Positions 1 through 64,000 of a stretch of 64,000 bases of DNA are shown here, piece by piece; positions within the stretch are counted from its first letter, which is position 1, and each line of letters opens with the position of its first letter. The DNA comes from Desulfoarculaceae bacterium (GTDB taxonomy: Bacteria; Desulfobacterota; Desulfobulbia; Desulfobulbales; Desulfocapsaceae). A program made the position numbers and the translations under genes. The notes below the pieces were generated by a model. It searched no databases. It was not told where the DNA came from and was given only the letters and a program-made list of their open reading frames with translations. The stretch spans positions 20,597 through 84,596 of the forward strand of contig JAHYIV010000008.1 in NCBI GenBank assembly GCA_019429465.1. Reading direction: 5' to 3'.

Positions 1-76
1 AGCCCTCATCGCGGAGCAGTTCAGAAAGGATCACCAGATAATTAGGTTCATCATCAACTACCAGTATGGAATACAT
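1..76 (-). CDS. response regulator receiver-domain protein; only the N-terminal 25 codons are visible because the gene runs off the left edge
   Basis: A minus-strand ATG at 76..74 is followed by MYSILVVDDEPNYLVILSELLRDEG. The VVDD acidic pocket is typical of CheY-like receivers. The gene lies downstream of, and co-directional with, the PHP gene. Confidence 0.55.
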   Translation of the reverse strand, partial: MYSILVVDDEPNYLVILSELLRDEG

Positions 77-125
77 GATCAGCAACTCTCGTCATATCTA
101 TTGTTTTTTAAAAAAAACGCCTGCC

Positions 126-971
126 CTAAGTACGCAGGCGCAATCTCTCTTTCATCTTCTCAAGCAGTTCCGGCGGCACGAAAATATTTTTGCCGCCGGC
201 CAGACTGGTGCCGGGTCGTACTTCACCATGATAATCACTGCCGCCGGTAAGCAGGAGATCGTGCTGATCGGCAAGTTCTCGCAGTTTTTTCTTTATTTTA
301 TGCGAATGGGTCGGATAGTACAACTCAATCCCATCGAGCCCTGCCGGGACCAGAGCAGCAAGAACCGCGGGCAAACGGGTAAGCTCCGGATCGTTTTGCG
401 CCGGATGGGCCAGGACCGTAAGCCCCCCGGCCTGACGGATCAGCGCCACAGCCTCGGCCGCGTCATAACTAAACCGCGAAGCATAGGCAACCTCTCCCTT
501 CTTCAAAAACTGATCAAAGGCCTCCCTCATGGTCTTCACCACCCCGCGTTCCACCAGGATCCTGGCTATATGCGGCCTGCCGGTCTGTCCCTGTTCAGAC
601 ACCACCTGCAATTCTTCCGCCGTCACCGGGATACCCAACCCCTTCAGTTTCTCCAGAATCTTTTCATTACGTTCAGCCCTTGCCCCCTGCAATCTGCTCA
701 GAGCGGACGCAAGCACGCTATGACTGGCATCAGCCCAGTATCCCAGGATATGATATTCAACCTGGGCATGATTCACACTGATTTCAATGCCGGGAACGAC
801 CTCCACTCCCATCTGGGCACCAGCCAGAACGGCCTCTTCTATTCCAGCCATGGTATCATGATCAGTCAGGGCCAGGGCGGATAGCTTTTTATGTCTAGCC
901 AGTGCCACAAGCTCGGTCGGGGTCATGGTGCCATCAGAAAAATTCGAATGGGTATGCAGATCTATAGACAT
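126..971 (-). CDS. PHP-domain phosphoesterase (TrpH/YciV-like)
   Basis: The ORF is 281 aa. The N-terminal IDLHTHSNFSDG metal-binding motif and later His/Asp motifs are typical of the PHP family. Confidence 0.8.
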   Translation of the reverse strand: MSIDLHTHSNFSDGTMTPTELVALARHKKLSALALTDHDTMAGIEEAVLAGAQMGVEVVPGIEISVNHAQVEYHILGYWADASHSVLASALSRLQGARAERNEKILEKLKGLGIPVTAEELQVVSEQGQTGRPHIARILVERGVVKTMREAFDQFLKKGEVAYASRFSYDAAEAVALIRQAGGLTVLAHPAQNDPELTRLPAVLAALVPAGLDGIELYYPTHSHKIKKKLRELADQHDLLLTGGSDYHGEVRPGTSLAGGKNIFVPPELLEKMKERLRLRT

Positions 972-1453
972 ATCAAAGGACAGGAAACTTTTATAGTAAG
1001 GGCCGACAATCGGCGGAACAAGACTTTTTCCGCCGAGACTGCCAGAATATTATTGTTCATTCATTATTAAAATAACTCGTAACTTTCCAGCTTCATGCCG
1101 GGAAATTGCCAAAACATTTGTCGCGTAACTCTTACTATACGCCTTCACTACAGATCAGGCAAGAAAGATACCTCTTGCCCCCCTGCTCTTCCCCTTACCT
1201 TGATCCTTTTTCACCTTGACCTCCGAGTCCGGCACCCGGAAATATCCCTTTACAATGGCTGCTCTCCAGACGTACAAATAAATGATGGCCTCGTAAAAAG
1301 TCCGATCTCCGGCCATACCCTCTTCAGTTAAACAATCAGAGAAGCCATTGGAGGCAAGGGATTACAGCCAACAAATACTGCCTGACCCCTGCAATCATTC
1401 GAGCATAGAGGGCGTCAACAGGGCCAGGCTTCTCAAACGACAAGGAGGCGCCT

Positions 1454-2275
1454 ATGAAGGTCGTGGCAGCGGTAAACGGTTTGATCACCTCGGAGATTGC
1501 GGCCCTCTACGCCCTGCGCTACGCCTCTCTATACGGATTTCCCCTGACCCTGCTCCACGTTGAGAATCCCGAGGACAGCCTCGACGAAGTCGAACGAAGC
1601 ATGGTCGTCATCGAGGAAGCGGCGGCGGTGGATGCTGTCACCACCGAGCGGATTTTACTTGCCGGCAAGCCGGTCAAGGCCATCAGAAGATATCTCTCTG
1701 CAAACCGGGTTGACACCCTTTTCTGCAGCACCTCCAGGCACCGTCATTTTTTTCAAAATTCCCTGCGCGAGCAGCTGACTTGCCAGCCACTCTCTGCCGA
1801 TCTGGCTGTAGTCCAGATAGTCCGGCTGGATGCCGCCCATGCGGTACGCAACATGGTGCTGCCCATCGAGGAGGCCAGGCTGTCGGTGAAGAAGTTTGCG
1901 CTCTTTGCCTCCTTTGCCAGGGCCTACGGGGCCGCTACCGAGGTCTACAGTGTCACCCTGGCTGACTCGAAAAAACTGGCGGAATTCGATATCCATCTTA
2001 CCCGGACACTGCTCAGAAATATCAACGAGCGCCTGTCCCATTATGTCAAACTGGCCAGCTTCATGGATATCCCCTTTCGCATCAAGCATGCCGTGGCCAG
2101 GAATGAGATCGACCAGATACTCCACCATCTCTCGCACCATGATTTCCAGTTAATGATTGTCGGCGGCAGGCGGCGGGCAGGCCTGCCGCGCCTGTTCGGG
2201 AGCCACCCCATCGAACGTCTGCTGCGTGAAACGCCGCTCAACACCATTGCCTTTTATGGTCGGGAAGATGGATAG
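1454..2275 (+). CDS. universal stress protein family protein (tandem USP-like domains)
   Basis: The ORF is 273 aa, and its ATG is preceded by AAGGAGG at 1442-1448. It has two USP-like halves, and its stop overlaps the start of the downstream ATPase. Confidence 0.75.
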   Translation: MKVVAAVNGLITSEIAALYALRYASLYGFPLTLLHVENPEDSLDEVERSMVVIEEAAAVDAVTTERILLAGKPVKAIRRYLSANRVDTLFCSTSRHRHFFQNSLREQLTCQPLSADLAVVQIVRLDAAHAVRNMVLPIEEARLSVKKFALFASFARAYGAATEVYSVTLADSKKLAEFDIHLTRTLLRNINERLSHYVKLASFMDIPFRIKHAVARNEIDQILHHLSHHDFQLMIVGGRRRAGLPRLFGSHPIERLLRETPLNTIAFYGREDG

Positions 2276-4991
2276 CTCCAAGCGAATCTTCATGCTCGAC
2301 ACGGCGGCGCTCATGCGCCGCCTGCAGACAACGGAACAGGGGCTCAGCGCCGCCCAGGTGCATCGGCGACTGCGTGAATTCGGCCCCAATGTCCTGGCAC
2401 AGGCCGCCAGGAAAAACTATCTGCTGGCCTATATGAGCCAGTACTGGCAGTTCTTCGCCCTGCTGCTGGAGGTGGCGGCAGGGCTGGCCTTTATCGCCGG
2501 CCACTTCTCTCCCGATGAAGGCACCGACATCCTGGCCTGGGCCATCCTCGGCGCAGTCGTGATCACCGCCACCTTCACCTTCTGGCAGGAGTACCGGACA
2601 GACAAGGTCATGGCCGCCCTGCTCCAGCTGATGCCGGCCCTGGTCATGGTGCGCCGCCAGGGAAAGGAGGTGAGTATCGACTCCAGGGAACTGGTGCCTG
2701 GCGACGTCATGTTGCTGGAGGAGGGTGACAAGGTCGCGGCCGACGGGGTATTGATTGCAGTCAGTTCACTCCACCTGAACCTCTCCTCACTCACCGGCGA
2801 ATCAGCCCCTGCCCCCAGGCAGTTGTCCGCAGACGGAGCCACCAGGCAGCTTGAGGCCCGCAACATGGTCTTTGCCGGCACCACCGTGGTTACCGGCAGC
2901 GGTACCGTCCTGGTCACCGGCACGGCCAGTGCCACCGAATTCGGCAAGATCGCCAGCCTCACCAGAAACGTCCGCAAGATGATGACCCCCATGCAGAGGG
3001 AGGTCCTCCACATTACCCACGTCATGACGATCCTGGCCCTGGTGATCGGTGGCGTTTTTTTCGGGCTCTGTCTCTTTTTCGGCAAGGGACTGCTGCTGTC
3101 CTCGATCTTTGCCCTGTCACTGATCGTGGCCAACGTGCCGGAGGGCTTGCTGCCGACCATTGCCCTGTCACTGTCCCTGGCCAGCCAGCGCATGGCCCGT
3201 CGCCATGCCTTGATCAAAAACCTCGACTCGGTGGAGACTCTCGGCAGCACCACGGTGATCTGCACCGATAAGACCGGCACCCTGACCCGCAACGAGATGA
3301 CAATCAAAGGTCTGTGGCTGGCTGGCGGCGAAGAGGTCGCCGTCTCCGGCGAAGGCTATCTGGATCCGGGTGAATTTACACCAAGTGACGAAAATGAGAG
3401 TACAACAGCCCGGCTTGAGGAGTTGCTTCTGGCCGGGCTCCTCAACTGCCGGGCCAGCATTGTCCATGACACCCTCAGGGGCGATCCGACTGAACTGGCC
3501 CTGGTCTCCGCCGCCCGCAAGCTCGGGATCAAGGCACCGGCCTGGCAAAAAGTCCATGAACACATCTTCACCAGCGACCGCAAGATGATGTCCACGGTCT
3601 ATGAGGAAGGTGCGACCTTGCGTCTTTTCGCCAAGGGTGCCCTTGAGGTACTCCTGCCCTGCTGTACCGCCTATTGCGCAGCCGACAACAGCAGACAACC
3701 GCTGACCGAGGCGGCCCGCAAGCAAGTCTATGACCAGGCCGAAATCTTCGAGAATCAGGCGTATCGAGTTCTGGCCGTGGCTCTCGGGGAGGGCAAACAG
3801 GAAAATGAACTGACCCTGCTTGGTCTGGTTGCAATCATGGATCTGCCCCGGGCCGAGGTGGCGGCAGCTGTCGCTACCTGCCGGCTGGCCGGGATCCGCA
3901 TCATGATGATTACCGGCGACAACCCGCGCACCGCCGCCGCCATCGCCGAGCAGATCGGCATGGCCTATGACCTCTTACTGACCGGGCTTGAGCTTGAGCG
4001 CATGAATGACGAGGAGCTGGAAAAAATAGTGGCGGACCAGGATGTCCTGTTTGCCAGAATGGCGAGCAGCCAGAAGCTCAGGATTGCCACCGCCCTCCAG
4101 AACAATGGCGAGGTGGTGGCCATGACCGGGGATGGAGTCAACGACGCCCCGGCCTTGAAAAAAGCCGACATCGGTATTGCCATGGGCCTTTCCGGCACCG
4201 ACGTGGCCAAGGAGGCGGCTGACATGGTGCTGCTGGACGACAACTTTTCGTCCATCGTCACCGCCATCGAAGAGGGAAGAACCGTCTATTACAATATCAA
4301 GAAATTTGTAACCTATATTCTGGCCTCAAACATCCCGGAGATCCTGCCCTATATCCTGCAGTTTTTCCTGAAGATTCCCCTGCCGCTCTCAGTCATCCAG
4401 ATCCTGTCCATCGACCTGGGCTCAGATATCCTGCCCGGGCTGGCCCTGGGGAGTGAACGACCTGAAAAAAACATCATGCTGCGGCCACCTGTAGGCCGCC
4501 ACGAAAAGATACTCGACTGGGAGGTATTCAAGCGCGGCTATTTCTTCCTCGGTCTCATCGAAGGGATGGCGGCCATGGCCGCCTTTCTCCTCTTTCTCCA
4601 TCTGCACGGCTGGCACTATGGTGAACGAATACTCACCGACCCGCTCCTGCACCGGCAGGCCATGACCATGACCCTGCTGGGCGCGGTGACCTGCCAGATC
4701 ACCAATGCCTGGACCCTGCGCAGCTGGGATTTCTCGGCCATCAGTCTTGGTTTGTTTACCAACCGCCTGCTGCTGGCGGCCTTAGCAGCTGAGGTGGTCT
4801 GGATCTGGATGATGCTCAACCTCCCCTCGGTTCAGAAAATCTTCAACACGGCAAAGGTGCCGACAAACGATCTCTGGATCCTCCTGCCCTTCCCGATCCT
4901 GCTCTTCTGCAGTCACGAACTGTATAAATGGCAGCGACGTCGGCGCGAAAAAGCGGGCATAACGCCAGTGATCAATCAGCTGTTTCCCTGA
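2268..4991 (+). CDS. cation-transporting P-type ATPase (P2/Ca2+-ATPase-like)
   Basis: Signatures present are CTDKTGTLT (phosphorylation site), LTGES, PEGL in M4 and the TGDGVNDAPALKKADIG hinge. I trimmed the ORF-track start at 2157 to ATG 2268 (alternative 2256), which overlaps the USP stop at 2273-2275. Confidence 0.9.
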   Translation: MDSSKRIFMLDTAALMRRLQTTEQGLSAAQVHRRLREFGPNVLAQAARKNYLLAYMSQYWQFFALLLEVAAGLAFIAGHFSPDEGTDILAWAILGAVVITATFTFWQEYRTDKVMAALLQLMPALVMVRRQGKEVSIDSRELVPGDVMLLEEGDKVAADGVLIAVSSLHLNLSSLTGESAPAPRQLSADGATRQLEARNMVFAGTTVVTGSGTVLVTGTASATEFGKIASLTRNVRKMMTPMQREVLHITHVMTILALVIGGVFFGLCLFFGKGLLLSSIFALSLIVANVPEGLLPTIALSLSLASQRMARRHALIKNLDSVETLGSTTVICTDKTGTLTRNEMTIKGLWLAGGEEVAVSGEGYLDPGEFTPSDENESTTARLEELLLAGLLNCRASIVHDTLRGDPTELALVSAARKLGIKAPAWQKVHEHIFTSDRKMMSTVYEEGATLRLFAKGALEVLLPCCTAYCAADNSRQPLTEAARKQVYDQAEIFENQAYRVLAVALGEGKQENELTLLGLVAIMDLPRAEVAAAVATCRLAGIRIMMITGDNPRTAAAIAEQIGMAYDLLLTGLELERMNDEELEKIVADQDVLFARMASSQKLRIATALQNNGEVVAMTGDGVNDAPALKKADIGIAMGLSGTDVAKEAADMVLLDDNFSSIVTAIEEGRTVYYNIKKFVTYILASNIPEILPYILQFFLKIPLPLSVIQILSIDLGSDILPGLALGSERPEKNIMLRPPVGRHEKILDWEVFKRGYFFLGLIEGMAAMAAFLLFLHLHGWHYGERILTDPLLHRQAMTMTLLGAVTCQITNAWTLRSWDFSAISLGLFTNRLLLAALAAEVVWIWMMLNLPSVQKIFNTAKVPTNDLWILLPFPILLFCSHELYKWQRRRREKAGITPVINQLFP

Positions 4992-5289
4992 TTCCGCTGA
5001 CGCCGCATCCAGACTACCGTCTCATGCAGCAACAGTAGCCCGGATGAAAGGCAATGAAATCCGGAGCATGGCTATACTATCAACGGACAGCAATCTAGAT
5101 TTACCCTGACGGAGAGTCCTTTTTTCTTTACTTTTCTCAATCTTATCCGATACAGTCCTGTCACTGAAGCATCTTTTCACAAGCTGACACGGATCAACAA
5201 CAGCGGACCAGGGATGGCTGAAGAGCGACCGCCGTTCCGGCAACCAGATGACGACCTCTTTTATTCCAACGCCTTATGGAGAATCGGCC

Positions 5290-5970
5290 ATGCGCCTTAT
5301 TATTTGTACCGCTTTAATCTGTCTTTTCGCCCTCAGCTGCAGTGGCTGCACGCGTATCCCGCAACCAACCACCTATGCCTACAGCGAACAGCAAAAGATG
5401 CAGGCGGCCCACCATTGGGATGTCCTGGCCAATGACGTGGCCGATCAGATCAACAAGACCCTTGTTCGTAACGATTATGTGAGCGAACCTGTTTTTGTCA
5501 GAGTGACCTGCGGCACTGAAAATGCGCCCTGCGGACCCGGTGAAACCACGTAATTTGATGAAGGCTTTCGCGATCTTCTGATTACCCAGCTCGTCCATTT
5601 CGGTGTCCCCACCAGCGCGGTGGAAACCCCGAAGGCGATAGTCGTCAACTACAAGGTTCATGTCGTCTATCATCGCGACAACCGCTATGCCGCCCGTCCT
5701 CCCGGAATCCTCACCGCCCTGACCACGGCCGTTTCCGTGCTGCGCCATGCCCCCGGTGAAATTCAGGCCATCGCCGCCGCCGGAATTCTTGATCTGGCCA
5801 ACTCCACCACAGACAATGCTGGACATTACGAGGTCATCATCACCACCTCCATGATCACCGGCAATAAATACCTGTCCAGAACCTCGGATATCTATTACGT
5901 TAATGATCTTGACTCCTGGCATTACCAAAACAAGGCGCCAAACAGAGAAATTCAGGTCACCAATCGCTGA
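5290..5970 (+). pseudogene. lipoprotein gene interrupted by a single in-frame TAA (the ORF track shows two pieces, 5248..5553 and 5620..5970)
   Basis: ATG 5290 has GGAGA 8 nt upstream. The product starts with a signal peptide plus lipobox (MRLIICTALICLFALSCSGC). The reading frame of 5248..5553 and 5620..5970 is identical, and TAA 5551-5553 is the only stop between them. Confidence 0.6.
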
Positions 5971-5997
5971 TGATCGCTACCTCCTGACCAAACCACC

Positions 5998-6644
5998 ATG
6001 AGCAAGTTTCCTACTCTCCTCATTCTTCGCTTCATCCTGACTATCGCCCTGCCGCTCTCTCTGGCCGGCCGCTCCTCGTTTAACTGCACCAGTTTGGAAA
6101 AAAATCTGGGCGCCGAGGAAAACCTGATCACCCTGACTGCCAGGATTACCGACAACCTGACCCGGCAGGCATCTCCGCCGCTGCTGCCCCGGCAACCGGA
6201 TCTGCCAATACTGGTCACAACCTTTGTCAACAATGACAACCTGAAAGAGACATCACGATTCGGCAGGATTCTCCAGGAACAGATCACCTCACGTCTGGTA
6301 CAGCTTGATTACACTACTAAAGAGCTCAAGCTTCGCAATACCCTGCTCATGCAGGAACGATCCGGTGAGACCATGCTTTCCCGCAATACCGATGAAATCA
6401 ATGCCAAGCAAACACTCTCAGCCCAGGCTGTCCTGGGGGAACTTACTCCTACACCAACCGCACCATGTATATCTCCGCCCGGCTTATCAACCCGAGAGAC
6501 AGAAACATTATCTCCTCCTACGACTATCGGCTCTGCATGGACGACAATATCCTGACCATGTTCGGACTGAAGCGGCAATCGTCAAACTCGACCGATGAGA
6601 TCGACCCGCCACGGAATTCTTTTATTGATCGTCTCTTTTACTAA
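5998..6644 (+). pseudogene. FlgO-like outer-membrane/periplasmic protein, frameshifted in a G5 run (the ORF track shows 5998..6555)
   Basis: ILVTTFVNNDNLKETSRFGRILQEQITSRLVQLDY...AQAVL matches my recollection of the FlgO family. After GGGGG (6435-6439) the family-typical tail GTYSYTNRTMYISARLINPRDRNIISSYDYRL...RLFY continues in frame 3 to TAA 6642-6644. Confidence 0.6.
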
Positions 6645-6829
6645 CCCCCGCCACCCTTCCTTCCTGTTCACGTCTCTACAAAAAGAAGGTTATTCCAAGC
6701 ACTGCGTTTTTTTCCTGGACTTACTCACCATTTCCTGATTTATATCTTATAAATAGGTTCTCTACGGGTGGCTGTCCCTGTGCTGCTCCATTTTCAGACT
6801 CAATCGGGATCTTCCCATCTCTTATCGCT

Positions 6830-7714
6830 ATGTCGCCTCTAATGCCTATCGTCCAATTTATTGTTGTCTGTTTGCTCTCCCTCTCTTTTGCCGCATCAGC
6901 GCATACAGAAACAACAATACCGCGAAGCGAGATTTCAAGAGCTGCCTACCAGCGGCTGGCGCCACAGCTGGCACAGGCAATGCAGGAAAAAGGCCTGCAA
7001 CTGGGCCAGCCGCTCTTTATCCGCATCTTCAAAGAAGAAAACGAACTGGAGGTCTGGATAAAAAAAGAACTGGCCTATGAACTTTTCGAGACCTACAGCA
7101 TCTGTAAATACTCGGGCAATCTTGGCCCCAAGCTCCAAGAAGGTGACGGACAAAGCCCTGAAGGATTTTACACGGTCAGCGTCACTGCGCTCAACCCCTG
7201 GAGCAACTTTCATCTTTCCTTTAACCTGGGATTTCCAAACGAATATGACAGACTCCACAAACGTACGGGAAATGCCCTGATGGTTCATGGAAAATGCGCC
7301 TCAGCGGGTTGTTTTGCCATGAACGATTTCCGTATCGAAGAGATCTATACCATTGTTGACGCTGCCTTGAGCGGTGGCCAGGATCAGTTCTCTGTCCATA
7401 TCTTTCCCTTTCGCATGACCTGGGACAAGATGGCCCAATATGCCGACTCTCCGTGGATTCCCTTCTGGGAAAACCTGAAACAGGGCTATGATTATTTCCA
7501 GGGACACCGGATACCGCCCATGGTCACGGTACAAGAGCAGCAATACGCCTTCCACACCTTTCATCCCATCCTCTTTGGCAGCGACCTGACCCCTGAGCAA
7601 CCAGAGCCGGCACAGGAGGAGAGGAGCATCGCCGAGTTCAGGATAAAGCCAACGTACGAGAAGCGATATGCTCAGGTCAACGACAGTGCTTCAAAAAACC
7701 GGAGCCCACTCTAA
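6830..7714 (+). CDS. L,D-transpeptidase family protein (YafK-like)
   Basis: The product has a signal peptide. The catalytic-type motif LMVHGKCASAGCFAMNDFRIEEIY (HG..S.GC) matches the YkuD/YafK fold. Confidence 0.8.
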   Translation: MSPLMPIVQFIVVCLLSLSFAASAHTETTIPRSEISRAAYQRLAPQLAQAMQEKGLQLGQPLFIRIFKEENELEVWIKKELAYELFETYSICKYSGNLGPKLQEGDGQSPEGFYTVSVTALNPWSNFHLSFNLGFPNEYDRLHKRTGNALMVHGKCASAGCFAMNDFRIEEIYTIVDAALSGGQDQFSVHIFPFRMTWDKMAQYADSPWIPFWENLKQGYDYFQGHRIPPMVTVQEQQYAFHTFHPILFGSDLTPEQPEPAQEERSIAEFRIKPTYEKRYAQVNDSASKNRSPL

Positions 7715-7737
7715 GGGCCTGCAGGAGTCCTCCTTTT

Positions 7738-8400
7738 TTATTTTGCTTTCAGGGCCGCCCGGTCAAGAATACGGATCTTCTTACCATCCACTGCAATGAG
7801 CCCCTCGTCACTCATCTTGGCAAAGATGCGGGAAAGTGTTTCAGGAATTGTTCCCAGCAGGCTGGCCAGCTGCCCCTTTGATATCTCCAGTTCAACACTC
7901 TCTTCGCTCCCCTGCTCTTCCATGAGATAGAGTAGATAGCCGGCAAGCCTGGCCGGCACTTCCTTCAAGGATAAGTTCTCGATCTGAGCGACAAAGCGGC
8001 GCAGGCGCATTGACAGGACGGCCAGCATATTGAGAGCCAGAGAGGGATGCTCGTGGACCAGGGCAATAAAGCTTTCTCTCGGAAAGAAGATCATGGTGCT
8101 CTTCATCAGGGTCTCGGCATTGGCCGGAAAGGGCTGTCCATGAAAGACCGGGACCTCGCCAAAGGGTTCTCCCGGCCCATAGATATGCAGGATTTGCTCT
8201 TTACCGGACCAAGACATCTTGAAGATCTTCACCTTGCCCTCGCCGACCATATAAAAACCATTGCCGGGATCCCCTTCAAAGAATATGGCCTCACCCTTGA
8301 CAAATTTTTTCTCAACGGCGATTGCCTCGATCGCGTCAAGCTGTTCTTCCGGCAGACCGCCAAACAAGACGCTGTCACTTATCACCTCACGTTTTCCCAT
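7738..8400 (-). CDS. Crp/Fnr family transcriptional regulator
   Basis: The product has a cNMP-binding-type beta-roll (FFEGDPGNGFYMVGEGKVKI...GPGEPFGE) and a C-terminal HTH (QLASLLGTIPETLSRIFAKM). I moved the start to ATG 8400 (MGKREV) because the longer ORF-track N-terminus is a translation of the REP element. Confidence 0.85.
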   Translation of the reverse strand: MGKREVISDSVLFGGLPEEQLDAIEAIAVEKKFVKGEAIFFEGDPGNGFYMVGEGKVKIFKMSWSGKEQILHIYGPGEPFGEVPVFHGQPFPANAETLMKSTMIFFPRESFIALVHEHPSLALNMLAVLSMRLRRFVAQIENLSLKEVPARLAGYLLYLMEEQGSEESVELEISKGQLASLLGTIPETLSRIFAKMSDEGLIAVDGKKIRILDRAALKAK

Positions 8401-8423
8401 CAGTTCCCTCTCCTGCTCTAACT

Positions 8424-8496
8424 CCGATGAACGGGATAAGTGCCTTTCGCAGATTATTTTCTTGCAAAAAAACAATAAAATAATCTATAAGGCACT
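8424..8496 (+). repeat. REP-like palindromic element, copy 1 (15-nt head CCGATGAACGGGATA plus a hairpin of about 58 nt)
   Basis: The sequence is near-identical to the copies at 27645, 27722, 36326 (reverse) and 58496. The arms are AGTGCCTTTCGCAGATTATTTTCTTG / (C)AATAAAATAATCTATAAGGCACT around an A-run loop. Confidence 0.85.
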
Positions 8497-8772
8497 CAAA
8501 TTCCCTTTGTCTGTACCTTTCAAATGAGATCCATTTACCATTTTCCGTAAGTCCTGGCCATATTCATCAATTTACTCTGGCAAAACTGTGACAACTACAG
8601 TAAAAATAAAGTTGTCCAGGGATGGCCTGACCGTTATTTCTGCAGACCCCGCCTCTGTCGGTTCGTGACGAATTGGCCTTCTTCCGCCGGCAGAGACGGC
8701 ATGGCTGGTATTTTTAAGAAAAAACATTGCCGCTATCAACCAACCATTCAATTTTACTTTCATCACAAAACA

Positions 8773-8952
8773 ATGGCAGAAAGAATCATAGATACGCCGC
8801 TCAACAGGCCCGTCTCTGACGAGACCCTGCTCAAGGTTGCCAAGGAAATCGTGATCAAATTCATCGAAGTAGGCCGACTGACCCCTGCCACCTTTGAACA
8901 GACCTTTGAATCCATCTACCAGACGATTAAAAAGACGGTACGCCAGGCATGA
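8773..8952 (+). CDS. hypothetical small protein (59 aa), apparently translationally coupled to mpl
   Basis: The protein MAERIIDTPLNRPVSDETLLKVAKEIVIKFIEVGRLTPATFEQTFESIYQTIKKTVRQA starts at ATG 8773. Its TGA (8950-8952) overlaps the mpl ATG (8949) as ATGA. I recognise no motif. Confidence 0.45.
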   Translation: MAERIIDTPLNRPVSDETLLKVAKEIVIKFIEVGRLTPATFEQTFESIYQTIKKTVRQA

Positions 8953-10400
8953 TCGAGCTCGACCCGAAACTCAATAAAGTACCTGAGCAGATCGGCCACA
9001 TCCACATCATGGGGATCTGCGGCACCGGCATGGCGGCGCTTGCCGGGATGCTGAAGAGCTCAGGCTACACGGTGACCGGCTCCGACAGCGGTATCTATCC
9101 ACCAATGTCTGATTTCCTCAAGGAACAAGGGATTGTGGCCGCCGGCGATTATGGCCCGCAGAACCTCAAACCCCGGCCCGACCTGGTTATTGTCGGCAAT
9201 GTCATCACCCGTAAAAATCCGGAGGCCGCCGGGCTGGCAGCAGCAGCCATCCCCTATCTTTCCTTCCCCCAGGCCCTGGCCCATTTCTTTATCAGTGGCC
9301 GGACCTCGCTGGTGGTGGCCGGTACCCACGGCAAGACCACCACCTCCTCGCTGCTGGCCGCCGCACTCCATCAGGCAGGGCTCGATCCCTCCTTTATGAT
9401 CGGCGGCATTGTCCGTGAATTTGCTGCCAATTTCCGCCTGGGGCATGGCCCCCATTTTGTGGTGGAAGGCGACGAATACGATACCGCTTTTTTTGATAAA
9501 GGGTCAAAGTTTCTCCATTATCGACCCGACATTGCCATCATCACCTCTGTTGAATTCGATCATGCCGACATCTTTGCCGATCTCGACGCCATCAAACGTT
9601 CCTTCCGCAGGTTTGTGGCCCTGCTGCCGAAAGACGGCCTGATCGTCGCCCACCTCGATGACCCGAACGTGGCCGAGGTCGTGGCTGATGCCCCCTGCGA
9701 AGTCCAGGGTTACGGCCTGAGTCCTGAGCTTTCCTGGTCGCTCGCAGGTCTCCGCGCTGAGCAGGGGGAGACTCATTTTCAGGTCCGCCACCAGGGTCAG
9801 CCCTGGGCCGATCTGACCGTCCGCCTGCCTGGCCGCCATAACTGCCTCAACAGTCTGGCCGTCACCGCCGTCCTCCACCGGATCGGTCTTGTCCCTGAAC
9901 AGATCAACAGTGCCCTCAGCAGCTTTGGCGGGATCAAACGCCGCCAGGAGGTGCGCGGGGTGGAGCGCGGCATCACGGTCATCGACGATTTTGCCCACCA
10001 TCCAACAGCGGTGCGCGAGACCCTCGGCGCCCTGAAGGCCGCCTATACCTGCCAACGGCTGGTAACGGTCTTTGAACCCCGGACCAACTCCTCCAGGCGG
10101 GCCATCTTCCAGCAGGATTACGTGAGCGCCTTTGACGCCGCCGACCTGATCCTGATCAGAGAACCGCTGCCCCTGGACAACGTTGCAGTGACAGATCTTT
10201 TTTCATCCACCCAGCTGGCCTCTGACCTGCAGGCGCGGGGGCTGGACGCCCGCACCTTTGCTGATACCGACGCCATCCTGGAACACCTCATGACCATCCT
10301 GCAGCCAGGGGATGTAGTGGCCATTCTCTCCAATGGCGGCTTTGACAACATCCACAGCCGTCTGCTGGTAAGATTACAGGAGACATCCAGCCGCATCTGA
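8949..10400 (+). CDS. mpl: UDP-N-acetylmuramate:L-alanyl-gamma-D-glutamyl-meso-diaminopimelate ligase
   Basis: HIMGICGTGMAALAGML, IYPPMS, GTHGKTTT, EGDEYDTAFFDKGSKFLHY, DDFAHHPTA and LSNGGF match Mpl rather than MurC. Confidence 0.85.
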   Translation: MIELDPKLNKVPEQIGHIHIMGICGTGMAALAGMLKSSGYTVTGSDSGIYPPMSDFLKEQGIVAAGDYGPQNLKPRPDLVIVGNVITRKNPEAAGLAAAAIPYLSFPQALAHFFISGRTSLVVAGTHGKTTTSSLLAAALHQAGLDPSFMIGGIVREFAANFRLGHGPHFVVEGDEYDTAFFDKGSKFLHYRPDIAIITSVEFDHADIFADLDAIKRSFRRFVALLPKDGLIVAHLDDPNVAEVVADAPCEVQGYGLSPELSWSLAGLRAEQGETHFQVRHQGQPWADLTVRLPGRHNCLNSLAVTAVLHRIGLVPEQINSALSSFGGIKRRQEVRGVERGITVIDDFAHHPTAVRETLGALKAAYTCQRLVTVFEPRTNSSRRAIFQQDYVSAFDAADLILIREPLPLDNVAVTDLFSSTQLASDLQARGLDARTFADTDAILEHLMTILQPGDVVAILSNGGFDNIHSRLLVRLQETSSRI

Positions 10401-10441
10401 CCGCCGCTGGTTCATGTATTCAAACCTCAACCACTCAACCG

Positions 10442-11584
10442 ATGATGAAACTCGCCGTCCTTAAGGAAACAGAAGAAGGAGAACACCGGGTCGCGCTCAT
10501 TCCTGACTCGATCAAACGCTTAGCGCAGAAAGGGTTTACCGTCCTCTTCGAAAAAGGGGCAGGAATCGGGGCCGGATACAGCGACCAGGAATACGAACAG
10601 GCTGGCGCCACCCTGGGGAGCTCGCCTTCGGAACTTGCCGGGCAGGCCGACTGTGTGGTCAAGGTGCGGCCCCCTTCACTCGATGAGGCCGGGATGCTGA
10701 GCAGCAACAGTGTCTTGATCGCCATCCTCCAGCCTAGCCTCAGACTTGATCTGGTGACAAAACTGGTGGAAAAACAGGTCACCTCCTTTGGTCTCGATAT
10801 CATCCCCCGCACTTCCCTGGCCCAATCCATGGACGTCCTCAGCTCCATGAGCACCATCGCCGGCTACAAGGCCGTGCTGCTGGCCGCCGACACCATCAAC
10901 CGCTTCTTTCCCATGCTCATGACCGCCGCCGGCACCATTGCCCCGGCCAAGGTGCTGGTCATCGGCGCCGGCGTGGCCGGACTCATGGCCTGCGCCACCG
11001 CCAAGCGTCTGGGCGGCGTGGTCGAGGCCTTTGATGTCCGAGCAGAGGTCAAGGAGCAGGTAAAGTCGGTGGGGGCCAGATTTATTGAGGTCCCATTCAG
11101 TGAGGACGGTTCCGGGGGTGGCGGCTATGCCAAAGAGATGTCAGACGAATACAAGCAGAAACAGGCGGAGCTGATCAGCAAACATATCGCCAAGTCCGAC
11201 GTGGTCATCCCCACTGCCCTGATTCCAGGACGCAAGGCGCCCATCCTGATCAGCGAAGAACAGGTGGCCAGCATGAAACCGGGCTCGGTCATCGTTGATC
11301 TGGCAGCCGAGATGGGCGGCAACTGCGCCCTGACCCAGCCCGGCCGGACCATTATCGCCCATGGGGTGACCATAGTCGGCCACAGCAACCTGCCATCGAC
11401 CATGTCTTTCCATGCCAGCCAGATGTTTTCCCGCAATATCGAAAAGTTCCTCCTCCATCTCTGTGACGAAAAGGGCTTCAAGATGGACATGAATGATGAA
11501 ATTACCCGTGGATCCCTGGTCACCAAAGACGGCCAGGTGGTCCACGAACCGACCAGCAGCCAGATGGCCGGCTCGAAGATATAA
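10442..11584 (+). CDS. pntAA: NAD(P) transhydrogenase subunit alpha, part 1
   Basis: The product has an alanine-dehydrogenase/PNT-type fold with the Rossmann motif VLVIGAGVAGL, and the membrane alpha-2 and beta subunits follow directly. Confidence 0.9.
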   Translation: MMKLAVLKETEEGEHRVALIPDSIKRLAQKGFTVLFEKGAGIGAGYSDQEYEQAGATLGSSPSELAGQADCVVKVRPPSLDEAGMLSSNSVLIAILQPSLRLDLVTKLVEKQVTSFGLDIIPRTSLAQSMDVLSSMSTIAGYKAVLLAADTINRFFPMLMTAAGTIAPAKVLVIGAGVAGLMACATAKRLGGVVEAFDVRAEVKEQVKSVGARFIEVPFSEDGSGGGGYAKEMSDEYKQKQAELISKHIAKSDVVIPTALIPGRKAPILISEEQVASMKPGSVIVDLAAEMGGNCALTQPGRTIIAHGVTIVGHSNLPSTMSFHASQMFSRNIEKFLLHLCDEKGFKMDMNDEITRGSLVTKDGQVVHEPTSSQMAGSKI

Positions 11585-11597
11585 CAGGAGAATCAAA

Positions 11598-11882
11598 ATG
11601 GATATTGGAACAATCATCATCGGCTTGACCATTTTCGTCCTGGCCTGTTTTGCCGGGGCGGAGCTTATCTCCAAGGTGCCGCCGACCCTGCACACCCCGC
11701 TGATGTCAGGATCAAATGCCATCTCAGGCATAGCTATTCTGGGAGCTCTTCTGGCCACAGGACATTCCGAATCATTGAGTTCCATCTCTCTTATTGGTTT
11801 TCTGGCCGTTATCTTTGCCTCCATCAATGTGGTTGGAGGCTACCTGGTGACCAGGCGGATGCTGCAGATGTTCAAGAAATAG
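11598..11882 (+). CDS. pntAB: NAD(P) transhydrogenase subunit alpha, part 2 (membrane)
   Basis: ATG 11598 follows AGGAG (11587-11591). The product is 94 aa and hydrophobic, with HTPLMSGSNAISGI. The ORF-track start at 11493 lies inside pntAA. Confidence 0.85.
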   Translation: MDIGTIIIGLTIFVLACFAGAELISKVPPTLHTPLMSGSNAISGIAILGALLATGHSESLSSISLIGFLAVIFASINVVGGYLVTRRMLQMFKK

Positions 11883-12022
11883 GAAAGAAGAGATCCCCTG
11901 AAAAGCCATTCTGTAATCAGCTGCTCTCTTCCCGTTCACAAGCAGACATCCTGCGGACACTTTATACCCTCCTGGCGCCGGGCTGTCTTCTCATATAAAC
12001 CACAGAAAAGTGCGTGACCCCC

Positions 12023-13402
12023 ATGTCTTATCACCTCATCAATCTCATCTATCTTGCATCCGCCACCCTGTTCATGCTGGGCATCAAATTTCTGAGCTCA
12101 CCCAATACGGCAGCAAAGGGGAACTACCTGTCCATGATTGGCATGGGAGCGGCCATCACCATAACCCTGGCCACCCCCGGCCTCCATGGATTTGCCATGA
12201 TTGGAGCCGGCGTGGCCATGGGCGCGGTCATCGGCGGCTATGCCGCAATCAAGGTCAAGATGACCTCCATGCCCGAGATGGTGGCCCTGTTCAACGGCTG
12301 CGGCGGTGCTGCCTCGGCCCTTGTTGCCATGGCTGAGTTTCGGGGCCCAGGCTCAGAATTTGACTCCTTTACCCTGATCGCCCTCCTGCTCTCCATGATC
12401 ATCGGCGGACTGACCTTCACCGGTTCCCTCATGGCCTATGCAAAACTGCAGGGTCTGATCTCCACCCGCCCCATCACCTATCCCGCGCAACAGTTTATCA
12501 ATGGCATCATTGTCCTGACGACCCTTGTCCTGGCCTCCCTTCTCTTCCGGGATCCGGCCAATATGCCTCTCTTTCTCGCCATTCTCGCCCTGGCGCTGGG
12601 CCTTGGCGTGCTGGCCGTTATTCCCATCGGCGGCGCCGACATGCCGGTTATCATCTGCCTGCTCAACTCCTATTCGGGGCTGGCCGTTTCCATGACCGGT
12701 TTTGCCCTGCGCAATAACGCCCTGATCATTACCGGCTCTCTGGTCGGCGCCTCCGGCATCTTCCTGACCAAGATCATGTGCGATGCCATGAACCGCTCCC
12801 TGGCCAATGTCCTCTTCAGCGCCTTCGGCAAGGTGGTCGAATCGGCAGACGACACAGGAGAAGGCCCGGCAGGAACGATGAAGGGGTTTGAGGTGGAGGA
12901 TGTGGCTACCATCCTGGCCAATGCCGGGACACTGATCATTGTTCCAGGGTATGGCATGGCCGCAGCCCAGGCCCAGCATGCCACCCGGGAGCTTGGTGAT
13001 TATCTGGCCGAGCAGGGGGTCGAAGTCCGCTACGCCATTCATCCCGTTGCCGGTCGCATGCCGGGCCACATGAATGTCCTGCTGGCCGAGGCCGATGTCC
13101 CCTATGATCAGCTTTTTGCACTCGAAGATATCAATGATGATTTTGCCTCCACCGATGCGGTCTTGGTAATTGGCGCTAACGATGTGGTTAATCCCGCTGC
13201 CAAGACCAACCCCGCCAGCCCCATCTACGGCATGCCGGTGCTCGATGTGGAAAAGGCGACAACCGTGATTGTCCTCAAACGCTCTATGAATGTCGGTTTT
13301 GCCGGCATTGAAAATGAGCTCTTCTATATGAACAACACCAAGATGCTCTTTGGAGACGCCAAGTCTTCCCTGCAAAAACTCCTGACAGCCCTCAAACAAT
13401 AA
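12023..13402 (+). CDS. pntB: NAD(P) transhydrogenase subunit beta
   Basis: The product has a multi-TM N-terminal half and a C-terminal NADP(H) domain (VPGYGMAAAQAQH, HPVAGRMPGHMNVLLAEA, IGANDVVNP). I preferred ATG 12023 over the ORF-track GTG at 12014. Confidence 0.9.
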   Translation: MSYHLINLIYLASATLFMLGIKFLSSPNTAAKGNYLSMIGMGAAITITLATPGLHGFAMIGAGVAMGAVIGGYAAIKVKMTSMPEMVALFNGCGGAASALVAMAEFRGPGSEFDSFTLIALLLSMIIGGLTFTGSLMAYAKLQGLISTRPITYPAQQFINGIIVLTTLVLASLLFRDPANMPLFLAILALALGLGVLAVIPIGGADMPVIICLLNSYSGLAVSMTGFALRNNALIITGSLVGASGIFLTKIMCDAMNRSLANVLFSAFGKVVESADDTGEGPAGTMKGFEVEDVATILANAGTLIIVPGYGMAAAQAQHATRELGDYLAEQGVEVRYAIHPVAGRMPGHMNVLLAEADVPYDQLFALEDINDDFASTDAVLVIGANDVVNPAAKTNPASPIYGMPVLDVEKATTVIVLKRSMNVGFAGIENELFYMNNTKMLFGDAKSSLQKLLTALKQ

Positions 13403-13415
13403 CAAGTAGATCCCG

Positions 13416-14477
13416 TTGAAACAGCCGACACCCCCCGCAATCCTGCGCCAGCGGATCGGCGCCCTGCTGACGGCAAAAGACCTCATAAAAAACGGTGACA
13501 CGCTCATCGTCGGGGTCTCGGGCGGCCCGGACTCGGTGGCCCTGCTCCACATCCTCTGCTCCGCCCAGCCGCTGCTCCGTTGTATCGCCGTTTATATTGA
13601 TCACGGACTGAGGCCGGATGAAACCGGAGCCGAGATCGAACTGGTGCGGGGTCTGGCCCGGCAGCTTCAGGCCGGGTTTGAACGAATATCCGTCGATGTC
13701 ATAAAGGCGTCCCGACAGGACAAGAGCTCCATTGAAGAGAGCGCCCGTACCCTGCGCTATCAGGCTCTGGAAGAGATGCGCCGGCAATACCGCGGAACAG
13801 CAATCGCCGTAGCCCATACCGCTGATGACCAGGCCGAGGAGCTCCTGATCCGCCTCATCCGCGGCAGTGGTCGTAAAGGACTGTCAGGCATGCAGTTCAA
13901 AAACGGCCGGATCATCCGGCCGCTCCTCCATGAAAGCAAAGAGACCCTGCTTCACTATCTGCAGGCCCAGCAGATCCCTTTCTGTATCGACAGCTCCAAC
14001 CTGGAACGCACCTACCTGAGAAACAGGGTGCGGCTTGACCTCCTGCCCTATCTGCAGGAGCACTTCAACAAATCCATCAAGCAGACCCTGCTCCAGACCG
14101 CCAGAATCCTTCAAGATGAGGAGGCGCTGCTGGCCGAGATGACTGATAAGGCCTGGCATCAGGTGGCCAGAGAGGTTGCAATCCAGCCGGTCCCCCCTGA
14201 CTCACCCCCCCACACTATCCAGCTTGACACAAAAGCATTCTGCCAATGCCATCCGGCCCTCCAGCGGCGCATCCTCGAAAAATGCTGCTGGCAGATGGGG
14301 GCCAGGCCGCAATTCCGGCAGATAGCGCAGCTGCTTGACCTGTTGCATATGGCACAGACCGGTGCGGAGATCCATCTGAGCAAGGGATTGCGGGCGCACA
14401 AGAACCGCCAGGGTGTGGTTTTCTGCTATCCGGTAGGCAAATGCAGTTACAGAGGAGGCGTAAGGAAGGAAGTTTAA
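13416..14477 (+). CDS. tilS: tRNA(Ile)-lysidine synthase
   Basis: The PP-loop VGVSGGPDSVALLH and downstream TilS-like regions are present. The start codon is TTG at 13416. Confidence 0.85.
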   Translation: MKQPTPPAILRQRIGALLTAKDLIKNGDTLIVGVSGGPDSVALLHILCSAQPLLRCIAVYIDHGLRPDETGAEIELVRGLARQLQAGFERISVDVIKASRQDKSSIEESARTLRYQALEEMRRQYRGTAIAVAHTADDQAEELLIRLIRGSGRKGLSGMQFKNGRIIRPLLHESKETLLHYLQAQQIPFCIDSSNLERTYLRNRVRLDLLPYLQEHFNKSIKQTLLQTARILQDEEALLAEMTDKAWHQVAREVAIQPVPPDSPPHTIQLDTKAFCQCHPALQRRILEKCCWQMGARPQFRQIAQLLDLLHMAQTGAEIHLSKGLRAHKNRQGVVFCYPVGKCSYRGGVRKEV

Positions 14478-14823
14478 CCACGAGATTTGCGGACCTTGCA
14501 ATGATGGTAAGCGCCACAAGAACCGTATCATTTTTTATTCCCCCACCCGTCACGGCGAGGCGCGCAGCAACGTGGCAGTCCAGAGAGGTGTGTGGGGCCA
14601 CGATCACTTAAACCTCCGGCGTTACTTCACCGTCATTCGCACAGACGGGCAGGGTTCTCTGGATTGCTTCGCCGCCGCTCGCAAAGACGATGTCCATTGC
14701 ACCTGGCCACTTCCCCTATAGATTACCTGGTGGCCCTGCTCCCCTGGAACTTGAGGCAAGCGCAATTGCCTGGACAAGTCAGGTGGAGGGGTTGATTGGG
14801 CGCTTAGAAACAAACGGAGTGTT

Positions 14824-16176
14824 TCAGCCCAGATCCGCCTTGCTCACCATGGCGCACAGTTCGTCGGCCATGGCCCCGATCACCGACTCATCCTGACCTT
14901 CGATCATCACCCTGATCAGCGATTCGGTGCCGGATGGCCGGACCAGGATACGACCGGTATCTCCCAGCTTCTGTTCCATGTTCCGCACGGTCGCCGTAAA
15001 TTCAGGAATATGGTTGACAACTATCTTTGAAGAGGTCCGGACATTTTTCAAGACCTGGGGGAAGCTCTCCATGACCGTGGCCAGTTCAGAGAGGGGTTTA
15101 CGCTGTTTTTTCATGATGGCGAGCAGCTGCAGGGCCGCAAGAGTGCCGTCGCCGGTGGTGATATGATCCAGAAACACCAGATGGCCGGACTGCTCGCCGC
15201 CAAAGGAATAGCCGTTTTTGCGCATCTCCTCGACCACGTAGCGGTCACCGACCTTGGTGCGCACCATCCGTCCGCCCATCTTCTGCATGGCCACCTCGAG
15301 TCCCATGTTTGACATCACGGTCGCCACCAGGGTCTTCTTCTTCAGTTTTCGCTGTTTCATCAACTCGGCGGCACAGATGGCCATGATATGATCGCCGTCG
15401 ATGATCCGGCCCTTTTCATCGGCAACAATAAGCCGATCGCCGTCACCATCTAGGGCCAGCCCGATATCGGCGCCGGTCTGGCGCACAACCTCCGCCATGT
15501 GTTGCGGATACAGGGCCCCGCAATCCTTATTTATATTCTTGCCATCCGGATTGACCCCGAAAGTGGTAACCTTGGCCCCCAGCTCTTCAAAGACATGAGG
15601 AGACACCCCGTAGGTTGCACCGTGGGCGCAGTCGAGGACAATATGGAAGCCCTCCAGGGTAAATTTTTTAGGAAAGGTGTTTTTCAGAAAAACGATATAG
15701 CGGCCCCTGGCATCATCAATACGACGCGCCCGTCCCACCTCGTCGGCCACTGGCCGGAGGGCCGCCATCTTCTGGGAGAAGATCAGCTCTTCGATGTCGG
15801 CCTCATACTCATCCGGCAGCTTGAAGCCATCGCTGGAAAAGATCTTGATCCCGTTATCCTGAAAGGGATTGTGCGAGGCCGAGATCACCACCCCCGCGTC
15901 GGCCCGCATGGAGGTGGTAATAAAGGCGATACCGGGGGTCGGCAGAGGACCGACAAGAAGGACATCCACTCCCATGGAACAGATACCGGCGGCCAGGGCA
16001 TTTTCAATCATATACCCTGAGAGACGGGTATCCTTGCCGATGACGATCCGATGCCCCTTGGCCCGGTGTTTGACCTGAAAGGCAATGGCCCGACCGACCT
16101 GCATGGCAATCTCGGTGGTCATGGGATAGATATTAGCCACCCCGCGGATGCCGTCTGTGCCAAATAATTTTTTCAT
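14824..16176 (-). CDS. glmM: phosphoglucosamine mutase
   Basis: [12 protein letters not shown], the active-site motif SASHNP, DGDGDR and GEQSGH are present. I trimmed the start to ATG 16176. Confidence 0.95.
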
Positions 16177-16301
16177 GCCTGACCTGTCTCTTAGTTTTGT
16201 AGCCATTAAATAGTTACTTGTTGCTGTTGGGTTACGGCTTCAAAAGACTCGTCTAACTCAACTTTCACTCTCTTTTCCATTGTAGATGACCTTACTCTAA
16301 C

Positions 16302-17315
16302 CTATTCTTTCAGGGGATCCTCGTCCTGCTTTGGCAAGGATGGCAACGCATCCGGCTTTTCTTCAACATACGTCACCACCAGGGGTTCGACCTTGACGAC
16401 CCGTATCGGACCTGCGGTTTGTTCCCTCGGCACAACCCTGACTGTCATCTTTCCTTCTTCGGTTTCGTTCTCAACAGTCACCCTGAACAGGGATTGAAGG
16501 TTGTTATTCTCCCGAGTCAGACTTCTGGGCAAGATTGCGGTCACGGTAACCGTGGCGGGGCTGATTCGCCGAATACCTTTATAGCTGTTTAACTCAATCG
16601 GCAGACCGGATATACTCTTCTCCACGGTCTCCTCAACAATAACCAGATCCGCGGTCACCGAAGTTTCACCGATCAGCTCAATGAGTCCCGGATTCAGGAC
16701 CAGGGGGATCTGCAGCTGCTTAGGCTGAGACATTCCGCTGATATCAATCACCTGGGTCTGCAAGACGTCCACTTGCGCCAGTACTGCCTGAGGCCCGGTA
16801 ATAGAAATGGTCTCCGGTTTCATCACAATATCCTGGAGGATATAATGAGACGCTGGAGCTCCTGTAGTGACCGGCTTTACGGCAAGCTGTTTCTGGATAA
16901 GTTTGTCGAGCGAAAAGATAAGCGAGTCTGGCTGTATCCGCAGGACTTTCATCCCGCGCGACACAGGAATCATATGGGGCTCATTTTTTATGACCATCGT
17001 GCCAGGAACGGCGTGGCTAAGATCCACCTGCCTGGTTATATCTCCCTTTTCTATCTTCAAGACCTGGCTGCGCGAACCACTGATCGTAACCTCAATCTCC
17101 CGCTTGAACTGATTAGAGATCACCAGATCCCGCGGCAGGTTAATAACCTCAACGGGAGCCAGCACATTCTTGTCGACGGTATCATCGCCACCGACAAAAT
17201 ACCAGAGGAGCACGGCCAAGGCCAAAGAGATAAAACGCAAGGTCCAATCCTTCGGCCATGCCTCCTGTAAATCCTTGAAATCATGGATCTGTAATGGTGT
17301 CTTATATAAACTCAT
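16302..17315 (-). CDS. cdaR: YbbR/CdaR-like regulator of diadenylate cyclase
   Basis: The product has an N-terminal TM segment followed by repeated YbbR-like beta domains. Its ATG 17315 overlaps the cdaA TGA as ATGA. The gene order cdaA-cdaR-glmM is conserved. Confidence 0.75.
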   Translation of the reverse strand: MSLYKTPLQIHDFKDLQEAWPKDWTLRFISLALAVLLWYFVGGDDTVDKNVLAPVEVINLPRDLVISNQFKREIEVTISGSRSQVLKIEKGDITRQVDLSHAVPGTMVIKNEPHMIPVSRGMKVLRIQPDSLIFSLDKLIQKQLAVKPVTTGAPASHYILQDIVMKPETISITGPQAVLAQVDVLQTQVIDISGMSQPKQLQIPLVLNPGLIELIGETSVTADLVIVEETVEKSISGLPIELNSYKGIRRISPATVTVTAILPRSLTRENNNLQSLFRVTVENETEEGKMTVRVVPREQTAGPIRVVKVEPLVVTYVEEKPDALPSLPKQDEDPLKE

Positions 17316-18103
17316 GATCTGCCCACCCAACTCTTCCAGCTCTGCGCCTGCTGATCTTTCACTATAAAAATGGCATGAAGCCCCTTGGTCAGTGTCATTT
17401 CATCAGTCATGCGGGTGAGCGCTCCATGCTGTACCAGTGAGACCTCCTGAGTCTCCTCAGAAACGACAATGATCACGGCATCAGTCTCTTCCGACAGGCC
17501 AATTGCCGCCCGATGCCTGGTGCCAAATCGTTTATCGATATAAGGATTCTTGGTCAGGGGCAGAATGCAGCCTGCCGTCTGAATCCGCCCTTTCTGGATG
17601 ATCACCCCGCCATCATGCAGAGGGGAAACAGGCATAAAAATGGAGATCAACAACTCCTTGCTCAGCCTGGCGTCAAGATCAGAACCGGATTCAACAAAAT
17701 CGCGCAGGCCGCTCTCCCTCTCGAGGACAATCAAGGCACCGATACGCCGCTTGGAGAGATAGAAGACCGCCCGGACAATTTCATCGAGTTCCTTCTCAGC
17801 CATATCCCTGTTTTTCTGAAAGGGAGACTTCCCGACCTGGGTCAGGGCCCTGCGTATATCATGCTGGAAGACGATCACCACAATCAGCAGCAGGGAGCCG
17901 AGAAAGGTGTTCAGCAACCACTGCAGGGCAGCCATATCAAGGGCGACAGACATGAAATAGCCGGCACTGAGCACCACCAGCCCCAGGATCATCTGCACCG
18001 AACGCGTCCCCTTGATAATCAGGATGAGCTGATAGATGATAAAGGCCACCACCAGAATATCGAGCATATCCTGCCAGCGCAGCAATTTGAGTATTTCAAG
18101 CAT
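17312..18103 (-). CDS. cdaA: diadenylate cyclase (c-di-AMP synthase)
   Basis: The product has three N-terminal TM helices (MLEILKLLRWQDMLDILVVAFIIYQL) and a DAC domain (ALIVLERE, DGGVIIQ, GTRHRAAIGLSEETDA). I trimmed the start to ATG 18103. Confidence 0.9.
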   Translation of the reverse strand: MLEILKLLRWQDMLDILVVAFIIYQLILIIKGTRSVQMILGLVVLSAGYFMSVALDMAALQWLLNTFLGSLLLIVVIVFQHDIRRALTQVGKSPFQKNRDMAEKELDEIVRAVFYLSKRRIGALIVLERESGLRDFVESGSDLDARLSKELLISIFMPVSPLHDGGVIIQKGRIQTAGCILPLTKNPYIDKRFGTRHRAAIGLSEETDAVIIVVSEETQEVSLVQHGALTRMTDEMTLTKGLHAIFIVKDQQAQSWKSWVGRS

Positions 18104-18517
18104 AAAAGCAGCATCAGGGAGCGAGGAAAAGGGAACAGGAGGAAAAGACAGATCAGCCGTCAAGGCATCGCGTGACTGACAACCCATGATCCTCCAACAT
18201 CGTATGTTGTTTTTCAGTGTACAGCATAATCTCTGTTTTTTTCAATACATACTTTATAGCGTCATTCAAAAAACAACAGGAACATTGAAATGGCGCGCTC
18301 GGCTGTCGCTCTTCATCCTGCCAGCGAGCGATCGACGCAGGAATCCATGCTCCGCGCAAGGACTCGTCACGATATGGTCTAAGAGGTCATGATTATGTAA
18401 CGGCCCCTGACCTGAAGGTAAAAAGTTGGAAATTGCCAGTTAAAGATGGTAAGTTGCACTCCGTAGATATTTTATGAGTATCCTTGTTTCACCACCTCAT
18501 CAGAACGCCAACCAATC

Positions 18518-21500
18518 ATGTCTGATCGTTTTAGTACCATCTCTATCAATCCTGAACCAAAGCCCCCAACTCAGCGGCCAGAAAGACCTAAAGCAGGACG
18601 GGCAGGTCGGCGGCCGGCAGCTAAAAGATCCGTTCCCGGCCCCAAAAGGCCAAGACGCTGGCTCATCCCCGGCTTGGGCATTCTCGTTTTTCTGATTACC
18701 GCCTATGCGGCAGGCGGCTTTTTCCTCGCCCCCTCATGGCTCACCAGATATCTCTCGGAATCTCTGCAACAGACTGCCGACATGGGCCTGACTGCCGGCG
18801 AGGCGCGTTTTAATCCCTTTACCCTGCGACTGCAACTGCTCGATATTGTTTCCACTGACAGCGCTCAGACCCCGGCGCCGACAGACACACTCCTGCAGAT
18901 TGACCACCTGCTCATCGACCTGAACCTGATTGCCTTGCTTCGTAATGGTCTTGCCTCTAACCGTCTGGAAATTCAAGGGCTGACCCTGACACTCATTCGC
19001 TACCCGGACAAGTCGTACAACCTGCCAGCCCTGGCCTCTGCAGATAATTCCAGGGGGAAAGAGGATCCTCTTTCCCTGTCACGCCCGCCCCTGCTCTTCT
19101 CTGTGAACAATATCTCTATCCGCAACAGCAGGATGCTCTTTGATGACCGTGTGGCCGGCAAAAAACACAGCGTCGAACAGCTCAAGCTGGATCTTCCCTC
19201 CCTCTCCAACTTCTCCTTTGTGGCCAGGGAGTATATCCGTCCCCACTTTTCGGCAGTCATCAACGGCAGCCCGGTTGAACTCAGCGGCGAGGCGGCAATG
19301 CCAGGTAAAGGCGGCGCGAACGGGCTGAAGACCAATCTCTCCTGCAACGTCCAGGATCTCGACCTTCCCCTCTATTTTTCCTACCTGCCCAGCTCTGTGC
19401 CACTGGTGCTGAGCCAGGGCAAAGGCAATGGCCGGCTCCAGATCTCCTTTATCCCGAAAGACCAACAGGGCGGCCTTCTGACCATTGGTTTTGCCCTTAC
19501 GACAACAGGGGTCGAGCTGGCCAACAGGGAACAGACCCTGTCGATGACCGCGCCGACACTTGCGATCGAAGGCAGCCTGCAACCTCTTGATGGCGCCCTG
19601 CGTATCCAGAACCTGCACGCCCTGCAACCCCAATTTTCAGCAGATAAGGCCAATTTTTCACGGGATATGGCCCAGCTTTTTTCCAGCCCTACCGCCAGCC
19701 CGGAGACGCCAGGACAGCAACAGCCACGACCTCACCTGGAGATTGACTCCCTTACTGTCGAAGATGGCACCCTGCGGATTATCAACAGCAAAAAAGAAAG
19801 CCCGGACCAGCCACCCTGGAACTCCATCCAGCTCACGGTAAAAAACTTCCGGCTCGCCCCGGAACCGGCCGGCGACAAAGGGACATTTGCCCTCAGCACC
19901 AAGCAGGAAAAAACCCAGGCCTCCATTGACTGGCAGGGTTCTTTTAATAACCGAGGAATCCCAGGCGGCGCCCTGCTACTGAACAATATCGAGGCGCGCA
20001 CCCTCCTGGCCGTTATAGATCCCTCGCTGGCGGCAGATACGTCAGGGTCTGCAAATCTGAGCGGCCATTTCTCCTTTGACCCGACTGTGCCCAATTCCGG
20101 CATGACCACCCTGATCGACGCCACCACCGAGATCCTTGACCTGATCCTGCTTGACCAGAAAAAGCCCTGGCTCTCGGCCAGGAAGGTCGCGACCAAAGAT
20201 ACGAAATTCAAAGAAGACAAGCTTGATCTAGGCACGATCACGCTCGAAGAGGGCACCCTCACCCTGCAACAGAACAAGCTCCCTCACGTCCTGCAAGGTT
20301 TCAGAGACGATAGAAAAAGAATCCAGATCCAAGGCCTCGGCTTTTCAGGAAAGGCCACCCTCAATCCGCAACAAGACAAGGCGAAGGTTCTGCAGATCGA
20401 CGAGCTGCAGATCAAGGCCGGTAAACTGATGGCCGGAACCGACAGTCAAAACAACTTCGATCTTACAGCCCGCATCAACCAGACAGGAAGGCTGAAAGGC
20501 CAGGGCCTGACTACCCTGGCCCCGCTGCAAGCCCGGCTCTCACTGGTATTTTCCGCCATCAGCTCGGAGCAGGTCGCACCGTGGCTTCCCGAGGCGCCCC
20601 TGTTTCAGTACAGCAGGGCCATTGTCCATGGCCAGGGGACATACCGCTATCCTGAGGCCAGCTTTACCGGCGACCTGCAGCTTGACTCCGCCCTGATCCG
20701 GGGTAATGAAAAGGGTTCAGGGCTGGCAGCGAGCAAGGCCGAGATCAAGAATATCGCCATAAAGACCAACCCCTTGGGCATCAGCATCCAGGAACTGGTC
20801 CTTGACACCCCAAATCTTTCCTGGCTGCAGGATTCAGCAAGCCCCGACCCCTTGACCCAGATCGGCGCTTTTCTCCAGGGCCTGGTGGCCTCATCACCAG
20901 ACAAGGGGAAGCAACCAAAGGATGATGGCCGCTCCTCCTCGCCTGTTATCCGGAAGATCCGCTTTGACAACGGGACCATAAGCTATACGGACCAGCGTCT
21001 TAATCCGCCCTGGTCCGCTGAGATCAGTCAGCTCAATGGCCAGATCAACACTGTGCCGGAAAAGTCTGCTGCAGGCTCAAGCTTTGACCTTGCCGGTCAG
21101 ATAAGCAGTGTCCCTTTCACCCTGTCCGGTTCCGCCGATCTCCTGACCAGTGAGGGGGACTTCACCTCGGATCTCGTTCTCAAGGGATTTCCACTCCAGT
21201 TGCTGTCAGAACAGATAAGCCCGCTCCTTGATCTCAATCCCGATTCCGCCAGCCTTGATCTCACTGTCAAGCACAACCGGCAAGCCGGTGAAGAGCAGGG
21301 AGAGGCAAACTTGCTCTTCACCGGCCTCCGCCCCGGTTCAGTACAGGCTGACACCGCCCTGCCCCTGGCCCTCATAGCAGACAGCCGGGATCAGATACAA
21401 CTGCTGATTCCTCTGCCGGCAGACAGCGTCCAGCCGCTGTTCACACAAACCGTGGCTATTTTGCAGACCATGAGAGCCAAGGCCGCCGTGGCGCCATTCC

Positions 21501-22090
21501 TGCTGGCTGGAGCAGAATTTGCCGACCTTCGGAACAACCAGTTTATCAGCTTCCCCGCCGGCCTGAGCGAACTGGATGAAATCGGTAACAGTGATGCCCG
21601 GAAGAACCTGCAGCAATTTGCGGCCCTGCTGGCTGCCCGCCCGCATCTGGGCCTTATCCTCACGGGAGTGGCCGACCCGATTCACGACCGGGCTGTGATC
21701 CAGCAGGCGCTGGAAGAACAAGAAAGCAAACGGGTAGCCCTGAAAAATAAGCAGAGGCTGGAGGAATGGCTGAAAGAGCAGAAGATAAAAAAACAGGCAC
21801 AGCAGGCACAGCAGACAGCCGCGCCTCAGGGAAAGATCACCGAAAGGGATATCCCTCCACAGGACACCCCGCCAGTCGCCTTGAGTCCGGACCCGATCAC
21901 GGTCTCAGACACAACCCTGCTGGACCTTGCCCGGGAGCGGGCCTTACATATATATGATTTCTACGCCGCTCTTCCTGGCATCGCCTCGAGACGGATATCC
22001 ATTCAGGAACAAAGCAAGGTGAGCGAAACAGGGACACCAGGCAATCAAGTGCTGATCGAACTCCAGTATGTCGAGCAGGCGGAACAATGA
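18518..22090 (+). CDS. DUF748/AsmA-like large envelope protein
   Basis: The ORF is 1190 aa. It has a basic N-terminus, a single TM segment (WLIPGLGILVFLITAYAAGGFF), then long beta-rich repeats typical of AsmA/DUF748 proteins. Confidence 0.65.
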   Translation: MSDRFSTISINPEPKPPTQRPERPKAGRAGRRPAAKRSVPGPKRPRRWLIPGLGILVFLITAYAAGGFFLAPSWLTRYLSESLQQTADMGLTAGEARFNPFTLRLQLLDIVSTDSAQTPAPTDTLLQIDHLLIDLNLIALLRNGLASNRLEIQGLTLTLIRYPDKSYNLPALASADNSRGKEDPLSLSRPPLLFSVNNISIRNSRMLFDDRVAGKKHSVEQLKLDLPSLSNFSFVAREYIRPHFSAVINGSPVELSGEAAMPGKGGANGLKTNLSCNVQDLDLPLYFSYLPSSVPLVLSQGKGNGRLQISFIPKDQQGGLLTIGFALTTTGVELANREQTLSMTAPTLAIEGSLQPLDGALRIQNLHALQPQFSADKANFSRDMAQLFSSPTASPETPGQQQPRPHLEIDSLTVEDGTLRIINSKKESPDQPPWNSIQLTVKNFRLAPEPAGDKGTFALSTKQEKTQASIDWQGSFNNRGIPGGALLLNNIEARTLLAVIDPSLAADTSGSANLSGHFSFDPTVPNSGMTTLIDATTEILDLILLDQKKPWLSARKVATKDTKFKEDKLDLGTITLEEGTLTLQQNKLPHVLQGFRDDRKRIQIQGLGFSGKATLNPQQDKAKVLQIDELQIKAGKLMAGTDSQNNFDLTARINQTGRLKGQGLTTLAPLQARLSLVFSAISSEQVAPWLPEAPLFQYSRAIVHGQGTYRYPEASFTGDLQLDSALIRGNEKGSGLAASKAEIKNIAIKTNPLGISIQELVLDTPNLSWLQDSASPDPLTQIGAFLQGLVASSPDKGKQPKDDGRSSSPVIRKIRFDNGTISYTDQRLNPPWSAEISQLNGQINTVPEKSAAGSSFDLAGQISSVPFTLSGSADLLTSEGDFTSDLVLKGFPLQLLSEQISPLLDLNPDSASLDLTVKHNRQAGEEQGEANLLFTGLRPGSVQADTALPLALIADSRDQIQLLIPLPADSVQPLFTQTVAILQTMRAKAAVAPFLLAGAEFADLRNNQFISFPAGLSELDEIGNSDARKNLQQFAALLAARPHLGLILTGVADPIHDRAVIQQALEEQESKRVALKNKQRLEEWLKEQKIKKQAQQAQQTAAPQGKITERDIPPQDTPPVALSPDPITVSDTTLLDLARERALHIYDFYAALPGIASRRISIQEQSKVSETGTPGNQVLIELQYVEQAEQ

Positions 22091-22530
22091 TAACACTACC
22101 CTTTCAGATATCATACACAACCCTGTTTGAAGGGCTGGGGCTCCTGTCGCTGGCAACCTTTCTGCTCAGCCTGCTGCTCATCCCCTTTCTTATCTCCAGG
22201 GCCTCTGTTGATTATTTTCTCATCCATGCCACAATTGTGGAGCAGAGACATAAGCGCCATCCCGCCCTCGCCTGTACCATCAAGATCATCAGAAACTGCC
22301 TGGGATGCGTCTTGTGTCTCGCCGGATTCATGATGCTTTTTCTGCCCGGCCAAGGCGTGATCACCATCCTGATCGGGGTCTCTCTCCTTGATGTCCGCGG
22401 AAGACAGCGGGTGATGAACGCATTGATTCACCGCCCGTCTCTTCAGCATGCACTGAACTGGATTCGGCAGAAAACAGGTCAGCCGCCCTTTAATTTCCCA
22501 TCAAAACCGCAAGGGCCTGTAAGAAAATAA
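22087..22530 (+). CDS. small membrane protein (PGPGW-like)
   Basis: The ATG overlaps the upstream stop as ATGA. The product has two hydrophobic hairpins with an LPGQGVITILIG motif resembling the PGPGW family. Confidence 0.5.
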   Translation: MITLPFQISYTTLFEGLGLLSLATFLLSLLLIPFLISRASVDYFLIHATIVEQRHKRHPALACTIKIIRNCLGCVLCLAGFMMLFLPGQGVITILIGVSLLDVRGRQRVMNALIHRPSLQHALNWIRQKTGQPPFNFPSKPQGPVRK

Positions 22531-22547
22531 GGTGACCCCCTGAAAAA

Positions 22548-23033
22548 TCAGGGCAGGTCTAGCTCTTCCAGCATCCGGACCACCCTTTTCAGATCATTGG
22601 CGTCAGGGTGCCCCTTGGCAGCCGGGGCATCGGCAAACCAGGCCGGCAGCGGGTTTTTCCGGGCCGCTATCTGTAAAAATTCGGCGTCCACCTCGCCGGG
22701 ACAGGAAAAAGTTGCCAGGATATGAGTCCCGGCGGCAAGCTCCTTGGCCTTTTTCATGGCATTTTCCGCATGCGCCGAACCCGCGGCGGCGCCATGACTG
22801 GCAAAGAGATAGACCGCCTGCCCCTCCTTCAACCTGGCAAGATAAGCCTGAGACTCCGGATCCGGCTGACCTGCCTTGAGCCAGAAGCCTACGGCCACAA
22901 AAGAGTATCCGGCCGGATCCGGCGCCTCAGCCACGGCCACAATCTCCTTGTCCCCGCCCAGGTACGCATACACCGCCTCCGCCATCTTCCTGGTATTGCC
23001 ACTCTTTGATGAATAAACGACTAGATTTTTCAT
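22548..23033 (-). CDS. flavodoxin family protein
   Basis: The FMN-phosphate loop MKNLVVYSSKSGNTRKMAEAV is present in a 161-aa product. I trimmed the start to ATG 23033. Confidence 0.8.
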   Translation of the reverse strand: MKNLVVYSSKSGNTRKMAEAVYAYLGGDKEIVAVAEAPDPAGYSFVAVGFWLKAGQPDPESQAYLARLKEGQAVYLFASHGAAAGSAHAENAMKKAKELAAGTHILATFSCPGEVDAEFLQIAARKNPLPAWFADAPAAKGHPDANDLKRVVRMLEELDLP

Positions 23034-23175
23034 GTTTCCCCCTTTTTTTGGGTGATTCAACGGCAGAACTCTGCAGGTGAATAGTTTCGACATTCTTTGG
23101 TAGAATGGATTAATATCTAAAGTATGACAAACAATAAGATAAATCAAACCCTTTCCTTATCTCAGTAACCACACC

Positions 23176-24273
23176 ATGCCTTCTTCTCTCACCCCGCTGC
23201 AACAGGCATTGATCACCTGGTTTCAGGAAAAACAGCGCGCCCTGCCCTGGCGCCAGGAGTACATCCCTTACCAGGTTTGGATCTCAGAGATCATGCTGCA
23301 ACAGACGCAGATGGAAAGAGTCACCCTCTTCTTTGAGCACTGGCTGCGGGAGTTCCCGGACATCCAGACCCTGGCGCTCGCCCGGGAAGACAAGGTTCTC
23401 AAATGCTGGGAAGGACTTGGCTATTACAGCCGGGCCCGAAATATCCTTCAATGCGCCAGGATCATTGTCCGTGATCATGACGGGATCATCCCCAGCGACC
23501 AGAAATCCCTGCTGGCCCTGCCCGGGATTGGTCCCTATACCGCGGGCGCCATTGCCTCAATCGCCTACAACCTGACAGTGCCCTTGGTCGATGCCAATAT
23601 CGGCAGGGTCTTTGCTCGACTTTTTGATATTGACATCCCGCTGTCACGGGCCGGCAAGATGTTGTGGCAGAAGGCGGAAAAGCTGGTGCCCGAGGGACGG
23701 GCCCGCTCCTTTAACCAGGGATTGATGGAACTGGGAGCGCTGATCTGCACCCCGAAAAATCCTGCCTGCGGGCAATGTCCATTAAACCCGTTCTGCCTGG
23801 CCCACAGGGAAGACCTGATTACCGAGCGCCCAGTTCCCCGGAAAGGCAAGACAATCTCCACCATTGAAATGGCAACCGGCGTCTTAACGCACCCGCAGGC
23901 CAATGGCCAATTCTTCATCCAGCAACGTCTGGCCGATGATGTCTGGGGCAGTCTCTGGGAATTCCCGGGCGGCAGGCTCAAAGAAAAGGAACAGCCTGAA
24001 CAGGCGGTTGTCCGCGATTTTTTTGAAGAGACGGGATTCACCGTGCGGGTCGACAGAAAAATAACCACCACCGTCCATCATTACACCCGCTACAAGGTCA
24101 TTCTCCACTGTTTCCTCTGCTCCCTTGACCCCCTTGAATCAGGGGAGATCCCAGACCCCATTCTCTATGCAGCCCAGGAGTATCGCTGGGTCATCTTTCC
24201 TGAACTGGCCGACTTTGCCTTCCCGGCAGGCCACCGGAAACTGATCGAATTCATGAAAGAAGGTAAAGAGTAA
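23176..24273 (+). CDS. mutY: A/G-specific adenine DNA glycosylase
   Basis: Evidence is WEGLGYYSRARN, an HhH-GPD region (LPGIGPYTAGAI), the Fe-S loop C-X6-C-X2-C-X5-C (CTPKNPACGQCPLNPFC), and a C-terminal NUDIX-like domain. Confidence 0.9.
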   Translation: MPSSLTPLQQALITWFQEKQRALPWRQEYIPYQVWISEIMLQQTQMERVTLFFEHWLREFPDIQTLALAREDKVLKCWEGLGYYSRARNILQCARIIVRDHDGIIPSDQKSLLALPGIGPYTAGAIASIAYNLTVPLVDANIGRVFARLFDIDIPLSRAGKMLWQKAEKLVPEGRARSFNQGLMELGALICTPKNPACGQCPLNPFCLAHREDLITERPVPRKGKTISTIEMATGVLTHPQANGQFFIQQRLADDVWGSLWEFPGGRLKEKEQPEQAVVRDFFEETGFTVRVDRKITTTVHHYTRYKVILHCFLCSLDPLESGEIPDPILYAAQEYRWVIFPELADFAFPAGHRKLIEFMKEGKE

Positions 24274-24345
24274 AGGACAAAATTTGATCAAGGAGATGGC
24301 TCTCCAGAAAGACCCAGGCAGGACAAAACAGTATTTGTAACTTTA

Positions 24346-26016
24346 TTATGCGACGCCATCAGTCCTCTGGTTAATGACTCCACGGGCCAGCCACACCAGC
24401 AGGAGTACGGGAAGCCCCATCAGCGCTGTCATGAGGAAAAAGGACTCATAGCCCCAGGAGGCGGCAGCCGTCCCGGAATAACCGCCAATGAGCTTGGGAA
24501 ACAGGGTCATGAGCGAGCTGAACAGGGCATACTGGACAGCGGTAAAAGAGATGTTGGTCAGGCTCGAGAGAAAGGCGATAAAGGCGGTACTGGCAAGTCC
24601 GGCACACAAGCTGTCGGCCCCGATGACCACGGTCAACAAGGTCAGGTCAGCGCCGCTGCGGGCCAGGAGCATGAACAGCAGATTGGTGCCGGCGGCCAGC
24701 AGGGCGCCGGTAAAAAGAATGGCGTACACCCCGAAGCGCACGGTCAGCATGCCACCCAGAAAACCGCCGAGCAGGGTCATTCCCAGGCCAAAGGTCTTGG
24801 TCACCGAGGCAATCACATTCTTGCTGAAGCCCATATCAATATAAAAGACGTTGGCCACCACCCCGAGGACGATATCAGAGACCCGGTAAAAACCAACCAG
24901 GGTCAGGAGTAGAATTGCCGCCTTAACCCCATATCTGCTGAAGAAATCCCGCACCGGGGCGATATAGCTCTCACTCACCATCCCCTGGTCGACCACACCG
25001 AGCAGGACAGCAACCCTGGCGATCAGCGCCGCAACCCCCAGGGCCAGGAACAAACGGCAGGTCTCTACCAGAAAACCGACGAGTTCAAGGTGGATTTCAG
25101 CTTGCTGACCAAGGATCTCCTTCACCGAAGCGACCAGCGGGGCGCTGAAGAAAAAGCTGCCGCCAAAGGAGGCCGCCACCAGCAAAAACAGGATCACCAG
25201 TCGCAGATAGTGCTGCAAGGAGTAGTGGTGCCTAAGGGCGCCAACATTCCTCTCCGGTTCTCCAATGCAGAGCGTGGTTATCACCCCGACAGACATGACC
25301 CCGGCCATGACCAGATAGGTCATCTGCCAGGCCTCAAAACGATACAGCTCCCTGGTGGTGCCAAACAGGGTGGCCAGATAGAGTGACCCGGCGCCGGCAA
25401 CCAGCATCCCGATCCGGTAACCGGCGACATAACTGGACGCCAGCAAGGCCTGCATGGAGGCGCCGACACATTCGATGCGATAGGCATCAATGACAATATC
25501 CTGGGTGGCCGAGGAAAATCCAAGCAGAACCGCGGCCAGGGCCATCATGATCATGTTTTTCTCACCGAGCACCGGATCCGTACAGGCCATCCAGGTAATG
25601 GCCGCCATGACGGATAACTGGGCCACAAGCAGCCAGGAACGCCGACGGCCCAGCAGGCGGGTAAGCAGAGGAAGAGGCATCTTGTCGATGAGAGGGGCCC
25701 AGAGGAATTTAAAGGAATAGCCGAGAGCAGCCCAGCTGAAAAAAGTGACCGCCGCCCGGTCAATCCCGGCCTCACGGAGCCAGACAGAAAGGGTGGAAAA
25801 AATCAGCAGGATGGGAATCCCTGCCGAAAAGCCGAGCAAGAACATGGCCAGCACCTGGGGGGAGAGCCAGGCCCTGTACCAGTTCCGGCGATCACGGGCC
25901 GCAGGAACTGCCCCCGGGCTACGAGGCAGCACCGGAGTCTCGGGTTCTTCTCGTAGGCCTGGTGAAGGCGTGACTGGCGATGTCTCATTTTCCCTGCTCA
26001 TTCTTGTCTTTTCCAT
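24346..26016 (-). CDS. ampG: AmpG-family muropeptide MFS transporter
   Basis: The product has 12 or more TM segments. The region MFLLGFSAGIPILLIFSTLSVWLREAGI is typical of AmpG. The start is uncertain (26016 or 26001). Confidence 0.75.
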   Translation of the reverse strand: MEKTRMSRENETSPVTPSPGLREEPETPVLPRSPGAVPAARDRRNWYRAWLSPQVLAMFLLGFSAGIPILLIFSTLSVWLREAGIDRAAVTFFSWAALGYSFKFLWAPLIDKMPLPLLTRLLGRRRSWLLVAQLSVMAAITWMACTDPVLGEKNMIMMALAAVLLGFSSATQDIVIDAYRIECVGASMQALLASSYVAGYRIGMLVAGAGSLYLATLFGTTRELYRFEAWQMTYLVMAGVMSVGVITTLCIGEPERNVGALRHHYSLQHYLRLVILFLLVAASFGGSFFFSAPLVASVKEILGQQAEIHLELVGFLVETCRLFLALGVAALIARVAVLLGVVDQGMVSESYIAPVRDFFSRYGVKAAILLLTLVGFYRVSDIVLGVVANVFYIDMGFSKNVIASVTKTFGLGMTLLGGFLGGMLTVRFGVYAILFTGALLAAGTNLLFMLLARSGADLTLLTVVIGADSLCAGLASTAFIAFLSSLTNISFTAVQYALFSSLMTLFPKLIGGYSGTAAASWGYESFFLMTALMGLPVLLLVWLARGVINQRTDGVA

Positions 26017-26147
26017 CCAATATGGTTATGCTACACTAGATATGTCGGCGAGGATATAGATAGACTCTCCTCACAACAAACAAATACGTTTCTTTTCCTA
26101 CTGAAATCATCCTCGTAGATCAAGCGATAAACTCTTTTCTTTAAACC

Positions 26148-27626
26148 ATGCCCATACAAACATACAACACCTTAAGCCGCAGAAAAGAACTGCTCAAGCC
26201 GCTGGAAAAGGGCCATATCAAACTTTATGTCTGCGGAATTACCTCCTATGACTTCTGTCATATCGGACATGCCAGATCAGCGCTCGCCTTTGACATGATC
26301 GTCCGCTATCTTCGCTACCGGGGCTATACCGTTACCTATATCCGTAATTTTACGGATATTGATGATAAGATCATTACCCGGGCCACGGAACAGGGCGTAA
26401 GCGCCCTGGAGCTGGCCGGACGTTTTATCGATGAGTTTTATGTGGATATGGACAGACTGGGGGTCGATCGTCCGACCCTTGAACCCCGCGCCACCGAACA
26501 CATCCAGGAGATGATTGATCTGATCTCCGAACTGATCGGCAAAGGACTGGCCTATCAGGCAGGCACCGATGTTTATTATTCGGTAAACGGCTTTCCTGAG
26601 TACGGCAAACTTTCAGGCCGCAACCTGGATGACATGCAGGCAGGTGCCCGCATCGCCATCAACGAGAACAAGAGCCATCCCATGGATTTTGTCCTGTGGA
26701 AAGGGTCAAAACCCGGCGAACCGACCTGGGACAGCCCCTGGGGGCCAGGGCGCCCGGGCTGGCATATAGAATGCTCGGCCATGAGCCGGAAATATCTGGG
26801 TGACACCTTTGACATCCATGGCGGTGGCCAGGATCTCATCTTCCCCCATCACGAAAATGAAGTGGCCCAGAGCGAAGGGGCCAGCGGCAAGCCCTTTGTC
26901 AACACCTGGATCCATCACGGATTCGTCACCATCCGTGATGAGAAGATGTCAAAATCGCTGGGCAACTTCCTTACCATCAGGGAGATACTGACACAATACC
27001 ATCCAGAGGTCTTACGCTTCTTCATCTTCTCCACCCACTACCGCAATCCTCTCGATTTTTCAGAGACGGCCATGCAGGACGCCATGACCGGCCTTGACCG
27101 GCTTTATGGCTGTATGGCGGCCATCGATGATCTCGGTACCACAGGGCTTATCGCTGACGTGACAGAGATTGTATCCCCAAAAGACCAAGACAAACTGCGC
27201 ACCATTGAAGAACGCTTCCAAAAGGCCATGGACGATGATTTTAACACCGCCCAGGCCCAGGGCATCCTCTTTGATGCAGTCAGGATCGTCAATAAAATCT
27301 GCCAGCAGCTGCCGGCACGACCATGCCATGCAGATGTCCAGTTACTGAAAGAGACAGGAGCCCTCATTAAACAATTGGCCGGGATAATGGGCCTGCTGCA
27401 GGAAGATGCCAGGACCTATCTGGCCCGGAAGAAAACAGCCATGTTGCTGGAACTTGACATCAGCGAGCAGGAAATCCTGAAACTGATCCAGGAACGAAAG
27501 GACGCGCGAACGGCAAAGGACTGGGCGCGCGGCGACAATATCCGGGACCAGCTTTCGGCCAAGGGCGTTGAGCTGAAAGATGGCGCAGACGGTACGACCT
27601 GGGTGATCAACCGTGACCACAGGTAA
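26148..27626 (+). CDS. cysS: cysteine--tRNA ligase
   Basis: The class I motifs HIGH (CHIGHARS) and KMSKS are present, along with the zinc-site residues and WHIECS. Confidence 0.95.
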
Positions 27627-27644
27627 GCGAACCACAGCCGAACC

Positions 27645-27719
27645 CCGATGAACGGGATAAGTGCCTTTCGCAGATTATTTTCTTGCAAAAAAAAACAAGA
27701 AAATAATCTGTAAGGCACT
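27645..27719 (+). repeat. REP-like palindromic element, copy 2
   Basis: The sequence is CCGATGAACGGGATAAGTGCCTTTCGCAGATTATTTTCTTGCAAAAAAAAACAAGAAAATAATCTGTAAGGCACT. It lies directly downstream of cysS. Confidence 0.9.
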
Positions 27720-27721
27720 AA

Positions 27722-27798
27722 CCCCGAAAAACAGGATAAGTGCCTTTCGCAGATTATTTTCTTGCAAAAAAAAACAAGAAAATAATCTGTAAGGCACT
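27722..27798 (+). repeat. REP-like palindromic element, copy 3 (in tandem with copy 2)
   Basis: The hairpin is the same as in copy 2, with a diverged head (CCCCGAAAAACAGGATA). Confidence 0.9.
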
Positions 27799-27938
27799 AA
27801 ACTCCGCGGTAACGGCGTCAGATTGACGGCAAAAACGGCAGAGGAAACCGGTCATTTTCCATCCATCCGGGACCGTTGCGACAAAAACATCATGAAAGAG
27901 TGGGCATTCTTAGCGGTTCCTAAAACGGAGGTGACACC

Positions 27939-28748
27939 ATGCACAGCACAATCCGAAGGCCGACAGTAGCAGACCGTTTTTATCCCGGAGACCCGGCGAT
28001 TCTGTCCAGGGATATCGTGAAGATGACCCCGGTTTCAACAAAACCTCAAAAGGCCCATGCCGTTATTTCGCCGCACGCGGGCTATGTCTATTCAGGGGCT
28101 GTGGCCGCTGAAACCTTTGCCCGGGTTCGCGTTCCGGAGACAGTCATCATCCTCGGACCCAATCATCACGGCCAGGGAGATCCGGTGGCTCTGTCCGCGC
28201 TTGCCTGGCAGATGCCCATGGGGATGGTCCCGATTGACTCAGCCATCATGGAGGCCCTTCTCAACACCAGTTCCGCCATCACCATCGATGAGACAGCCCA
28301 TCGTTTTGAACACTCACTCGAGGTCCAGGTGCCTTTTCTGCAGGCACGACAGCAGCACCTCTCTATCGTCCCGATTGTGGTCTCACACATCTCCTATCCC
28401 CTTTGTCAGGAGGTAGGGGCCGCCATTGCCAAGGTTATCGCCGGCTCGGGCAAAGAGATCCTGATTGTGGCCTCAAGCGACATGACCCATTACGAACCGC
28501 GGGAGGCGGCTGACAAAAAAGATCATTATGCCTTGAAAAAGATTGCCGACATGGATCCTGCCATCCTCTATCACTCAATCATTGACCACAGGATCTCCAT
28601 GTGCGGCATCATGCCGGTAACCGTCGCCCTCATCGCGGCCATGGCCCTTGGTGCGACCAAGACAGAGCTGGTGCGCTATACTGATTCCGGGGCAGTGAGC
28701 GGCGACACCGACCAGGTGGTGGGCTATGCAGGGGTTATAATTTCCTGA
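27939..28748 (+). CDS. AmmeMemoRadiSam system protein B (Memo-like)
   Basis: AVISPHAGYVYSG, GPNHHG, and EHSLEVQVPFL are Memo/dioxygenase-B-like motifs. Confidence 0.8.
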   Translation: MHSTIRRPTVADRFYPGDPAILSRDIVKMTPVSTKPQKAHAVISPHAGYVYSGAVAAETFARVRVPETVIILGPNHHGQGDPVALSALAWQMPMGMVPIDSAIMEALLNTSSAITIDETAHRFEHSLEVQVPFLQARQQHLSIVPIVVSHISYPLCQEVGAAIAKVIAGSGKEILIVASSDMTHYEPREAADKKDHYALKKIADMDPAILYHSIIDHRISMCGIMPVTVALIAAMALGATKTELVRYTDSGAVSGDTDQVVGYAGVIIS

Positions 28749-28774
28749 TTATCCCCCTTCACGTCCTCTTTTTC

Positions 28775-28803
28775 CTTGACAGAAGAGCAACGATTTTCTA
28801 AAT
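28775..28803 (+). promoter_or_regulatory. candidate sigma70-type promoter for tRNA-Gln
   Basis: TTGACA (28775-28780), a 17-nt spacer, then TAAATA (28798-28803), about 35 nt upstream of the tRNA 5-prime end. Confidence 0.35.
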
Positions 28804-28839
28804 AGACAGCTTCATTGTCTTTATCTTTGCATCACCTGC

Positions 28840-28913
28840 TGGGGGATGGTCTAATGGTAAGACAGCGGACTCTGACTCCGCTTATCGAGGTTCGAACCCT
28901 CGTCCCCCAGCCA
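28840..28913 (+). tRNA. tRNA-Gln (anticodon CTG)
   Basis: The acceptor stem is TGGGGGA/TCCCCCA. The anticodon stem is GCGGA/TCCGC with loop CTCTGAC. The T-arm is CGAGG-TTCGAAC-CCTCG. The 3-prime CCA is encoded. Confidence 0.9.
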
Positions 28914-29003
28914 TTTCCCTTTTTTTGTCTGCCACTTCCTCTCCCCAAAGAAATTCATACAGCTCTATTTATCTCCTCAAGCGCATGAGATCCAAAGGCG
29001 GAA

Positions 29004-29402
29004 TCACCTGTAAAGGCGGTCAAAGGTAGCACCATCCACCTTTCCCAGAAAAATCTTGGTGCAGATCAGGATATTGCGGGCAATATCGCCAGCCTGAATG
29101 CGCAACAACCCTTCTCGGATGATGATTTTTTTCAACAACTCCCGGCCATTCGACTCATTGTAATAAATATCCGAGTCCAGGATATCTCTCACAATCTCCG
29201 GTTCGGTTTGATCGATAATGAGCTGCAGGCCTAACCGGAAAAACCGATCTTTAACACTCGCCTGCTCTTCTTCCAGGGACAGAATGCCTCTTTTCTTGGC
29301 CTTGTCACCCATATCCTTCAGAATCCTGATAATAGGGACCAGGGATTCCTGATCCTCCTGGCTGCATGCGGCCTTGGCCGCCAAAGTAAGATCCCGTAAC
29401 AT
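29004..29402 (-). CDS. soluble protein resembling the MotA cytoplasmic loop (no TM segments)
   Basis: AKKRGILSLEEEQASVKDRFFRLGLQLIIDQTEPEIVRDILDSDI parallels the MotA loop ARREGLLALE...FL..GL..AVDG...E.IRDIM as I recall it. The 132-aa product has no hydrophobic helices. Confidence 0.45.
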   Translation of the reverse strand: MLRDLTLAAKAACSQEDQESLVPIIRILKDMGDKAKKRGILSLEEEQASVKDRFFRLGLQLIIDQTEPEIVRDILDSDIYYNESNGRELLKKIIIREGLLRIQAGDIARNILICTKIFLGKVDGATFDRLYR

Positions 29403-29560
29403 GACGCTCCTTCTTCCCTGCCTTCATTACAATATATGGTAAAATCGAGAGGGATGAGACGAACCTGATCAAACTCGCCTCATCCCTCTCACAGAACCGT
29501 ACGTCCGGGCCTCGTATACGGCTCCTGTTTATTTTCCTTCGTTTTCATACCGAAACAGAA

Positions 29561-29728
29561 ATTCCGGTGTAACTATCCAGCAGCACCTCATCTGCTTCGT
29601 CATCGGTCTGCTCATGTACGAATCAGTACACTTCGCAGGCCTCTTTCTCGCATATGAGGCACTGCTGAATAGTTACGTGACATGTGATTTGGCATTTTCC
29701 TGGCATTAAGCTGGATAGTTACATTCCG
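29561..29728. repeat. nested inverted-repeat (MITE-like) element
   Basis: The box GTAACTATCCAGC occurs once forward (29568) and twice in reverse (29653-29675 and 29709-29728). The outer arms are TTCCGGTGTAACTATCCAGC / GCTGGATAGTTACATTCCGG. Confidence 0.6.
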
Positions 29729-29794
29729 GTTTTTACAGCACCGAGGTCAAAGAGCCCTTGCAGCAGGCCGGGTTTGCCCGCTACGCTGGGCAAA

Positions 29795-29824
29795 CAAAAA
29801 GGGACGACCCAATGGGTCTCCCTT
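29795..29824 (-). terminator. factor-independent terminator downstream of the cytochrome c gene
   Basis: The minus strand reads AGGGAGACCCA-T-TGGGTCGTCCCT followed by TTTTTG. Confidence 0.65.
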
Positions 29825-29948
29825 TCTGTCAAATCAGACAACAAGCTCTGACCTTACCTGCATTCGCTTGCGTCAATTCAGTGGATGGATAGTATTCCAT
29901 TGAAGAGCCAGAAGCCACTCACAAACAAAAAAACATTCGAGATTCCCT

Positions 29949-30641
29949 CTACTTACAGGTCTTAGGGCTTACTCCATCCAGCGCATACTTGAGGACAAAC
30001 TGATGCAGATGCTCCATCTGAACAGTAGTAAAGCCGTAGGTGTCAAATTGAGGCATCGATTTTTTAAATCTTTTGAAATCAGCAGTAAAAAAACGATCCC
30101 AGGCGGCCATTGTCCGATCACCAGGGCTGATAATCGGGGCCTTATTTTTTTTATGACAGGTCAGACACCTGCGAAAGACATACCTGCCTTTGATACTATC
30201 CCCTGCCGTAAAATCGAACACTCCTGCCGCCCCCTCACCTTTGTTGACCTCTCCCGGGGTGGACACTTTTTTAGCCTTGGCCTCAATAGTTTCGCGAGCA
30301 GGGGCTTGAGCAGCAGATCCAGTCGCCTCATTGTCTGCTGATTCCTCGACCAGATAACGATGGATATTCTCCAACTGACGCTCATTGATCCCCATGACTG
30401 AAAAATCATGTTTCCTGTCCCGCAATTTTTTATAGTCATCAGTAAAAAAAGAGCGCCACCCTGCTTCGCTCTTTTCTCCTGGTTCCAGACTGCTCAAGCC
30501 CTTTGCCTTATGACAGGAACGACAGGTCTGAATAGCATATTTACCCCACAGAGCATTCCCGCCTTTTTCATCAAAAGCCTGCACATCATGAGCACCAAAC
30601 AGAAGCAGACCGGCCAAAACAGCAGTAGTCATTCGTCGCAT
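29949..30641 (-). CDS. secreted dihaem c-type cytochrome (internal duplication)
   Basis: The product has a signal peptide (MRRMTTAVLAGLLLFGAHDVQA). Two CXXCH sites (CRSCH, CLTCH) each sit in a module of about 95 aa containing W..FF..D(Y/F)K. Confidence 0.8.
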   Translation of the reverse strand: MRRMTTAVLAGLLLFGAHDVQAFDEKGGNALWGKYAIQTCRSCHKAKGLSSLEPGEKSEAGWRSFFTDDYKKLRDRKHDFSVMGINERQLENIHRYLVEESADNEATGSAAQAPARETIEAKAKKVSTPGEVNKGEGAAGVFDFTAGDSIKGRYVFRRCLTCHKKNKAPIISPGDRTMAAWDRFFTADFKRFKKSMPQFDTYGFTTVQMEHLHQFVLKYALDGVSPKTCK

Positions 30642-30825
30642 TTCTTATCCCTTTATTCTTTCTTTATTTTTTGGAGACGACTCAATACACCGAAAATGGC
30701 ATTGAGAAGACAAAACAAGACTTGTGTACCATATCGTTTCAAAAGGAGGAATACAACATCCTTGTGACATGCCCTGCTAATTCCAGTTACTCTGCCACCG
30801 AACCCTCCACCAGGGCCTTCATCAC

Positions 30826-32616
30826 TCAGACTGCACCCGGCTCATCCAGCTCGGTAAATCCCCAATAGGGATAGTCCAGGCCATAGCTGCCAACTAGACC
30901 GGGAGAGTGTTCCCGGCTGGCCACCAGCCACAGCTTATTCTGCCGCTGCTGATCAGGCGCTGAGTCCAGAGGATCCCAGTCCGGAGAAAGCACCAGGGCA
31001 TTATCGGCACTGTACTCTATATCTCCAGAGCCTTTAAACACGCCCATATGAGGCCTGTCCGTATAGCCATCTCCGCTGCCCCGCGACAATTCCGAGAGAA
31101 TAAGAAAGGAGACCTGCAGCTCATCCCGTATGGCCTCCAGTTGCCGCAGCCAGGCGTCAATCCCGGTCCGCTGTTCGCTAAAATCCTTAAAAGGCAGCTT
31201 GTGCAGGCTGTCAATCACCACCACGGTGTACTCACTCCGGGTCTCATGACGGATAAAATCAATATGACGACGCATGATCTCGGCGTTGAGTTTTCGATCG
31301 TTGACCACCCGGAAAGAGACAAGGAGCTGTTGAAGGTCCTGACAGGCACGCTCAAAATGTGGACCTGCGGCACCTGTCGCCACACCATCCTTGATGTCAC
31401 GGGTGGACAGGCGACTCAAGCGGCTCAAGGTCCGCTGATAGATCTTTTGCCGGCCATTCTCAAAATCATAGTAGAGCACCGGCACCTTTCGTCTTGCCAT
31501 CTCCGTGGCAATCTGGATGGCAAAACAGGATTTTCCGGATTTGGGGGCCCCACCGATGACGGTAATGCCATGGATGCCATCCAGCGCCTGATCAAACTTG
31601 GGAAACCCCGTCCTGAGGGCCCCATAGGCAGGACCCGACTCCAGGGCCAGTTGCGCCAGAAAATGATTATATTCCCGCCTGGGGCTGGCAAAGGGCGAGA
31701 AGGCGCTGGACGCCTGCATCATGGACAGGACAGCAGCCTTAAACCCTTTTCCTTGGTCACAGGCCAATTGCCAGAGGTTATAATTTCTGGCAAGGGCAGC
31801 AGGCCAGCGCAGCAGACGGGCCTTATAGCCGATTCCGGCCGCGAAAAGACGCGCCGCAGCCTCAGCCTCAGCACTCTTCTCCATGACAATAAAAACAGTA
31901 TGAACAAAGGCCAGACGATCCGCATCGAGTGCCTCCAGACTGTGACAATCAGGGACTGCCACCCCAGGAAAGCCAAGTTGTTTCAGGGTAAGCAGGTTTT
32001 CTTCTCCCTGACAGACAAAGAGGGCGCCGTTCTCGCAACGCTGAATGTCCTCAACATTAAAGATGTGGTACTGGTCAGCAAAAAAATGTTCGTCACCATG
32101 CCAGAAAGAGTCCTCCTGCCGCTCCGGAAAGAGACAACGGGCGGCATAGCAGTTTCCATCTTCCTGGACATACGGATAGACCAGATAACGGCCGTTATAG
32201 CCGATCTTCAGCTCGGTCAGGACGCTGCGATCAATCCCTGCCTGCTGAAACCGGGCCCGCATCTCTTCACTGAGCCGGTCCTGATAGAGCTGGATCTCAT
32301 TATTGATATTGTTGACCGGATACTCTATCTGCCGCTGGAAATAGTCACGGTCAGGATCGTAGCCCGGAACCTCGACAGGGCTGATTCCCGTCAACCTGGC
32401 AAACCAGAGCGGAAAGCCACCAGCCACACAGCGATTCAGACAGCGGAAATAGCCATAAAAGAAGCCTTCCTTATTCAGATAGACCACCAAACGGCCGGCA
32501 TACTCCCTGCCCTTCTGTTTACAGAAAGGACAGTCCGCACTCAGGTGCGATTTTTCTTCCTTGATGTTCTGCAGATGACTGAGATAAAAAAGGGCTACCG
32601 CCTCACTTTGTTCCAT
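30826..32616 (-). CDS. primase-helicase-like protein (Cys4 zinc ribbon + Toprim-like + DnaB/RecA-type ATPase; T7 gp4/Twinkle architecture)
   Basis: The zinc ribbon is CPFC...RCLNRC. The Toprim-like region has FVCQGEENLLTL. The ATPase has Walker A GGAPKSGKS, Walker B VVVIDSLHKL, and the DnaB-like motifs LSELSR and FKGSGDIEYSADNALVL. Confidence 0.75.
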   Translation of the reverse strand: MEQSEAVALFYLSHLQNIKEEKSHLSADCPFCKQKGREYAGRLVVYLNKEGFFYGYFRCLNRCVAGGFPLWFARLTGISPVEVPGYDPDRDYFQRQIEYPVNNINNEIQLYQDRLSEEMRARFQQAGIDRSVLTELKIGYNGRYLVYPYVQEDGNCYAARCLFPERQEDSFWHGDEHFFADQYHIFNVEDIQRCENGALFVCQGEENLLTLKQLGFPGVAVPDCHSLEALDADRLAFVHTVFIVMEKSAEAEAAARLFAAGIGYKARLLRWPAALARNYNLWQLACDQGKGFKAAVLSMMQASSAFSPFASPRREYNHFLAQLALESGPAYGALRTGFPKFDQALDGIHGITVIGGAPKSGKSCFAIQIATEMARRKVPVLYYDFENGRQKIYQRTLSRLSRLSTRDIKDGVATGAAGPHFERACQDLQQLLVSFRVVNDRKLNAEIMRRHIDFIRHETRSEYTVVVIDSLHKLPFKDFSEQRTGIDAWLRQLEAIRDELQVSFLILSELSRGSGDGYTDRPHMGVFKGSGDIEYSADNALVLSPDWDPLDSAPDQQRQNKLWLVASREHSPGLVGSYGLDYPYWGFTELDEPGAV

Positions 32617-32681
32617 GCCAAGGCAGCTCCTGTGGTGGAAAGATAAGAGATAAGAAAGAAATGACTGTCAGGCTGTGAGCT

Positions 32682-35600
32682 TCAGTTGCCACTGGCGACT
32701 GCTGCCAGCTGAGCTTCCTGCAGGGGATGATCGAATTGGACATGGACGGTATACTGCAGAGAGGTCACCGACTCTCCGCCAGCGCCATTCTGTCCATATA
32801 TGGCCACCACCATACCGGCCATCCCTGCTGTCAACGGAGTGCCTGGTGGCCCATCGATCTGACGGACAATCACCTTCCGCCCCAAAAGCAGACGGCCGCT
32901 TCGCTGGTGAGAAAGACGGACGGTGGCAGAGACCCCACCAATAGAGACATCACCCTTCTCACTCTGCAAGACAGTGCCTGTCTCCTGACCATTATCATCA
33001 AGAATAGCCAGGGCCAGTCTGGCTGAGAAATTCAACCGTTCCGTTGCCCTGCGGTCAATGACCATGACCTTCAGCGCATCCTGCTCCACGAGCTGTTGGC
33101 AGAAAGTCTTCAATTTTGACTCCAGCTCAGGGAAACTGTTCTGCCACTTCCGCAGCGCCTCCCGAGGCAGAACAAAGGCATCCACCGTACCGACACTTGC
33201 CGCATTAACAGTCCAGACCGATTCCTCAAAAAAAGAATCTACCCCAAAAATATCCCCGGGTCCCACTGTTCTGAGCAGGATATCATTACCGCGAGGATCC
33301 CGGAAAAACAGTTTAACCCGGCCCTTATTGACAAAGACAAGCCGCTGGTGCAGATCGCCTTGCACCACAATATTCTCATCCGGGACATAATGCACATGCT
33401 CCATGGCAGAATAGAGGCCATTAAACTCTTCGGTGCTGAGAAAATCGTAGACCTCCGCCCAGTTCTGAGTCTGGCCCTGATCGCTGCGGACGACTCTCTG
33501 TTCTTCAACCATCTCGGTTGCCTTAATAATATCATCGAGCGCCAGCGGATCAATCTCCACCAAACGCCGGCAAAGCAGCTCTGCCTGATCAAACTTATGA
33601 AGGCAGGCCACAGTGGAGATTAAGTCAAGAAGCAGAGTTTTGGCGGCCGCCCTTTTGTTCTGATCAAGCAGGAGATAGACATCATGTTCCTCGGTCAGAT
33701 TCGTTACCGGCACGTACACCTTGGTGGTCGGCCTGCCCCGCATCACCTGGGCCTGCCTGACCGCGTTCGTTGAGGTCTTACGGAGCTCTGCATGCATTTG
33801 TCTCTTTTGCCTGCGACTGGCGTCAAGCAAGACAAGCCCCCTCTGCACAGCCTGCCGGACCTCCATGTCCATGTTTTTAGGACGCCCCCCCCCACTTGCC
33901 GACAACAGCAGTAAGGCCTTTTGGGCCTGAGCAGAGCCGCTATGTCCCAGAGTCTCGCAGATACTGGTCAGGAGTGTTTTTTTTATATCCGGCGAGAAAT
34001 ACTTCTCATCCTCCAGCAGCTCGACCAGGACGCCAACGACCTCTTCATCCACCACTGAGGCCAAGGCCAGCACCACCCGAAACTTCAATTTTTCACTGAT
34101 CCGGGGCAGGGCGTCAAGCAGATACTGCTTCTTTTGTTGAGCACCGATCTTATAGATACAGGACAGGGCCTCACTCTGCACCCGCAGGTCATCATGGGAG
34201 AGATAGCCCTGCACTGCACTGGCATCTCCTTCAGCACCCGTTTCACCAAGCAACCTGATCAGATTGCGTTTCCCATACCAGGGCATGGGCTCCTGCAATC
34301 GTTCAAGAAGAAGTGAGGATAACATTGCCGCCCCCACGCCGGCCAGGATCTTCAACAGCCTGATCCGCTCTGCCCTTCTTTTACTGGTCAGCAACACATC
34401 GAGCAGAAACTGGATACCCAGCGGGCCATGCATGACAATCTTCTGACAATACATCTCCTCGACCGGTTTATCAAAGCAGCGATCAAGATAGGCTTGCAGG
34501 ATAGTTCGATCCACCCCCCTGTCCTGCACCTGGGCCACCCGTTCCCTCACCTCCGCTGATTTCCCCAAGGCCCCGGAGCGAATGGCATAAAAGAGGAGGA
34601 GGATCTTTTCAGCCAGATCCTCTCTTCCTGTTTTCTGGGCATGGGTCAAAATATCCTGCAGAATCGCCACCAACCTGGCGCAGGACTCATCAGCATCCTC
34701 CGTTCTTCTCAGACAGAAGAGAAAGGTGGGTGTTAACTTCTCCAGCCACACCCAGGAGTCCAGAGACACAAGTTTCTCTCCGACCAGGCCAAGCCCCTGC
34801 CCTGAGCGGCGACGCAACTCATTATCATCCAGCTTGAGACCACCGACAAGGGTCTGGATGATAGCGGCGGCGATATTCTCTTTTTTGTTCAGGATGAGCC
34901 GTTCAAAAGTGGCCGCGAGATGCAGCAGGATCTCTTTATTCCTTAAGCCCTCAAGACTGCCCCGAGCCAGAGCGCTTACTCCCGCCTGCAGACGTTTGGA
35001 CTGCCGCTGTTTTTCCGTCATCCCCATACTTTCAACCGCATGCAGTTGCCGCCCTTTTACCGTTGTCATCAGGTACCGGCAGGTCTCAGCCACCAGCATT
35101 CTGGACTCGGCATCACTTTGGTTCTGTAATCCGGCAAGTCTCGCTTCCTCCTGTCTCAGGAAAACAACCAGCACCTGAAAGCGTTCTTTATCAATGGCCG
35201 CGAGAAGAGCGTAAGACAGCGCCTCCCCGAAAGGAGTGACCGGGGGCTGGCAAAGGAGCAGAGCAAGGGACTCCTGATCCAGATTTGCTGCCAGCAGGGC
35301 AGCTGTCGCCGTCCCTGCTTTCCGAATCTCTTCATCCTTGAGCACGGCACTGACATTCTCAAGCAACTGGTAAAAGCCAGGAGAGCTTTGATAGACACCT
35401 TGATGCTGTATCGATTGCAGCACAAAACAGACTGCGCCGGCAAGGGTATGAGTTCCCTTGCCGGCGTCATCCAGCTCTCGCCGCATCTTCTCTCTCTGCT
35501 GTCCGTCCTGGTTGGACTCAAGCAAAAAGAGGATCTCTTCCTGCCGGACTCCAGCGGTCATCAGTTGTTGCAGAAAATCGGCAAAGCTGCGAACAACAGC

Positions 35601-36056
35601 CTGAGCTCGGCCCACCTCTTCACCCTCATCTTCCAGAAAAACAGGACCCAGGCCGGCGTTTTCCACAAAAGCAACGTGACCCCCGGACTTTTGGATCTGT
35701 TCAGGGGTCGCGGTAAAGAAAGACAATACCTGTTTAAACCTTTTGCGGTCAATCCCGCGGGCCAGGGTCATCTTCTCAAATCCGGCCTTTTCCAATGAAT
35801 CAACCAGGGACAGGGCGTCCAGCTGTTCTCGCTCTTTTCTCTCAAAAATGAAGCTATCGAGAGTCGGCACCCCTTTATGAAAACCAAAACAAAGGGCATC
35901 ATACAGACGGAGAAAAACCTTCAACTCTGAATAGGCCTTCTCTACCGCCTTGACGACCTGAACACTCTGACCAGGATAAAGGCGAAGATTAGTGATTGCC
36001 TTGTTGATAGACCGTAAGACCTCAAGAGCATGCTGCTGCCGATCAATGCTTGCCAT
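32682..36056 (-). CDS. 1124-aa HEAT/ARM-like repeat protein with C-terminal cNMP-binding-like and PilZ domains
   Basis: The N-terminal roughly 800 aa are helical repeats. A cNMP-type beta-roll follows (VVQGDLHQRLVFVNKGRVKLFF...GPGDIFG). The PilZ motifs RRATER and DVSIGG are present. Confidence 0.7.
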   Translation of the reverse strand: MASIDRQQHALEVLRSINKAITNLRLYPGQSVQVVKAVEKAYSELKVFLRLYDALCFGFHKGVPTLDSFIFERKEREQLDALSLVDSLEKAGFEKMTLARGIDRKRFKQVLSFFTATPEQIQKSGGHVAFVENAGLGPVFLEDEGEEVGRAQAVVRSFADFLQQLMTAGVRQEEILFLLESNQDGQQREKMRRELDDAGKGTHTLAGAVCFVLQSIQHQGVYQSSPGFYQLLENVSAVLKDEEIRKAGTATAALLAANLDQESLALLLCQPPVTPFGEALSYALLAAIDKERFQVLVVFLRQEEARLAGLQNQSDAESRMLVAETCRYLMTTVKGRQLHAVESMGMTEKQRQSKRLQAGVSALARGSLEGLRNKEILLHLAATFERLILNKKENIAAAIIQTLVGGLKLDDNELRRRSGQGLGLVGEKLVSLDSWVWLEKLTPTFLFCLRRTEDADESCARLVAILQDILTHAQKTGREDLAEKILLLFYAIRSGALGKSAEVRERVAQVQDRGVDRTILQAYLDRCFDKPVEEMYCQKIVMHGPLGIQFLLDVLLTSKRRAERIRLLKILAGVGAAMLSSLLLERLQEPMPWYGKRNLIRLLGETGAEGDASAVQGYLSHDDLRVQSEALSCIYKIGAQQKKQYLLDALPRISEKLKFRVVLALASVVDEEVVGVLVELLEDEKYFSPDIKKTLLTSICETLGHSGSAQAQKALLLLSASGGGRPKNMDMEVRQAVQRGLVLLDASRRQKRQMHAELRKTSTNAVRQAQVMRGRPTTKVYVPVTNLTEEHDVYLLLDQNKRAAAKTLLLDLISTVACLHKFDQAELLCRRLVEIDPLALDDIIKATEMVEEQRVVRSDQGQTQNWAEVYDFLSTEEFNGLYSAMEHVHYVPDENIVVQGDLHQRLVFVNKGRVKLFFRDPRGNDILLRTVGPGDIFGVDSFFEESVWTVNAASVGTVDAFVLPREALRKWQNSFPELESKLKTFCQQLVEQDALKVMVIDRRATERLNFSARLALAILDDNGQETGTVLQSEKGDVSIGGVSATVRLSHQRSGRLLLGRKVIVRQIDGPPGTPLTAGMAGMVVAIYGQNGAGGESVTSLQYTVHVQFDHPLQEAQLAAVASGN

Positions 36057-36325
36057 AAAATACCTTGTCTGCTTTTTTCAAGCACTCCTGTTTATCCAAT
36101 GCCCCACAACCTTGCATCTATATGTCGCCATCCCTTGAGCCGAGCCAATCGCGTCCAGGGAGAATTTCTTAAAAGATGTCAACAAACAAGTAGTGTCCTT
36201 CGTGGCCCATGGACGGCTCAGTCGCTTGACACAGGGGAGGGATAAGCGCAGCCTGACCCTTTCGTTACAGCAACCGATACCATCCTGATCCAGCTGACCA
36301 CAACAGTATTTATTGTCAACAGCTT

Positions 36326-36397
36326 AGTGCCTTACAGATTCTTTTCTTGTTTTTTTCAAGAAAACAATCTGCGAAATGCACTTATCCCGTTCATCGG
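36326..36397 (-). repeat. REP-like palindromic element, copy 4 (reverse orientation)
   Basis: The sequence AGTGCCTTACAGATTCTTTTCTTGTTTTTTTCAAGAAAACAATCTGCGAAATGCACTTATCCCGTTCATCGG is the reverse complement of the family consensus. Confidence 0.85.
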
Positions 36398-36539
36398 AGT
36401 TAGATCATTACCCTTACTGGCCTACCACAGGAAAAATACAAAAGTCAAGAAATGCGGCAGATTATCTCATCCTTCAACAACAGCCGTCAATCCCTGAGAT
36501 GACCTGAGGGTCTGATGTTGATCCTGGCAGCCAAGGCCA

Positions 36540-37148
36540 TTACAATGAAACGGCAATGACACCATACTCTTCAAGCATGACCAGAAGTTCAGACAACGGC
36601 AAGCCCACCACGTTCGAATACGAGCCCATGATTTCCTTGACCAGGAAAGCACCCTGCCCCTGAATCCCGTAGGAACCAGCCTTGTCCATGGGCTCGCCGG
36701 TTGCCACATAAGCCCGGGCCACGTCCTCGGAAAACGAGCTGAAAACAACACGGGTACTCACCGACCGGACAGCAGCGATTCCGTTCCGGCGACAGGCGAG
36801 ACAGATCCCGGTCAGCACCTGATGTTCGTTCCCGGAGAGTTGCATCAGCATGGACACGGCACCGGCACGGTCTCCAGGTTTTCCAAGCACGGAATCAGCA
36901 AGACTGACCACCGTATCGGCAGCCACAATCCAGCTGTCGTGATAAAGCTCCATAACAGACCTGGCCTTTTCTGCAGCCATGCGGCGGACAAAGTCCTCCG
37001 GTGTTTCTGCCGGCAAGAGCTGTTCAACAATGTCAGCCGCATGGACACGATAGTCCAGACCAAGATCCTGAAAATAACTCTGCCTCCTGGGTGAAGATGA
37101 TGCCAGGATTAAAGGCTTAAGGGTATGATAGATTGGTCGCTGATTCAT
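36540..37148 (-). CDS. maf: Maf-like nucleoside triphosphate pyrophosphatase
   Basis: LILASSSPRR, the later DKAG.YGIQG motif (MDKAGSYGIQG), and NVVGLP are present. The start is either ATG 37148 or the ORF-track position 37187. Confidence 0.85.
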   Translation of the reverse strand: MNQRPIYHTLKPLILASSSPRRQSYFQDLGLDYRVHAADIVEQLLPAETPEDFVRRMAAEKARSVMELYHDSWIVAADTVVSLADSVLGKPGDRAGAVSMLMQLSGNEHQVLTGICLACRRNGIAAVRSVSTRVVFSSFSEDVARAYVATGEPMDKAGSYGIQGQGAFLVKEIMGSYSNVVGLPLSELLVMLEEYGVIAVSL

Positions 37149-37216
37149 CTCTGACAATGACCCTGCCCATGCCGGGACAGGTGGCAATATGTCGCTTGCT
37201 GCCCGGTGAGGCGTTA

Positions 37217-37969
37217 TCAGCCCCTGATCGCATAGCCACCATCAACGGTAATAACCTGTCCCTGAATCATCGCGGCCAGACGAGAGCAGAGAAAGATTGC
37301 CGTATCGGCCACATCGTCGGGGGTGGTAAGTCGTCCCAAAGGGGTCCGCCTCAATGCGGTTTCCAGGATCTCATCCCGATTTGGAAATTTCTTCAGGGCA
37401 TCCGTGTCCACTGCCCCGGCACTGATGGTGTTGACATTAATCCCTGCTGGCCCGAACTCCACGGCCAGGTGCCTCACCAGAGACTCAAGGGCCGCCTTTG
37501 AGGCACCCACTGTGGTATAGTTCTCAATAGCCCGGGTAGCGCCCAGACTGGAGACGGCCAGAATCCGACTGCCCCTGCCCATAAGCGGAAAACCCTTCTG
37601 TGCCAGGGTCAGCAAGGCCCTGGCGTTGATATCCATAGCCCAGTCCCAGTGACGCTCGGTAAGCTCCATGACTGGCTTCAAGACACCTGAGGCCGCATTG
37701 GAAACCAGGATATCAAGCGTGCCAAACTCCTTGCCAATAACCTCAAACATGGCGTCAACATCAGACGCTTCAGCCACATTCGCCTTTACCAGCAGACAAC
37801 GACCGCCATGCTCTGCTATAACTGCCGCCGTCTCTTCGGCATCACGTTTATGACGTACATAATTCACCACCAGGTGCACTCCATTCTCCGCCAGGCGGAT
37901 AGCGATTGCCCTGCCGATCCCACGTGAACCGCCTGTCACCAAAGCTACCTTTCCCTGTAAATCGAACAT
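37217..37969 (-). CDS. fabL: SDR-family enoyl-[acyl-carrier-protein] reductase, FabL-like
   Basis: ALVTGGSRGIGRAIAIRLAENG, NAASGVLKPVMELTERHWDW, ENYTTVGASKAALESL, and DTDALKKFPNR closely follow my recollection of Bacillus FabL. Confidence 0.6.
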   Translation of the reverse strand: MFDLQGKVALVTGGSRGIGRAIAIRLAENGVHLVVNYVRHKRDAEETAAVIAEHGGRCLLVKANVAEASDVDAMFEVIGKEFGTLDILVSNAASGVLKPVMELTERHWDWAMDINARALLTLAQKGFPLMGRGSRILAVSSLGATRAIENYTTVGASKAALESLVRHLAVEFGPAGINVNTISAGAVDTDALKKFPNRDEILETALRRTPLGRLTTPDDVADTAIFLCSRLAAMIQGQVITVDGGYAIRG

Positions 37970-38145
37970 GATACATTCCTATTAAAAAAAGATTATATTG
38001 CCCCGTCATGCCAAGTTTCATCTGGGCCGCTATAAAAAATAACAGGGCCACCCGTAAGTCAAAAACGGCGGTCACTCTTCATCCATCCATGGAGCAAGCG
38101 ACACTGGAGCATCCTGCTCAGCGTAAGGATCCGTAACGATACTTG

Positions 38146-38327
38146 TTTGATGGCGTCGTAAAAAGTCGCCAACTGCTTCGTTGCTGCAGGTAAGCGAGCT
38201 TGCGAGACTCCGAATTATCTCGTCACTGCGGCGTACTCAAGTACGCCTCATTCCTCGAAATTTGCGCGCCTCGCATTTGACGCTTTTTACTTAGCCATCC
38301 CAGAAATTGAGTTTTTACGAAATCATC
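38146..38327 (+). repeat. left copy of a 177-bp perfect inverted repeat (182 bp with 1 mismatch)
   Basis: 38146-38322 is exactly the reverse complement of 46350-46526, verified base by base. The repeat contains internal hairpins (GGCGTAC-TCAA-GTACGCC) and GTAAAAAG/CTTTTTAC boxes. Confidence 0.95.
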
Positions 38328-38382
38328 TTGCTTGAAAGAGTCTCATCATTTCGTAACGACTCCTAACCATATAAAACTATTC

Positions 38383-39318
38383 TTATTCCCGTTGCAAGGC
38401 AAGAGCTACTCGCTTCAAGGAATTAAAGACATAGCGCAGTGGCCTGAACCGTACAGGGTCCAGGATTTCCGGGGCCACAAAGCCTGATCCGAAAAAATCA
38501 GCAGGCGCCAGCAACGGGAACGCTATCCCGCAGAGCTGACACCCGGGCAGATCACGCTCTCTGGCAGCCAGCCACAAGGGACTTCTGCCAGGATCGAGCT
38601 CAAGAAGCGTCAGCATGGCGGTGTCAAGTGCCACCGAGCTCCTTGACCCGGCGACACAGCCGAGTGCCAGCGGATCTCCGTGCACGGGCCCATGCCTGTG
38701 CATCACTTCAATACCATCGGCAAGGGTGATATTTTCCGGCAGCAATCGGTCAAGGTCCAGGAGAATCCTGGCAAATTCAAGGTGCGAATCCCCATACCGC
38801 ATATGGAGCCACGACTTACGCATGCCCTTCACTATACCAAAATTATTTTTCACTGCCATACTTACATACATCTGATCATGGGCCTTGATCTTGGGCAGGT
38901 TGACCAGAAGATCACAATCAAGGGCCTCGGCGGCAACACCAATGGAGATTCCTCCGGATAAACGCCGGTGTACAACAGATGAGAATTCAACAAAGCGGAC
39001 ATCCATTCCCCGCACGGCCCGGGAAATTCCCTGACGCTCAACCGTCTTTATAGTGGAGCCAAAGGCAGGAGAGTCACCAATGAAGACCCGACAGCCATGA
39101 TCAAGAAACCAGCTTGCCACCGCCGCAACAAACCCGGCATGGGTACAGGCAAGGGGCGGAGCGCTGGCGCTGATAAGATTGGGCTTCAGTAAGACCCTGG
39201 CGCCAGGCGTGAGATGCAGGTCATCAAGACAGAGAAGAACTCGTTCAAGCACTGGTAAGAGAGACTTACGCTCATAGCCCTGGCAGCGATCAAGAGAGAC
39301 TGAGATAGATGGAAGCAT
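38383..39318 (-). CDS. DUF362 domain-containing protein
   Basis: VLLKPNLISA...THAGFVAAVASWFLDHGCRVFIGDSPAFG is typical of DUF362. I trimmed the start to ATG 39318. Confidence 0.7.
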   Translation of the reverse strand: MLPSISVSLDRCQGYERKSLLPVLERVLLCLDDLHLTPGARVLLKPNLISASAPPLACTHAGFVAAVASWFLDHGCRVFIGDSPAFGSTIKTVERQGISRAVRGMDVRFVEFSSVVHRRLSGGISIGVAAEALDCDLLVNLPKIKAHDQMYVSMAVKNNFGIVKGMRKSWLHMRYGDSHLEFARILLDLDRLLPENITLADGIEVMHRHGPVHGDPLALGCVAGSRSSVALDTAMLTLLELDPGRSPLWLAARERDLPGCQLCGIAFPLLAPADFFGSGFVAPEILDPVRFRPLRYVFNSLKRVALALQRE

Positions 39319-39361
39319 AAAGAGAGAGAGAGACAGCGAGGGACAGAAACCCTGGAAAAAG

Positions 39362-39397
39362 AAAAAGCCGGTCACACAAGAGTGTGACCGGCTTTTT
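39362..39397. terminator. perfect bidirectional terminator-like hairpin between divergent genes
   Basis: The sequence is AAAAAGCCGGTCACAC-AAGA-GTGTGACCGGCTTTTT, giving a 16-bp stem with A/T tails on both sides. Confidence 0.6.
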
Positions 39398-39684
39398 CCA
39401 GGAGAGAAGAGATATCTTACTTACTGCACATCTTGTGCCAGACACACGAAAAAAATATTTAACACACAATATCAGTGGGTTGAGGAAACATCTTACATCC
39501 GGCATCCCTGACAGGAGCCCAAAAATAGTAAAAAAACTATACTTTTCTCTGCAAAACCTATCGATGACACTCTTTTCATACAGCATATCAGATAATTAAC
39601 AGTAATAATTTTTTAAACCAACACCAAAGAGACCATCTCGCCCCAGTCAAGACTCTCCATTTCTCCCTCATATTCTCCATTTTT

Positions 39685-42063
39685 TTGTTGTTTCCAGCAA
39701 CTTCTGCTATGCTCTGGCAGACGACCTTGGCAGACGAGAGTATTTCACGATACAATATTTTATACGATACCTCTATCCCCCTTCACCCAAGAACTCACAT
39801 GGCACCCATCTCAGAATCTACCAGACACCTCCACAAGGCCCTAGGCACTCTTTATCCCTATGGCCCCCACGTCCAGCTGACAGCTCTGGCAGCGGCCCTT
39901 ATGGAAACGACCATCTTATGGCAATCACTGCCAAAGGGTATTCTTCTTTCCGGGCTGTTTTTTTATATTTGCCTTTCATCTGTTTATATTTTTTCAGTTG
40001 CATACGCGCGAAGAAGACCATCATTGAGAGTCAGCAGGACCTGTCGCCTCATGCTTCTCATCATTCTGCTGCAGGCCCTCTGCTGGGGAGGCAGCGTCTT
40101 TCTTGTCAACAATGGCACCTTGCTTGTCTACACCATCCATACACTGTTCCTCTACAGCACCTGTGTCCTCTTCACCATCTCTCTCGCCTCTGTTCCGACT
40201 ATGGCTTATTGTTTTCTCACGATCAGCCTGGGGCCCATGCTCTTCGTCCTCTTTTTCCTGGCCCCTGTCGACATAACCCCACTTACCTATTGTCTGCTGG
40301 TGCTCACCATTCTGCTGGGAGTCACCATCCGCTTCCACTCAATGACGCTTCATGCCGCCATCCGAAAGCACATCCAGGATCAACGCACCCTCCACGACCT
40401 CAAAACACGACTGCAGACATACACCGTACTCTCAGACAGTTTTTCAGCCGTCAGCGTCCTGAACGACTTCAGAATAGAACTGCAAAAATTTAGCGAACAA
40501 AAAACAACGGAAGCAATGGCCCGCAACGAAGCAATCTGGGATACGATTCTTACCATCACCAATCAGTCCCATCTCCAGGATAACTGGCACCACTGTTTCA
40601 GCGGAAAACTCGCCAACCTCTGCCGGCCCCTGGAATCCGACCGGATCTATATCGCCGAAGCAGACAAAGGAGCCAGGGAAGCGCCTACTCATTCACCAGA
40701 CAAATACCAGGCATCCATTGACCATAGCTGGATATTTAACAATTCTGACTGCGTGGCCCTCCTGAAAAAAGGAAGAATGGTCCATAACCAGTCACCCCAG
40801 TTGTCAGAGCAGCAACAAAAGGCCCTCAAGGGCCTTGGCGTCAAGGCCTTTCTCGATATCCCTATCCTGTTAAAACAGGAGCTCTGGGGAATCATAGGCA
40901 TGGAAAGGCTGACAAATGCCACCCCTTTTACCCCGCAGCAGATCAAGGGACTTCAATTTATCGCCAATATCCTGGCCATGACCATCCGCAACCAGCAGGA
41001 TCGCACAGAAAGGAACCGCCTGGCAACCGTTATAGAGCAATCAAGCGACTGCACCCTTATCACTGATCCCGCAGGCCGGATCCTGTATGCCAATCCGGCC
41101 TGTGAAACCATCACCGGCTATTCACACTCAGAACTCATGGGCACCAATATCCAAAAGCTTCATCCCGAGACCGGCAGGGACAGCAACATCTGGCAGCAGA
41201 TATCAACGGCCCTGAAGAATGGAGAAAGATGGCAGGGTCAATTTACCAATCATCGTAAAGATCACGCCCTGTATGAAGAAGAGATGCTCCTTTCACCGGC
41301 CTACGATCATGAGGGCAGAATCGCCACGCAAGTGATAGTCAAGCGCAACATCACGGAAAAAAAACGACTGGAATCGATTGTGGAGGCCGCAAACCTCATG
41401 GATAATATCGGCTTTATCTTCTCCTCCATTCGCCATGAACTGGGCAACCCGATCAACTCGATCAAGGTCTCGCTCTCGGTTCTCGACTCCAATCTGGAGC
41501 TCTACGACAAAAACAACATCAAACGTTTTATCAACCGCAGCCTTGCAGATATTGTCCGCGTTGAATATCTGCTCAAGACACTCAAGAATTTCAGTATATT
41601 TGAGCGCCCGATCATCGAAAGAACAGATATGACAACCCTGCTCAACAAGTTCATCGCCCTGATTGCCACCGATCTCCAGCGAAAAAACATCCGCCTGACC
41701 GCCGCCATCCCCAAAGAACCCAGTATCGGCATGATAGACCCCCGAGCATTTCAGCAGGTGCTGCTCAACCTTATCGCCAACGCCGCCGACGCCCTTACCG
41801 AGACTGAACAAAAAAACATCTCTCTGACTATGCTCAAAGAAGAAAACGGGCAGATCAATATCATTATCGGCGACAATGGCTGTGGAATCAGTGATGTTGA
41901 ACAGGCCAGTCTGTTCAAACCTTTTTTTACCACCAAACCGCAAGGAACCGGTCTGGGACTGGTTATTGTCAAAAAAATGCTTTCCAAGATGAACTGTTCC
42001 ATCGATATCCGCAGTAAAAGCGACAAGGGAACCAAGGTTCTTATTGTTATTCCCGGCTGTTGA
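39685..42063 (+). CDS. sensor histidine kinase (multi-TM N-terminus, GAF-like, PAS, HisKA, HATPase_c)
   Basis: The H-box is FSSIRHELGNPINSI, the N-box is LLNLIANAADAL, and the G-boxes are DNGCGI and GTGLGL. A PAS domain (ATVIEQSSDCTLITDPAGRILYANPACETITGY) and about 6 TM helices lie upstream. The start is ambiguous (TTG 39685, ATG 39708 or ATG 39799). Confidence 0.85.
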   Translation: MLFPATSAMLWQTTLADESISRYNILYDTSIPLHPRTHMAPISESTRHLHKALGTLYPYGPHVQLTALAAALMETTILWQSLPKGILLSGLFFYICLSSVYIFSVAYARRRPSLRVSRTCRLMLLIILLQALCWGGSVFLVNNGTLLVYTIHTLFLYSTCVLFTISLASVPTMAYCFLTISLGPMLFVLFFLAPVDITPLTYCLLVLTILLGVTIRFHSMTLHAAIRKHIQDQRTLHDLKTRLQTYTVLSDSFSAVSVLNDFRIELQKFSEQKTTEAMARNEAIWDTILTITNQSHLQDNWHHCFSGKLANLCRPLESDRIYIAEADKGAREAPTHSPDKYQASIDHSWIFNNSDCVALLKKGRMVHNQSPQLSEQQQKALKGLGVKAFLDIPILLKQELWGIIGMERLTNATPFTPQQIKGLQFIANILAMTIRNQQDRTERNRLATVIEQSSDCTLITDPAGRILYANPACETITGYSHSELMGTNIQKLHPETGRDSNIWQQISTALKNGERWQGQFTNHRKDHALYEEEMLLSPAYDHEGRIATQVIVKRNITEKKRLESIVEAANLMDNIGFIFSSIRHELGNPINSIKVSLSVLDSNLELYDKNNIKRFINRSLADIVRVEYLLKTLKNFSIFERPIIERTDMTTLLNKFIALIATDLQRKNIRLTAAIPKEPSIGMIDPRAFQQVLLNLIANAADALTETEQKNISLTMLKEENGQINIIIGDNGCGISDVEQASLFKPFFTTKPQGTGLGLVIVKKMLSKMNCSIDIRSKSDKGTKVLIVIPGC

Positions 42064-42246
42064 CAACTTTTTCTGGACACAGACCAACCACACATGATAG
42101 AAAGAAAAGATTCGGATACCCTTTACCCGCATCATCACTTCACGCTTCATCAGCTCAGCGGTGTGAAAGGAACAGGGGATGTCTCCTCCTTTCCTCCTGA
42201 TGACCAGTCACATCTATCACCCGGCTAAGCCGGTACGGAAACCACT

Positions 42247-43440
42247 ATGAATACCGTTCTTATTGTTGACGACGATGAAAGTTTTTTGCTCAGCCTAATC
42301 GATGGCTTCAAGTCCTACGAGGATCAATTCGGCATCATGACCGCCAATAACGGTGAAGAGGCGGTTGCCATTCTCGATGAACAGGACATCCACCTGGTCC
42401 TCACCGACCTGAAGATGCCCAAGATGGACGGGTTTGAGCTGGTCGCCCATCTCAGCTCCCATCACCCGGAGATCCCGGTCATTGTCATGACCGCCTTCGG
42501 CACACCGGAGATGGAAGAGAGCCTGAAAGAAATCGGCACCTTTCAGTATATCGAAAAGCCTATCGATTTCAAGATACTGGTCACCAAGATCCTGACAGGA
42601 CTTGAAGGGCGCTCCAAGGGCTTCATCACCGGGGTCTCTTTGAGTTCATTTCTCCAGCTGCTGGAAATGGACAAAAAAACATGCACCCTCACCGTTCGTT
42701 CCGGAAGGCATCAGGGCAATATGTATTTCAAAAACGGAGATCTTCTGGATGCCGACACCGATGATCTCTCTGGAACCGATGCCGCCTTTGAGATTGTCAG
42801 CTGGAAGAATGTGGAGATTGTCCTTGCCAACTCCTGCAATATCACGGAGCCAAAGATCTTTGACTCCCTTGGCTTTATCCTGCTTGAGGGCAGCAGGAGG
42901 CAGGACGAACGAAACACCTCTGCCACCAGTCCTGCTGTGCAAACTGATTCTGAAACCTCACCAGAGTCAACGGGCCTGACTGGCCTGGATCTGGATCTGG
43001 ATCTGGATGACCTCCTCCATGATGAAGCTTCCTTCTCAACTCCCTCCCCAGCGGTCGAGGCAGTGACAGTACCCACCACGGCCTCAAGCCACTCATCCAA
43101 CCCGGCCTTACAGCAATTTATCACCATGCTGGGAGCCATGCCCGAGATCAGCAGCTCCATTCTGGTCTCCAGAGATGGCAACGTAGTCCACGCTGACAAG
43201 GCAGGTGATGACCAGATTGTAAATTTTATCACTTATGTCTCCGTGGTCGGCCAGCAGCTGCAAGCGGCAATGGGAACCGGTGACCAGCATTACGCCCTGC
43301 TTACCATGAGCAATGGCAGCAGGCTCCTTGTTCTCTGCGGCAAGGAAGTCGTAGCCGGCCTGGAAATTGGCGCTACCGTGGCCCCGGGCCCGGTGGCTAC
43401 TGGCTTACGGCCCGTGCTCAGCAGGATCAGCCTGCAATAA
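42247..43440 (+). CDS. response regulator: REC + DUF4388/PATAN + Roadblock/LC7-like C-terminal domain
   Basis: REC domain: LIVDDDESF...LVLTDLKMPKMDG. PATAN-like domain: GVSLSSFLQLLEMDKKTCTLTVRSGRHQGNMYFKNGDLLDA. A low-complexity LDLDLDLDDL linker follows. Roadblock-like domain: MPEISSSILVSRDGNVVHA...SRLLVL. Confidence 0.7.
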   Translation: MNTVLIVDDDESFLLSLIDGFKSYEDQFGIMTANNGEEAVAILDEQDIHLVLTDLKMPKMDGFELVAHLSSHHPEIPVIVMTAFGTPEMEESLKEIGTFQYIEKPIDFKILVTKILTGLEGRSKGFITGVSLSSFLQLLEMDKKTCTLTVRSGRHQGNMYFKNGDLLDADTDDLSGTDAAFEIVSWKNVEIVLANSCNITEPKIFDSLGFILLEGSRRQDERNTSATSPAVQTDSETSPESTGLTGLDLDLDLDDLLHDEASFSTPSPAVEAVTVPTTASSHSSNPALQQFITMLGAMPEISSSILVSRDGNVVHADKAGDDQIVNFITYVSVVGQQLQAAMGTGDQHYALLTMSNGSRLLVLCGKEVVAGLEIGATVAPGPVATGLRPVLSRISLQ

Positions 43441-43576
43441 GAAGATACCGTTCGTCATTTCCAGGGCAGGATTCTTTTGTGACCACGGCTCAGGAATAAA
43501 ACATTCACTCCCCACCCCCAAAAAAAAACGCTACCCACGAAGCAACTGGGACACAGACCATAAAAGGAAATGCACC

Positions 43577-44233
43577 ATGGACTCACTCCTCAAGGAAATA
43601 AATATGCTTCCCGGAGTTTTCGGCTGCTTTATTTACACCGGGAATCAAGAGCTGGCAGCCGCAAAACTGCCACCAATATTCAAAGAAAACACCATAAAGA
43701 GCATGGGCAATCTCCTCACCCGTGCCCTTAAAATGGGCGGATTGGCCAATCTGGATCTGACGGGAATTGAGTTCAAATTCGATGTATCACTGCTCATTGT
43801 CAAGCCCCTGGAACAGGGATCTATTCTGGTCATGGTCTGTGAACCTGCCGTCAACAAATCCCTCATCAACATGACCATCTCCATGTTGATCGGGGATATT
43901 CAGGCCGCGATCAACAGAGGCCCGGAGCAGGCCCAGGTCATTGCCCAAGCACCTGCCCAGACCCAGCACGTGGCCGCTGCGGCCCCGGTAAAACAGCAGG
44001 AGGCCGATATTGACGCGACACTGGCGCCGATACTTGAAGACATCAAGGAGGCCCTGGCCTATGCCATCGGGCCCATTGCCGGACAGGTCATGAGAGACAT
44101 CATTAACACCTGGGCACAGCAGGGTCCAACTTCGAGGCAACAACTGCCAGCCCTGGCCGCACTGCTTTGCCAGGAGATCAACGACCGCGAGCTGGAAGCA
44201 GATTTCATGAGTCAGATCAAGCCCTTGTTCTGA
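43577..44233 (+). CDS. Roadblock/LC7 (MglB-like) domain protein with a C-terminal extension
   Basis: The ATG at 43577 follows AAAGGAAA. LPGVFGCFIYTGNQELAAAKLP...LLIVKPLEQGSILVMVCE fits the Roadblock pattern. I do not recognise the Ala/Gln-rich linker and C-terminal helical region. Confidence 0.6.
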   Translation: MDSLLKEINMLPGVFGCFIYTGNQELAAAKLPPIFKENTIKSMGNLLTRALKMGGLANLDLTGIEFKFDVSLLIVKPLEQGSILVMVCEPAVNKSLINMTISMLIGDIQAAINRGPEQAQVIAQAPAQTQHVAAAAPVKQQEADIDATLAPILEDIKEALAYAIGPIAGQVMRDIINTWAQQGPTSRQQLPALAALLCQEINDRELEADFMSQIKPLF

Positions 44234-44278
44234 CCGACAGATTAATCCTGCCGGTGCCGTTTTTCAACGGTGAACGGT

Positions 44279-45982
44279 CTATTGACTGACTGTTGAGCCT
44301 GTAATGACCGCGGTTTTATGCAACCGGTAGAGGCTTACCTCCCGTTCCGCTAAAAATATTATCACCCCCCGCTCACCTTCCAGACTGAGGCCAAGCTCCC
44401 GAAGACACTGCCCTGAAAAACGCAGAAAGAAACCTTTTTTAAAAAACTGATTCCTGCTGAACTTGTCGAAAACACCGGCAAGATCTGCTGCTGTCTGTTC
44501 ATAGACATCACTCCTCACCGCCAGCGGCTGTTCTTCTGCGAGTTCGACCTGGAGAAACGATGGCAGAAAACGATGGCCACAACGCAGCCAGTCATAGCGC
44601 AAAAGTTCCAGGAGTAACAAGCCGTCCTTCCTCTCCTGGATCAACTGACTGAGTATCTCCCCCATAAATTCCTGAGTGGGAGCCAGTCCAAAAAAATTCT
44701 GGTGCTGGCAGAGACGCAGGAGTTTCTGAAAAAAAGAAAACACATCCTCTTCCTTTCGCCGCAGATACGCCCACAGTGAAGGAAAATAACGATTATTGAC
44801 AAATTTTTCTACACACTCACACAACCAGTACAGTTCCTGTAAAGTGGCATGATCCATCCATTGATTGGCCAGCACCGCATAGGGAGGCTGCCTGCAGTTC
44901 GTGTACGAAAAACGCTCCGCATCCCTGCTGATCGCCGTGCCGGGCAGCAGCTTCAACAATCCCATCTGCAGATAATGAGCGCCTGTGGAAAAAAGATCAG
45001 CAAAGGAGCGACCAAAGTTCTCCCGGGTCTCATAGGGAAGACCAAGGATCAGATCGACATGGAGATGGATGGAACCAAGCGCCACTAATCTTTTGATATT
45101 CCGCAAAGCGCTTGCCAACTCGACCACGCGCCCAACGGCCTGCAGGGTTTGCTCATGGGTGGACTGTACCCCGATCTCAAACTGAAAACGGCCGACTGGC
45201 ACGGTCTGGAGAAAGGCAAACATCTCTTCCGTAAAACGATCAGGAGTGATCTCAAAATGAAACAGGGTCTCGGTCTCTGTCCCCATGAGAAACTTCCAGA
45301 TAGCCAAGGCCCGTTCCGGCCTGTCATTAAAGGTTCGATCGACAAAACGCAGCGTCGCCGGCTTATGAGACAGGATCTGGGCCAGCTCCTGCTGAACCTG
45401 GGGGAGTTCCTTGTGATAGACCCCTTTTTCTGCAGATGACAGGCAATAGGAGCAGGAAAAGGGACACCCTCTGGAGCTCTCATAATAAACAGCCCTGTCT
45501 TTCAGATGCGCACTGAAGTCCTCTTCGCGATACGGTGACAGGAGGAACCGATCCTGCATCTGCAGAAAGGACCCTCCATACACGGGCTGCAGCGCCCTTT
45601 TTTCCAGGTCCCGGTAAAAGGCCTTGTTCAGAGCCTCCATATCACCACTGACCACCGTACAGCGCACTGGAGGGAGATTGCGGCCGATGATCACGGCCTG
45701 AGGCCCACCCACCACCACCCCGCAGTCTGGCAGACAGACCTGCAGGTCCCGAATCAACTGTTCCACCCGATCGGAGTTCCAGACAGCCGCGGAAAAAAAG
45801 ATATAATCCGGACTCCCCTGACTGAGACGAAGCAGCGTTTCATAGTAGGAATCATTGATTGTCAGCTGACACAACTCGGTATCAACATCCAGACAGTTCT
45901 TCTCCAGTTCGTTACGCACATGGAACAAGGCCAGACAGGAATGGGTGAAGCGGGCATTAAGGGCCACGATTTTGATCTGCAT
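44279..45982 (-). CDS. B12-binding-domain radical SAM protein (DUF4080-type C-terminus)
   Basis: The N-terminal B12-binding-like domain is MQIKIVALNARFTHSCLAL. The radical SAM cluster motif is SSRGCPFSCSYC. I trimmed the start to ATG 45982. Confidence 0.75.
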   Translation of the reverse strand: MQIKIVALNARFTHSCLALFHVRNELEKNCLDVDTELCQLTINDSYYETLLRLSQGSPDYIFFSAAVWNSDRVEQLIRDLQVCLPDCGVVVGGPQAVIIGRNLPPVRCTVVSGDMEALNKAFYRDLEKRALQPVYGGSFLQMQDRFLLSPYREEDFSAHLKDRAVYYESSRGCPFSCSYCLSSAEKGVYHKELPQVQQELAQILSHKPATLRFVDRTFNDRPERALAIWKFLMGTETETLFHFEITPDRFTEEMFAFLQTVPVGRFQFEIGVQSTHEQTLQAVGRVVELASALRNIKRLVALGSIHLHVDLILGLPYETRENFGRSFADLFSTGAHYLQMGLLKLLPGTAISRDAERFSYTNCRQPPYAVLANQWMDHATLQELYWLCECVEKFVNNRYFPSLWAYLRRKEEDVFSFFQKLLRLCQHQNFFGLAPTQEFMGEILSQLIQERKDGLLLLELLRYDWLRCGHRFLPSFLQVELAEEQPLAVRSDVYEQTAADLAGVFDKFSRNQFFKKGFFLRFSGQCLRELGLSLEGERGVIIFLAEREVSLYRLHKTAVITGSTVSQ

Positions 45983-46014
45983 TGCAAATATCTTTGTCTT
46001 ATTTTCGTTCAGAC

Positions 46015-46194
46015 CTATTTCTGACAATCAGCCCACCAGCAGCAATCTCTCTGGACACAGGCAACAATCGCTGTTTGATAACAGGGCGTGTTCCCTTCCT
46101 TGAGCTGGATAGCCCTGATCAAATCCACTTTGCGCATCTTGGTGCCATTAATCCCCATCTCCCTTGCTATCTTTCTTATTTCTTTAACAATCAT
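46015..46194 (-). CDS. small Cys-rich protein (59 aa) with a Rho_N/SAP-like N-terminus; below the ORF-track length cutoff
   Basis: The minus strand reads GGAGG-7 nt-ATG (46194). The product is MIVKEIRKIAREMGINGTKMRKVDLIRAIQLKEGNTPCYQTAIVACVQRDCCWWADCQK, ending at TAG 46017-46015. The gene lies 32 nt upstream of, and co-directional with, the radical SAM gene. Confidence 0.6.
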   Translation of the reverse strand: MIVKEIRKIAREMGINGTKMRKVDLIRAIQLKEGNTPCYQTAIVACVQRDCCWWADCQK

Positions 46195-46344
46195 AATAAG
46201 TCCTCCGTCCTAAAGTGTTGTGATTTTTCTCGTCTGTACTCATGATCAACACGCTCACTTTTTTCAATCAAGTTTTCAACAGACAACCGCAAAAGTCAAA
46301 TGACTCAAAATGAGCGTGTATCTCAATTCTCAATCTTCAAACTT

Positions 46345-46526
46345 GATGGTTTCGTAAAAACTCAATTTCTGGGATGGCTAAGTAAAAAGCGTCAAATGCG
46401 AGGCGCGCAAATTTCGAGGAATGAGGCGTACTTGAGTACGCCGCAGTGACGAGATAATTCGGAGTCTCGCAAGCTCGCTTACCTGCAGCAACGAAGCAGT
46501 TGGCGACTTTTTACGACGCCATCAAA
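46345..46526 (-). repeat. right copy of the 177-bp perfect inverted repeat
   Basis: 46350-46526 is the exact reverse complement of 38146-38322. Confidence 0.95.
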
Positions 46527-46906
46527 CTTGATTTATCCCTGATACCGGGGCATTCATTAATAAGCTGCTCCGGATGAGTCTTAAAATGATTCCAGAAGGG
46601 ATAGGTACGACATCCGGATGGCCGCAGCGGGTAGATGGAACATTTTCTCTCTGCTCCCTGAAAAAAAATACATTCCAGTCCCAGAGCGGTAACCCGCTCC
46701 TTGCAGGAGAACCTGGTTCCGACCCGACAGAGATATTTCTCTATAAAATCAATGTGGTTCATCTGCAGGAACTCACATATCCTATTCATCTCCTGCTGAC
46801 TGACCCAGACATTACCTGATTCTCCACAGCAGCAGTTGCCCGGACAGGTCTCACAGCTACCGGGATCAAAAACAAAATCAAAACCATCCATCCTGACACT
46901 CTCCAT
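46511..46906 (-). CDS. YkgJ-family Cys-cluster (zinc/iron-chelating) protein
   Basis: CETCPGNCCCGE plus later CIFF...KCSIY...GCRTYP motifs are present. The last five codons and the stop lie inside the inverted repeat. Confidence 0.7.
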   Translation of the reverse strand: MESVRMDGFDFVFDPGSCETCPGNCCCGESGNVWVSQQEMNRICEFLQMNHIDFIEKYLCRVGTRFSCKERVTALGLECIFFQGAERKCSIYPLRPSGCRTYPFWNHFKTHPEQLINECPGIRDKSSLMAS

Positions 46907-47069
46907 TGTCCCCTGCCCTGTCGTTTACATCTGCTCTCTCTGCCCTGCTTTTTCAGCTTGAAAAGCAGATGCAGAATATACCAGAGTAAGTTATATTCAC
47001 AAAAAATATTAGTAACTATCCGGCTAGTGCGAAAACCAATACGCTGCAACTGTTCATTATACCTGAGCC

Positions 47070-47783
47070 ATGGCAACAATGTTTCACTTTATTTCATGGT
47101 TTCATCGCAAGGAGACAACAGACACAATGCTTACCACCCAGAAAAAAAAGCTGTCCACCACTCCCACGGCATTTTTCCCTTTCCGCCATCTCGTTATCTC
47201 CCTGCTGACCCTGTTAGCCGTGGCAACAACAGCGGCAGCCGATACATACGTGGTCTCCAGCGATTCTGAAATACCGGTCAGAAGTGGTCAGGGAATTGAG
47301 TACAAGATCATCTCCCTCCTGCAAAAAGGAGACACAGTAACCTCTCTTGAGGAAGATGGCTACTGGCTCAGGGTACGTACCGCCACAGGCAGAGAAGGAT
47401 GGTTGCTGAAACGATATCTGAGCACCCAACCCATTGACGACGCCTCCTCCTTTCCGACCGCCATCGGTAACGACACTGAGGAGACCAGCCCCGAAGCAGA
47501 ACCAGACACCTTCCAGTCTGAGACAGGTATCCTTCCAGAATACAGTGAGCCTCTCCAACCGGAAGAGACACGGTCTCTCCTGGCAGAGCAACAGTTGAAA
47601 GAAGCAAACAAAGAACTGGTGGAGCTCAGAGAGAAGTTGGCAGCAGTCACCCTGGAGAACAAGAAACTGCAAGAGGATGAGCTGATAAAATGGTTCCTGG
47701 CGGGAGGAGGAGTACTGATTATCGGCTGGCTACTGGGACTCATAAGCTGCAAGTCACGGAGACGGAAACCCTCACTCCTGTAG
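47070..47783 (+). CDS. bacterial SH3-domain protein (YgiM/TIGR04211-like) with coiled coil and C-terminal TM anchor
   Basis: The SH3b region is YVVSSDSEIPVRSGQGIEYKIISLLQKGDTVTSLEEDGYWLRVRTATGREGWLLKRYL. A coiled coil follows, then the TM segment WFLAGGGVLIIGWLLGLI. An alternative start is ATG 47127. Confidence 0.75.
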   Translation: MATMFHFISWFHRKETTDTMLTTQKKKLSTTPTAFFPFRHLVISLLTLLAVATTAAADTYVVSSDSEIPVRSGQGIEYKIISLLQKGDTVTSLEEDGYWLRVRTATGREGWLLKRYLSTQPIDDASSFPTAIGNDTEETSPEAEPDTFQSETGILPEYSEPLQPEETRSLLAEQQLKEANKELVELREKLAAVTLENKKLQEDELIKWFLAGGGVLIIGWLLGLISCKSRRRKPSLL

Positions 47784-47898
47784 GAGACATCTCCAAGCAA
47801 CAAGAACAGAGTTTTTTTGTTATTACGAGCCTGGATCAAGGTTAAAAAAAGGCGAAGGCAAGAAAAAAGCGAGGCCAGCAGCGGGTTAAGAGACAAAA

Positions 47899-48696
47899 TC
47901 AGGCTGCGCCAATTGCCTCGGCGACCTGGATTGCCTGTCGGCTGGAAAAAACATCATGAACCCGGACAATCGACACCCCCTGCATCACTGCCAGGGCTGA
48001 GACAACAGCTGTTGACAGATCCCGCTCTGCCACCTTGGCACCGGTGATCTCTCCAAGGAATCCCTTCCGAGAGTGAGCGAGCAGGATGGGCTGGCCCAGG
48101 ACGGAAAAAGCAGACAGATTTTTGAGAATGATCAGATTATGGGCCAAGGTCTTGCCGAAACCAATCCCGGGATCGAGGATAATGCGGCTGCAATCGATGC
48201 CCTGGCCCCGCAGCCAGGAGAGACGCTCTTTGAAGAATTCAATGATCTCGCCAACCACATCCTGATAACGAGGTTCGATCTGCATATCTTCAGGCGTCCC
48301 CTGCATGTGCATAATGACAACAGGAACCGTGCTGGCTCGCACCAGATCGATCATAGCCGGATCATGACGCAAGGCCGACACATCATTGATCATATTGGCA
48401 CCGGCGACAAGGGCCTGACGTGCGACCTCCGCCTTGCGGGTATCAATGGAGATGGGCAGGGAATATCTCTGACGAATAGCCAGAATGGCAGGAATGACCC
48501 GACGAAGCTCTTCTTCTTCGGACACCGGTTCAGCAAAAGGGCGGGTGGACTCTCCACCCACATCGAGCAGATCAGCACCGGTTGCGACCAGGGCATCAGC
48601 CTGGGCCACAGCGCTCTCCCGGGTAGAGTAACAACCACCGTCAGAAAACGAATCCGGGGTCACATTGATGATCCCCATAATCTGTACTCCAGCCAC
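47899..48696 (-). CDS. folP: dihydropteroate synthase
   Basis: GIINVTPDSFSDGG, DVGGESTRP, INDVSAL and DPGIGFGK are present. Confidence 0.95.
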   Translation of the reverse strand: MAGVQIMGIINVTPDSFSDGGCYSTRESAVAQADALVATGADLLDVGGESTRPFAEPVSEEEELRRVIPAILAIRQRYSLPISIDTRKAEVARQALVAGANMINDVSALRHDPAMIDLVRASTVPVVIMHMQGTPEDMQIEPRYQDVVGEIIEFFKERLSWLRGQGIDCSRIILDPGIGFGKTLAHNLIILKNLSAFSVLGQPILLAHSRKGFLGEITGAKVAERDLSTAVVSALAVMQGVSIVRVHDVFSSRQAIQVAEAIGAA

Positions 48697-48701
48697 TGGT
48701 T

Positions 48702-50660
48702 TTACTCCTTGCCCTCGACCAGATCAGAAGTTTTCACCCTGCCTGCTTCTTCCCCGGCGAGTTCACTCCCAGCCGTCTCATCATCAGTGACGGGTTTTTT
48801 CTCTTGTCCTTTTGTGGCCGGCTTTACCGACTGCTCCTCAACCACCGGTTCATATTGGCCGGGACGCAGTTCAGCCAGAATCCGTTCGATATCAGCAAGG
48901 ACAATGGTCTCTTTCTCCAGCAGCTCTTCTGCCATCCGGGTAAGGACATCACGATGCTCAGTCAGCAGCGACATCGTCTGGGCCGTGGCCACATCGATAA
49001 TATTCTTGACCGCCGCATCAATCTTCCGGGCCGTATCCTCGCTGAAATCACGATGCTGGGCAATCTCCCGGCCAAGGAAGATCTGTTCTTCCTTCTTGCC
49101 ATAGGTAAGCGCCCCCAGTTCATCGCTCATCCCCCACTCACAGACCATCTTCCTGGCCACATCCGTGGCCCGCTGCAGATCATTGCCGGCGCCGGTGGTG
49201 ATCTCATTAAAAACGATCTTCTCCGCAATCCGTCCGCCAAAGAGGATGGAGAGCGTATGCTCAAGAAAGGTCTTGGAATGGGTGTATCTCTCTTCGGTCG
49301 GCAACTGCATGGTCAACCCCAGGGCCCGCCCCCGGGGAATAATCGTCACCTTATGAATGGGATCGGTATCAGGCAGCAGTCTGGCAACGAGGGCATGACC
49401 GGCCTCATGGTAGGCAGTAACCTCCTTTTCCTTATCGGTAATGACCATGGAGCGCCGTTCCGCACCCATCAAAATCTTATCCTTGGCCCGATCCAGCATG
49501 TCCTTGTTAATCTTTGTGGCACTTTCCCGGGCCGCCATAAGGGCGGCTTCATTGACAAGATTCTCCAGATCAGCACCGGAAAAGCCAGGAGTTCCCCGGG
49601 CAATGACGGCCATATCGATATCTTCAGCCATGCTCTTTGTTTTGTCGCCGTAGATCTCCAGAATCTTCTGCCTCCCCTTCACATCCGGCAGCGGCACCAC
49701 CACCTGGCGGTCAAAGCGACCGGGACGGAGCAGGGCAGGATCAAGGACATCAGGTCTGTTGGTGGCGGCAATGATGATCACACCCTCATTTTTTTCAAAG
49801 CCGTCCATCTCCACCAGCAGCTGATTCAGGGTCTGTTCACGCTCATCATGACCGCCGCCTAAGCCCGCACCGCGATGACGGCCGACAGCATCGATCTCAT
49901 CAATAAAGATGATACAGGGGGCATTCTTCTTGCCCTGCTCAAACAGATCGCGGACCCGTGAGGCGCCGACACCGACAAACATCTCCACAAAATCAGAGCC
50001 GGAGATAGTGAAAAAGGGGACGTCCGCCTCACCGGCAATCGCCTTGGCCAGCAGGGTCTTGCCGGTGCCTGGCGCTCCGGCCAGCAAAACCCCTTTGGGG
50101 ATGCGTCCCCCGAGTGTAGTGAACTTCTGTGGATCCCGCAGGAAATCGATAATCTCTTCCAGCTCTTCTTTGGCCTCATCAATTCCGGCAACATCGGCAA
50201 AGGTCACATTGTTATCGCTTTTTTCCTTGAGTTTGGCCTTGTTCTTGCCAAACGACATGGCTCCCCCTTTACCGCCCATCTGCATCTGGCGCATAAAAAA
50301 GACCCAGACACCAATCAGCAGCAGCATGGGAAACCAGGAGACAAAGATCGTCATCATCCAGGAATCTTTCTGCACTTCCTTAACCGTGATATCTACCCCG
50401 TTTTTTCGCAGGATAGAGATCATCTCAGTATCATTGGCAGGAGAGATGGTCTTGAAAGGTTTTCCATCCTGAAGCATTCCTGATATGGCATTCCCGTCTA
50501 TCCCGACCCTGGTAATGGCCTTGTTCTCCACTTGGGTCATAAACTCGCCGTAGGTCAGGGTGTTCATTGAGACCGGTGGCTTATTAAAAAGATTAAAAAG
50601 CAGGATCATGGTCAAACCAATCACCAGCCACATGGATAAATTTTTATAAAAAGTATTCAA
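48702..50660 (-). CDS. ftsH: ATP-dependent zinc metalloprotease FtsH
   Basis: Walker A is [13 protein letters not shown]. The SRH motif is [19 protein letters not shown]. The zinc site is HEAGHAL. Two N-terminal TM segments are present. Confidence 0.97.
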
Positions 50661-50830
50661 CGAAACCTCCGGTGGCTTCTGATTTTTTTAATTTGATCGC
50701 TCTATCCTGTGTATCTGACAGGAGTTAGCGCCAACTTTTGATTGTGACATATCACGGTAAGGCCGAACAGGACATTGTCGAGCCCTGATCGTCGTTTTTC
50801 AACCGGCAGATCGGACTCAACTCTTTTTTC

Positions 50831-53800
50831 TCATATAAAATATTGAATGGGTTGAACCCCCAGGGTACTTATACGTAAGGCCTGCATCGCCATGACCACA
50901 GACACGGCGCCGCTTTTCGTTGTCGTATAGGGGATACGCAATTCGAGTGCAGCCCGTCGAATCAGATAAGAGTCCTCAGTCGTCCGTCTCCCCAAAGAGG
51001 TGTTCACCACCCAGGCCACCTGCCTATCCTTGAGTTTATCAAGGATATGAGGCCGCCCTTCAGAAATCTTATTGACCTGAGCGCAGGCAACCCCATGATG
51101 AGCCAGATAGCTTGCCGTTCCCCTGGTGGCCAGAAGGGTAAAATCCATCTCCACCAGCTGCCTTGCCGCTTCCAGAATTCCTTCCTTGTCTCCATCGCGC
51201 ACACTGATAAAGACCGTACCCGATGACGGCAGGGTAACGCCTGATGCCAGCTGGGCCTTGGCAAGGGCCAGCCCCAGGTTATCATCAATCCCCATCACCT
51301 CACCGGTGGATTTCATCTCGGGGCCAAGCAGGGTATCGACATTCTTGAACCGGTCAAAAGGAAAGACTGCCTCCTTGACTGCCCAATGCTGTATCGTCAC
51401 CTCGGTGGTCAGGCCAAGCTGTTCAAGGGTCATGCCCATCATCACCTTGGTGGCCATCTTGGCCAGAGGCACGCCGGTGGCCTTGCTGACAAAGGGCACC
51501 GTTCGGGAGGCACGGGGATTCACCTCAAGGATATAGAGATCCTCATCCTTGACTGCGTATTGCACATTCATCAGACCGATCACCCCAAGCTCTTTGGCCA
51601 TGGCCCTGGTAGCCTGCTTGATCTCTTCAATGAGGTGCGCAGAGAGGGTATGCGGTGGCAGGACACAGGAAGAGTCGCCGGAGTGAATACCGGCCTCTTC
51701 AATATGCTCCATAATTCCGCCGATAATGGTTTTTTGGCCATCACAGATGGCATCAACATCCACCTCGATGGCATCCTCCAGAAACTTATCGATCAAAACC
51801 GGGTGTTTGTTATCCGTCAGACCCTGTTTGGCCATGAATTCGCGAATGCCCTGATCACTGTAGACAATCCGCATATCGCGGCCACCAAGGACATAGGAAG
51901 GCCGAACCACCACTGGATAGCCGATCTTTTCCGAGGCACCGAGGGCTTCTTCCAGGGTATACACTGTATCATTATTGGGCTGACGCAGATTCAGCTTCTG
52001 CAGAACCTGCTGAAAACGTTTGCGGTCTTCCGCCCGATCAATCGAATCCGGTGAGGTCCCAATAATGGGCACACCTGCCTCTTCCAGGGCCACGGCCAGA
52101 TTCAACGGGGTCTGACCACCGAACTGGACAATAACCCCATCCGGCCTTTCCAGATCAATGATGTTCAACACATCTTCCAGAGTCAGTGGTTCAAAATAGA
52201 GCCTGTCCGAGGTATCATAATCAGTGGACACGGTTTCGGGATTGGAATTGACCATGATCGACTCAATGCCGATCTCGGCCAGGGCAAAGGCGGCGTGGAC
52301 ACAGCAGTAATCAAACTCTATCCCCTGACCTATCCTGTTAGGCCCGCCGCCAAGGATCATCACCTTTTTCCGCTCCGACCTGACAGCTTCATTTTCCTGC
52401 TCATAGGTGGAATAATAATAAGGGGTATAGGACTCGAACTCGGCGGCACAGGTATCAACCTGTTTATACACCGGCAGGACCCCCCGTTGCTTCCGCAGGG
52501 CGCGAACTTCATTACTGGAGGTTCCCGTGAGAAAGGCCAGCTGCTGATCAGCGAAGCCGTACTGTTTGCATTTTTTCAAGAATGCCTGATCCATCCCAGA
52601 CACACCCTGCAGGCGAATCTCCTGTTCCATGGCCACGATCTGCTCCAGATTGCGCAGGAACCAGGGGTCAATCTTGGTCAGAGTAGAGATATGTTCAACT
52701 GCCAGTCCGCGCCTGAGGGCCTCATAAATATAAGCGACCCGTTTGGAACTCGGGACCCGCAGTCCCATCTCCAGCTCAAAGATCTCCAGGTGATCAAGCG
52801 GTTCCTTGCCGTCGGCCCCGAATCCGGCACGACCGGTCTCCAGTGAGCGCATGGCTTTCTGAAATGCCTCCTTGAAGGTGCGGCCAATGGCCATGGTCTC
52901 CCCCACGGATTTCATGGCCGTGCTCAGGACGTCCTCGGTTTCGGGAAATTTCTCAAAGGTAAACCGGGGGATCTTGACCACACAGTAATCTATGGTTGGC
53001 TCAAAGGCGGCGTAGGTCTCCCGGGTAATATCATTTTTGATCTCATCGAGGGTAAAACCGACGGCCAGCTTGGCGGCAATCTTGGCAATGGGAAAACCGG
53101 TGGCCTTGGAGGCCAGTGCTGAACTCCTGGAGACTCTGGGGTTCATCTCGATGATCATCAACTCGCCGTCTTGCGGATTGACGGCAAACTGGACATTGGA
53201 GCCGCCGGTCTCCACCCCGATCTCCCTGATAATGGCAATGGCCGCATCGCGCATCTCCTGATACTGACGATCAGTGAGGGTCTGGGCCGGGGCCACGGTA
53301 ATGGAATCACCGGTATGCACCCCCATGGCATCCATATTCTCAATGGAGCAGATGATCACCACATTGTCCTTGCAGTCGCGCATCACCTCAAGCTCAAACT
53401 CCTTCCACCCCAGCAGGCTGCGCTCAACCATGATCTCGGTGATCATGGACAGATCCAGGCCACATGAAGACATTGTTTCCAACTCCTGGCGATTATAAGC
53501 CACACCACCGCCTGTGCCGCCGAGGGTGAAACTGGGGCGGACAATGACCGGAAAGCCAATGGCATCACCGGCAGCCATGGCATCTTCCAGGGTATGGACA
53601 ATGGCTGATTCAGGTACCTTGAGCCCAATGGCCTGCATGGCCGCCCGGAACTCTTCACGTCCCTCCGCCTTTTTTATAACATCAACCTTGGCGGCCAGCA
53701 TCTCCACCTTGTACTTGTCAAGAACACCAGACTCGGCCAGCTTGATGGCCACATTGAGCGCGGTCTGCCCGCCAAGGGTGGGCAGGAGGGCATCAGGCCG

Positions 53801-54043
53801 TTCCATTTCAATAATCTTGGTCACCATCTCCAGGGTAATCGGCTCGATATAGGTCCGATCGGCCAACTCAGGATCGGTCATGATGGTGGCGGGATTGGAG
53901 TTGATGAGGATGACCTCGTACCCCTCTTCCTTCAGTGCCTTGACCGCCTGGGCACCCGAATAATCAAATTCACAGGCCTGACTGATAATAATGGGACCGG
54001 AGCCAATGATGAGGATCTTGTGGATATCGTTTCGTTTTGGCAT
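50831..54043 (-). CDS. carB: carbamoyl-phosphate synthase large subunit
   Basis: The product is 1070 aa with duplicated ATP-grasp halves ([21 protein letters not shown] / [20 protein letters not shown]) and a C-terminal MGS-like domain. Confidence 0.97.
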
Positions 54044-54132
54044 GGGATTTAAAAAAAATTAGAATTTAGGAATCAGGAATTAAACCGCTGTAAAAAAATA
54101 ACATGGCCATTAAAGTAACCGGAGTGGCATAA

Positions 54133-54185
54133 AGGAGCCGTAACGAAATAGATATAAATAGCCATGTTATTTCGTAACGGCTCCT
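54133..54185. repeat. 17-bp-stem hairpin in the carA-carB spacer; one arm recurs at 38348-38366
   Basis: The arms are AGGAGCCGTAACGAAATA ... TATTTCGTAACGGCTCCT with one central mismatch. The 19-mer ATTTCGTAACG(G/A)CTCCTAA occurs at 54169-54187 and at 38348-38366. Confidence 0.6.
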
Positions 54186-54203
54186 AAAGAACAAGTCCAA
54201 CTT

Positions 54204-55331
54204 TTAACGTTCACTCCGCATCATCGCGACAAACCGGTCAAAGAGATATAATGAATCGTGAGGCCCGGGAGCATGTTCGGGATGATACTGGACGGAGAAC
54301 GCGGGATAAAGCCGATGCCGCATCCCTTCGATGCTGCCATCGTTGAGATTGATATGGGTCAGCTCAATGGCCTCTTTATCCAGACTGTCCAGATCGACAT
54401 TAAATCCATGATTCTGGGAGGTGATCTCCACGTGCCCCGTAGTCAGATCCTTAACCGGTTGATTCCCGCCGCGATGGCCGAATTTCAGCTTGTAGGTGGA
54501 GCCACCATAGGCCAGTCCCAGGATCTGATGACCAAGGCATATCCCGAAAATAGGCGTTTTCCCGAGAAGCCCCTGCACCGTCTCCACCACTCCCGGAATA
54601 CCGGCAGGATCCCCCGGCCCGTTTGACAGAAAAACACCATCCGGCTTCATGGCCAGAATAGTCGCCGCATCGGTTGCAGCCGGCACCACCTGGACCTGGC
54701 ACCCTTTCTCGGTCATAATGCGCAGCTGATTGAATTTGACCCCGCAATCAATGGCCACAACCTTCAATGGGTTGTCCAATCCAGCCTGGACAGTGGAAAA
54801 ATTGGTACCGGTAACAGGCAGGTTATCCGCCCAGCCATAGGGCTGATCACAGGTCACCTTCCGGACCATATCCTGACCCAGAAGGCCGCCCCATTCGTTG
54901 GCCCGCTTGACCAGGGATTGACGGTCCAGATCCTCGGTGGAAACGATGGCTTTCAAGGCCCCCACCGTCCGGATATGGCGCACCAGCGCCCTGGTGTCAA
55001 AGCCCTCTACCCCAAGGACGCCATACTGTTGCAGAAACTCGGCCAGGGTCCGTTCGGAACGAAAATTGGACGGCACCGCATTATACTCCTTGACCAGAAA
55101 GGCCTCAGGATGGATAGCAGTCGACTCCATATCCTCGCTATTGACTCCATAATTGCCAATGAGAGGATAGGTCATAGTCACAATCTGACCAGTATAGGAA
55201 GGATCAGTCAGGATCTCCTGATACCCGCTCATGGAGGTGTTGAAGACCATCTCGCCTACGGCCTCACCTTTTCCAGTAAAGGACTCACCTTCAAAAATGG
55301 TCCCATCTTCCAAGGCTATCAATGCTTTCAT
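54204..55331 (-). CDS. carA: carbamoyl-phosphate synthase small subunit (glutamine amidotransferase)
   Basis: The start is MKALIALEDGTIFEGESFG. The GATase triad region is FGICLGHQ ... HPE. I trimmed the start to ATG 55331. Confidence 0.95.
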   Translation of the reverse strand: MKALIALEDGTIFEGESFTGKGEAVGEMVFNTSMSGYQEILTDPSYTGQIVTMTYPLIGNYGVNSEDMESTAIHPEAFLVKEYNAVPSNFRSERTLAEFLQQYGVLGVEGFDTRALVRHIRTVGALKAIVSTEDLDRQSLVKRANEWGGLLGQDMVRKVTCDQPYGWADNLPVTGTNFSTVQAGLDNPLKVVAIDCGVKFNQLRIMTEKGCQVQVVPAATDAATILAMKPDGVFLSNGPGDPAGIPGVVETVQGLLGKTPIFGICLGHQILGLAYGGSTYKLKFGHRGGNQPVKDLTTGHVEITSQNHGFNVDLDSLDKEAIELTHINLNDGSIEGMRHRLYPAFSVQYHPEHAPGPHDSLYLFDRFVAMMRSER

Positions 55332-55858
55332 ATATTTTCCTATCCTTCTCCAAAAGGAGAATTTCATATCTTCCTTGCAGGCTCATGCCCCAAGAGCACC
55401 TTGAAGAATCAGTATCTTCGTTCAAGATCAAGGCGTGCGCAAAAAAACTTACCAGAGGATACAAGGCCATGAGAACAGCGAAGAGACTGAACAAGGAGGA
55501 AATTTCTCCACGCTGCCCTCTCTACCAGCTCACGACTCCTGGTGTCCTCCAAAAAGCGTAAAGCTAAAAGTCAAAACCATAATATTTAACCCGGAATACC
55601 ACTGCAAGTCAATCAGATTCGGGAACGAAAGAAGGAAAGCAGAAACGACAAGCAGACACCAGATGACCTCGATAGTCCTGATTTATGATTGACAAGTCGC
55701 GGCAGCCTGATTACTCATTTTCAATTCTTAGAGTCAGGAACGGTCAAGGATGGAAAGCTTTTTTCTGGTCAGGCTCCACCTCCTTTCAACTGGTCACGAC
55801 ATTCCAGGGCTGTCGTTATTTTTGCAGGTCGGCTCGCCCCTTGATAACAGGAGAAACC

Positions 55859-56899
55859 ATGCACAAGCGCAAGATTAGATCTTCATTATTCTATCTCTTT
55901 ACCCTTTTATTCATTCTAACTGGAGAAACACTCATGGCAGAGACGCAACTGAAAGACGGCCTGTACGCCAAATTTATCACCGCCAGGGGCGATATCACCT
56001 GTGCCCTGGAATTTGAAAAAACTCCTCTCACCGTGGCCAATTTTATCGGCCTGGCCGAGGGCACCAAAGAGCTCGGCGGTGGTGCCGGCAAAGGTGGCAC
56101 CAGATTTTACGACAATCTGACCTTTCACCGCGTCATTCCCGACTTCATGGTTCAGGGCGGCTGCCCCTTAGGCACCGGCACCGGCGGCCCCGGCTACACC
56201 TTCCCTGATGAGATTGACCCCAGCCTGAAACACAGCGGCCCGGGCATCCTCTCCATGGCCAATGCCGGACCCGGCACCAATGGCAGCCAGTTTTTCATCA
56301 CCCATATCGCCACCCCATGGCTGGACGGCAAACACACGGTCTTCGGCCATGTGGTTGCAGGTCAGGATGTGGTCAATAAAATCGAGGGCAATGACAAACT
56401 GAAATCAGTGGAGATCATTCGCGTGGGCGCCAAGGCCGAAGCCTTCAAGAGTGATCAGGCCGCCTTTGACGCCCTGCTTGCCTCCATGGATAAACGGGCC
56501 GGCGAAAAAGAACTGGCAGCCATGGAATCACAAGTCAAACAGATAAAGCAGCGTTGGCCCGAGGCCATCACCACCCCCTCCGGTCTCCAGTATGTGGTCG
56601 TCCAGAAAGGGACCGGCACCGAGACCCCCTCCGCCGGCACCACGGTCAAGGCCCACTACACCGGAAAGCTGCTGGACGGCACCAAGTTCGACAGTTCCTA
56701 TGACCGCGGCGAACCGATCAGCTTTCCCGTGGGCCAGGGTCGGGTAATCAAGGGCTGGGATGAGGCCTTTCTGGCTATGACCAAAGGGGAGAAACGCACC
56801 CTCATCATCCCGGGGAAACTTGGATATGGGCCATCAGGACGCGGCCCTATCCCCCCAAATGCCACCATGGTCTTTGACGTGGAGCTGGTCGATTTTTAG
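55859..56899 (+). CDS. secreted dual-family peptidyl-prolyl isomerase (cyclophilin + FKBP fusion)
   Basis: AGGAGA precedes ATG 55859, and the product has a signal peptide. The cyclophilin region is [13 protein letters not shown]...[11 protein letters not shown] linker follows. The FKBP region is [18 protein letters not shown]...[15 protein letters not shown]...[14 protein letters not shown]. Confidence 0.85.
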
Positions 56900-56910
56900 A
56901 AGCCGTTAAA

Positions 56911-57390
56911 GCCATGAGCAAGGCTTTTTTTGCTCATGGCTTTCTACGGATTCTTATGCCGCCTCCATAAAGCAGCCAATCTGTTCCGGCTGTTTTATGG
57001 GGCGGCGTCTCGCAATTAACATCAGGAGATCATAGCCTTGAGCAAGGCTTTTTTTGCTCAAGGCTTTCTACGGATTCTTATGCCGCCTCCACAAAACAGC
57101 CAATCTGTTCCGGCTGTTTTATGGGGCGGCGTCTCGCAATTAACATCAGGAGATCATAGCCTTGAGCAAGGCTTTTTTTGCTCAAGGCTTTCTACGGATT
57201 CTTATGCCGCCTCAACAAAACAGCCAATCTGTTCCGGCTGTTTTATGGGGCGGCGTCTCGCAATTTACATCAGAGGATCATAGCCTTGAGCAAGGCTTTT
57301 TTTGCTCAAGGCTTTCTACGGATTCTTATGCCGCCTCCATAAAACAGCCAATCTGTTCCGGCTGTTTTATGGAGGCGGCGTCTTGCAGAT
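56911..57390. repeat. tandem array of about 3.8 x 124-bp units, each with two hairpins
   Basis: Units start at 56911, 57035, 57159 and 57283. Each unit has a stem GCCTTGAGCAA/TTGCTCAAGGC around GGCTTTTT, plus a stem of about 20 bp, GCCGCCTCCA.AAAACAGCC/GGCTGTTTTATGG.GCGGC. Unit-to-unit identity is about 96 percent. Confidence 0.9.
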
Positions 57391-57432
57391 ACCGCATAAG
57401 ACAACATACAGGGAGGCGTTTCCGGCCATTCA

Positions 57433-57478
57433 AACGACAAAAGGCCCTATCTGAAAACAGATAGGGCCTTTTGTCGTT
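57433..57478. terminator. bidirectional terminator hairpin between the convergent PPIase and trpS genes
   Basis: The sequence is AACGACAAAAGGCCCTATCTG-AAAA-CAGATAGGGCCTTTTGTCGTT. It forms a perfect 21-bp stem whose GC-rich core is flanked by A and T runs. Confidence 0.75.
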
Positions 57479-57505
57479 CAGCTCCGTCAAATTCTGCCAA
57501 CTTTT

Positions 57506-58471
57506 TCAGTACTTCAACCCCACCCGGTCCCGCACCAAGTCGAGTGTTACCATGGCCTTGGCGCGCGCCTTGTCGGCACCCTTTTTGAGGATCTCCCGCA
57601 GCATGGCGGGATCGGCAAGATACTCGGTCTTTTTCCTCCGGGCCTCGGCAAAATAGTCACTGATAAGATCCAGCAGTTCCAATTTGATATATCCATAGGC
57701 AGCACCTCCATTCACGTAGAGGTTACGCACCTCCTGCAGTCGTTCCGGCGCGGCAAAGAGTTTAAACATGGCAAAGAGATTGCATTTGTCAGGATCCTTC
57801 GGATCATCCACCGGTGTGGCATCGGTGGCGATGGCCATGACCTTTTTTTTCAGGCCATTTCCTTCCAGGAAGATCGGGATGGTATTGCCATAGGACTTGG
57901 ACATCTTCCTCCCGTCCAGGCCAGGAACTGTGGCCGTTACCTTGCTGATGGCCGGCTCCGGCACGACAAAGGTCTCGCCAAAAATAGTATTAAACTTCTG
58001 GGCCAGATCACGGGCCACCTCCAGATGCTGCTTCTGATCCTGACCGACCGGAACCTGATCCGCCTGATAGAGCAGGATATCAGCGGCCATGAGCACGGGA
58101 TAGGAAAAAAGGCCATGACTGGGCTCAATGCCATTAGCCACCTTGTCCTTATAGGAATGACAGCGTTCAATCAGACCCATGGGCGCGATGGTGGACAGGA
58201 TCCAGGTCAGTTCACACACCTCCGGCACATCCGACTGCACCCAGAAGATAGAGCGCTCGGGATCAAGCCCCAGGGCCAGAAAATCGGCGGCAGCCTCAAG
58301 GGTGCCGGTCGCAAGACGGGTCCGGTCATGGACCGAGGTCATGGCATGCAGATCAACTATAAAGACATAGAGTTCAGAACTCTCCATCTGAGAGATCATG
58401 GTCTTCATCATACCAAAGTAATTTCCGATATGCAGCTGACCGGACGGTTGGATTCCAGATAAAATTTTCAT
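57506..58471 (-). CDS. trpS: tryptophan--tRNA ligase
   Basis: SGIQPSGQLHIGNY provides the HIGH-type motif. KMSKS is also present. The 321-aa length is typical. Confidence 0.95.
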   Translation of the reverse strand: MKILSGIQPSGQLHIGNYFGMMKTMISQMESSELYVFIVDLHAMTSVHDRTRLATGTLEAAADFLALGLDPERSIFWVQSDVPEVCELTWILSTIAPMGLIERCHSYKDKVANGIEPSHGLFSYPVLMAADILLYQADQVPVGQDQKQHLEVARDLAQKFNTIFGETFVVPEPAISKVTATVPGLDGRKMSKSYGNTIPIFLEGNGLKKKVMAIATDATPVDDPKDPDKCNLFAMFKLFAAPERLQEVRNLYVNGGAAYGYIKLELLDLISDYFAEARRKKTEYLADPAMLREILKKGADKARAKAMVTLDLVRDRVGLKY

Positions 58472-58495
58472 AGCAATAAAGAATTATAATTAACC

Positions 58496-58569
58496 CCGAT
58501 GAACGGGATAAGTGCCTTACGCAGATTATTTTCTGGAAAAAAAAACAAGAAAACAACCTGTAAGGCACT
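58496..58569 (+). repeat. REP-like palindromic element, copy 5
   Basis: The sequence CCGATGAACGGGATAAGTGCCTTACGCAGATTATTTTCTGGAAAAAAAAACAAGAAAACAACCTGTAAGGCACT lies between dnaK and trpS. Confidence 0.85.
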
Positions 58570-58727
58570 AAACAGGGGAAGAATGGATAAGACCAGTACG
58601 TTCAGGGACTTTGAAAGTAGGTACCATACAGTAAAAATAAAAAAAAGGGGAGTGAGAAAAACCTCTTTCCTCACCCCCCCTTTTTTAGACTTTGCCAGAA
58701 CAACGATCTGACCTGGAATCAGCCCTC

Positions 58728-60644
58728 TTACTTCTTGTCGTCTTTGACCTCTTCAAAATCGGCATCAACCACATCGTCATCCTTGGGAGCATCGCCACCG
58801 GCGCCACCCTCTGTCTGGCCTGCATCGCCTCCCTGCTGGGAGGCCTGGGCATACATAATCTCAGCCAGTTTATGCGAGGCCGTGGTCAGCGCCTCAACGG
58901 CACTCTTCAGGGCCTCAATATCCTCACCGGCAGAGGCAGCCTTTACCTTCTCAATCTCTTTTTCCACATTGGCCTTGGTCTCGGCATCCACCTTGTCACC
59001 AAGATCCTTGAGACTCTTCTCGGTCGAATGAATCATGGCATCGGCATTATTCCGGGTGTCGACCAGCTCCCGCCGCTTATGGTCCTCCTCGGCATGCAGT
59101 TCGGCATCACGGGTCATCTTTTCAATATCTTCCTTGGAGAGACCGGAAGAGGCGGTGATACGGATGGACTGTTCCTTGCCGGTGCCCAGGTCTTTGGCCG
59201 AGACATGGAGGATACCGTTGGCATCAAGGTCGAAGGAGACCTCAATCTGCGGAACACCACGAGGGGCCGCGGGGATCTCGGACAGCTCGAAACGGCCGAT
59301 GGTCTTGTTATCCTGGGCCATCTCCCGCTCACCCTGCAGGACATGGATGGATACGGCCGGCTGGTTATCAGCCGCAGTCGAGAACACCTGGCTCTTCTTG
59401 GTGGGGATGGTGGTGTTCTTCTCGATCAGTTTCGTGGTCACGCCGCCCAGGGTCTCGATGCCGAGGGAGAGGGGGGTCACGTCGAGCAGCAGCACATCCT
59501 TGACATCACCGCCCAGGACACCGCCCTGGATAGCCGCGCCGATGGCCACGACCTCATCGGGATTCACGCCCTTATGCGGATCCTGACCGAAGATCTCCTT
59601 GACCTTGGCCTGGACCTTGGGCATGCGGGTCATGCCGCCCACCAGGATGATCTCGTTGATATCCTTGGCAGTCAGGCCGGCGTCCTTCAAGGCCATGCGG
59701 CAGGGGGCAACAGTCCGCTCAATAAGATCATCGACCAGGCTCTCAAGTTTGGCCCGGCTCAGCTTGATATTCAAATGCTTGGGACCTGAGGCATCGGCGG
59801 TGATAAAGGGGAGATTGATATCGGTCTCCATGGTGGTGGACAGCTCCATCTTGGCCTTTTCCGCCTCTTCCTTCAACCGCTGGAGGGCCATTTTATCGTT
59901 GCGCAGATCAATACCCTGACTGCGGTTAAACTCATCGGCCAGCCAGTTGACGATCCGCATATCAAAGTCTTCACCGCCGAGGAAGGTGTCCCCGTTGGTC
60001 GATTTCACCTCAAAAACACCGTCGCCGATCTCGAGGACGGAGACGTCAAAGGTGCCGCCGCCAAGATCAAAGACAGCAATCTTCTCCTCGCCTTTCTTGT
60101 CAAGACCATAGGCCAGAGCTGCAGCTGTCGGCTCGTTGATGATCCGCAGCACATTGAGACCGGCGATCTTGCCGGCATCCTTGGTGGCCTGACGCTGGGC
60201 ATCGTTGAAATAGGCGGGAACGGTGACTACGGCGTCGGTCACCTCTTCTCCCAGATATTCCTCGGCAGTCTTCTTCATCTTACCCAGGATCATGGCCGAG
60301 ACCTCGGCCGGGGTATAGCTCTTGCCGTCCACTTCGATATTGGCCGCGCCGCCTTTGCCGGACACGATCTTGAAGGGGCTGATTTCAATAGACTTCTTCA
60401 CCTCGGCATCGCTGAAATTACGGCCGATCAGACGCTTGATCGCATAGAGGGTCCGCTCGGGATTGGTGACGGCCTGACGTTTGGCCACCTGCCCGACAAT
60501 GCGTTCATTATTATCACTGAAGGCCACAATCGAAGGGGTTGTCCGGTTGCCCTCGACATTGGCAATCACCTTGGGATCGCCCCCTTCCATAATGGCCACA
60601 CATGAGTTGGTCGTTCCCAGATCTATTCCAATTATCTTTCCCAT
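58728..60644 (-). CDS. dnaK: molecular chaperone DnaK (Hsp70)
   Basis: [33 protein letters not shown], and an acidic C-terminus are present. Confidence 0.98.
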
Positions 60645-60835
60645 GATAGTATCGCTCCTTGTTTCAAAATATAATAGCTGTCATTTTATCAATGACCTTT
60701 GTTGTCAGTTTCATATTTTTTATGTTTTACAGGGACTCCCCCACAAAACTTCCGTCTTTAAAGAGGATTACATAATGTGTACCATCCTGCTTTTGTCAAG
60801 AGAAGCATGCGTCTTTTCTAGGCTCAAAACGAAAA

Positions 60836-61438
60836 TCAAGACCCGTCCGTGCCTGACGAAACAATCACCCTGGCAACCCGCAATAAACGGTCTTTATAAT
60901 AATACCCTTTTTCAAATTCACTGAGCACATGATTGACCGGGACGACATCACTGGCCTCCATGGCCAGGGCCTCCTGAACATTAGGATCAAAAGGCTGACC
61001 AATACAGTCAATCGACCTTACCTCAAATTTCTCCAATGTTGCCAGCAGACCTTTTAAGGTAAGCTGCACCCCTTCCAGCAGTGCCGCCGTCTTCGTCTCC
61101 GCCTCAACTCCCTCTACCCCGCCCTGGGCCAATGCTCGCTCCAGATTGTCAACAACGGGCAGGATCTCTCGCAGGATATGTTCACCGGCATACTTCATAG
61201 CCGCGTTGCGATCCCGCTCCATCCGTTTTTTATAATTGTCAAATTCAGCCGCGGCACGCAGCATCTTATCCTGGTATTCAGCAATTTCTTGCTGAGCAGA
61301 AGCAAGTTTTTCTTCTCCTGTCAACCCTGCATCGAGCGCGGGTGTTCCTTTCACGTCTTCAGCCGCCTGTTGCTCCATCTTTTCCGGAACGATTTCATTT
61401 TCTTGCTCTTTACCCACCTGCTCCTCCCTTTTCTCCAT
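60836..61438 (-). CDS. grpE: nucleotide exchange factor GrpE
   Basis: YQDKMLRAAAEFDNYKKR, DNLERAL, and the C-terminal beta domain GYYYKDRLLRVARV are present. The start is uncertain (61438 or 61462). Confidence 0.9.
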   Translation of the reverse strand: MEKREEQVGKEQENEIVPEKMEQQAAEDVKGTPALDAGLTGEEKLASAQQEIAEYQDKMLRAAAEFDNYKKRMERDRNAAMKYAGEHILREILPVVDNLERALAQGGVEGVEAETKTAALLEGVQLTLKGLLATLEKFEVRSIDCIGQPFDPNVQEALAMEASDVVPVNHVLSEFEKGYYYKDRLLRVARVIVSSGTDGS

Positions 61439-61523
61439 ATGAACAAGGCACACGCCCCACAACCACAGCAGAACAGTCCATTATTCATGAAAGCCTGCTG
61501 TTATTGACTTACAACGTGAGCGA

Positions 61524-61552
61524 ACAATAAGGAGCCCCATTTTCATTGTCAA
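61524..61552 (-). promoter_or_regulatory. candidate sigma70-type promoter upstream of grpE-dnaK
   Basis: The minus strand reads TTGACA (61552-61547), a 17-nt spacer, then TATTGT (61529-61524), about 85 nt upstream of the grpE ATG. Confidence 0.3.
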
Positions 61553-61912
61553 GACAGGAAAGAGACGCCCCGCCTTGTATCCTGCCTTGAATCTTATCTA
61601 GTGTCTGTCCATAAATGAGGATTTTTGTTCGAGATCAAGGACTGCGAAAAAAATAAGCGCAGGCATATACATGATATTCCGAGCATTATTTTTTGAGCAT
61701 GACGCAGAGATCGGGCAAAAAGACCATTTATGGACAGGCACTATCTACAAAAAGCGCATGGCAATCGTCATGCCACGGTCAGGCTGTCATCTGGACGAAA
61801 AGACTTTTTTCCAAACTCCCTTGAGTTTTAAAACAAAAGACAATATAGTTGCTCCACATATAAAAAAATAGCTTTCCAGCAATGATGCCACATTTTACAG
61901 CGGAGCAGCAAT

Positions 61913-62986
61913 ATGGATTTTGAACCTAAATGGATCGCCTGGGAGATCACCAGACGATGCAACCTGAAGTGTGTCCACTGCAGATCTTCTTCCACGCTTG
62001 AGGTCGCCGACCATCCCGACTTTCCTTTCAGCGAGGCCACCCGTATTCTTGACGATATTGCCTCCTATGCCAACCCGGTGGTCGTGCTCTCCGGCGGAGA
62101 ACCGCTGCTGCGCAAGGATGTCTTTGACATCGCCAGATATGGCACTGGCAAAGGCCTGCGCATGTGTCTCGCCACCAATGGCACGCTGGTGACCCAGGAT
62201 ACCTGCGACCAGATCAAGGATGCCGGCATTAAAATGGTATCCCTCAGTCTGGACGGGGCCAAGCCCGAAACCCACGACAATTTCAGAAATCAGGAAGGCG
62301 CCTTTGCAGGGACCATGAACGCCATCCGGCTCTTTAATGAAAACAAGATCCCCTTCCTGATCAACTCCTCCTTTACTGCCCGCAACCGGGAAGAGATCCC
62401 GGAGATCTATAAACTGGTCAAATCCCTTGGCGCCTCTGCCTGGTACATGTTCATGATCGTGCCCACCGGCCGCGGCGAGGATATCATGGAAGAGCTGATC
62501 CCGGAAAAGGTCTATGACGAGATCCTGGAATGGCATTACCAGGTAGAAAAGGAAGAGAACGAACTGCTGATGCGGCCAACATGTGCCCCCCACTACTACC
62601 GGATCGTCAGGCAGAAGGCCAAGGAAGAGGGGAGCACCTTCAAGCGGCGCAATCTGCAATTTTCCACAGGAGGCTCCAAAGGCTGCCTGGCCGGCCAGCT
62701 TATCTGCCTGATCGACGTCGACGAAAATATCCTGCCCTGCAGCTATTTCCCCAAATCCGCCGGCAATCTGAAGGAACTTTCCTTCAAGGAGATCTGGGAG
62801 GATTCAACCCTGTTCCATGAGCTGCGTGACTTCAAGGGCTACAAAGACAACTGCGGGCGCTGTGAATATGTGAACGTCTGCGGCGGCTGCCGGGCACGGG
62901 CCTATGCCATGACCGGCGACTATCTGGCCCAGGAACCCTTTTGCAGTTACGTGCCCGGAACACGGCTTCCACAACCTGATTCGTAA
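61913..62986 (+). CDS. radical SAM/SPASM-domain protein of the NirJ/AhbC/AhbD type
   Basis: GGAG lies 7 nt upstream of the ATG. The radical SAM motif [16 protein letters not shown] provides CX3CX2C. The C-terminal SPASM-type Cys motifs are [18 protein letters not shown]...PFCSY. hemE follows directly. Confidence 0.65.
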
Positions 62987-63114
62987 CCCTCTTCATGCTG
63001 AAACAACTCCCTCGCGCAGAGGCGAAGTTAGGCCGGAAAGGCCAATAAAGGTCTTCCCGGCGACTCCGCCTCTCAAGGCGAAAAACTATTAACCCTTCAC
63101 CTGTTAACTCAATT

Positions 63115-64000
63115 ATGATGAACGATACCTTTCTCAAGGCCTGCCGCGGTGAAAAGACCAGCTACACCCCCATCTGGATGATGCGCCAGGCTGGGCGCTA
63201 CCTCCCTGAATATCAGAAAGTACGCGGCAAGGTCACCTTTCTTGAACTGTGCAAATCGCCGGAACTGTGCGTCGAGGTGTCCCTGCAGCCCGTTGATATC
63301 CTGGGTGTCGACGCGGCTATCCTCTTCTCCGATATTCTCATCCCCATGGAGGCCATGGGTGCGCCCCTCACTTTCTCCGAGGGACATGGCCCCATCTTCC
63401 CGGAACCCATCCGTAACCAGGCAGCCCTTGACCGGCTTATTGTGCCCGATCCCGATGTCCACACCGGTTTTGTCATGGAGACCATTCGTCTGCTGCGCAA
63501 GGAACTGAAGGTGCCCCTGATCGGCTTTTCCGGCGCGCCCTTTACCCTGGCCACCTATCTGATCGAAGGCGGCTCTTCCAAGGTCTTCTGGGAGACCAAG
63601 AAGATGATGTTCACCCAGCCCGAATTATTCCATAACATTATGGAGAAGATCACTGAATGCACCAGCCTCTATCTTCAGGCCCAGGCCAAGGCCGGCGCTC
63701 AGGCCCTGCAGATCTTTGATTCCTGGGTCGGTGTCCTCGCCCCATGTGATTTCAAGGAATTTGCCCTGCCCTATGTCCAACGGATTATCAGCGACCTGCA
63801 GGATACCGGTCTGCCCATCATCTATTTTGCTAACAACGGGGCGACCTTGGTTGATCTCTCGGTCCAGTCGGGCGCCGATGTCCTGGGATTGGACTGGCGT
63901 ATCAACATAGGAGATGCCATTAAGAAGGTTGGCAACAAGGCCGTCCAGGGCAATATTGACCCATTTGCCCTGATGCTGCCCAAAGACAAACTGCGCCAGC
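63115..64000 (+). CDS. hemE: uroporphyrinogen decarboxylase (partial; runs off the right edge)
   Basis: The translation is MMNDTFLKACRGEKTSYTPIWMMRQAGRYLPEYQ...AAILFSDILIP...GFSGAPFTLATYLIEGG, with no stop before the window end. The gene is absent from the ORF track because it is open-ended. Confidence 0.9.
   Translation, partial: MMNDTFLKACRGEKTSYTPIWMMRQAGRYLPEYQKVRGKVTFLELCKSPELCVEVSLQPVDILGVDAAILFSDILIPMEAMGAPLTFSEGHGPIFPEPIRNQAALDRLIVPDPDVHTGFVMETIRLLRKELKVPLIGFSGAPFTLATYLIEGGSSKVFWETKKMMFTQPELFHNIMEKITECTSLYLQAQAKAGAQALQIFDSWVGVLAPCDFKEFALPYVQRIISDLQDTGLPIIYFANNGATLVDLSVQSGADVLGLDWRINIGDAIKKVGNKAVQGNIDPFALMLPKDKLRQ

Follow-up and report, generated by a model that had tools for sequence, protein, structure and literature searches.

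Within the window (the whole stretch of DNA analysed, 64,000 nt), four minus-strand genes lie between a tRNA-Gln gene and a REP-like repeat (Table 1), encoding a giant scaffold protein, a gp4/Twinkle-like ATPase, a secreted cytochrome and a free-standing MotA cytoplasmic domain. The coordinates of these open reading frames, the gaps of 65 nt (giant/ATPase) and 184 nt (ATPase/cytochrome) and both flanking features agree with an earlier note on this DNA, and the terminator claimed there at 29795-29824 was recovered as a terminator-like hairpin. Base composition and GC content of the cluster are within the range of the remaining window. Four other REP-like copies occur in the window (8417-8496, 27645-27721, 27734-27800 and 58491-58571).

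Table 1. Features of the locus, with positions in the window and the basis of each assignment.
Feature	Position	Strand	Basis
tRNA-Gln	28840-28913		
Free-standing MotA cytoplasmic domain, 132 aa	29004..29402	-	Profile and context comparisons
Lineage-specific junction segment	29417..29792	.	Comparison with relatives of both flanks
Terminator-like hairpin and T-run 3' of cytochrome gene	29806..29818	-	Hairpin search
Secreted dihaem c-type cytochrome, 230 aa, two homologous halves	29949..30641	-	Profile search, synteny
gp4/Twinkle-like ATPase, 596 aa	30826..32616	-	Profile searches, alignments, AlphaFold
Degenerate Toprim core of ATPase	31807..32049	-	Alignments, ~138 chromosomal members versus 9 mobile-element relatives
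Giant/ATPase spacer, 65 nt	32617..32681	-	AGGAG ribosome-binding site
Giant scaffold protein, 1124 aa	32682..36056	-	Pfam, orthologue alignment, AlphaFold
PilZ domain of giant, RRATER (RRxxxR) and DVSIGG (DxSxGG)	32718..33053	-	Invariant motifs, Pfam, predicted beta-barrel
cNMP-binding-fold domain of giant	33081..33461	-	PF00027, 54.4 bits; profile matches PKG and CRP structures
REP-like interspersed repeat, 80-nt, in maf/giant spacer	36324..36404	.	Repeat comparison
maf (Maf-like nucleotide pyrophosphatase)	36540..37187	-	Pfam Maf, E 5e-58

From its N-terminus, the giant has a conserved alpha/beta domain (aa 1-140) and then about 700 aa of HEAT/ARM solenoid (~aa 158-860); a cNMP-binding domain of degenerate type (aa 866-992) precedes the C-terminal PilZ domain (aa 1002-1113). 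This bears out the helical repeats, cNMP-like roll and PilZ motifs described in the earlier note. Pfam placed HEAT_2 at residues 582-650 and cNMP_binding at residues 888-970 (54.4 bits; cutoff: 27.5), and the AlphaFold model (pLDDT 77.8) resembles HEAT solenoids and CNB domains. In the phosphate-binding cassette of the cNMP domain, inspection of the alignment indicates that Trp948, which is nearly invariant among orthologues, replaces the Arg of cAMP/cGMP binders. The C-terminal 132 aa matched Pfam PilZ with an E-value of 0.0016 and 19.2 bits, slightly under the cutoff of 22.5, and the same model matched 8 of the 15 giant orthologues (best E-value: 1.5e-6). Across these 15 orthologues R1002, R1003 and R1007 (RRxxxR) and G1040-G1041 are invariant and D1036 is nearly so; as judged from these residues, the c-di-GMP-binding motifs of the PilZ domain are intact. 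A YcgR-type N-terminal domain was absent from the giant in profile searches.

In the ATPase, a Cys4 zinc ribbon (aa 29-63) is followed by a Toprim/primase-like region that is catalytically degenerate (~aa 100-300) and by a DnaB-type RecA ATPase domain (aa 330-590); all three had been named from the sequence before, and the acidic residues of the Toprim region prove to be lost. Residues C29, C32, C59 and C63 are invariant, DnaB_C was assigned to residues 334-545 (Pfam, E 4e-25), and the motifs of the ATPase site (Walker A, the catalytic Glu in YDFENG, Walker B in DSLH, SELSR and the Arg in ASRE) are retained in essentially all of the ~138 chromosomal members; both the ribbon and the ATPase site of the window copy are intact. 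The invariant Glu of SELSR stands at the position of Gln in DnaB and His in gp4. In the Toprim core, CQGEEN, MEKSAE and NLWQL take the place of the EGExD, DxD and third acidic motifs that T7 gp4 and the mobile-element relatives possess. About 138 chromosomal members show a degenerate core, while it is intact in the mobile-element relatives, which are located on ~10 kb elements carrying recombinase-like genes. The loss of these acidic residues marks the ATPase as a domesticated, primase-dead descendant of mobile-element primase-helicases; constraint on its pseudo-primase domain persists, with at least 95% conservation in 35 of 205 columns. Homologues of the ATPase are annotated by JGI as KaiC/FlaH/GvpD-type.

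As in T7 gp4 and metazoan Twinkle, a zinc ribbon, a Toprim-type primase fold and a RecA-type hexameric helicase domain follow one another in the ATPase, and its full-length predicted fold matches both proteins (full-length Twinkle: E 1e-18; T7 gp4: TM up to 0.67). Metazoan Twinkle is described in PMC3610141 as a gp4 homologue whose primase activity was lost through changes in the primase domain. The ATPase likewise has lost the primase catalytic residues and kept the helicase site, but differs from human Twinkle in keeping an invariant Cys4 ribbon. In contrast to T7 gp4 and Twinkle, it is chromosomal and bacterial, is kept in Desulfobulbales and further relatives, has Glu at the phosphate-sensor position and, in Desulfobulbales, shares an operon with the PilZ/HEAT scaffold; its sequence identity to T7 gp4 is only about 13-21%. 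The C-terminal domain belongs to the DnaB_C family and aligns to solved DnaB through the Walker motifs and arginine-finger region, whereas the DnaB N-terminal domain is lacking, the N-terminal half is primase-like, and NCBIfam DnaB models score the protein at 71-82 bits (cutoffs: 385-499).

Of 76 Desulfobulbales species genomes that could be evaluated, 75 have the ATPase gene after that of the giant. Median spacer length is 53 nt, and 13 among 87 loci show overlapping genes (by 4 or 11 nt). Neither hairpin nor terminator was found in the 65-nt spacer of the window. Identities of giant and ATPase to the window copies co-vary (r = 0.97, 79 loci). Where the loci examined have an insertion separating giant and ATPase, it is a paralogue of the HEAT-cNMP-PilZ module of the giant with its motifs intact. 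Upstream, maf is a conserved same-strand neighbour of the giant (71/71 genome loci), within a DUF362-SDR-maf-giant-ATPase block that is syntenic across Desulfobulbales. This adjacency pattern looks like that of an operon, and vertical inheritance has kept the pair downstream of maf, at one fixed chromosomal site, across the whole order. No description of such a pair, and none combining its terms, was found in the literature searched, and two PilZ surveys mention no HEAT, cNMP or helicase architectures.

A co-localisation check across taxa, proposed with the earlier note for all four genes, thus held for giant and ATPase and failed for the other two. The cytochrome, for which a signal peptide and the two claimed CXXCH sites (CRSCH and CLTCH) were found, matched Cytochrome_CBB3 with 29.7 bits (cutoff: 27). 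It lies 3' of the ATPase in 21 of 62 loci, is limited to two subclades (12/16, 9/16 and 0/30 in the three clades), and is accompanied by a DUF3373 gene further downstream wherever it was found; it is a clade-restricted neighbour outside the operon core.

As had been proposed, the 132-aa protein is genuinely a soluble version of the MotA cytoplasmic domain: it matches residues about 68-138 of MotA/MotP/PomA (E 1e-14), and its family profile matches solved MotA chains (E 3e-11). It consists of the TM2-TM3 loop (residues 15-83 align to MotA 71-139) and the tail after TM4 (residues 87-111 align weakly to MotA 216-238), and retains a KKRGxLSLE charge motif, with a basic residue and Glu44, that aligns to KARREGLLSLE of a solved MotA and corresponds to the region of E. 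coli MotA that contacts FliG (R90/E98). Unlike MotA/PomA, it has zero transmembrane helices in place of four and no proton-channel part, is scored by Pfam MotA_ExbB at 15.3 bits (below the 22.9 cutoff), and is encoded by a stand-alone gene in a variable neighbourhood. In close relatives this gene lies between an OYE reductase gene and tRNA-Gln/memo/cysS. In one relative (L168), a stand-alone PilZ gene adjoins it. Between the MotA-domain and cytochrome genes of the window, the segment 29417-29792 has no counterpart in relatives of either flank and holds a perfect inverted repeat of 14 nt (29568-29581 and 29710-29723), and homology to a relative of the cytochrome side (L167) ends at 29793; a lineage-specific rearrangement at this junction brought the MotA-domain gene next to the cluster.

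A single system of all four genes, with a PilZ scaffold acting on a free MotA loop by YcgR-like logic alongside a gp4-like ATPase and a periplasmic cytochrome, is the least probable of the readings considered, and it has already been largely refuted by the co-localisation test. The genes are co-oriented and contiguous in the window, the MotA domain is genuine with its basic residue and Glu44 kept, and a PilZ gene does stand beside its homologue in L168; yet none of 80 genomes (1.43 Mb covered) has the MotA-domain gene within 10 kb of the giant, the neighbourhood of this gene differs in every clade examined, and in two closely related MAGs (JAQVER and JAHJKP) its block and that of the giant are on different contigs. 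With the unique junction and the terminator-like hairpin separating it from the cytochrome, the cytochrome missing from 41 of 62 loci, and the giant lacking a YcgR-type N-terminal domain, the link between PilZ scaffold and MotA loop suggested earlier is left without genomic support. The functional unit appears to be a two-gene operon, adjoined by the cytochrome and MotA-domain genes through accident of genome history. Nearly as improbable is that the pair serves as a mobile or anti-phage defence module with a phage-type primase-helicase at its centre. Descent of the ATPase from mobile-element primase-helicases, the recombinase-like genes on the elements of its intact-primase relatives, and weak PADLOC matches (mad8, E 4e-6; a DRT DnaG-like model, E 3e-3) speak for it, but these matches are at P-loop level only and the giant has none. 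The fixed site and clade-tracking divergence across the order are consistent with vertical inheritance, and uniform presence and GC content within the window range also argue against such a module; the three relatives with annotated gene neighbourhoods showed no integrase, toxin or nuclease genes, and no close homologue was found among 72,556 plasmids and 50,697 phages.

Adjacency may reflect inherited synteny only, the giant being an independent c-di-GMP effector inserted between maf and an older ATPase gene, which we consider improbable. The ATPase occurs without an adjacent giant in 18 metagenomic loci (at least 3.5 kb available upstream), with maf directly upstream in 3, so it is not strictly dependent on the giant, and the block-wide synteny across the order means that neighbours can stay conserved without a common function. 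Against this, the pair is kept while the giant falls to 30% identity, the overlap of start and stop codons in 13 loci suggests translational coupling, inserted paralogues of the C-terminal module always land between the two genes, and no evaluable giant lacks the ATPase except on one scaffold containing a run of N. Somewhat less improbable, though still unlikely, is that the two are coupled and the ATPase is a KaiC/RecA-like signalling or remodelling ATPase, not a DNA motor, whose nucleotide state is read through the HEAT scaffold. The loss of primase chemistry, the invariant SELSR Glu and weak matches to KaiC, FlaH and GvpD-type P-loops (together with the JGI annotation) point this way; however, in both sequence and fold the protein matches DnaB, gp4 and Twinkle by far best, along its entire length with zinc ribbon and primase-like domain included, and KaiC-type matches are far weaker (E 3.5e-4 versus 4e-25 for DnaB_C). 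The invariant Cys4 ribbon also argues against it, such a ribbon being a DNA-template-reading element in gp4-type proteins.

Some PilZ c-di-GMP receptors regulate partner ATPases or motors, as with YcgR on MotA/FliG and PilZ-FimX-PilB. The giant resembles them in its C-terminal PilZ domain with RxxxR and DxSxxG motifs and in being encoded alongside an ATPase that it could regulate, and differs in joining a HEAT solenoid, a degenerate cNMP domain and PilZ within 1124 aa, in lacking a YcgR-N/PilZN domain, and in having as partner a DnaB/gp4-type ATPase instead of a secretion ATPase or stator. The operon of giant and ATPase, so far uncharacterised, is retained across one order of sulfur bacteria, and we tentatively favour a function in which a scaffold responsive to c-di-GMP regulates a domesticated hexameric motor acting on nucleic acid, the cytochrome being a clade-specific neighbour and the MotA-domain gene an unrelated one. 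The scaffold would bind c-di-GMP through its PilZ domain, and its solenoid and N-terminal domain would hold or release the hexameric ATPase, probably by contact with the conserved pseudo-primase domain. In this way, second-messenger level would be linked to how far a nucleic-acid translocase is loaded or active; going by family membership, this translocase may act in chromosome replication, repair or maintenance.

The four minus-strand open reading frames (ORFs) of the cluster were recovered where the earlier note had placed them, with gaps of 65 nt between the giant (the HEAT/cNMP/PilZ protein) and the ATPase (a gp4/Twinkle-like protein) and of 184 nt between the ATPase and the dihaem c-type cytochrome, and the flanking tRNA-Gln, terminator-like hairpin and REP copy were each located in the window. 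The REP copy belongs to a family of ~80-nt intergenic repeats (89-93% identical between copies, with a palindrome inside); the copy at 36324-36404 lies in the spacer between maf (a Maf-like nucleotide pyrophosphatase gene) and the giant, near a promoter-like site at 36461-36490. Base composition of the cluster region was inside the range of the remaining window. A 532-aa ORF at 31048-32646 (+) lies antisense to nearly all of the ATPase gene and was assumed to be a non-coding by-product of mechanical ORF listing.

Features of the cluster and its flanks, in window coordinates
Feature	Position	Strand	Length
Giant ORF	32682-36056	-	1124 aa
ATPase ORF	30826-32616	-	596 aa
Cytochrome ORF	29949-30641	-	230 aa
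Small protein (MotA domain) ORF	29004-29402	-	132 aa
tRNA-Gln(CTG)	28840-28913	+	
Hairpin and T-run	29806-29818	-	
Intergenic repeat (REP copy family)	36324-36404		~80 nt
Intergenic repeat (REP copy family)	8417-8496		~80 nt
Intergenic repeat (REP copy family)	27645-27721		~80 nt
Intergenic repeat (REP copy family)	27734-27800		~80 nt
Intergenic repeat (REP copy family)	58491-58571		~80 nt

The genomic distribution of the giant was determined by scanning its alignment against one genome per species, which returned 117 relatives; the best 80 of these 117 were used, and their loci belong to Desulfobulbales throughout. The ATPase gene was directly 3' of the giant in 75 of the 76 evaluable loci, the sole exception (L013; L-numbers denote loci from relatives' genomes or metagenome contigs) being a locus that contains 323 N. 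The two genes share a strand, have a short or overlapping spacer (median: 53 nt across 87 loci; overlap of 4 or 11 nt: 13 loci) and keep their adjacency in distant genomes. No terminator-like site was found in the 65-nt spacer of the window, maf was 5' of the giant on the same strand in 71/71 loci, and in identity to their window copies the two proteins vary together (r = 0.97). Giant and ATPase make up a conserved predicted operon with tight spacing, inherited vertically in the chromosome; this operon, order-wide and uncharacterised, is our main finding. Literature searches for PilZ with HEAT, cNMP and DnaB, or for PilZ with DnaB-like and c-di-GMP, returned nothing, and two PilZ surveys do not mention HEAT/cNMP/helicase architectures of the giant's kind.

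The gap between giant and ATPase exceeded 500 nt in nine loci, and the filler in all those examined was a paralogue of the giant's HEAT-cNMP-PilZ module. The interposed gene, present in some Desulfocapsaceae (L042, 13368-14387; L045, 13376-15121; L046, 13499-15349; L060, 5415-7226; L165, 4866-6740), encodes 339-616 aa, resembles the C-terminal module of the giant and has intact PilZ motifs. The longer paralogues carry an extra ~100-aa N-terminal domain, and the N-terminal part of an interposed paralogue, suspected to be roadblock-like, gave no Pfam match. In one metagenomic locus (L157, 6403-7875) a shortened giant of ~490 aa precedes the ATPase and matches profile positions 352-461 and 788-1117 only.

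The Cys4 zinc ribbon, Toprim-like region and DnaB/RecA-type ATPase that the earlier note had read in the second gene were all borne out. The ribbon cysteines (C29, C32, C59 and C63) are invariant, DnaB_C matched at E 4e-25, and residues 26-569 matched the phage primase/helicase family phrog_239. Foldseek with the AlphaFold (AF) model of the ATPase (pLDDT 74.5) returned human Twinkle (7t8b; E 1e-18 over ~600 columns) and T7 gp4 (5ikn, 6n9w and 1q57; TM-score up to 0.67 over ~500-600 columns, 0.52-0.67 for 5ikn and 6n9w), both ranking above DnaB, and the order zinc ribbon, Toprim primase fold and RecA helicase domain is present in one chain. In contrast to a DnaB replicative helicase, which would be matched over its full length including the N-terminal domain, the ATPase matches at the C-terminal domain only; NCBIfam DnaB models (TIGR00665 and related) gave 71-82 bits against cutoffs of 385-499, and assignment as a DnaB orthologue was rejected on these scores.

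Primer synthesis by gp4 and Twinkle-type proteins involves the Toprim acidic residues EGExD, DxD and a third Asp. Among ~138 chromosomal ATPase relatives (at least 42% identity) the corresponding positions read xGExN, NxxE and NLWQL, and the acidic residues are missing from this family in the alignment, whereas the mobile-element relatives (at most 30% identity) keep EGEKD, FDNDExG and DxxDL and have a CHC2 zinc finger. Motif register was set by hhalign of the ATPase family against a single T7 gp4 sequence (probability: 4%; used for register only) and agreed with multiple alignment to the intact-primase relatives. The NTPase site (Walker A Lys, catalytic Glu, Walker B Asp and Arg finger) is intact: virtually every one of the ~138 chromosomal members retains GxPKxGKS, YDFENG, DSLH, SELSR and ASRE, with isolated conservative substitutions. 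The pseudo-primase domain is still constrained (35 of 205 columns at least 95% conserved). The retained NTPase motifs, the lost Toprim acidic residues and the Twinkle/gp4 fold match together point to a primase-dead gp4/Twinkle-type ring ATPase, and the labels of this gene in public genomes, "replicative DNA helicase" or "KaiC/FlaH", are misleading. The intact-primase relatives reside on small elements; two of these (metagenome contigs L097 and L099) are probably circular plasmids or phage-like elements, because they were assembled as two tandem copies (~10.3 kb), and each encodes a ~260-aa protein that is recombinase-like by eye.

The cNMP-like roll and helical repeats noted earlier in the giant were recovered by Pfam as cNMP_binding (PF00027; residues 888-970; 54.4 bits against a cutoff of 27.5) and HEAT_2 (residues 582-650). 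In the AF model (pLDDT 77.8), a confidently modelled alpha/beta domain at the N-terminus (aa 1-140) is accompanied by an extended helical solenoid, a beta-roll and a beta-barrel (predicted at aa 1008-1108), and Foldseek returned generic HEAT solenoids (SF3B1, PP2A-A, importin-beta, CAND1 and Pds5B) and CNB domains, and nothing else; no Pfam family was found for the N-terminal 147 aa. The motifs of the proposed PilZ domain are in place, RRATER (RxxxR) and then DVSIGG (D/NxSxxG), and R1002, R1003, R1007, G1040 and G1041 are invariant across 15 orthologues (32-77% identity), with D1036 nearly so. Against PF07238 the C-terminal 132 residues of the window protein score 19.2 bits (E 0.0016; profile positions 1-94 of 102), a little below the curated value of 22.5; 8 of the 15 orthologues match the profile (best E 1.5e-6). 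The giant is predicted to bind c-di-GMP. Unlike YcgR, the giant has a cNMP domain and a helical linker ahead of its PilZ domain, and the PilZN (YcgR N-terminal) domain that marks YcgR-type flagellar brakes was not found in it.

Proteins that bind cAMP or cGMP have a phosphate-binding cassette with a conserved Gly-Glu and an Arg that contacts the ligand. The cNMP-fold domain of the giant has profile matches to PKG and CRP structures and fold matches to 2pqq and 3h3u, and its cassette reads FGVDSFFEESVWTVNAAS, with W948 nearly invariant in the 15-orthologue alignment. Canonical cyclic-mononucleotide binding would not be expected, because Trp948, as judged from the alignment and not from a structural superposition, appears to take the place of the phosphate-binding Arg.

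A metagenome scan with the ATPase alignment recovered chromosomal-type ATPases at 51-60% identity. The giant was upstream in 11 of these loci, and no giant was found by tblastn or with a profile from the giant alignment in 18 loci whose upstream sequence extends 3.5 kb or more. In three loci (L106, L117 and L152) the immediate 5' neighbour of the ATPase is maf and the giant is missing from the interval, which suggests that the maf-ATPase linkage is older than the arrival of the giant. The giant-less loci, those with maf next to the ATPase among them, indicate that the ATPase came first and that the giant was inserted between it and maf in Desulfobulbales. Secreted proteins of 581-589 aa beside giant-less ATPase loci were tested as DUF3373 homologues and are not.

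The cytochrome gene agreed with its earlier description as secreted with two CXXCH sites: the translation begins with a signal-like sequence ending in VQA, consists of two homologous halves with one CXXCH each, and matches Cytochrome_CBB3 (PF13442) at 29.7 bits against a cutoff of 27. It lies 3' of the ATPase in 12/16, 9/16 and 0/30 loci of three clades of falling relatedness, and a DUF3373 gene follows further 3' wherever it is present.

The 132-aa protein had been described as a soluble look-alike of the MotA cytoplasmic loop, and this held: its family profile matches solved MotA/PomA chains (6ysf and 8ucs) at E 3e-11, and MotP, MotA and PomA models match at E 1e-14 to 1e-10, always at stator residues ~68-138. 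The alignment pairs residues 15-83 with MotA 71-139 (TM2-TM3 loop) and, weakly, residues 87-111 with MotA 216-238 (post-TM4 tail), and the KKRGxLSLE charge motif is retained. Scores for the complete families are low (PF01618, the MotA/ExbB/TolQ proton channel: 15.3 bits, cutoff 22.9; NCBIfam MotA and MotP: 52-54 bits, cutoffs 340-394), and BLASTP against an E. coli MotA sequence was not significant. In contrast to the MotA proton channel, the protein lacks the channel-forming transmembrane helices and only the cytoplasmic segments align; taken together, the loop and tail alignments identify it as the complete cytoplasmic part of a stator A subunit, lacking any membrane helix. The family has 583 matches at 72-90% identity (Desulfobulbales) and is annotated as hypothetical or as MotA, the latter being misleading; nothing relevant on soluble MotA-loop paralogues was found in the literature. 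This conserved domain is a second finding, independent of the operon, and the protein could be a soluble stator mimic.

The surroundings of the MotA-domain gene vary between clades. In the closest relatives of the window it sits between an OYE reductase gene and tRNA-Gln, in a block that continues with memo, cysS, MFS and mutY, and the maf-giant-ATPase-cytochrome-DUF3373 block is elsewhere (on separate contigs in two metagenome-assembled genomes, MAGs). Nucleotide homology to the cytochrome-side relative ends at window position 29793 and that to the MotA-side relatives begins at 29416; given these breaks and the separate blocks, the adjacency in the window is the product of a lineage-specific rearrangement. 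The 376-nt segment between (29417-29792) has a counterpart in neither set of relatives and may be the remnant of a small mobile element; inside it are the two arms of a perfect 14-nt inverted repeat (29568-29581 and 29710-29723), separated by 128 nt, and a 16-nt hairpin (29447-29490) is close to the repeat. In Desulfobulbus propionicus (L084) a dihaem cytochrome (Pfam DHC; 9067-9585) lies two genes 3' of the MotA-domain gene, an echo of the window arrangement that is probably coincidental. In a Desulfocapsaceae MAG (L168) a stand-alone 134-aa PilZ gene (8740-9144, -) is convergent with the MotA-domain gene, with a conjugative element (TraK/E/L and integrase) just 5'; sister genomes (L169 and L170) have neither.

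The observation in the earlier note was thus confirmed and its interpretation partly supported. The original model, in which giant, ATPase, cytochrome and MotA loop act as one system, is less well supported: the co-localisation check upheld the pairing of giant with ATPase and placed the cytochrome in two of three clades, but the MotA-domain gene was within 10 kb of the giant in 0/80 loci (1.43 Mb). A synteny of giant and ATPase without functional coupling also has less in its favour, set against an adjacency in all but one evaluable locus and 13 overlaps. Likewise less well supported is a KaiC-like function of the ATPase that does not involve DNA. So is a defence or mobile module, which was rejected: PADLOC-DB gave no meaningful match for the giant, the cytochrome or the 132-aa protein and weak P-loop-level matches only for the ATPase, and a search of 72,556 plasmids and 50,697 phages turned up no close relative.

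In the interpretation that we favour, the giant would bind c-di-GMP and, by way of its solenoid and N-terminal domain, control the ATPase as a hexameric nucleic-acid translocase, probably by contact at the conserved pseudo-primase domain; the nearest analogues are Twinkle and those PilZ receptors by which partner motors are regulated. A bolder reading, which we regard as possible rather than probable, is that Desulfobulbales have placed a domesticated phage-type hexameric helicase under direct second-messenger control. The giant, a HEAT adaptor, would then sense c-di-GMP through its PilZ domain, and possibly another ligand through the altered cNMP fold, and the pseudo-primase domain would have been repurposed as its docking surface. 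The adaptor would load, park or release the primase-dead motor on the chromosome, so that lifestyle signals would feed into replication, restart or repair. The effectors of c-di-GMP are mostly linked to motility, adhesion, secretion and transcription; if the proposal is true, a receptor devoted to a DnaB/gp4-class motor would bring c-di-GMP signalling to a DNA machine, a new target class. Twinkle is described in PMC3610141 as a gp4 homologue whose primase activity has been lost, and the ATPase is likewise of gp4 type with the primase chemistry apparently lost. The ATPase would then be a bacterial parallel to Twinkle, another phage primase-helicase recruited by the cell after primase loss.

Follow-up and report, generated by a model that had tools for sequence, protein, structure and literature searches.

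Two separate insertions of a 179-bp MITE as the very probable origin of the inverted repeats around an 8-kb gene block in a Desulfobulbaceae/Desulfocapsaceae bacterium

Two nearly identical inverted repeats on either side of 8 kb of genes raise the question of whether the genes form a mobile unit, an invertible segment, or neither. The locus studied here lies within a 64-kb stretch of DNA, referred to as the window, in which an earlier note had described a gene cassette bracketed by perfect inverted repeats and had offered three readings, namely a composite or passenger element, a segment inverted by homologous recombination, and two copies of a structured RNA gene or MITE that lie on either side of the locus by chance. 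The third reading, in its MITE form, is borne out by the terminal inverted repeats (TIRs) and 6-bp duplications that each copy possesses and by empty sites in a sister strain. Very probably, one 179-bp non-autonomous MITE has recently inserted twice, independently, on either side of core-chromosome genes, one insertion forming each arm, and the apparent cassette would be a coincidence of two insertions whose opposite orientation is incidental.

Extent of the repeat and structure of the element

The inverted repeat itself was described correctly in the earlier note. Positions 38146-38322 are the exact reverse complement of 46350-46526 (177/177 positions by sequence comparison), the enclosed interval of 38323-46349 measures 8,027 bp, and CTTG stands outside both repeats at 38142-38145 and 46527-46530. 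When mismatches are allowed, the repeat extends to 192 nt (38145-38336 / 46336-46527) at 98% identity. The exact stretch of 177 nt was rejected as the natural unit, since it is composed of 174 nt of a 179-nt element and 3 nt of similar flank (TTT/AAA). The two copies of this element, designated A and B (Table 1), are 178/179 identical, and their sole difference, T vs C at 38323, falls in the terminal 5 nt.

The TIRs of the element are 19 nt long, GATGGCGTCGTAAAAAGTC against GATGrTTTCGTAAAAACTC, with the consensus GATGG(N2)TCGTAAAAAsTC. Five TIR matches occur in the window vs 0.02 expected, and the source DNA holds two copies and one remnant within its 64 kb. A second TIR-like copy is located just inside the right end of the element, which also contains a fold-back core. 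The 179 nt are non-coding and are crossed only by chance ORFs of at most 49 aa.

Table 1. Coordinates of the element copies and of the genes between and beside them in the window.
Feature	Position	Strand	Evidence or remark
Solo remnant, third family member (left TIR + ~11 nt)	1284..1313	+	exact TIR pattern; nhmmer E = 9e-6
Left target-site duplication, copy A (TTGTTT)	38143..38148	.	sister-strain empty site
MITE copy A, 179 nt	38149..38327	+	absent from sister strain L201
Copy A left TIR, GATGGCGTCGTAAAAAGTC	38149-38167		
Copy A 24-nt mini-insert	38189-38212		
Copy A inner TIR-like repeat, TTTTTACTTAGCCATC	38284-38299		
Copy A outer right TIR	38309-38327		
Right target-site duplication, copy A (TTGCTT)	38328..38333	.	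5/6 vs left copy
Ancestral chromosomal block, outside any mobile element	38334..46338	.	Pfam; synteny
DUF362	within 38334..46338	-	Pfam
GAF-PAS-HisKA-HATPase histidine kinase	within 38334..46338	+	Pfam
REC + DUF4388 (PATAN) regulator	within 38334..46338	+	Pfam
ORF without family name	within 38334..46338	+	
B12-binding radical SAM protein with DUF4080	within 38334..46338	-	Pfam
59-aa Rho_N + Cys-rich peptide	within 38334..46338	-	Pfam
Target-site duplication, copy B (AAACTT)	46339..46344	.	sister-strain empty site
MITE copy B, 179 nt	46345..46523	-	empty site in sister strain L202
Target-site duplication, copy B, second copy (AAACTT)	46524..46529	.	
YkgJ-family CxxCxxCC gene	46511..46906	-	3' end overlaps copy B

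A search for empty sites in relatives, which the earlier note had proposed, was successful for both copies. In a sister strain with a nucleotide identity of ~97-98%, two contigs (L201 and L202) contain these genes, and both insertion sites are cleanly empty. L201 (97.4-97.9% identical) is without copy A and reads ...CCGTAACGATAC TTGTTT GAAAGAGTC... (...GATAC-TTGTTT-GAAAG...), with a single TTGTTT vs TTGTTT + 179 nt + TTGCTT in the window, while L202 (96.6-98.5% identical) is without copy B and reads ...CTCAATCTTC AAACTT GATTTATCCC... (...CTTC-AAACTT-GATTT...), with a single AAACTT vs AAACTT + 179 nt + AAACTT. The duplication of copy A is imperfect (TTGTTT / TTGCTT). Each repeat is bounded outside and inside by a 6-bp duplication of its own, so the two repeats represent separate insertion events. 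Short and non-coding, with TIRs, duplications demonstrated by empty sites and many dispersed copies, the element is a MITE.

Origin of the genes between the copies

The flank-to-flank gene order big1124-maf-fabG-DUF362-HK-RR-ORF-rSAM-...-SAPcys-CxxC-SH3-folP-ftsH is kept, with its orientation, in 7 related species-level MAGs of Desulfobulbaceae/Desulfocapsaceae (loci L006-L009, L012, L013, and L016), and other related loci are consistent with this order as far as their contigs extend. The element is absent at either junction from all seven of these MAGs, and 10 orthologous loci in other species do not contain copy A. Since both the sister strain and seven more distant genomes have this gene order without the element, the 8-kb interior is ancestral core chromosome rather than cargo and was not mobilised with the copies.

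This result bears directly on the composite or passenger transposon, according to which the repeats and the 8 kb were inserted as one unit in trans with a CTTG...CTTG duplication. The identical inverted ends and the matching 4-bp flank would suit such a unit, but the interior genes are found in the same position and orientation without repeats in the sister strain and in the seven genomes spanning both flanks, and each repeat has a 6-bp duplication of its own. CTTG does not hold as a 4-bp target duplication either, as it overlaps the flank of each copy, the true duplications are 6 bp, and the chance of ~1/256 for such a match is raised by an AANNTT-like target preference. We consider this reading extremely improbable. 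Genes bracketed by a mobile element present in two inverted copies are also seen in Tn5/Tn10-type and MITE-bounded composites; unlike in those composites, the genes here were in place before either insertion, and a separate duplication accompanies each end. The consequences for the locus are small, the genes between the repeats being ordinary and vertically inherited, and an empty-site test is needed before identical inverted repeats around genes are called a transposon.

It has also been proposed that homologous recombination between the copies flips the kinase/regulator block within the population. Two inverted sequences that are 178/179 identical and 8 kb apart are generally a plausible RecA substrate, but the block in the window has the ancestral orientation, which it shares with the sister strain and with all relatives, and every assembly compared shows this one orientation. 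Furthermore, recombinase and integrase domains are missing from every ORF in the segment and in the window, and most promoters would move with their genes, with little obvious regulatory effect of inversion. An invertible segment is thus improbable to a high degree. A site-specific switch of the Hin/Gin/Fim type was rejected, there being no dedicated recombinase in or beside the segment.

The least credible explanation, to which we attach almost no probability, is an assembly artefact in which the assembler used a single repeat at two places. Repeats often confuse short-read assemblies and several family copies are located at MAG contig ends, but the copies are distinguished by one base, their unique flanks differ on both sides, their duplications differ, and both are part of 64 kb of uninterrupted sequence collinear with that of relatives.

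With regard to gene content, Pfam supported the DUF362, kinase, REC-PATAN, B12-radical SAM, and Cys-rich assignments of the earlier note, whereas the 'Roadblock' domains had no Pfam match in the segment ORFs at the thresholds used. Exact-protein look-ups gave no match for DUF362, the CxxC protein, or the 59-aa peptide; matches were obtained for fabG and for the CxxC homologue P0001 (98% identical). The YkgJ-family gene has lost its four native 3'-terminal codons to copy B, and its final codons and stop now come from the element (...DKSSLMAS-stop vs native ...DKSSLKIEN-stop). For copy A, the present position would be upstream of the fabG promoter, within the 3' untranslated region of DUF362.

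Distribution, fold, and mobilisation of the family

The family was found across Desulfobacterota genomes when further copies were sought, as had been suggested. The TIR is present in at least 117 genome stretches, with several copies per MAG, and among the matches listed, all but one of these stretches are labelled Desulfobacterota or unresolved Deltaproteobacteria/Proteobacteria, and up to at least 15 contigs in one MAG carry family copies. The family core is present in at least 120 metagenome stretches. Copy B is 179/179 identical to a copy in the Desulfobulbaceae MAG BM506, which lies at an unrelated locus and has its own perfect duplication, AAGCAA. Exact 6-7-bp direct flanks with the consensus AANNTT were identified in 48/65 paired copies; with the comparison offset by 10 nt as a control, none of the 65 had a flank match beyond 2 bp. 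Other short elements have the TIR in common and unrelated interiors, as is expected if the ends are recognised in trans. A scan of IMG/VR for the TIR returned one match, while a metagenome scan for the window-specific subfamily with the 24-nt insert and a distant BLAST of the element against a plasmid collection returned none, and no paper turned up when the literature was searched for the TIR string.

The family core forms a hairpin in which 92.5% of cells are paired, with 188 double-change cells vs 30-50 in slid controls, and, compared with shuffled sequence, the fold of the element is modestly more favourable (z about -2.3 to -2.5). A long conserved hairpin of this kind would also be expected if the locus contained a ~180-nt structured non-coding RNA gene in two copies. 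However, the region 38000-38450 has no Rfam match at E <= 1 (at the gathering threshold, the window yields tRNA only), no promoter-like or terminator-like site is present within or beside the element, and TIRs, duplications, and empty sites show a transposon. In addition, the covarying pairs are nearly all Watson-Crick, with very few G-U intermediates, and the covariation is strand-symmetric, which points to palindromy at the DNA level. An independent RNA gene, as the earlier note had envisaged, is accordingly a highly improbable explanation. REP/BIME sequences, which are RAYT-mobilised, 20-40 nt long, and without duplications, were rejected for an element of 179 nt with TIRs and 6-bp duplications; no Y1-transposase domain was detected in the 64-kb window.

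The absence of a transposase inside the repeats, as noted previously, was confirmed for every ORF of the segment and extends to the whole window. No autonomous element or transposase with the family TIRs was found in ~1.5 Mb around ~240 copies among the matches listed, with searches that could not single out long elements. Candidate autonomous elements, defined by TIR pairs 0.6-2.6 kb apart, were rejected as two neighbouring MITEs around host genes, and ORFs beside unpaired TIRs were rejected as host genes or, at locus L090, what reads from its sequence as an Abi-like gene. Clustering of ORFs of at least 200 aa around 237 copies gave host families only.

The TIRs and duplications suggest that a DDE-type transposase may recognise the ends of the MITE and move it in trans. 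This enzyme would make a 6-bp staggered cut at AANNTT-like targets, and fill-in of the cut would yield the 6-bp duplications. The insertions would have entered intergenic DNA of a core region, and copies A and B may both derive from one active master copy. Descent from one master would account for 178/179 identity without gene conversion; of the two processes previously put forward to explain the identity, recent duplication stands and gene conversion is not needed.

A wider proposal, which we regard as unlikely, holds that the TIR GATGG(N2)TCGTAAAAAGTC defines a phylum-wide Desulfobacterota superfamily with an unrecognised transposase and, separately, that the pair in the window flips the kinase/PATAN-regulator block. 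The mobiliser of such a superfamily could possibly be a single-copy or domesticated transposase acting on hairpin or single-stranded DNA. Its members could be non-autonomous, with a ~50-bp fold-back kept by Watson-Crick-only compensatory change, and could tolerate nested 24-nt mini-inserts.

As a MITE family that is well documented and recently active in uncultured sulfate-reducing and related Desulfobacterota, these elements can serve as strain-level markers and offer a starting point in the search for their transposase. They also explain contig breaks and spurious small ORFs in Desulfobacterota MAGs.

Relation to known elements

The bacterial MITEs that have been reviewed include Correia in Neisseria, RUP in S. 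pneumoniae, ERIC in enterobacteria, and Nezha in cyanobacteria (PMC3184786, PMC10969869). The present family resembles bacterial MITEs in its size class (~100-250 bp), non-coding nature, TIRs, target-site duplications, and fold-back, as well as in its many dispersed intergenic copies, polymorphism between close strains, and occasional rewriting of gene 3' ends. It is set apart from Correia, RUP, ERIC, and Nezha by a TIR that differs in sequence and is doubled at one end, by a 6-bp AANNTT-like duplication, and by Desulfobacterota hosts, and a partner IS was not found for it in the window or around ~240 copies. Correia and RUP duplicate TA.

Chunjie, a MITE from Geobacter uraniireducens Rf4, in the passages that describe it, is 178-235 bp long with ~21-bp TIRs and a stable hairpin, has been recently active, with insertions near or within operons, is A+T-rich, and has direct repeats of 9 bp at its flanks (Chen et al. 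2008, by way of PMC3184786). Going by that description, the two families are alike as MITEs of members of the former Deltaproteobacteria with similar size, TIRs, hairpin, and recent activity, and they differ in that the 179-nt family duplicates 6 bp (sometimes 7) and is not A+T-rich. Literature on MITEs in Desulfobacter and on ISDol1 yielded nothing usable. In ISfinder, direct repeats of 6-7 bp are given for the ISNCY/ISDol1 group, which is named after Desulfococcus oleovorans. By description, a parent IS from this group would match the 179-nt family in duplication length and in host phylum, which makes the group a possible lead.

Two insertions at the arms of the inverted repeat

The exact inverted repeat described in the earlier note is present, as 38146-38322 is the reverse complement of 46350-46526 at 177/177 bases, and with mismatches a repeat finder gives 192 nt at 98% (38145-38336 / 46336-46527). 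A perfect inverted repeat of 177 nt in 64 kb cannot have arisen by chance. Each arm is a 179-nt element (copies A and B) with bounding inverted repeats of its own, GATGGCGTCGTAAAAAGTC and, at the opposite end, GAGTTTTTACGAAAyCATC, and the two copies differ at a single base, 38323.

The search for empty sites in relatives that the earlier note had proposed was run, and both sites are empty in a sister strain. Logan contig SRR22541070_1325310 (L201), retrieved by exact-protein look-up with fabG, is 97.4-97.9% identical to 35494-41114 and reads ...CCGTAACGATAC TTGTTT GAAAGAGTCTCATC...; the corresponding window sequence is TTGTTT, 179 nt and TTGCTT. Contig SRR22541070_270377 (L202), which carries P0001, the closest homologue (98% identity) of the CxxCxxCC protein encoded beside copy B, is 96.6-98.5% identical to 45566-48922 and reads ...CTCAATCTTC AAACTT GATTTATCCC..., as against AAACTT, 179 nt and AAACTT in the window. 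P0001 has the native C-terminus ...SSLKIEN; in the window, copy B provides the final three codons and stop of this gene (...SSLMAS-stop). Therefore, 185 bp was inserted on two separate occasions, with a 6-bp duplication each time, since about 2-3% divergence. The suggestion that the arms are MITE copies was thus right. The CTTG noted directly outside each arm is present at both, but it is not a 4-bp duplication: at copy A it is the tail of the left flank (C plus TTG of TTGTTT), and at copy B the tail of the copy's own duplication (CTT of AAACTT, plus G).

The genes between the copies are ancestral. With the PATAN regulator as query, orthologous loci were identified in MAGs of the Desulfobulbaceae and Desulfocapsaceae (56-82% protein identity), and tblastn with fourteen window proteins recovered a conserved order and orientation: 1124-aa cNMP/HEAT protein, maf, fabG, DUF362, kinase, regulator, ORF, rSAM, peptide, CxxCxxCC, SH3, folP and ftsH. 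This order is kept across both flanks in seven genomes (L006-L009, L012, L013 and L016), and the remaining loci agree with it up to their contig ends. None of these orthologous loci has the element at either junction, and their fabG/DUF362 and peptide/CxxC spacers are correspondingly shorter. An ancestral interior and a separate insertion event at each arm refute a composite element. It is possible that the 8-kb block inverts by homologous recombination between the copies; the assembly has the ancestral orientation. The inverted-repeat observation is confirmed, and the finding is an ordinary one.

Anatomy and distribution of the element

By every testable criterion, the element is a bacterial MITE. 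It consists of a left terminal inverted repeat (TIR), a fold-back core, an inner TIR-like repeat and an outer right TIR; the TIR pattern GATGGNNTCGTAAAAASTC occurs 5 times in the window, where 0.02 occurrences would be expected. The 24-nt insert in the core is missing from shorter relatives and from the copies in L001 and L003, which are similar in other respects. A near-identical string occurs at another position and in opposite orientation in a different subfamily (L131 4439-4464), and other family copies bear other small GC-rich hairpin inserts; these inserts may be a nested micro-element.

Features of the window (Pfam: assigned by Pfam match)
Feature	Position	Strand	Remarks
MITE copy A	38149-38327	+	179 nt
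MITE copy B	46345-46523	-	179 nt
Inner TIR-like repeat	38284-38299		TTTTTACTTAGCCATC, within copy A
Insert in fold-back core, copy A	38189-38212		24 nt, GGTAAGCGAGCTTGCGAGACTCCG
Insert in fold-back core, copy B	46460-46483		24 nt, GGTAAGCGAGCTTGCGAGACTCCG
Remnant of third MITE copy	1284-1313		30 nt
Second repeat family	8417-8496	-	
Second repeat family	27641-27721	-	
Second repeat family	27718-27803	-	
Second repeat family	36311-36405	+	
Second repeat family	58491-58571	-	
Promoter-like site	38021-37992	-	between copy A and fabG
Terminator-like hairpin	38055-38042	-	between copy A and fabG
DUF362 protein	enclosed interval		Pfam
GAF-PAS-HisKA-HATPase kinase	enclosed interval		Pfam
REC + DUF4388 (PATAN) regulator	enclosed interval		Pfam
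B12-binding radical SAM protein with DUF4080	enclosed interval		Pfam
59-aa peptide	46015-46194	-	Pfam; Rho_N/SAP-like N-terminus, Cys-rich tail (...CYQTAIVACVQRDCCWWADCQK)
ORF listed as a Roadblock protein in the earlier note	43367-44233	+	no Pfam match at E <= 1e-3

A structured RNA gene had also been proposed. In an alignment of 59 distinct cores, the core forms a long hairpin with 92.5% of cells paired (30-46% with slid partners) and 188 cells with changes on both sides (30-50 in slid controls), and 0/500 shuffles matched the observed values on four of five measures. G-U intermediates are nearly absent and the hairpin is strand-symmetric, so we read these compensatory changes as the DNA-level palindromy typical of fold-back MITEs and not as evidence of an RNA gene. 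The element has no Rfam match and no promoter-like or terminator-like site within it.

Further copies, for which a search had been suggested, are widespread. A core 30-mer matched three other MAGs. In one of them, Desulfobulbaceae BM506, a copy identical at 179/179 positions lies at an unrelated locus, flanked by a perfect AAGCAA duplication of its own. The exact 19-nt TIR matched at least 117 stretches, several in the same MAG; among the matches listed, all but one (Myxococcota) are labelled Desulfobacterota or unresolved Deltaproteobacteria/Proteobacteria; where the label is resolved, it is Desulfobacterales or Desulfobulbales in most cases and Desulfuromonadales in some. A degenerate core pattern matched at least 120 metagenome stretches. 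Core lengths form a cluster at about 125-128 nt, and those of full elements form clusters at about 150-152, 161 and 179 nt. Exact 6-7-bp direct flanks occur in 48/65 paired elements, the consensus of duplicated sites being A-A-N-N-T-T, while a 10-nt-offset control gave a flank match of more than 2 bp in 0/65. A partial relative lies at a contig end just downstream of the DUF362 orthologue of Desulfocapsa sp. Tobar13.5m-G31 (L019 75-130), the same kind of position as that of copy A. The right duplication of copy A, TTGCTT (38328-38333), differs from the empty-site TTGTTT and is the same as the duplication of the identical BM506 element (L002 flank), with the next base, G, matching too; the difference may have arisen by point mutation after the insertion or have been carried over from the donor flank.

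Mode of transposition and related families

The element combines TIRs with a duplication of fixed length and a preference for palindromic targets. These features typify cut-and-paste or copy-in transposition by a DDE transposase, and such an enzyme would act on the element in trans. As the earlier note had it, the enclosed interval holds no transposase, and neither a transposase nor other mobile-element genes were found in the 64-kb window; ORF clustering around 237 family copies returned host gene families only. Long TIR pairs at other loci were rejected as an autonomous element: they merely bracket host genes as in the window, and that geometry is therefore not rare. The ISNCY/ISDol1 group, named from a Desulfobacterales species, makes 6-7-bp duplications and is a lead as candidate source of the transposase. 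Other short elements have the same TIR around unrelated interiors, consistent with the ends being recognised in trans; one such element (...GTCATTCCGGCGAAGGCCGGAATCCAG...) lies at L145 7827-8000, L156 about 1-178, L199 about 6150-6284 and L208 2230-2358. Several MITE families appear to share one transposase specificity.

Chunjie, a MITE described from Geobacter, has 9-bp direct repeats (PMC3184786), whereas the duplications here are of 6 bp; compared by its description, it is a different element. No paper with the TIR string turned up in our literature search, and thus the family may be undescribed, although its kind is well known.

Enclosed genes and other small repeats

Pfam confirmed the DUF362, kinase, PATAN regulator, B12-rSAM and Cys-rich peptide genes previously listed for the interval; the "Roadblock" assignments had no Pfam match, and the ORF listed as a Roadblock protein is conserved throughout the relatives. 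Outside the interval, the window is housekeeping chromosome, with carAB, dnaK, grpE, cysS, trpS, murC, pntAB, tilS, glmM, cdaA and mutY. Since a terminator-like hairpin and a promoter-like site separate it from fabG, copy A probably lies within the DUF362 3' untranslated region.

The 59-aa peptide gene is directly upstream of the B12-rSAM/DUF4080 gene in this species and is conserved in every relative whose contig reaches its locus; a strongly conserved motif, TTGACTTTTGCnnnTGTCTGTTGAA, lies upstream of it (about 46272-46300). It is possible that the two genes encode a precursor-peptide/maturase pair. In relatives, a gene for a 1029-aa M1-peptidase / ChaN haem-binding / PDZ protein lies between them (L006 13857-16946, and the equivalent gap in L008, L009, L012, L013, L015 and L016); the window and the sister strain lack the gene. 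In L007, the extra DNA is on the opposite side of the peptide gene.

A second small repeat family, unrelated to the MITE, has five copies of approximately 80-86 nt in the 64 kb, including a tandem pair. Its unit is a hairpin, GTGCCTTACAGATTATTTTCTTG-T8-GCAAGAAAATAATCTGCGAAAGGCAC, followed by TTATCCCGTTCATCGGGGTT, with no clear duplication around the copies. The copy at 36315-36400 is missing from L201, and this family is therefore also polymorphic; further copies occur in L107, L028, L010, L106 and L127. Finally, in Desulfocapsa sp. N3_15 (L013, about 17230-17400), the peptide/CxxC spacer that holds copy B in the window contains an unrelated insert of approximately 160 nt with inverted-repeat ends (GGGTATGCAGTTTGCTCAAC ... 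GTTGAGCTAACTGCATACCC), and small elements may insert repeatedly in this spacer.
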